From NCBI GenBank assembly GCA_040752415.1, contig JBFMGU010000167.1, positions 1 to 23,820 on the forward strand: a DNA stretch of 23,820 nt, written 5' to 3'. The position numbers were made by a program, and so were the translations under genes. Within the stretch, counting starts at the first letter, position 1. Each line of letters opens with the position of its first letter. The notes under the pieces were generated by a model. It was not told the origin of the DNA. It saw nothing but the letters and a program-made list of their open reading frames with translations, and made no database searches. The DNA is from Myxococcota bacterium (GTDB taxonomy: Bacteria; Myxococcota; JACRCW01). Positions 1-23,820 of the stretch are shown here, in pieces.

Positions 1-13
1 TTATTGCTCTGCT

Positions 14-56
14 CAAATCGCGGCACGAGAACAATGAGGCCTTGTGCCGCGATTTG
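14..56. repeat. Short inverted repeat / stem-loop (13-bp perfect arms)
   Basis: CAAATCGCGGCAC (14-26) is the exact reverse complement of GTGCCGCGATTTG (44-56). Pairing extends 3 nt inward with one G:U, leaving an 11-nt loop. It is intergenic, about 300 nt downstream of the SWIB gene. Function unknown. Confidence 0.6.
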
Positions 57-354
57 GCGGAATGAACTCACTGGGCGCGGCACATCTACGCCTCCCCACG
101 CCGTGGGGGAGGTCCGCCGCCGTCGTCGTGGAAACGGTGAACGCTGAGGCGGCGGGGTGGGTGGGGCCGAATCCGCACTCCCTCTTGCGCCAGCAACGCC
201 TCACCCCAGCGCATCCAGGTGGCGTACCGACAGTCGCCGTTGCGGACCACGTGGGGATGGAAAACCTGTTGCACACCAACCCCGAAAACACGCGTGCCCG
301 CCGGTTGTCTGCACGACAGCGGCGGGCACGGTGGCTTGTAGCCTGCGCGGACGC

Positions 355-657
355 TCAGCCCTGCAGGTGCTGGTTGACCAGCTTGGTCATCTCGAACATG
401 GACACCTGGGCGCGACCACCGAACACCGCCTTGAGATTGTCGTCGGCGTTGATGTTCCGCTTCTCCTTGGGGTCCTGCAGGTTGTGGGCCTTGATGTACT
501 CCCACAGCTTCTTCATCACTTCGGTGCGGGGCAGGGGATCCTCGCCAATCACCTTGGCAAGCTCCGGTGACGGCTTCAGCGCCTTCATGAATGCGCTGTT
601 CTTGCTGCCGTTGCCCTTCTTGGTTTCGGACTTGGACTCGGACTTCTTGGTGGCCAT
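355..657 (-). CDS. Stand-alone SWIB/MDM2-domain protein
   Basis: 100 aa. SWIB motifs: AFMKALKPSPELAKVIG, PRTEVMKKLWEYIKAHNLQDP, INADDNLKAVFGG, VSMFEMTKLVNQHL. Lys-rich N-terminus. GGGAG RBS upstream of the ATG. Confidence 0.95.
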   Translation of the reverse strand: MATKKSESKSETKKGNGSKNSAFMKALKPSPELAKVIGEDPLPRTEVMKKLWEYIKAHNLQDPKEKRNINADDNLKAVFGGRAQVSMFEMTKLVNQHLQG

Positions 658-753
658 GAATACTCCCAGGGACGGGTAGGCGTTGTGCTAGCGGGTTTTG
701 ACAGGAAACGGTTCCAAAGTCATTGGAGCAGAGCCCTAGGCGGAACCGGACCG

Positions 754-1566
754 CTACTCAAGTCCCCAACGCGCAAGCTTCTCGTCGATCCAGGACAGCT
801 CCACGTCCGGGCGCGCGTAGAAGATGAACCGCTGATCCATCCCCACGCTGGTGTTGCCGCAGGACGTCACCCCGGCCACGCGGTTTCCGCACAACAACGG
901 CCCGCCACTGTCGCCGTGGTCCGCCACCGCGGTGCCGGCCTCCACCAGCACGCCCTGCTCATAGACCACCACCACGCGCTCGGTGCCGGTGCGCTTGCGG
1001 GCCCAGGTCTTGTCCGTGCCGTCGCCGTGCGCGCCGTAACCCACCGCCACGCACGTGCGACCCGGCTGTGCCGTCCCCGGCCACGCCAGCTTGATGGGTT
1101 TCACGCCGCGCACGTTGTCGCGGAGGCGGAGCAGGGCAATGTCCGGGGTGGCGCCGCAGGCGTCCTCACGGTAGCCCGCGTGATGGACCTGCGCGGACAC
1201 GCGGTACTCCTCCATCTCCTCCAGCGCCTCCTGCAGGCCGCTCTCCGCCAGCTCGCGTTCATCCAGCGCCTGCCCGCGACCCACGTAGAACGCACGCACC
1301 GGGTCGTCGGCGCAGTGCGCGGCGGTGAGCACCACGTTGGGACGGATGAGTGAGCCGGTGCAGAACGCTCCGGATTCCATGACCACCAGGCCCACGGCCC
1401 GGTATCCCTGCGTCGGACTGCCGCCCTGCAGCGTCGCCTCGTCCTCGTGTCCTTCCGCGCCGGAGACGGCCGTCACGGGTGTATCGTCGTGGGCGGGCCC
1501 GCCGCAGGAGGAAAGCAACAGCGTCGCCGCCATCCAGGCGGGGCTGGAGGTGCGCAGCATCTTCAT
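754..1566 (-). CDS. Trypsin-like (S1) serine protease, predicted lipoprotein
   Basis: Catalytic triad motifs LTAAHC, DIALLRL and GDSGGPL. Also CTGSLI and AVGYG. Lipobox-like LLSS-C21 follows a hydrophobic stretch. Confidence 0.93.
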   Translation of the reverse strand: MKMLRTSSPAWMAATLLLSSCGGPAHDDTPVTAVSGAEGHEDEATLQGGSPTQGYRAVGLVVMESGAFCTGSLIRPNVVLTAAHCADDPVRAFYVGRGQALDERELAESGLQEALEEMEEYRVSAQVHHAGYREDACGATPDIALLRLRDNVRGVKPIKLAWPGTAQPGRTCVAVGYGAHGDGTDKTWARKRTGTERVVVVYEQGVLVEAGTAVADHGDSGGPLLCGNRVAGVTSCGNTSVGMDQRFIFYARPDVELSWIDEKLARWGLE

Positions 1567-1711
1567 GGTTCACGTCCTGTGACGACGTCCGGAGAGGTCG
1601 CAATCCGCACCGCCCACGGACGTGCAGTTGGGAAGCTAACGAGCCCCACCCGCGCCGGCCAAGGTTGGGCCTCGGGACGCCGGGAAGCCGCGTTCTCGTC
1701 GGGGAGCGCAG

Positions 1712-3790
1712 CTACTTCAGTTCCTTGGTGATGCTCTGCGAGGTTCCGGGCTTGACCACCACGGTGAAGGTGGCACTGAGCTCCTCCTCGTCATTGACCA
1801 GCTTGATGGTGTGCTTCCCGGGAGGCAGTGGCAGGTCGGCCACGGGAGTGAAGCGGCCGGTATCCTTCCCGTCGACGATGATGCGACCCCACGGCCGGCT
1901 CTGGATGGTGAGCTTCCCGTCTTCACCCCCGCCGGATTCCTCCTCTTCCTCCGCGGCGCGACGCTCCTCCCGCTTGTCCTTCTCCTTTTCGCGCGTGGGC
2001 TCCTTGTCCCGCTCCTTGCGCGGGGGGGGGCGCTTGGGGCCGCCGGACTCCTCCTGCTGCTGCTGCGCCGGTTGCTCCTCCCGCGCCAGGACGAAGTTCA
2101 ACGACGTGGGCGCGCGGTCCGCGAACAGTTCCTGCTCCACGGGAACGTGGCCGCGCAGGGTGAGTCGCAGGGTGGGGTGGGAGCCGGCGTTGAGCTTCAC
2201 CTTGCCGGGCGTGCGGCCCACGTCGCGACCGTCCAGCAGGATGGTGGCGCCCGCGGGATCCGAGCTCACCGGCACCTCCACCACCTTGGGCGCCAACGTG
2301 AGCTTCACCTTGTGGGTCCCGTTCGGCTCGATGATGACGACGTCCTTGTCCGTCCCCACGCCCTCCAGCGTGGCCTCCACTTCCACCGGCCCTTCCGGGA
2401 TCTCATTGACGACAATGGGCGTGACGCCCGGCTGCGCCTTCCCGCCAATCTTCACGGTGGCGCCGGACGGCTCGGTCTCCACGACGAGCTTGCCGGTGGC
2501 GGAGGCCCGGACGGCGCCGCCTTTCCCACCGAACATGAAGAACCCGGCGCCACCCAGGCCCAGCAGCACCGCGGCGGCGATCATGGCGAACAGCGGTGCC
2601 TTGCTGCGCGGCGCCTCCCCGGGAGCCTGGGTGGTGGGCGGGGATGCGGATGTGTTGCCGCGGCTTCCCGTCCGACTCGCGGTGCCACCGCCCTGCAAGG
2701 GATTCTTCGTGTTGCGCGAGGGGGAGTTGGGCGTGAGTGGCGGGAGCGCGGGGTTGCTGCTTTCCAGGTCGGCGCGGGCGCGGGAGATGATGCCGGGAAT
2801 CTCGCTGCTGGTGGCCTCGGCGAACTCCTGCATGAGTCCCTGGAAGTGCGCCTGGGCCTTGGTCTCGCGCTCGATCTCCTTGGGGAAGAGCTGGTGCATC
2901 AGCGCGCTGACCTGCGGCGGGCCCCAATGCCAGCCCATCTGGCGCGCCACGTCCTCCAGCGCGTTGGCGAACTGGATGGAGGTCTGCCAGCGCTCGTCGG
3001 GCTCGGCGGCCAGGGCGCGGTAGACGACGTTGGCGGCCAGCATGGGCACTTCCACACCCATCTCCTCGAACTTCGGGAAGATGCCGGTGGAGACGTCCAT
3101 GAGCACCTTGACGTCGGTGGGGCCCTTGCGCATGCGCTTCATGGAGAGGAGCTCATGCAGGACCACGCCCATGGCGTAGAGGTCCACGCGCTGATCAATG
3201 GGCTTCTCATTGACCTGCTCGGGCGCCATGTAGCCGGGCTTGCCCTTGAGGCTGCCGGTGAGGGTGTGGGTGTTGCGGTCGGCGGCCTTGGCAATGCCGA
3301 AGTCGGCGAGCTTCACGCTGCCGTCGTAGGCCACCATGATGTTCTGCGGGCTGACATCGCGGTGGATGATGCCCATGGGCTTGCCGAGGCTGTCGGTCTT
3401 CTGGTGCGCGTATCCCAGTCCGTGGAGGGCCTGCGCCACGGCGTAACAGCAGAACTCCGGTGGGAGCCGGATGCCCGCGCGCACCGCCGCCACCACCAGG
3501 TTGTTGAGGCTCTGCCCCGCCACGAACTCCATCGCCAGGAAATAGATTCCGTCGTGATTTCCCAGGTCCAGGACCTGGAGGATGTTGGGGTGGTTGAGCG
3601 TGGCGGCGATCTTGGCTTCATCCACCATCATGGTGATGAAGGACTGCTGCTCGGCCAGGTGGGGGAGGATGCGCTTGATGGCGAGCGGCTTGGAGAAGCC
3701 TGCGGTGCCGATGGAGGCGGCGCGGAAGACCTCGGCCATGCCGCCGGCGGCAATGCGCTCCAACAGGATGTACCGCCCAAAGCGCTCCAT
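1712..3790 (-). CDS. Hanks-type Ser/Thr protein kinase with one TM helix and C-terminal PEGA domains
   Basis: Kinase motifs IAAGGMAEVF, AIKRI, HRDVSPQN, DFG, YMAPE and DLYAMG. TM segment LFAMIAAAVLLGLGGAGFFMF. Three PEGA-like repeats (VETEPSGATV..GVTP, VSSDPAGATILLDG..GRTP, IQSRPWGRIIVDG..FTP). Typical myxobacterial architecture. Confidence 0.95.
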   Translation of the reverse strand: MERFGRYILLERIAAGGMAEVFRAASIGTAGFSKPLAIKRILPHLAEQQSFITMMVDEAKIAATLNHPNILQVLDLGNHDGIYFLAMEFVAGQSLNNLVVAAVRAGIRLPPEFCCYAVAQALHGLGYAHQKTDSLGKPMGIIHRDVSPQNIMVAYDGSVKLADFGIAKAADRNTHTLTGSLKGKPGYMAPEQVNEKPIDQRVDLYAMGVVLHELLSMKRMRKGPTDVKVLMDVSTGIFPKFEEMGVEVPMLAANVVYRALAAEPDERWQTSIQFANALEDVARQMGWHWGPPQVSALMHQLFPKEIERETKAQAHFQGLMQEFAEATSSEIPGIISRARADLESSNPALPPLTPNSPSRNTKNPLQGGGTASRTGSRGNTSASPPTTQAPGEAPRSKAPLFAMIAAAVLLGLGGAGFFMFGGKGGAVRASATGKLVVETEPSGATVKIGGKAQPGVTPIVVNEIPEGPVEVEATLEGVGTDKDVVIIEPNGTHKVKLTLAPKVVEVPVSSDPAGATILLDGRDVGRTPGKVKLNAGSHPTLRLTLRGHVPVEQELFADRAPTSLNFVLAREEQPAQQQQEESGGPKRPPPRKERDKEPTREKEKDKREERRAAEEEEESGGGEDGKLTIQSRPWGRIIVDGKDTGRFTPVADLPLPPGKHTIKLVNDEEELSATFTVVVKPGTSQSITKELK

Positions 3791-3948
3791 GGGGGATTGC
3801 TATTAGCACCAAGTCCCACCTCCTCGCGCATTCCCGGGTGCCGGGGGCGCGTGGGCTGGGACCTGGGCGGAGCTCCGTGGATGCCGGGGCGGTGGTCGGC
3901 GACACGCCAGGGGCTGCGTCAGAATCATCTCCCGGTGTCGGCGCGGCG

Positions 3949-4202
3949 GGCGAACACCTAACCCCCCACGTTCATGCCGTTGCGCTCGCTCGCCCCCCTT
4001 CCCCACACCCGCTGCGTCGTCGTCAACCGTTGCGGGGAAGGGGGGCAAGCACTGGGTCTGCGTGCGTTTTCTCGTCGGAAAGAGCGCGGCTGCGCCCAGC
4101 GATTGCCCCCCTTCCCCGCAACGGTTGACGACGACGCAGGGGGTGTGGGGAAGGGGGGCGAGCGAGCGCAACGGCATGAACGTGGGGGGTTAGGTGTTCG
4201 CC
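3949..4202. repeat. Long inverted repeat (100-bp arms, 54-nt spacer) with nested palindromes
   Basis: 3949-4048 is the reverse complement of 4103-4202 with one mismatch (4011 vs 4140). The spacer 4049-4102 is partly self-complementary. The 13-mer GGGGAAGGGGGGC occurs four times in alternating orientation. Confidence 0.95.
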
Positions 4203-4414
4203 GACCACGCCGCACCCGATCGCGTTTCCCCGCCCACGTCGTCCTCACGCCGCCACACCACTCGTGTGTCATGACCCACGCCGCGCGCTCGGATCGCGAC
4301 ACCCATGTCCTGTTTCCCCCGGAAAAAGCCCCTCCCATTCCTTCTCCCGACGTGGCCCACTGATTGCTCTCTCCCACGGCGCGGGAACACGGAGGTTCCT
4401 TGGAGGAGGGTCCC

Positions 4415-6583
4415 ATGCGCGGGGCGGCGGCGAGGGTGGCGAGGAGATGGTTGCTTCTGGGTGTGACGGGCGTGGTGCTGGCCGAGACGGTGGCGAGCGA
4501 GGCGAATGCGGGCGGGTTGGTGGCGACGGGAATTGCTCGCACCGTGGGCGCGGGGATCAACACAGGGCTGGTGAGGTCACCGGTGCGCCCGCCGCCGGTG
4601 GCCTCGCCCGCCGACGTGGGCACGGGCTCCCTGCTCATCAAGCGTGACGACGGGAAGTTCCACTTCATTCCGCTGGAGGGCACGGAGGTCGAGATCGACG
4701 TGCAGGGACTGGTGGCCTCCACCAACGTCATCCAGCGGTTCCTCAATGACAGCGAGCAGCCGGTGGAGGCCGTCTACGTCTTCCCCCTCCCGCACGAGGC
4801 CGCTGTCTACGAGATGGAAGCGCGCATTGGCTCGCGCCTCATCAAGAGCGTCATCAAGGAAAAGGAAGAGGCCAAGCGCACCTATGAGGCCGCCAAGGCG
4901 GAGGGGAAACGCGCCGCGCTGCTGGAACAGGAACGCCCCAACATCTTCACCACGTCGCTGGCCAACCTCATGCCCGGGGACCACGTGGACGTGCGCATCC
5001 GCGTCGTCGAGGCGCTGCAGTGGGATGACGGACGCGTGCGCCTGGTGTTCCCCACCGTGGTGGGCCCGCGCTTCATTCCCGGCAACGTGGCCACCGGGCA
5101 CCAGGGCAGCGGCGTGTCGGCGGACACCGACGTCGTCAACGACGCGTCCCGCATCACCCCGCCGCTGCTGCCGGAGAACGCCACGGAGCACCACACCATC
5201 TCCATTGAAGCGCGCGTGGACCTGGGCGCGCCGCTCATGGAAGTGCTCTCCCCCTCGCACCACATCCTCGCGAGCAGGAACCGCGACGGAAGCACCCGCA
5301 TCTCCCTCGACACCGCGCACGTGCTGCCCAACAAGGACTTCGTGATGGACCTGTTCCCGGAGCGGTCGGAGAAGACGCGCTCGGCGCTGTTCGTCTCGTC
5401 GGAGCCGGTGGGTGGGGAGCGTCACTTCATGATGGTGGCCTACCCGCCCACGGAACAGAAGCAGGGGGAGCGGCCGCCCATGGAGATGCTCTTCCTCGTC
5501 GATCATTCGGGGTCCATGTCGGGCAAGTCCATGGAGCAGGCACGGGAGGCGGTGCTCTACGGGCTCAATCGGTTGCGTCCCGGTGACCGCTTCAACATCG
5601 TCGCCTACGACGACAAGTTCGTGTCCTTCCGTCCCTGGTCGGTGGACGCCGACAGCAGCGGGCTCGAGGCGGGTCGCCAGTTCGTCAACAAGCTCACCGC
5701 CGACGGCGGCACCATGATGCTCCCCGCGCTGGAGTACCTCATGGCCACGCCGCAGGACCGCAAATACCTCCGCTACATCGTGGTGCTCACCGACGGAGAC
5801 CTGGGCAACGAGGACCAGATCTTCCGCGCCCTGCACGAGCAGCTCGGCGAGGCGCGCCTGTTCACGGTGGCCATCGGCAGCGCGCCCAACCACTTCCTGG
5901 CGACGAAGATGGCGGAATACGGTCGCGGCGCCTTCGCGCACATCTCGGACATCGGCGAGATCCAGCGCGAGATGGCGCACCTGCTGGACAAGATCCAGAG
6001 CCCCGCGCTCGCCGACCTCTCGCTGACGTGGGAAGGCCTCACGCCCGAGGAGCTCCTCCCCAACAAGCTGCCCGACCTCTACCTCGGTCATCCGCTGGTG
6101 CTGTTCGGTCGGCTCGCGGGCGGCACCACCGGCTCCGTCGAGATTCGCGGCCGCACCGGCAGCGCAAAGCACGTGGAGCGCATCCCGCTGGACGTGCGCA
6201 AGGCCTCCTTCCATCCCGCCATCAGCACGCTGTGGGCCCGCAAGCAGGTGGACGCGCGCATGAACGCCTGGCGCAACACCTACGACGAGAACGAGCGCGG
6301 CAAGCTCCGCGGTCAGGTCCTGGACCTGGCGCTCAAGCACCACCTGGTCACGCAGTTCACGTCGCTGGTGGCGGTGGAGGAGGTGGTGGTCAACCCCGGC
6401 GGAGAGCAGGCCTCCCTCGCCGTGCCCACCGAGCTTCCCGACGGGTGGGAGCGCGACAAGGTGGTGGGCGCCAATCCGCAGGGCGGGACGTGGGACATGT
6501 TCCTGGAGCTGCTCGGCCTCTGCCTCCTCGCCGCGGGGTGCCTGATGCTGGTTGCTCGTCGTCAGTTGAGGGTGGCGGCATGA
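4415..6583 (+). CDS. VIT + von Willebrand factor A domain protein with C-terminal sortase sorting signal (proteobacterial sortase target type)
   Basis: Start moved to ATG 4415, behind the GGAGGAGG RBS at 4402-4409 (722 aa). N-terminal signal-like segment. VIT motifs EAVYVFPLP and ALLEQERPNIFT. MIDAS residues DHSGS, GGT and TDG. C-terminal NPQGG, then a hydrophobic helix and RR tail. Adjacent to a sortase. Confidence 0.9.
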   Translation: MRGAAARVARRWLLLGVTGVVLAETVASEANAGGLVATGIARTVGAGINTGLVRSPVRPPPVASPADVGTGSLLIKRDDGKFHFIPLEGTEVEIDVQGLVASTNVIQRFLNDSEQPVEAVYVFPLPHEAAVYEMEARIGSRLIKSVIKEKEEAKRTYEAAKAEGKRAALLEQERPNIFTTSLANLMPGDHVDVRIRVVEALQWDDGRVRLVFPTVVGPRFIPGNVATGHQGSGVSADTDVVNDASRITPPLLPENATEHHTISIEARVDLGAPLMEVLSPSHHILASRNRDGSTRISLDTAHVLPNKDFVMDLFPERSEKTRSALFVSSEPVGGERHFMMVAYPPTEQKQGERPPMEMLFLVDHSGSMSGKSMEQAREAVLYGLNRLRPGDRFNIVAYDDKFVSFRPWSVDADSSGLEAGRQFVNKLTADGGTMMLPALEYLMATPQDRKYLRYIVVLTDGDLGNEDQIFRALHEQLGEARLFTVAIGSAPNHFLATKMAEYGRGAFAHISDIGEIQREMAHLLDKIQSPALADLSLTWEGLTPEELLPNKLPDLYLGHPLVLFGRLAGGTTGSVEIRGRTGSAKHVERIPLDVRKASFHPAISTLWARKQVDARMNAWRNTYDENERGKLRGQVLDLALKHHLVTQFTSLVAVEEVVVNPGGEQASLAVPTELPDGWERDKVVGANPQGGTWDMFLELLGLCLLAAGCLMLVARRQLRVAA

Positions 6584-7224
6584 GCGCCACGGTGCTCCCC
6601 GTCGTGCGACCGGTGGTCTCCGTCGCCACCGCCCGGCGGTTGCTGGTGGTGACGGCGGTGCTGCTGACCACGGCGGGGGGCGTCCTCACCGCTCGCGCGC
6701 TCTACCTGCGCGCCAAGGCCGCCCTCGCCGCGCATCTCATCGCCCGTGCCTGGGAAGACACCCTGCGCACCGGCGTCAACACCCCGCCGTGGCCCTGGGC
6801 GGATACGCATCCCATCGGCCGATTGATCATCCCGCGCATCGGCTACAACGAGGTGATCCTCGAGGGTGCCAGCGGCAGGAACATGGCGTTTGGACCCGCG
6901 CACATGATGGACAGCGAACCGCTCGGGGCGCCGGGCAACATGGTGGTGGCCGGGCACCGCACCAGCTGGTTCCTGCCGCTCAAGGACGTGGCGGTTGACG
7001 ACGACATCCAGCTGCAATGGCGCAACGCGGCGACGGGTGCGCTGACGCAACGTGTCTATCGTGTGACGGAAATTCACGTGATTGACCCGGCGGATCTCAC
7101 GTACATCACGCCGGCCACGACGGAATACCTGACGCTCATGACATGTTACCCCTTCGGACACCAACCGCATTCTCCTCGACGCTACGTCGTGCGTGCGGTG
7201 CCGGTGCCCGAGGGGCGCGGATGA
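6580..7224 (+). CDS. Sortase (class GN / proteobacterial-type)
   Basis: ATG 6580 overlaps the upstream stop (ATGA); 214 aa. N-terminal TM. AKAALAAHLIARAW..PWPWADTHP motif characteristic of proteobacterial sortases. Catalytic His in AGHRT (H126), Cys in LTLMTCYPF (C189) and Arg in RRYVV. Confidence 0.92.
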   Translation: MSATVLPVVRPVVSVATARRLLVVTAVLLTTAGGVLTARALYLRAKAALAAHLIARAWEDTLRTGVNTPPWPWADTHPIGRLIIPRIGYNEVILEGASGRNMAFGPAHMMDSEPLGAPGNMVVAGHRTSWFLPLKDVAVDDDIQLQWRNAATGALTQRVYRVTEIHVIDPADLTYITPATTEYLTLMTCYPFGHQPHSPRRYVVRAVPVPEGRG

Positions 7225-7847
7225 AGTCATCCATGATCCACGACGATGTGAATGCCGCGCCTCGTCGGACGCCCCCGCCCACGAGCCTGTTTGCCGACGC
7301 GCGTACCGCGCTGGTGGACGTGGTGGACGCCACGTTTCGCGCTGAGCTGGGGCGGACGCCGGATGCCGCCGAGCGCGAGCAATGGCGCGTGTTCCTCCTG
7401 CAGCGCAGCCACCGCGCGCCCACCACGTTCTGGCTGAGGGCCGTGCTCACCGCCGCGCTTCGCGCCACGCCGGAGTACCAGGCCAGGCTTGGCGGCAACG
7501 GCGCCGTCGTGACGTCGGACAGCGTGGCTCCCGCGCAGGCCGCTCCGGCGGGTGAGAGCCTGGGCGCCGTGGTGCACGCCGACAGCGCGGACGAGGTGCG
7601 CCGCTACCTGGAGGAGGCCCGCAGGTCGCGCGGCGCCATCCGGACCGCGCCCGCGTGGGCGGACCTTGGCGTCGTCAATCCCGCTCCCGTCGTCACGCCA
7701 CGCCGTCCCGCCAACACACGGGTGAAAGCCCACCGGGACGTGCCCCACCGCGCGGCGGGAATGCACCTGCTCTCCCACGGTCGCGCCTCCCACGACGAGA
7801 ACGAGGCCGCGTTCCCCCTGGTGCAGCGCTTCTACCGTCGCCAGTAG
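7221..7847 (+). CDS. Hypothetical protein with a DUF4214-like helical segment
   Basis: ATG 7221 overlaps the sortase stop (ATGA); 208 aa. The segment TFRAELGRTPDAAEREQW...LRATPEYQAR resembles the DUF4214 pattern (LGRxPDxxG..W..SxEY). The domain call is by eye only. Confidence 0.6.
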   Translation: MKSSMIHDDVNAAPRRTPPPTSLFADARTALVDVVDATFRAELGRTPDAAEREQWRVFLLQRSHRAPTTFWLRAVLTAALRATPEYQARLGGNGAVVTSDSVAPAQAAPAGESLGAVVHADSADEVRRYLEEARRSRGAIRTAPAWADLGVVNPAPVVTPRRPANTRVKAHRDVPHRAAGMHLLSHGRASHDENEAAFPLVQRFYRRQ

Positions 7848-7936
7848 TTCCCCATTTCCAGGTCGAGACGCGCGTCCCCACCAACGTCGGTGCCGTGGAT
7901 TTCCTTGTGCTCCTGCCCATGCTGTTGTTGGCAGCG

Positions 7937-7962
7937 GGCGGAGCCCGGGCATCCGCCGTTTT
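7937..7962 (+). terminator. Possible weak intrinsic terminator of the sortase operon
   Basis: GGCGGA (7937-7942) pairs with TCCGCC (7952-7957) around GCCCGGGCA and is followed by GTTTT. The stem and U-tract are short. Confidence 0.3.
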
Positions 7963-7996
7963 GCGCCTTGAATGTGCGCAAGGGCCAGCCTAAACG
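7961..7996 (+). promoter_or_regulatory. Candidate promoter/operator upstream of the amylase operon
   Basis: Palindrome TTGCGC-N9-GCGCAA (7961-7981) encloses a TTGAAT (-35-like) hexamer. TAAACG, a poor -10, lies 17 nt downstream of that hexamer. Confidence 0.25.
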
Positions 7997-8026
7997 CTTG
8001 CTCCCCCACAAGCGGACGGCCCAACC

Positions 8027-10978
8027 GTGTCAAGAGCGCGTTTTTCCGCCATTTTTCTCGCGGTGCTCCTCCATGCGCCCCTCGCGCGCGCGGAGGTCAT
8101 CCTGCAGTGGTTCGAGACGCCGTATGCCGAGATCGAGGCGCGCATGCCGGAAGTGGCGCTGGCGGGCTATTCGGCGCTCTGGCTGCCTCCGCCGACCAAG
8201 GGCGCGGACGGCGTGGCCGACGTCGGGTTCGCGTTGTTCGACCGTTTTGACCTCGGTGACCGTGACCAGCGTGGGACGGTGCGCACGCGTTACGGCACGT
8301 TGGCGGAGCTGCAGAGCATGGTGCGGACCGCCCACCGCTACGGCATCCGCGTCTATTTCGACACCGTCATGAACCACAACTCCAACCCCTCGCGGGTGGA
8401 GTTCCAGGGCGGTCCCGCCACGCCGCCCAACATGCTCGAGTATCCCGGCATGACGCCGCTGGACTTCCACGTCTGGCCCGCCAATCCCACCGGCACGCCG
8501 GGTGAGTACAACGCGCGTCGTCCCAGCGAGTTCGGCGGTGGCACCATCAACGTGCGTCCCTGGCAGGACAATTGCCCCGCCAACACCATCTGCGAGGACG
8601 ACTTCATTGCCGCCGTCGCCATCGCCGACATCCCCGCGGAACAGCTCCCGCCCGGCGGCGCCAATCACCCGGCGTTGCAGGGCTACACGCATCTCATTCG
8701 CGCGCCGCGCATGAACTTCGGAGGGCTCGCCGGGCAGAACTGGTGCGCGCCGCAGGACCGGGGCAACGGCTGCGCCTATGAGCTGCTCAACGCCAGCCTC
8801 CTCGGGCTCATCGACATCGCCAACGAGCAGCTCGCGGATTCCTCCGGGCCCACGTCGGGAGACGGCACCAACCTGGTCACGGGGACGCCGCTCATCTCGT
8901 ACGTGCGCAGTGCGGACCGCCCGGAGACGTATCCCAGCAGCAGTCCCACGGCGGAGGACTCGCGCCAGTACCTCATCCGTTGGATCAAGTGGCTCTCCGA
9001 GACCACCGACGCGGACGGCTTCCGCCTCGACGCCATCCGGCACACCCCGGAGAGCTTCTTTGGTGAGGACTATCCCGGTGACCCGGTGGCTTTTGACAAG
9101 GTCATCCAGGACAGCTTTGACGAGCGGCGCGGCTACTCCGACGGAAATGACGACGATCTCGACGGTGACGCGGCCATCTTCGGTGAGTCGTTCACGGGTG
9201 ACATCTACGGTGAGCTGAACTCGTACCGTCGGACGGGCATGCGGCTGCTCAACTTCCCGCTCTTCTTCCGTCTCAAGGGCGTCTTCTACAGCGGCGCGGA
9301 TTCCGGCGACGGAGACATGGGTCAGCTCAGCTATCCGCACGGCGGCCAGACCGGTCCGCTCGAGGAGTTCGGCGGCCTGGGCCGCTGGGACGGCGTGAGC
9401 TTCATCCAGTCCCACGACGAGTGCCCGCCCGGAACGCCCGTGCGCAACGTCCCCAACTGCATCCCCGGCGAGAACCCGCAGGATGACCTGGCGCAGGCGT
9501 TCATCACCATGCGCCCCGGCGACAGCGTGGTCTACTTCGACGGCAACAACTTCACGGAGAGCACGTTCGTGCGCGCAGGTCGCGTGGACGCGCTGGGGGA
9601 CTTCCAGGACGCCATCGTCAAGATCGTGCGGGCCACGGAGGACGGCGCGCGCGGCGGCATGTTCAACCGCTACGTGGACGACGACGCGTACGTGTTCGAG
9701 CGCATTGTCGACGGGTACGGCGCGGCCGCGCTGGTGGTCCTGCACGACAACATCAAGCCCGACGGGCGCGTGGACGGTGAGGGCATTGCCAAGTTCGGCG
9801 GCTTTGATCCGCGGCCGCTCATCGTGACGTCGTTCCCGCCGGGCACGGTGCTGATGGATCTCACGGGCAATGCGCCGGTGGGCAGCGAGGTGCTGACGGT
9901 GCTGGATCCCGCCGTCGTCTCCCAGGGCGAGAAGGACAACGCCTACGCCGCGCACACCAATGCCAACGGCGGGAACACCTTCGTGCCGCCCGACCACGGC
10001 CTCATCTACTTCGGCGTGCGCAACGGTCCCGTCGGGAACTACCTCATCTACGCGCCGGCCGGCGTCTCGCCCCAGCTCGAGATCGTCGTGGGGGGCTCGG
10101 CGGCGCCCAGCGAGAATGTGACCACGTCGCAGGGGAAGGTGACGCACGTGGGGGCGAATGTTCCCGCTTCGCAGTACGCGCGCTACCAGGTGCCCCCGTC
10201 GTTCACGGTGCGCGTCCCGGTGACGTCGACGGTGGGCGCGGTGGCGGGCCTCACGGTGGACAGCGCCGTGCCGGCGGGACTCTCGCCGCTGAGCGCGACG
10301 CCCGAGGGCGCGGCCGACGGCATGGGCACCATGAGCACCAGCGGCAACGCGTTCGAGGCGCAGCTCAGCGGACTGACCGCCGGCGAGCACCTGGTGAAGG
10401 TCCGCGTGGTTTCCGACGTGGCGGGGGCCGCGTCACGGCTGGTGACCCTGCGCGCGCTGGTGCGCGTGGAGGGCGTGGTCAACGTCGACGCCGGTGTGCG
10501 GAACGACGCCGCGGTGGATGATGACGCGGGCGGCCAGCAGACGCCGGATGCCTCCGTGCGCGACGCCGGTCAGCGCGACGCGGCGATTCCCGACGGAAAT
10601 GTTGTGCTTCCCGACGGGGGAACGCCGCCTGACAGCGGTGCGCCCGCCGACAGCGGCCCCGCGGGTGACCAGGACAACGACGGCGTGGACGACGCCACGG
10701 ACAACTGCGCCACGGAGCCGAACGAAGACCAGACCGACTTTGACGGCGACGGCGTGGGCAACGTGTGCGACCTCTGCCCGGCCACGCAGGGCGCGAACCT
10801 CGTCGACGAGGATGGTTGCCCGCAGCTCCCGCCCGACGTGCGGCAGGAGCTGGATGAGCTGGTGGAGATGGTGGTGGGCATCCGTCCGGAGAACCAGGCG
10901 CTGGACCAGGACCTCGATGGCGATTTGGACGCGGTGGACATTGCGCGGGCCGTGGTTCGCGCGCAGGACCGGAGGTGA
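8027..10978 (+). CDS. Secreted GH13 alpha-amylase-family enzyme with TSP3 repeats and a C-terminal dockerin-like module
   Basis: GTG start; signal peptide ending ARA|EVILQWFE. GH13 regions: WLPPPTKG, RTRYGT, DTVMNH (I), DGFRLDAIRH (II, D335), IFGESF (III, E387) and SFIQSHD (IV, D464). These are followed by a DAG-rich linker, thrombospondin type-3 repeats (DQDNDGVDDATDNC..DFDGDGVGNVCD) and LDQDLDGDLDAVDIARAV. Confidence 0.9.
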   Translation: MSRARFSAIFLAVLLHAPLARAEVILQWFETPYAEIEARMPEVALAGYSALWLPPPTKGADGVADVGFALFDRFDLGDRDQRGTVRTRYGTLAELQSMVRTAHRYGIRVYFDTVMNHNSNPSRVEFQGGPATPPNMLEYPGMTPLDFHVWPANPTGTPGEYNARRPSEFGGGTINVRPWQDNCPANTICEDDFIAAVAIADIPAEQLPPGGANHPALQGYTHLIRAPRMNFGGLAGQNWCAPQDRGNGCAYELLNASLLGLIDIANEQLADSSGPTSGDGTNLVTGTPLISYVRSADRPETYPSSSPTAEDSRQYLIRWIKWLSETTDADGFRLDAIRHTPESFFGEDYPGDPVAFDKVIQDSFDERRGYSDGNDDDLDGDAAIFGESFTGDIYGELNSYRRTGMRLLNFPLFFRLKGVFYSGADSGDGDMGQLSYPHGGQTGPLEEFGGLGRWDGVSFIQSHDECPPGTPVRNVPNCIPGENPQDDLAQAFITMRPGDSVVYFDGNNFTESTFVRAGRVDALGDFQDAIVKIVRATEDGARGGMFNRYVDDDAYVFERIVDGYGAAALVVLHDNIKPDGRVDGEGIAKFGGFDPRPLIVTSFPPGTVLMDLTGNAPVGSEVLTVLDPAVVSQGEKDNAYAAHTNANGGNTFVPPDHGLIYFGVRNGPVGNYLIYAPAGVSPQLEIVVGGSAAPSENVTTSQGKVTHVGANVPASQYARYQVPPSFTVRVPVTSTVGAVAGLTVDSAVPAGLSPLSATPEGAADGMGTMSTSGNAFEAQLSGLTAGEHLVKVRVVSDVAGAASRLVTLRALVRVEGVVNVDAGVRNDAAVDDDAGGQQTPDASVRDAGQRDAAIPDGNVVLPDGGTPPDSGAPADSGPAGDQDNDGVDDATDNCATEPNEDQTDFDGDGVGNVCDLCPATQGANLVDEDGCPQLPPDVRQELDELVEMVVGIRPENQALDQDLDGDLDAVDIARAVVRAQDRR

Positions 10979-10980
10979 GC

Positions 10981-11439
10981 ATGCGGACGTTGACGGTTGT
11001 GGCGCTGGCCCTGCTCGTGGGCGCGGGCGCTTGTCCCAACACCACCTCCACGCCGCCTACGCCGCCACCGGAGGTCGGTCGCCTCATCGCGGTCACGCGC
11101 GCGGGTAGTGTCGACGTCGAGATCGATTCCTCGCTCGCGCCGCTGGCCGTGGCCGCCACCGTGAAGGTCCAGGGTGCGCGCGTTGCGGGTGCCGCGCAGG
11201 CGGGTTCCGCCGCGGCGGACCGCGACCTTTTCAAGCAGAAGGCGTTCAACGAGGAGGACATGCGCTTTGCCATCTCCGACTCACGCGCGTTGCGCATCCA
11301 GCGCAGCGGGGTGCTGGTGAGCATTCCCGTCGACGGCACGCCCACCAACGTGGAAGTCACCGACATCACCGCGGCCAGTGAGGACGGCTCTGAAGTCATC
11401 CTCAAGGGCTTCAACGGCGCACCGGAGGCACGGCAGTGA
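10981..11439 (+). CDS. Small lipoprotein with a putative cohesin-like beta-sandwich domain
   Basis: ATG 10981 after GGAGG (10971-10975); 152 aa. Lipobox GAGA-C18 and a Pro/Thr linker. The remaining ~115 aa are beta-rich with cohesin-like features (V.V.I, MRFAISD, I..SGVLVSIPV, V.V..I.AASEDG). The gene is well supported; the cohesin call is inference. Confidence 0.7.
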   Translation: MRTLTVVALALLVGAGACPNTTSTPPTPPPEVGRLIAVTRAGSVDVEIDSSLAPLAVAATVKVQGARVAGAAQAGSAAADRDLFKQKAFNEEDMRFAISDSRALRIQRSGVLVSIPVDGTPTNVEVTDITAASEDGSEVILKGFNGAPEARQ

Positions 11440-14400
11440 GGACCTGCAAGCTTCCGTCCCTGTTGCTCCTCCTCTCCTCTGTGACCACGGGCGGGTGTGG
11501 TCTGGAGAGCATCTTCTTCGCGCGTGACTTCGTGCCCACGCCGCCGCCGCATGCCGTCATCAAGGGCTCCGTGGGCGGTGTTCCCGACGGGCTCTCCGGT
11601 CGGCTGGGCGGCGTCGCGTTGACCGCGCGCGCCCTCGCCGTCGACGGGCGGCTCCTGGCCAGCACCAGCGCCAAGCTCGGTGAGTCCTTCACGCTGGACC
11701 TGCAGCCTAACCTGGGCGACCAGTACAACGTGCGTGTCGTCGTGGGCGCGGGCAGTACGCAGCTGCGCAGCATGGCCACCGAGGTGCGCGACGGCGCCGA
11801 GACCGACGTGGGCGAGGTCAATGCCTCCACCACCGCCAGCTCGCTCCTCCTCGAGGCCTATGCCGGGACCGCGCGCAGCGGCCTGGCCGGGACGCCGCCC
11901 ACCGTCGGCAACAAGGTCCTCCAGAACGGTCGCGACACCGCCAACCCCGACGTGGCCGCCTACCACGACGTGCTGCGCGCCATCCTGGATGCCAGCAATC
12001 CCAACGGCGGGCAGTCCGCTTTCGCCGACGTGGGCGGTGATCCCACCGACGACGCGCTGGCCGCCGCTTCCATCGAGCGCGAGCGCTACGAGGAGCTGCG
12101 CCAGAAGGCCGTGGATGCCGTGGGCGTGCCGGTCATCTGCGACCAGAGCCGCGTGCGCGTCATGTTCTCCGTCGACGTCAGCGGGCAGGGGCTGGATGGC
12201 AACGGGAAGAAGCAGTTCATCCGCCAGGCGCCCAAGGAAGGCCGCGTGTTCCTGGGCATCACGCTGGACCCCTCGTCGCCGGTGCCGGATTCCGCGCGGG
12301 CCATGAAGAGCCGGCTCACGCCCAATGACCCCGACACCGAGATGTTCGACGACGCCACCCACGGCGACGAGGTGGCCGGCGACCAGGTGTTCACGACGAC
12401 GATCGTGCTGCCGCGCGGCATGCGCGTCATCTACAAGTACACCGACGGTTCCCCCGGCGAGGGCTACACCGGTACGGAGGAATGGCCGGGCAATGCTCGC
12501 ATCCTCGAGATCAAGGACGTCATCACCGGCAATCCCGACGGGAAACCGGATTGTCTCGTTGTGCGTCGGGACAGCTTTGGGGATGAGAGCAGCAACAAGA
12601 ACTTCGTGAACCTCCACGCGGTGCTCGCGGGCGGCGCGCTTTCCTATGACCAGGACCTCGGTGGCCCGGCCATGACGCCGGCGTCGTCGTCGGAGCTGCT
12701 GCCGGTGGCCGGGCTGGCTGTCGACGCGCTCCGCACGGTGGCGCCGCTGACCCCGCAGGGCTTGGCGGAAGCGCGCGAGAACGGCTCCTGCACCATCTGT
12801 CCGCCGCCGGTGACCGTCCCCGTCGACGACTCCGAGCCGCCGCGCATCATCTCCGCGCGGTTCTCCGCCACCGACGAGGTGGTGGTGCTCTTCAGCGAGG
12901 ACCTGGACCTTGGCACCGCCGCCAGCACCAACAACTACCTCATCGTCGACGAGGCCAACACGTCCCTGCCCATTCGTCGCGTGGGCGTGGCGGGCGCGCT
13001 GGTGACGCTGTCGATTGACCCGGTGGATCCACGCAAGGCGTACACGCTCTTCGTGAAGGACGTTGCCGACGCCAGCCTGGACCGCAACCCCGTGGCGCAG
13101 GATACCCGCGTCACCATCGGCGGCGACACCACCGCGCCGCGCCTGGTCTCCGCGCAAGGGGCCTCCATCACCGACGTGAACCCCGCCGCCCGTCCCGCCG
13201 ATCCCCGCGGCGGTGAGGTGGTGGTGGTGACGTTCTCCGAGGTGCTGGACCGCATCTCCGCCGAGAACACCGCGGCGTATCGGCTGGAGGGTCCCTCCGG
13301 TGCGCTGCCCGTCTACGCCGCATTCCAGCGTGGCCGCGACGTGCTGCTGGTGACCGACGCCATGACCGGCGGCGCGTCGTACACGGTCTACGCGGACGCG
13401 GTGTTTGATGCGGCGGGCAACCTGATTGCGCGCGGCTCCTCGACGACGTTCACCGGTCTCAAGCTGTACAAGGTGCAGATCAACGCGGTCCCCGGACACG
13501 CATGGCGCAGCGTCGACGGGACGGAGCGCGGTCTGCCTCCCGGAGATGGCCTCTATGTGACCGGCACCATCATGACGGCGGCGCGCGGTGTCGACGGGGC
13601 GGACCTCCGTACCACCGGCCGCAGCGACGTCGCGGGTCGTGATGGGTACCGAATGACCGAGGTTGCCGAGGAGAAGGTCTCCGGTCAGCCCGTGCATCGC
13701 CTCGAGCTGATGCTCCCGGTCGGGACGTACGCCTACAAGCTCGCCCACGGCCGTCCCGCCGACGCCGCCGCCCCGCCCGCGACGTTGGAGACCGTCACCA
13801 AGAGCCTTGTCACCGCCAACGACGCCACCGGCGTGCAGGTGGACCCGATCACTTCCACCGGCGCCGACGGACTCAGCTACGCCGGAGCGCGCCTGTCGCT
13901 CACCGGGGCGGATACCGCGGGACCCGGCGTCCTCTTCAAGCGTGAGAACCCGGACAGCGTTGTCAACGTGGTCGACGAGGACGTCGTGCTTCCCACGCTG
14001 ATCATCGGCACCTGGCGTGACGTGCCATTCGGTCGCGGCCGCGACTACGACGACGGACTCCGTGAAATCGCAATGCCCGTTGCCGGCGCGGTCGACGGTG
14101 AAGGTCCGCTGGCCATTGCCGCGGAGGCGCGTGATTCCGAAAGCGTCCTGCTCTCATTCGATGAGGCGCTGAGCACGCTCGCTGCCGACCTGGTGGCCAC
14201 GATCACCGACGAGGAAGGCACGCCGCTTCCCGCCACCGTGCTCGCGGTTGGCATCCCCCGTCCCAGCCAGGCGGTGTTGCGCACCGGGCCCATGGGACTC
14301 AACCGCGGCTACACCGTCCTCGTCGCGCGCGCGGCCGACACCGGTGGCCACGTGCGCAATGACGCCATCACGGTCGCCTACAACGCGCCGGGTGCGTACA

Positions 14401-15668
14401 CGCCGTTCACGCCGGTGGTCGACGAGGATCCGCCCGTGGTCACGTCCGTGAGCGCCACCGGCCCCACCAGCCTGACGGTGCGCTTCTCGGAACGCGTGGC
14501 CAACACCGCCGCCGATCCCGCGCGCTACACCGTCGATCCCGCGCTGCAGGTGCTCTCCGCGCGCCTCGTGGAAGCCGGACGCGCCGTGGTGCTGACGACG
14601 GGAACGCAGGAGTTCCGCGCCGCGTACCGCCTCACCGTGACCAACATTGACGACCTCGCCACGCCCACCGCGAACCGGTTGACGTCGCAGGAGATTGCGT
14701 TTGAAGGCTTCGGTGACGCCGACGCGCCGACGATCCTCTGGGCCCGCGCGGTGACGCCGAACCGCGTGGTCCTCAAGTTCAGCGAGGTCATCAACGCGTC
14801 ATCCGCGTCGGTGCCGGAGAACTACGTGCTCACCGGGGTCAACGTCACCAAGGCGGAAGCGTCCAACCTTGACGACGTCCGCGTCTCCGCGTTCAACGCC
14901 GACTGGGCGCCGCTGCGTGGTGACCTCGTGGTTTTGCACACCGACACCATGGAGGGAGGCCGCAGCTACACGGTCACCGCGACCAACGTGCTGGACCCCA
15001 GCGGCAACCCCTCCGCGACCACGGCGACATTCACCGGCGTTTCCGAGGCGCCGCGGGTCACCGTCGAGCTGCGCTACGTCATCTCCAACACCGCCGCTGT
15101 CGTCGGGGTGGGCTCCGGTGGGGCGGCGGGAATCCCCGCGCGTGCCATCAGCCCGCAGCGCCTGGCCTCCGAGCGCGAAGGCGTGTTCATCAAGGGCACC
15201 GCGCTCACCGAGAATGGCGCCTCGCCGGTCACGGACCACGCCGTCACGCAGACCCTCGGCGGCTTCCCCGAGGAGGGCTCACCCCTCGACGGCGCGGAGC
15301 CTGGCCTGCGCGACGACGGTCAAAGCGGGGACGCCACCGCCAACGACAACATCTTCACCATCACCATCCCCAACGTGCCGCTCGGCTCGGTGCTCTCGTA
15401 CAAGGCGTTCGCTTCGTACTCGACGAGCTACCGCGACTCCTCGGGTGACCCACTGGCCAGCTTCGCCGACGCCACGCCCGGTCCGTTCGTCTTCGCCGAC
15501 GGACAGGAGTACCCCGGTCACGACAACGGCGCGTGGATCCTTGCCGACGAGAACGGCGACGGCCGCGTGGTGCTGGAGAACCTCTTCGGTGACGAGGTGA
15601 CCTTCAAGCGCAAGACCGGCTTCCGTCCCTTTGCCTGGGTCACCGACGAGTGGCGGAGGCAGGAATGA
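11436..15668 (+). CDS. Large (1410 aa) surface lipoprotein with five Ig-like (Big_5-type) repeats and three CBM-like / choice-of-anchor-X-like modules
   Basis: GTGA overlap with the upstream stop and a GGAGG RBS. Lipobox TTGG-C21. Five repeats of the P.(I/V)..A....V.V.FSE type (about 12837, 13134, 14103, 14430, 14724). Two DD[AG]xxGDxxAxDxxFT motifs. No catalytic motif recognised. Confidence 0.85.
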   Translation: MRTCKLPSLLLLLSSVTTGGCGLESIFFARDFVPTPPPHAVIKGSVGGVPDGLSGRLGGVALTARALAVDGRLLASTSAKLGESFTLDLQPNLGDQYNVRVVVGAGSTQLRSMATEVRDGAETDVGEVNASTTASSLLLEAYAGTARSGLAGTPPTVGNKVLQNGRDTANPDVAAYHDVLRAILDASNPNGGQSAFADVGGDPTDDALAAASIERERYEELRQKAVDAVGVPVICDQSRVRVMFSVDVSGQGLDGNGKKQFIRQAPKEGRVFLGITLDPSSPVPDSARAMKSRLTPNDPDTEMFDDATHGDEVAGDQVFTTTIVLPRGMRVIYKYTDGSPGEGYTGTEEWPGNARILEIKDVITGNPDGKPDCLVVRRDSFGDESSNKNFVNLHAVLAGGALSYDQDLGGPAMTPASSSELLPVAGLAVDALRTVAPLTPQGLAEARENGSCTICPPPVTVPVDDSEPPRIISARFSATDEVVVLFSEDLDLGTAASTNNYLIVDEANTSLPIRRVGVAGALVTLSIDPVDPRKAYTLFVKDVADASLDRNPVAQDTRVTIGGDTTAPRLVSAQGASITDVNPAARPADPRGGEVVVVTFSEVLDRISAENTAAYRLEGPSGALPVYAAFQRGRDVLLVTDAMTGGASYTVYADAVFDAAGNLIARGSSTTFTGLKLYKVQINAVPGHAWRSVDGTERGLPPGDGLYVTGTIMTAARGVDGADLRTTGRSDVAGRDGYRMTEVAEEKVSGQPVHRLELMLPVGTYAYKLAHGRPADAAAPPATLETVTKSLVTANDATGVQVDPITSTGADGLSYAGARLSLTGADTAGPGVLFKRENPDSVVNVVDEDVVLPTLIIGTWRDVPFGRGRDYDDGLREIAMPVAGAVDGEGPLAIAAEARDSESVLLSFDEALSTLAADLVATITDEEGTPLPATVLAVGIPRPSQAVLRTGPMGLNRGYTVLVARAADTGGHVRNDAITVAYNAPGAYTPFTPVVDEDPPVVTSVSATGPTSLTVRFSERVANTAADPARYTVDPALQVLSARLVEAGRAVVLTTGTQEFRAAYRLTVTNIDDLATPTANRLTSQEIAFEGFGDADAPTILWARAVTPNRVVLKFSEVINASSASVPENYVLTGVNVTKAEASNLDDVRVSAFNADWAPLRGDLVVLHTDTMEGGRSYTVTATNVLDPSGNPSATTATFTGVSEAPRVTVELRYVISNTAAVVGVGSGGAAGIPARAISPQRLASEREGVFIKGTALTENGASPVTDHAVTQTLGGFPEEGSPLDGAEPGLRDDGQSGDATANDNIFTITIPNVPLGSVLSYKAFASYSTSYRDSSGDPLASFADATPGPFVFADGQEYPGHDNGAWILADENGDGRVVLENLFGDEVTFKRKTGFRPFAWVTDEWRRQE

Positions 15669-17527
15669 GCACCATGCGTTGCATCCTCCCCGTGGTCGCG
15701 CTCCTGTGCGCGTGTCCCACCACCACGACGTCGACGCCGCAGGAGGCGCCGCGTGGTGACGGCTTCTCCAGCGTCTACACGCTCGACGAGCGCACCGTGC
15801 TGCTCTCGTTCACCCGCAAGGTGGACGGGGCCTCGGTGCAGGCCGGCGCGTTCGAGATCGCGGATCGCACGGTGGTGCCGTTCGTGAATCTGCCCGTCGA
15901 GTCGGCGTCGGCGAGCGGGCCCGCGGAAATCACCTTGACCACCGGTCCGCAGGAGCCGGGTCGCACGTACACGCTGAAGATCAACGGCCTCAAGGATGAG
16001 GGTGGCTATCCCCTCGACGGGACGCTCAACTTCACGGGCGGCGGCGCGGTGCGGAAGTCGCAGGTCACCATCACGCTGGGCGACGCGGAGCGCGCGCTTG
16101 CCTGGGGTCCCATGCGCCTGGAGATCAGCGCCAACCCCTCGACGGGCGCGTGGACGGAATCGCTCCATCCGCTCGACCTCACCGTGCAGGGCGCGGTCTA
16201 CACCATCACCCTCGAGCTGGAGGTCAATCCCCGCCGCACCGCGGATCGTCGTGATGATCTCGACCCCGTCGTCGACCGTCGCGCCTACGCGGTGCGTGCC
16301 GTCGTCATCGAGGGTGGTCAGGTTGCCAGTCCGCTCTTCCCGTTCGAGGTGACCACCACGGCCGCCACCAACATCGTGCTCCCGCTCTTTGAACCGCCGG
16401 AGCCACCCCAGCAGCCCGGCGGCACGTTCGACCCGCCCGAGGACCCGAATCCCGGTGATGGCCTCAAGCGCGTGCGTCTCATCGTCGACGACCGGCAGTC
16501 CGGCGAGCTGGTGAATCCGCAGCTCAAGGCCAGCTTCACGGCCGGCGGCGACTTCGATGTGACCTTCCCGCAGACCCTCACGCTGGAGCAGCCCGTGGAG
16601 GCGCGGTTCTACGAGGTTACCGTCGACGTCAAGGTGGACCCCAACCGTCGCATCGACGGCACCGACGAGAACACGCTCCCGTACATCATCTACCTCGTGA
16701 ACAACGGTGTCGACGTGGACGCCATCAACGTGAGCGTGGTGGCGCCGGATGAGACGCCGGAGGCGGTGGTGGTGCCGCTGGGTGACCCGTCCATGACGCC
16801 GGTGACCTTCCGCGTGGACGTGGGCGCCGCCTTCCTCACCGCCGACGGCACCCAGCGCGGCGTGTTTGACGGCGAGTCCGTCTGGCTCACCGGCGAGTGG
16901 CAGATTGCCGCCGACGTCCTGGGCCGCAACGCGGGCGACGCGTTCACCGGTGGCGAGCAGTCCACGCTCGAGATGCGTGAGGACAGCGAGCATCCCGGCG
17001 TGTGGACCAAGACGCTGTGGCTCCCCGGCGGGCGTCCCTACGGCTGGAAGGCGGTGCGCTGCCAGATCGCCGTTGGCTGTGGACCGCTGAATCAGCGCGT
17101 GGCGTCGTCGGGACGCGCGTTCGCCACCGTGATGAAGAACCTGGTGACCGAGAACCAGGATGCCTTCGCCGTGCCCGCTGTCGTCGTGGTGGACCCGCAC
17201 AACCTCTCCGCGGTGCCGCTCTCGTCGGGGAACGCGGACTATTCCAATGCGTCGGTCTACATCGGCAACGGCGAGGGCGGGGAGGACAACCCGCCGGGGA
17301 TGCCCAATCCCAGCACGCTCTTCAAGCAGGAGTCGCCGGACCTGGCGGTTGTCGTGGGGGATGAGCCGGTGCGGACGCCCATCTACGTCGTGGGAACATG
17401 GCGCGACATCAACCTGCCCATGCGCCCCGCGGACATCTTGAACAGCCAGGAGACGGTGAACCTCTCGCCCTATGACTACGACGAGGGGTTCATCGGCCGT
17501 TATCCGCCCAGTCGGAGTGAACCGTGA
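15665..17527 (+). CDS. Surface lipoprotein (620 aa) with an Ig-like repeat and a C-terminal CBM-like module
   Basis: ATG 15665 (ATGA overlap, GGAGG RBS at 15655-15659). Lipobox LLCA-C17. N-terminal Big_5-like segment (VLLSFTRKVD..YTLKINGLKD..G). The C-terminal module VTFRVDV..VWLTGEW..LEMRE..PGVWTKTLWLP..YGWK is reminiscent of starch-binding CBM20-like folds. Confidence 0.85.
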   Translation: MSTMRCILPVVALLCACPTTTTSTPQEAPRGDGFSSVYTLDERTVLLSFTRKVDGASVQAGAFEIADRTVVPFVNLPVESASASGPAEITLTTGPQEPGRTYTLKINGLKDEGGYPLDGTLNFTGGGAVRKSQVTITLGDAERALAWGPMRLEISANPSTGAWTESLHPLDLTVQGAVYTITLELEVNPRRTADRRDDLDPVVDRRAYAVRAVVIEGGQVASPLFPFEVTTTAATNIVLPLFEPPEPPQQPGGTFDPPEDPNPGDGLKRVRLIVDDRQSGELVNPQLKASFTAGGDFDVTFPQTLTLEQPVEARFYEVTVDVKVDPNRRIDGTDENTLPYIIYLVNNGVDVDAINVSVVAPDETPEAVVVPLGDPSMTPVTFRVDVGAAFLTADGTQRGVFDGESVWLTGEWQIAADVLGRNAGDAFTGGEQSTLEMREDSEHPGVWTKTLWLPGGRPYGWKAVRCQIAVGCGPLNQRVASSGRAFATVMKNLVTENQDAFAVPAVVVVDPHNLSAVPLSSGNADYSNASVYIGNGEGGEDNPPGMPNPSTLFKQESPDLAVVVGDEPVRTPIYVVGTWRDINLPMRPADILNSQETVNLSPYDYDEGFIGRYPPSRSEP

Positions 17528-20500
17528 TGCTCAAGCACTTCGTCATCGCCGCCGCGGTCCTCCTGCCGTCGCTGGCGCACGCGCAGTACGTCGAGAACGT
17601 GACGTTCACCGTCAAGGACAACGTTGCGGGCCCCAACACGCCGCGCCCGTGGAACACCGTGCACCTGATGCTGGACCACGCAGGTGGACGCAACAAGCTG
17701 CAGAACGCCCGCCCCATGACTCGCATGCCCGACGAGAACGGGGCGCGCGTCTTCTCCATCACCGTGCCCATGGAGGAGGGCGACTACATCTACGTGTTCG
17801 TGGTGAACGTGGAGGACATTGGCACCGGCGGCGTGGATCTCAGCGACCCCAACCTCAACCCCGACGACGTGGCCGACAACAAGTTCTTCACCGAGCCCAA
17901 CCCGCGCTTCCAGGGCTTCGGCGGTCAGTACGGCAAGGACAACGTCTACTTCGTGCGCGACCCCAATCGCCCCACGTTCAACAAGGACAGCTTCCAGCCC
18001 GGCTACGGCGCGCTCATCACCGGCAACAGCGTCACGTTCAGTGTCACCGTCAACGCCGGCGCCGACGCGCGCGCGCTCGGTGGTCCCGGCAGCGCTGTCC
18101 CGCCCCGCGTGGAGGTCCAGCTCGGCGATCCGCCCGGTGTCCGCTACACCAACCCCGCCGACGTCACCGAGCCGCAGTGGCTCGAGCTCTCGCCCGTCAC
18201 GTTCAACTACGACGCCAACCAGCGTCGGGGAACCATCTCCGCCACGTGGCAGAACCCCACGGAGGGCTTCCACTTCGTGCGTTTCAACGTCGCCAATGAC
18301 CAGGGTCTGGCAGCGGACCCGCACCTCGGCTCCATCCAGGTCAACCGCGACAACCAGCCGCCCGTCGCCAACGCGGGCAGCACGAAGTTCGGCAAGGTGG
18401 GGCAGGAGATCGTCATCAACGGCGGCATGACCAACGACCCGGACCTCGTCGGCCTGCAAAGCTACAACTGGCGCGTCATCAGCGGTCCCGGCGGCGCCAA
18501 CGTGACCTGGCGCTACGTGGAGGAGGAGCGCATTCCCCGCGACGGCTTCGGCAAGGGCATCGTCGACGAGCATGGCAACCTGCAGGGCGACAACATCAAC
18601 CAGCCCACCGCGCTCCCCCGCTTCAAGACCGACCGCGCCGGGACGTACGAGATCGGCATGACGGTGACGGACATCGGCGGCGCGCAGAGCGCGGAGTCGG
18701 TGACGCGTGTCGTCGTGGTGGACAGCTTCAATCCCGCCATCAAGGTGCGGCTGGAGCCCTACGTGGACGGCAATGACATCGTCATCGACGCCTCCCTCTC
18801 CAGCGGCCCCGGCGCCACGTCCATGACGGTGTATCCCGACGCGGCGAACGCGGTGGCCATCAATCCCTCGGTGAACGGGATGGTGGCGCGTTTCCCCAAG
18901 CCGCCGCCGGGCTTCTACCTCTTCCACGTCATGGTCGGCGGCAACAGCTACCACCGCTCCGTGTTCGTCCACGTCGACGAGGCGGGCAACGCGTTCACGC
19001 AGGACTACGGCACACCGCCCAAGCCGTGGCGCGAGGACCGCGTGATGTACCTGGCGTTCGTCCGCGAGTTCTACGACAGCAACAACGACGGGGAGGGTGA
19101 CTTCCTCGGCATGATCGACAAGCTGGTCCACCTGCAGCAGCTCGGCGTGAACGCGGTGTGGCTCATGCCGCTGACGCCCGGCCCCACCACGCACGGCTAC
19201 GCCGCCAGCGCGCAGTTCAACAGCGAGGAAGACTACGGCACGCTGGAGCAGTTCGAGCTGCTGGTGCAGACCGCGGACGCGCTGGGCATCGAGGTCATCA
19301 TGGACCTGGTGGCCAATCACACGTCGGCGGAGCACCCCTTCTTCGTCAACGCGCAGGCCAGCACGCAGAGCAGTCTCCGCAACTGGTACCCGTTCAACGC
19401 CGACGGCACCTACCGCTACGCGTTCGACTTCATCGCGCTCCCCGACGTCGACACGAACAATCCGCTGGTGCGCCGCAACATCGTGAACATGGTGAACTTC
19501 TGGATGGAGCGCGGCGTGCGCGGCGTGCGTGCGGACATTGCCGGATTCACCTCGCCCATCCTCTGGGAGGACGTGCGGCGGGCGGTGAAGACGCACAACC
19601 CGCAGGGCGTGGTCCTCGCCGAGCTCATCCCGCCCCAACCGGAGTACTTCGACCAGCGCTTTGACATGGCGTACGGCGCGGAGACGTTCTGGGAGCTGCG
19701 CAACGGCATCGGTGGCTCGGGTGACCTGCAGAACATCGACAACGGCCTCGAGCGTGAGGAGACGTTCTTCTCCCGCGCCACCAGCGCGCGCGTGCGTGAG
19801 TCGCTGCGTCAACAGGACATCCTGTGGATGCACTACCTGGACAACCAGGATGAGGACCGCTTCCTGCTCCGCGCGGGCAAGGATCTCCGTCGGAGCCGCG
19901 TGGGCGCGGGCGTGCTGATGACGCTCCCCGGCGTGCCGCTGGTCTACTACGGCGACGAGGTGGGCATCCCCGAGCTGCGCGGCCGCATGCCCTTTGGCGC
20001 GTTCTCTCCCGGCGGGCAGGCCCTCCTGGAGCTGTACCGCAAGCTCATCCTCATCCGTCGTCACAACGCCGCGCTGGCCGCACATGACGACGCACCCGAG
20101 CTGCAACCCGGCAACAGCTACCTGCGCATCAACAGCAACGCCGACCAGGGCGGTGGCAACGTGTTCAGCTTCGTGCGCTACGGCTCGCACCAGCGGTTCA
20201 TCGTGCTGGCCAATCGCAACGACTCCACGGTGCTGGGCACGGCGGTGAAGTTCTATCCCCCGTCCGCCATCATGACGGAGTTCCCCGACGGACCGCTGAA
20301 GCTCGTCGACCACCTGGACCCCACCGACCAGCGCACCATCAACAAGGCGGACCTGCTCTCACCCAACGGCGCCACCGCGTCGGTGCGCGGGTTCACCACC
20401 AAGATCTACCAGGTCACCCGCTTTGGCATCCCCGACGAGGACCACGACACCGTGCTGGACAGCTATGACCGCTGCGTCGGCCGCGCCAACGCGGACCAGC

Positions 20501-21630
20501 TGGACTCCGACACCGACGACGTGGGCGACGCCTGCGACGTGTGCCCGTCCACGCCCGTGGGCCAGGTCGTGAACACCAGCGGTTGCCCCGTGGAGGCCGG
20601 TGATCCCCGTCGTCGCTACACGCTGGATGGCTGGGTTGACGACGAGGCGTACCAGGTGGCGGAGAGCAACGGCCGGCGTCTGTACGCCTCGTTCAATGGA
20701 CAGACGCTCTACCTCGCCACCGGGGCGGCGCAGCGTGGAGAGGACGTGGTCATCGTCGTCAGCGACAACGAGGGGCAGACCCGCGGCGCCCCGTTTGGCA
20801 AGAGCGGGCAGGTGGCCTTCGGTGGTCGCTTCATCGCCGACGAGGGCGACAACGACTACTCGGATTGGAGTGGTTGCACCGGACAGGCGCGCTCCGCCAC
20901 CGTCCCCGTGCCCGGGCGTGGTCACCTCGAGGGAGCGCTGAACGTGCTCGAGGAGTTCGGTCGCATTCCGGAGCGTCTGCGCGTGGCGGTGCTGGTGTAC
21001 GGCGGCGGTGCCAACGGCACGCTGCAGGCGCAGGTCCCCGCCGCGGTCAATGGCGACGGAAACGTGACGGAGGATGAGCTCTTCGTGCTGGACCTGGTGG
21101 CGCCGGAGCTGCCGGATGCGGGGCCCGTCGTCGTCGACGCGGGACGGCCGGATGCCAACGGCAACACGCCCGACGCCAATGTCACCGACGCGGATGGCTC
21201 GGTCATCGTCGGTGGCGACGGGGGACGGCGGGATGCCGGCGTGCGTCGCGACGCGGGTCTGGTGAACACCGACGGAGACCGCGACGGCGACGGCCTCACC
21301 GACGACCGCGACAACTGCCTCTCGCTCTACAACCCGGACCAGGGTGACTACGACCTGGACGGCGTGGGTGACGCCTGCGACGTCTGCCCCATCAGCCACC
21401 CGGGTGACGACGTCGACAACTCCGGCTGCGTGATCGGCCCGCCGCGCCTGGACGCTGGCACCGGTTCCCGTCCGGAGCCCAAGCTGCAGGAGGACCCCGA
21501 GGTACCGCCGCCGGCGCAGCAGGGCTTGTGCAGCTGCAACCAGTCCCGCCGCAACCTCGACGACGGGACCGCCGCGTTCCTGTTGGCCGCGTTCGGGTTG
21601 GTGTGGATGGTGAGGAGGAGGCGCGCGTGA
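17524..21630 (+). CDS. Secreted multidomain GH13 glycoside hydrolase with MYXO-CTERM anchor
   Basis: Start is GTG 17524 or ATG 17527; signal peptide ends AHA|Q. N-terminal CBM48-like module (PM..G..F.ITVPMEEGDYIYVFVVN..DP.LNP) and a PKD-like module (NQPPVANAG..NDPD..SYNW..GTYEIGMTVTD). GH13 motifs FYDSNNDGEGDF, GVNAVWLMP, HGY, MDLVANH, GVRAD (D671), LAE (E700), LDNQD and LPGVPLVYYGDE. Two TSP3 clusters. C-terminal CSC, TM helix and RRRR tail. Confidence 0.92.
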   Translation: MMLKHFVIAAAVLLPSLAHAQYVENVTFTVKDNVAGPNTPRPWNTVHLMLDHAGGRNKLQNARPMTRMPDENGARVFSITVPMEEGDYIYVFVVNVEDIGTGGVDLSDPNLNPDDVADNKFFTEPNPRFQGFGGQYGKDNVYFVRDPNRPTFNKDSFQPGYGALITGNSVTFSVTVNAGADARALGGPGSAVPPRVEVQLGDPPGVRYTNPADVTEPQWLELSPVTFNYDANQRRGTISATWQNPTEGFHFVRFNVANDQGLAADPHLGSIQVNRDNQPPVANAGSTKFGKVGQEIVINGGMTNDPDLVGLQSYNWRVISGPGGANVTWRYVEEERIPRDGFGKGIVDEHGNLQGDNINQPTALPRFKTDRAGTYEIGMTVTDIGGAQSAESVTRVVVVDSFNPAIKVRLEPYVDGNDIVIDASLSSGPGATSMTVYPDAANAVAINPSVNGMVARFPKPPPGFYLFHVMVGGNSYHRSVFVHVDEAGNAFTQDYGTPPKPWREDRVMYLAFVREFYDSNNDGEGDFLGMIDKLVHLQQLGVNAVWLMPLTPGPTTHGYAASAQFNSEEDYGTLEQFELLVQTADALGIEVIMDLVANHTSAEHPFFVNAQASTQSSLRNWYPFNADGTYRYAFDFIALPDVDTNNPLVRRNIVNMVNFWMERGVRGVRADIAGFTSPILWEDVRRAVKTHNPQGVVLAELIPPQPEYFDQRFDMAYGAETFWELRNGIGGSGDLQNIDNGLEREETFFSRATSARVRESLRQQDILWMHYLDNQDEDRFLLRAGKDLRRSRVGAGVLMTLPGVPLVYYGDEVGIPELRGRMPFGAFSPGGQALLELYRKLILIRRHNAALAAHDDAPELQPGNSYLRINSNADQGGGNVFSFVRYGSHQRFIVLANRNDSTVLGTAVKFYPPSAIMTEFPDGPLKLVDHLDPTDQRTINKADLLSPNGATASVRGFTTKIYQVTRFGIPDEDHDTVLDSYDRCVGRANADQLDSDTDDVGDACDVCPSTPVGQVVNTSGCPVEAGDPRRRYTLDGWVDDEAYQVAESNGRRLYASFNGQTLYLATGAAQRGEDVVIVVSDNEGQTRGAPFGKSGQVAFGGRFIADEGDNDYSDWSGCTGQARSATVPVPGRGHLEGALNVLEEFGRIPERLRVAVLVYGGGANGTLQAQVPAAVNGDGNVTEDELFVLDLVAPELPDAGPVVVDAGRPDANGNTPDANVTDADGSVIVGGDGGRRDAGVRRDAGLVNTDGDRDGDGLTDDRDNCLSLYNPDQGDYDLDGVGDACDVCPISHPGDDVDNSGCVIGPPRLDAGTGSRPEPKLQEDPEVPPPAQQGLCSCNQSRRNLDDGTAAFLLAAFGLVWMVRRRRA
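21529..21630 (+). other. MYXO-CTERM-type C-terminal sorting signal
   Basis: CSCNQSRRNLDDGTAAFLLAAFGLVWMVRRRRA: a Cys motif, a hydrophobic helix and a poly-Arg tail. Confidence 0.85.
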
Positions 21631-22307
21631 GCCGGGTTCTCGTCGGGGGAGTGGTGGTGGCGCTGGTGGGCTGCGGGCCGTTGGGGCCAACCCCGCGTCC
21701 CAAGGACCTGCGCGTGGTGAAGGCACGGCTCATCCCGCCGAGCTCGCAGACCGAGGCGCTCGGGGGCACGCGTTCCGTCCAGCTTGCGGCGGCGTCCGTC
21801 GAGGGAGGTCAGCTCAAGGAGCTGCACGTGGGCGACGCGGTGGACCCGCGCACGGTGCAGACCATCTCCGTCGGTGTGCCCAAGGGCCAGTCGGTGAACC
21901 TTTTCGTGCAGACCCCCAAGGGCAACGCGGCCGCGTTCGGTCAGCTCGTCGCCGTCATCGAGTGGAGCGACGGCCACGGCGGCGTCACCTCGCGTCTGCC
22001 CGCGGGCAACGAGAACTCACCGGACATCGACCTCGGTGAGCTCAACTGGGTCACCGGCAGCGCCAGCACGCTCGCCGATAACCGGCTCCCCGTGGATGAC
22101 GCGCACAACCCGCTGGACACCTCCGACCGTGATGGCGACGCCGCCAGCGACCTCACCGACACCGACGACGACAGCGACGGAACCGACGACGCCACGGACG
22201 TGGATGCCGACGGGGACGGCTTCGCGGATCAGGATCAGGCCCTGCGGTCCCTGCCGGATCGCAATGGCCAGGAGGACCAGGACGGCGTCCCGGATGAGCT
22301 GGAGTAG
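21627..22307 (+). CDS. Lipoprotein with an Asp-rich, probably Ca2+-binding C-terminal region
   Basis: GTG 21627 overlaps the upstream stop, with a GAGGAGGAGG RBS; 226 aa. Lipobox ALVG-C16. Tandem DxDxDG loops (DRDGDAASD, DDDSDGTDD, DADGDGFAD, DQDGVPD). Confidence 0.82.
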   Translation: MSRVLVGGVVVALVGCGPLGPTPRPKDLRVVKARLIPPSSQTEALGGTRSVQLAAASVEGGQLKELHVGDAVDPRTVQTISVGVPKGQSVNLFVQTPKGNAAAFGQLVAVIEWSDGHGGVTSRLPAGNENSPDIDLGELNWVTGSASTLADNRLPVDDAHNPLDTSDRDGDAASDLTDTDDDSDGTDDATDVDADGDGFADQDQALRSLPDRNGQEDQDGVPDELE

Positions 22308-22388
22308 GAAAACCGCTGCAATTTCAGGTGGTTGCATCACTGGCGCCAATCGCCGGGTGCCCGGTCTTGGTCGCGGACCCGCCGTCGG

Positions 22389-22416
22389 TTGAGAAGCGGA
22401 GGCCGTTTGGTATGTT
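22389..22416 (+). promoter_or_regulatory. Candidate sigma70-type promoter
   Basis: TTGAGA (22389-22394), 16-nt spacer, TATGTT (22411-22416) with an extended -10 TG. It lies just upstream of the GGAGG RBS and ATG 22442. Confidence 0.4.
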
Positions 22417-22441
22417 CCCGGCCCCTTCCGGGAGGCCCCGC

Positions 22442-23668
22442 ATGAAGTTCGCCTGCGATTCGTGCGACACCAAGTACGTCATCCCCGACGAGCGCGTGGA
22501 GGGGAAGCTGTTGCGCATCCGCTGCAAGCGGTGCCGGCAGGTCATGGAGGTCAGCGGCGCGATGCCTCCTCGGGCGGTCACCAAGCCGGGCAAGATCTCC
22601 GCGGTGCGCAACCAGGACGTGGCCCGGCACGAGCCGCTCTTCTCGGCCAAGCGCTCGGGCAACTGGGATCCCTTCGTCGCGGCGGGTGGCTCCGGCCTGT
22701 TCTCCATGGGCTCCGGCAAGGTCCGCCTGGGTGCTGCCACCGGCAGCGGTCTGGATGCACGCCCCGACGTCACCCCGCCTCCCGCGCCCCAGATGGCCGT
22801 GGAGATGTGGCACGTGGCCATTCGCGGCAAGGCGCGCGGCCCCTTCACGCGTGACGAGCTGGAGGTCCTGGCCGCACGCGGCACCATCCGCGCCCGCAGC
22901 TGGGTGTGGCGTCCCGGGATGGAGCGCTGGATGCGGCTGCAGGGCGTGGAGGAGCTCGCCACCGTCGAGGCCATCATCACGCGTCGGGGGACCAGCGTGA
23001 CGCCTCCGGCGGTGGACGGCGCCAGCTCCGACGGAGACTCGCTGAACCTGAGCAAGGAGTGGCCGCCGCGCCCCGTCGAGGGGCAGGCCCAGGCCGCCAT
23101 GCCGTTCGCCAACCTGATCAATTCCCACGCGGAATGGGCGCTGCCGCCGCAGACTCCTGCGGACATCACGTCGGAGATTTCCACCTCCGGCACCTCCACG
23201 GGTGGCACCGGCTGGTACGCGCTGGACGCGGCCGCGCTCGAGGAGCTGCTCGAGGATGAGAGCCGTCACGTGCCAGGCACCAGCGCCATGGTCACGGGCG
23301 TGCATCTCATCCACCGTCCCATCCGGCGCATTGCGCTGGCGGTGCTCGGTGGCACGCTGCTGATGGCGGTGGTCATGGCGCTCATCGCGGTGCCCCAGCT
23401 CATCGAGATGCGCTCCGCCGAGAAGGTGTGGGCCAAGCCCGCCGAGCGCGCGCCGGTGGGCACCACGGTGGTGGACCCCGCGCACGTGACGCCGTCGGAG
23501 CACGTGCTGGGACTCGCCGGTCGTCCCACCGCTGCGCCCGCTCCTGCGCCCGCTGCCGCCGCGCCTGCTCCCACGACGAGCGCTCCCGCCAAGCCCAACC
23601 TGGAAGCGCTGAAGAGCGCCATGGGCGAGACCGCGGAAGAGATGCTGAAGAAGAACTCGAAGCGCTGA
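22442..23668 (+). CDS. Zinc-ribbon (MJ0042-type) + GYF_2 domain single-pass membrane protein (AgmX/GltJ-like N-terminal architecture)
   Basis: ATG 22442 after GGAGG (22431-22435); 408 aa. Zinc ribbon MKFACDSCDTKYVIPDERV..IRCKRC. GYF_2 motif WHVAIRGKARGPF..L..G.I...SWVWRPGMERW. TM segment IALAVLGGTLLMAVVMALIAV. Ala/Pro-rich tail. Confidence 0.88.
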   Translation: MKFACDSCDTKYVIPDERVEGKLLRIRCKRCRQVMEVSGAMPPRAVTKPGKISAVRNQDVARHEPLFSAKRSGNWDPFVAAGGSGLFSMGSGKVRLGAATGSGLDARPDVTPPPAPQMAVEMWHVAIRGKARGPFTRDELEVLAARGTIRARSWVWRPGMERWMRLQGVEELATVEAIITRRGTSVTPPAVDGASSDGDSLNLSKEWPPRPVEGQAQAAMPFANLINSHAEWALPPQTPADITSEISTSGTSTGGTGWYALDAAALEELLEDESRHVPGTSAMVTGVHLIHRPIRRIALAVLGGTLLMAVVMALIAVPQLIEMRSAEKVWAKPAERAPVGTTVVDPAHVTPSEHVLGLAGRPTAAPAPAPAAAAPAPTTSAPAKPNLEALKSAMGETAEEMLKKNSKR

Positions 23669-23820
23669 GGGAACGCGGAAGCGGCCCAGAAACCCCTGAT
23701 CGTCGGACGGTGCGGGGAGCCGCTCTGCAGTGGACCGCGGGCTGCCGCTCGCGCGATTGGGCCGATTCAAAGCCCGCGGCATTGCCAGACACCCGTAAGC
23801 CCCAGCGCTGCAAGCAGCCT

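Follow-up and report, generated by a model that had tools for sequence, protein, structure and literature searches.

A candidate cohesin-dockerin-type docking pair formed by an exported amylase and its neighbouring lipoprotein in Myxococcota

Introduction

Could an exported amylase that carries no anchor be held at the membrane by the small lipoprotein encoded directly behind it? Docking between cohesins and dockerins organises cellulosomes as well as the Ruminococcus bromii amylosome, and has mostly been studied in Gram-positive anaerobes. Such assemblies combine several dockerin-bearing enzymes with a scaffoldin that displays one or more cohesins. Solved cohesins have in common a jelly-roll beta-sandwich of ~120-150 residues, while the hallmark of dockerins is a pair of tandem ~22-residue segments, each composed of a 12-residue Ca loop and a helix. 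The resulting dockerin fold contains two antiparallel helices flanking the Ca loops, and both folding and cohesin binding depend on Ca2+.

The locus considered here belongs to an uncultured MAG of a Myxococcota bacterium (GTDB JACRCW01; assembly GCA_040752415.1; 11 Mb, 96.8% complete). The window, that is, the whole stretch of DNA that was analysed, comprises 23,820 nucleotides of contig JBFMGU010000167.1. The original prediction for this DNA read the end of an amylase as a dockerin and the adjacent lipoprotein as a cohesin, which together would constitute a minimal amylosome tether. Following up on this proposal, we consider it probable that the amylase and the small lipoprotein dock to each other non-covalently, as a dedicated pair of cohesin-dockerin type.

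Results

An amylase without an anchor of its own, and the operon around it

All features described below lie on the forward strand. The amylase gene (8027-10978) is an ORF for a 983-aa alpha-amylase, which is assigned to GH13 by its match to PF00128 (Alpha-amylase; 36.3 bits, cut-off 22); NCBIfam alpha-amylase models match below their cut-offs. It is followed by the ORF of a 152-aa lipoprotein (10981-11439) and by the rest of the operon (11436-21630, delimited by ORFs and their overlaps), encoding two larger lipoproteins of 1410 aa (11436-15668) and 625 aa (15650-17527) as well as a second GH13 enzyme (1368 aa, 17524-21630; ORF, Pfam and NCBIfam) with a near-threshold MYXO-CTERM match at its C-terminus (17.5 bits, cut-off 20). 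Each of the latter three products has its own anchor. Judged by eye, the amylase starts with a signal peptide without Cys (MSRARFSAIFLAVLLHAPLARA/EV) and has no hydrophobic anchor at its C-terminus; no other product of the operon lacks its own anchor. Large Ig-domain lipoproteins occur in this operon alongside two GH13 enzymes, and its gene order is matched in genome G001 and in metagenome contig L017.

The genes for the amylase and the small lipoprotein are tightly packed: the amylase stop codon (TGA, 10976-10978) and the lipoprotein ATG at 10981 are 2 nt apart, the ribosome binding site of the lipoprotein (GGAGG, 10971-10975) sits within the last codons of the amylase, and the lipoprotein stop codon overlaps the GTG of the 1410-aa lipoprotein gene by 4 nt. 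Translational coupling is apparent on both sides of the 152-aa lipoprotein gene, as read from the nucleotide sequence. The amylase-tail translation, the 2-nt gap and the MRFAISD and SGVLVSIPV motifs of the lipoprotein, all quoted in the original prediction, are present where they had been placed.

The lipoprotein model adopts a cohesin fold

The lipoprotein begins MRTLTVVALALLVGAGAC, with a putative signal peptide and a lipobox that reads LVGAGA-C18 (Cys18 at 11032-11034), and continues with a Pro/Thr-rich linker (residues 19-30; signal peptide to linker, 10981-11070). A search of 1.84 billion proteins yielded 7 representatives of its family, and at least 90% of 20 members retain the lipobox Cys. 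AlphaFold2 (AF2) yielded a model (pLDDT 88.3, pTM 0.77) that is all-beta over residues 31-146; pLDDT is low in the signal peptide and linker region and reaches 94-98 in blocks of the remaining domain (residues 31-148; 11071-11424).

Two independent structure searches agree on the nature of this domain. Foldseek against the PDB returned 40 matches at E<=1e-3, with cohesins making up all of the matches listed (best, 2jh2_A, 1.9e-6). VIA-align, run against 48,161 chains, placed cohesins at each of ranks 1-20 (Z 14.2-9.7), headed by 2xdh_A (Z 14.2, rmsd 2.2 Å, 112 residues aligned), and the first non-cohesin follows at Z 9.5; superpositions in the top 20 have rmsd values of 2.2-3.4 Å over 112-124 residues, except for one NMR entry (5.6 Å over 128 residues). 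The ESM Atlas holds its own model of the lipoprotein, which resembles 10 clusters at TM 0.78-0.81, the aligned part being PF00963 in 3 of the 10. The predicted model of the lipoprotein thus has a cohesin fold, as had been proposed.

Sequence comparison gave a different outcome. PF00963 (Cohesin) does not match the lipoprotein at E<=1 or its domain at E<=10, and is found nowhere in the genome at E<=1; PF00404 (Dockerin_1) finds nothing on the domain at E<=10. Likewise, a 20-sequence profile of the lipoprotein family recovered no cohesin among solved structures at E<=10. Given that neither Pfam family matches the lipoprotein or the amylase tail, the sequence motifs (F.F.D and others) that had been offered as evidence for a cohesin carry no weight.

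A dockerin-like tail with a single Ca loop

Upstream of the tail, the amylase contains TSP_3-like Ca-binding repeats with Cys pairs (10661-10816; sub-threshold matches of 19.5-21 bits, cut-off 25) and an MtsC-like stretch (residues 879-930, NCBIfam). The repeats end in an invariant VDxxGC motif, whose G and C are found in 13 of 13 tails; with its invariant Cys, this stretch ahead of helix 1 is not a Ca loop. The last 58 of the 983 residues, encoded by 10802-10975, read VDEDGCPQLPPDVRQELDELVEMVVGIRPENQALDQDLDGDLDAVDIARAVVRAQDRR and show the architecture of a helix, a 12-residue Ca-type loop and a helix. In the AF2 model of a 66-aa tail (pLDDT 85.4), the helices span residues 19-33 and 52-65, corresponding to helix 1 (PDVRQELDELVEMVV; 10832-10876), after which come a Gly and a short linker, and helix 3 (AVDIARAVVRAQDR; 10931-10972). 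The single canonical EF/F-hand loop, DQDLDGDLDAVD, was located by sequence reading (10904-10939), and 13 of 13 tails have the same residues at its positions 1, 9 and 12 (D43, D51 and D54 in 66-aa numbering).

The tandem duplication typical of dockerins is absent from the tail, which has one canonical Ca loop, the second, instead of two; on account of this single loop, it is not a canonical dockerin. PF00404 does not match the tail at E<=10, and none of its 8 sub-threshold matches in the genome falls there. A tail profile matched generic EF-hand loops of solved Ca-binding proteins first (E 3e-5 to 2e-4) and dockerins only at E 0.09-1.2. With the tail model, both Foldseek and VIA-align ranked dockerins at the top, yet without significance: E values were 3.4-5.2 in Foldseek, and in VIA-align the dockerin 2vn5_B (Z 3.1, rmsd 2.8 Å, 44 residues) tied with unrelated helical proteins.

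A confident predicted complex

When tail and lipoprotein were modelled together, the predicted complex scored an ipSAE of 0.94 in 3 of 3 runs, compared to 0.26, 0.02 and 0.01 for the controls, with at least 97% of contacts common to all runs and partner pLDDT values of at least 81. Of solved complexes 116 of 157, and of mismatched pairs 2 of 215, attained the score mark; these rates apply only roughly here, as our own alignments and riding Ca were used. When the tool itself was tried on blind neighbour pairs, 7 of 44 passed. Such a score expresses how confident a model is, and it may in part reflect memory of the fold, given that cohesin-dockerin complexes have already been solved.

In the predicted complex, the lipoprotein contributes residues 54-58, 83-87, 95-97, 99-103, 130-134 and 136-138, and both tail helices are in contact with it, through residues 22, 25-26, 29-30 and 32-35 on the helix 1 side and residues 51-53, 55-57, 59-60 and 62-63 on the helix 3 side (66-aa frame). 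Counting strands ourselves from the AF2 model rather than from coordinates, the docking face would correspond to the classical 8-3-6-5 sheet. The original prediction of a degenerate first loop and a single binding mode fits these results: among the tails only a single canonical loop shows conservation, and in the predicted complex the lipoprotein is contacted by both helices.

D100 and R102, the only invariant residues of the lipoprotein, belong to the predicted docking face. In the lipoprotein, interface columns are better conserved than the other columns (mean entropy 1.70 vs 2.09 bits, p=0.014, among kin that are not independent); in the tail, their conservation does not exceed that of the other columns (p=0.49). 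Lipoprotein Arg103 co-occurs with tail Asp/Glu56 in 7 of 7 loci and Ala/Gly103 with Ala/Val56 in 6 of 6, a covariation that may represent a single evolutionary event.

Tail and lipoprotein genes are strictly paired

The amylase is present in 19 of the 401 Myxococcota genomes sampled. In all 15 genomes that could be assessed, that is, with the 3' end of the amylase gene on the contig, the tail is directly followed by the lipoprotein; these genomes represent four GTDB families of the phylum, and in the other 4 the locus is cut by contig ends. Adjacency is kept even in genomes whose downstream genes differ, and no tail-bearing amylase homologue without the lipoprotein was found among the assessable genomes. 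A metagenome contig likewise carries the amylase tail and then the lipoprotein. Seen from the other side, proteins encoded upstream of lipoprotein homologues match PF00128 in 12 of 12 cases scanned, 11 of them over the cut-off. Conservation of the tail and of the lipoprotein, together with their adjacency in all relatives that could be assessed, takes the pairing beyond chance.

The tail is also exclusive to this enzyme family. Among 5.8 billion proteins, the tail profile found 18 matches in all, 13 of which are PF00128 proteins of ~900-1040 aa and 2 are fragments; the other 3 are weak matches (E 5e-6 to 4e-4) to unrelated proteins, one named EF-hand. In the genome of the locus, HMMs for the tail and for the cohesin-like domain recovered one copy each. 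A single tail, borne by this amylase family, and a single cohesin-like gene therefore indicate a dedicated 1:1 tether rather than a multi-enzyme amylosome, and the amylosome label originally attached to the locus is too strong.

Discussion

The cohesin fold of the lipoprotein model, the predicted interface and the conserved adjacency together leave the proposed cohesin-dockerin tether largely intact. In the mechanism we envisage, the signal peptide would export the amylase as a soluble protein, whose last ~50 residues would form a pair of antiparallel helices connected through a linker and a single Ca-binding loop. The TSP3 repeats ahead of this module, which are rich in disulfides, would probably brace it. 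Both helices of the tail would rest against a single sheet of the cohesin-fold domain, which in turn would hang from its lipidated Cys via the short Pro/Thr linker. The amylase would thereby be kept at the membrane, next to two further lipoproteins and the MYXO-CTERM-type second GH13 enzyme. Placement at the membrane is suggested by the lipobox; binding itself is predicted by the complex model, and its anchoring role, Ca dependence and single orientation would be features of this arrangement. At a broader level, and with somewhat better than even chances in our estimate, the locus may exemplify a branch of the cohesin-dockerin system that is invisible at the sequence level and native to the Gram-negative Myxococcota. 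A lipid-anchored single cohesin would there capture one secreted amylase via a half-degenerate dockerin with one Ca loop on TSP3 repeats, and the pair would have diverged into at least three co-varying specificity groups, such as the one with lipoprotein Arg103 and tail Asp/Glu56.

Binding of the tail might also serve a purpose other than anchoring for starch attack, with the lipoprotein holding the amylase in the periplasm, helping its export or piloting it, releasing it in a Ca-switchable manner, or inhibiting it. The predicted binding and the fold evidence fit such roles equally well, strict 1:1 pairing would also suit a dedicated chaperone, and the lipoprotein may face the periplasm as well as the cell surface. 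We nevertheless regard these roles as unlikely: judged by their entry titles, all characterised cohesin-dockerin pairs among the structure matches serve assembly or tethering, and surface assembly is the simplest reading given that every other operon product has its own anchor. Inhibition in particular is improbable, because the predicted contact involves the C-terminal module, ~50 residues past the TSP3 spacer and distant from the catalytic domain.

We give slightly less credence still to the idea that there is no specific binding at all, the lipoprotein being a generic beta-sandwich with, for example, a glucan-binding or structural function, the tail a Ca site of EF-hand type lending stability to the TSP3 region, and the two genes neighbours by virtue of a starch operon. 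By sequence the tail resembles any EF-hand loop, its fold searches were not significant, both partners are invisible to Pfam as cohesin and dockerin, and some blind neighbour pairs passed the complex test. However, the top 20 structural neighbours of the lipoprotein are cohesins and not carbohydrate-binding modules, its complex score lies far above the controls, its invariant D100 and R102 lie within a predicted protein interface, and the adjacency persists where downstream genes differ. Starch-binding sites usually rely on Trp or Tyr, and the 152-aa lipoprotein contains neither, which argues against glucan binding. Least plausible, and in our view highly improbable, is that the locus forms the heart of a genuine multi-enzyme amylosome, in which the lipoprotein would be the scaffoldin for several dockerin-bearing enzymes, as in R. 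bromii. The two GH13 enzymes and large Ig-domain lipoproteins of the operon could be taken to favour it, whereas the lipoprotein has one cohesin-fold domain, the second GH13 enzyme ends in a MYXO-CTERM-like anchor without a tail, the tail is restricted to one amylase family, and both modules are single-copy in a nearly complete genome.

A docking pair between amylase and lipoprotein would matter for several reasons. With one enzyme and one partner side by side, a predicted interface and named residues, the locus provides a clean, testable case. It would also represent a cellulosome-style pair in Gram-negative Myxococcota that standard annotation and Pfam-based censuses miss; that Pfam overlooks such pairs has been noted for ruminococci, too, in a 2026 AlphaFold survey (PMC13463774). 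If true, cohesin-dockerin docking would be an old and general device for hanging secreted enzymes on the envelope and not an invention of Firmicute cellulosomes, and the family would be a source of small, naturally orthogonal and possibly Ca-switchable docking pairs. A ~50-residue tail and a ~120-residue domain, available in three sequence groups, could serve as orthogonal docking parts.

The best structural matches of the lipoprotein are the Archaeoglobus fulgidus cohesin (2xdh) and cohesin-like modules of Clostridium perfringens GH84 and GH33 enzymes (2jh2, 2w1n, 2vo8, 2o4e). Like the lipoprotein, these are single cohesins outside cellulosomes; unlike it, they are recognisable by the cohesin sequence family, and the Myxococcota cohesin would be a free-standing Gram-negative lipoprotein encoded beside its single cargo. 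For the tail, the closest parallel is offered by group-2 dockerins of Ruminococcus flavefaciens, described as naturally truncated modules with one Ca loop that bind the ScaE cohesin (PMC12270676). Dockerins with a single binding mode are reported in the same source to use both helices 1 and 3, and the tail model engages both helices in a similar manner (PMC12270676). Group-2 dockerins are, according to that account, ~40-residue modules of one segment that bind two per cohesin (PMC12270676), whereas the tail, at ~50 residues, keeps two helices, comes after TSP3 repeats and is modelled at 1:1. The anchors differ as well, a sortase-attached scaffoldin in R. flavefaciens as described there (PMC12270676) and a lipoprotein here.

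With the R. bromii amylosome (PMC4611034), the locus would share the organisation of GH13 amylases on the cell surface by cohesin-dockerin contacts. The Firmicute R. bromii has several dockerin-bearing amylases and scaffoldins, each of which can be recognised by sequence, while the Myxococcota locus has one enzyme, one cohesin-fold lipoprotein and no scaffoldin. Like our bacterium, Saccharophagus degradans is Gram-negative and degrades polysaccharides, and it too has TSP3 repeats and lipoprotein-anchored enzymes (PMC2386152). In 2008, the authors of its genome asked whether dockerin-like motifs might bind cohesin-like modules and so hold enzymes at the surface of Gram-negative degraders (PMC2386152). 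The modules of S. degradans are presented there as scattered and distantly related, and the matter is left as a question (PMC2386152); here, by contrast, the partners are adjacent and co-conserved, and their complex is predicted with confidence.

Organization of the amylase operon

The window, contig C76 of a genome of 11.0 Mb (520 contigs, 96.8% complete), carries five genes packed as a tight operon on the plus strand, from 8027 to 21630. The first encodes a GH13 amylase of 983 aa (8027-10978, +; PF00128 at 36.3 bits, cut-off 22; sub-threshold TSP_3), whose C-terminal sequence, VDEDGCPQLPPDVRQELDELVEMVVGIRPENQALDQDLDGDLDAVDIARAVVRAQDRR, is identical to the tail quoted in the original prediction. 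Its TGA stop codon occupies 10976-10978, a GGAGG lies at 10971-10975, and the ATG of the second gene follows 2 nt past the stop, at 10981, in agreement with the spacing reported earlier. This second gene (+, stop at 11439) encodes a lipoprotein of 152 aa, for which Pfam returns nothing credible and which does contain the MRFAISD and SGVLVSIPV motifs ascribed to it. Its stop shares 4 nt with the start of the third gene, encoding a 1410-aa lipoprotein (11436-15668, +) in which Big_5 Ig-like domains, 'choice-of-anchor X' and, weakly, a pullulanase X25-like stretch are recognized. A 625-aa lipoprotein without family match (15650-17527, +) and a second GH13 enzyme of 1368 aa (17524-21630, +; PF00128, 7.6e-45) with PKD-like and TSP3 stretches complete the operon. 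The C-terminal end of the latter is Cys-rich, hydrophobic and contains RRRR, and scores just below two MYXO-CTERM cut-offs (17.5 vs 20 bits; 15.3 vs 15.85). All four products other than the amylase have apparent anchors of their own, namely a lipobox in three and the near-threshold MYXO-CTERM-like end in the second GH13 enzyme.

Sequence-family searches

The amylase tail and its neighboring lipoprotein had been proposed to form a dockerin-cohesin pair. Judged by sequence, both family tests fail: Pfam and NCBIfam scans of the two partners returned no cohesin, dockerin or other family, and neither the tail alone nor the lipoprotein domain alone matched Dockerin_1 or Cohesin (PF00963), respectively, at E<=10. 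Since these tests fail, the resemblance to cohesin and dockerin motifs cited in the original prediction carries no weight as evidence. Across the genome of the window, PF00963 gave 0 matches at E<=1, and PF00404 gave 8 sub-threshold matches, 0 of them at the amylase tail. A profile built from 20 sequences of lipoprotein family members found none of the solved cohesins, and a tail profile run against solved proteins placed EF-hand loops on top (E 3e-5 to 2e-4), with dockerins at E 0.09-1.2. A weak, below-cut-off match of the tail to PF19195 (DUF5870; E 0.002), joining window 10838-10969 (residues 13-56 of the 58-residue tail at 10802-10975) to family positions 21-64 of 488, led nowhere; PF19195 had 0 matches across the genome, which says little because none of 14 control genomes gave a match either.

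The lipoprotein is predicted to adopt a cohesin fold

Structure prediction points to cohesins. The AlphaFold2 model of the lipoprotein, built from a 9-sequence alignment, is all-beta (pLDDT 88.3, pTM 0.77), with blocks from residue 31 onwards at 94-98. Foldseek against the PDB, a check proposed with the original prediction, gave 40 matches at E<=1e-3, and all among the matches listed are cohesins, headed by a cohesin-like module of C. perfringens (2jh2_A, 1.9e-6) and a non-cellulosomal cohesin of A. fulgidus (2xdh). VIA-align, which is independent of Foldseek, agrees: among 48,161 chains, cohesins fill ranks 1-20, with Z falling from 14.2 to 9.7 ahead of the first non-cohesin at 9.5, and the best match is 2xdh_A (rmsd 2.2 A over 112 residues). 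In the ESM Atlas, the lipoprotein's own model has its 10 nearest structural clusters at TM 0.78-0.81; the aligned part is PF00963 in 3, and others bear Cohesin or Dockerin_1, these rows serving as leads only. The predicted cohesin fold of this domain is therefore well supported, and the lipoprotein may be called a cohesin by predicted fold, but not by sequence family. In the structure-search alignments, no solved cohesin exceeds 20% sequence identity to it.

The ESM Atlas clusters come from Myxococcota, Bacteroidota and Verrucomicrobiota, and Pfam-recognizable Cohesin or Dockerin_1 occurs in clusters from each of these phyla (one from Bacteroidota with Por_Secre_tail). Gram-negative phyla may accordingly have more cohesin-type modules than would be expected from published work on cellulosomes.

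The amylase tail as a putative dockerin-like variant

For the tail, we modeled a 66-aa frame (10778-10975), which AlphaFold2 folds with pLDDT 85.4 and helices at residues 19-33 and 52-65. Fold searches with this model gave nothing significant, the tail being too small for them; dockerins top both searches, yet at values (Foldseek E 3.4-5.2, VIA Z 3.1) level with unrelated helical proteins. Among 13 tails, the second loop is of the canonical 12-residue EF/F-hand type, and its positions 1, 9 and 12 do not vary. The segment before helix 1, VDxxGC with invariant Gly-Cys, closes the TSP3 region and is no Ca loop. The tail lacks two features that define dockerins, a match to the Pfam model and a segmental duplication, and we therefore label it dockerin-like: it is a variant outside the dockerin family proper, and the earlier assignment holds in this looser sense but not for a canonical dockerin.

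A predicted complex and its interface

We modeled the complex with one Ca, using an alignment of 20 rows for lipoprotein residues 31-152 and of 13 rows for the 66-residue tail. It scored ipSAE 0.94 in 3/3 runs, against 0.26 for the best control (0.02 and 0.01 for the others), so that the proposed modeling of the pair came out in favor of binding; the runs had at least 97% of contacts in common, with partner pLDDT of at least 81. Among 157 solved complexes, 116 reach the tool's mark, as do 2 of 215 mismatched pairs; these counts are only a rough guide here because the alignments were our own and a ligand rode along. Given that cohesin-dockerin complexes have been solved, the score may partly reflect memory of the fold; against this stand the low identity to solved cohesins (<=20%) and sequence homology that is undetectable.

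Predicted contacts involve lipoprotein residues 54-58, 83-87, 95-97, 99-103, 130-134 and 136-138, on strands that, by our own count on the model, would equal cohesin strands 3, 5, 6 and 8. On the tail, both helices take part (residues 22-35 and 51-63). Because both helices are used and internal symmetry is missing, the model fits the single binding mode that had been predicted; single-binding-mode dockerins likewise use both helices (PMC12270676). The sole invariant residues of the lipoprotein family, D100 and R102, both fall within the predicted interface, and the lipoprotein's interface columns show higher conservation than its other columns (mean entropy 1.70 vs 2.09 bits, p=0.014), among sequences that are kin and not independent. 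Tail interface columns were not more conserved than others (p=0.49). Across the family alignments (A4 for the lipoprotein, A5 for the tail), Arg at lipoprotein position 103 pairs with an acidic residue (Asp/Glu) at tail position 56 in 7/7 loci, and Ala/Gly at 103 with Ala/Val at 56 in 6/6. This pattern suggests a clade-specific salt bridge, but may be one evolutionary event. The loci divide into three sequence groups: the window type, one pairing 'ADTRR' with 'VDVxDL[DE]', and one pairing 'GDKRG' with 'IDVxDFV'.

Tail and lipoprotein occur together

Amylase orthologues (E<=1e-30) were found in 19 of 401 sampled genomes of the phylum. Wherever the 3' end of the amylase gene lies on the contig (15/15 genomes: G000, G001, G027, G039, G057, G068, G072, G082, G083, G087, G119, G124, G138, G150 and G152), the amylase ends in the tail and the cohesin-like lipoprotein follows directly, so the adjacency that was to be checked is kept throughout. 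The other four, left out of this count, are three genomes with contigs ending within the amylase (G073, G111, G130) and one in which a contig end cuts the amylase and the lipoprotein opens a different contig (G142). The 15 genomes span four GTDB families (f1, f6, f18, f32); compared with the window's proteins, the lipoprotein goes as low as 18-28% identity and the tail as low as 22-35%. Among scanned proteins upstream of the lipoprotein, 12/12 match PF00128, 11 above cut-off. The case named beforehand as damaging, a tail kept where the lipoprotein is missing, did not turn up in any genome searched: an apparent lack of the partner in G072, G087 and G138 came from the insensitive first profile (A1), and the 20-sequence profile finds the lipoprotein beside the amylase in all three. 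Conversely, an A1 match in G339 (E 9.8e-4) was taken as spurious, being unrepeated at E<=0.01 in a genome lacking an amylase orthologue.

The lipoprotein family is small, with 7 representatives in an exhaustive search of 1.84 billion cluster representatives, plus copies in genomes of relatives. Word-indexed searches with the lipoprotein and the amylase tail region returned only the window's own proteins, and scans of genome and metagenome contigs contributed nothing beyond the G001 contig and a single metagenome contig. A tail-only profile run against 5.8 billion proteins found 18 (17 besides the window's own), comprising 13 PF00128 proteins (901-1037 aa), 2 fragments and 3 weak matches to unrelated proteins (E 5e-6 to 4e-4; one named EF-hand). 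Source names include 'Myxococcota bacterium' and 'Deltaproteobacteria bacterium', and none of the 18 carries a dockerin annotation.

The metagenome contig L017 repeats both the pair and the genes downstream of it. Both larger lipoproteins (1410 and 625 aa) are retained after the pair there and in G001, and the larger one also in G119, G142 and G150; the genes listed after the pair in G083 include no counterpart of either.

Discussion

We consider it likely that the amylase is captured through its dockerin-like tail by the cohesin-fold lipoprotein and so stays with the assembly, with somewhat greater confidence in binding itself than in anchoring. The amylase would be exported as a soluble protein and caught by the cohesin-fold domain via its C-terminal module with a single Ca loop. 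Since every other operon product has its own anchor, such docking would explain how the one anchorless enzyme is retained. Starch-binding sites usually use aromatic residues, and the lipoprotein has neither Trp nor Tyr, which argues against a starch-binding module. Nor does the locus qualify as a multi-enzyme 'amylosome': two HMMs find just one tail and one cohesin-like gene in the genome, and a weak second tail candidate on contig C445 (E 0.05) has no support from the tail HMM. Of the 'minimal amylosome tether' originally proposed, the tether is supported as a dedicated 1:1 pair, whereas the amylosome is rejected. The observation is confirmed and its interpretation, given two corrections, supported.

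In 2009, Peer et al. reportedly surveyed non-cellulosomal cohesins and dockerins in all three domains of life. The pair described here resembles cohesin-dockerin pairs in its proposed mode of action, and R. flavefaciens group-2 dockerins offer a precedent for a functional one-loop dockerin (PMC12270676). The R. bromii amylosome is the functional analogue for starch but is reported to be multi-enzyme (PMC4611034). In S. degradans, a Gram-negative degrader, dockerin-like and cohesin-like modules were noted but left untested (PMC2386152). The text of PMC11557425 does not contain Gram-negative, Proteobacteria, Myxococc- or lipoprotein, and no description of the amylase-lipoprotein pair was among the papers that the literature searches listed.

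Several neighboring genes deserve mention in their own right. At 4364-7224 (+), a 739-aa VIT and VWA protein (PF08487, 6.6e-36; PF13768) overlaps a following sortase ORF (PF04203, 9.6e-24), placing a sortase and its likely substrate side by side in a Gram-negative genome. A 446-aa ORF at 22328-23668 (+) combines an N-terminal zinc ribbon (PF13717) with GYF_2 (PF14237). Upstream of the operon in G001 (locus L005, 1-1242), an ORF carries a long, near-perfect run of DAAVV pentapeptides before a globular C-terminal part.
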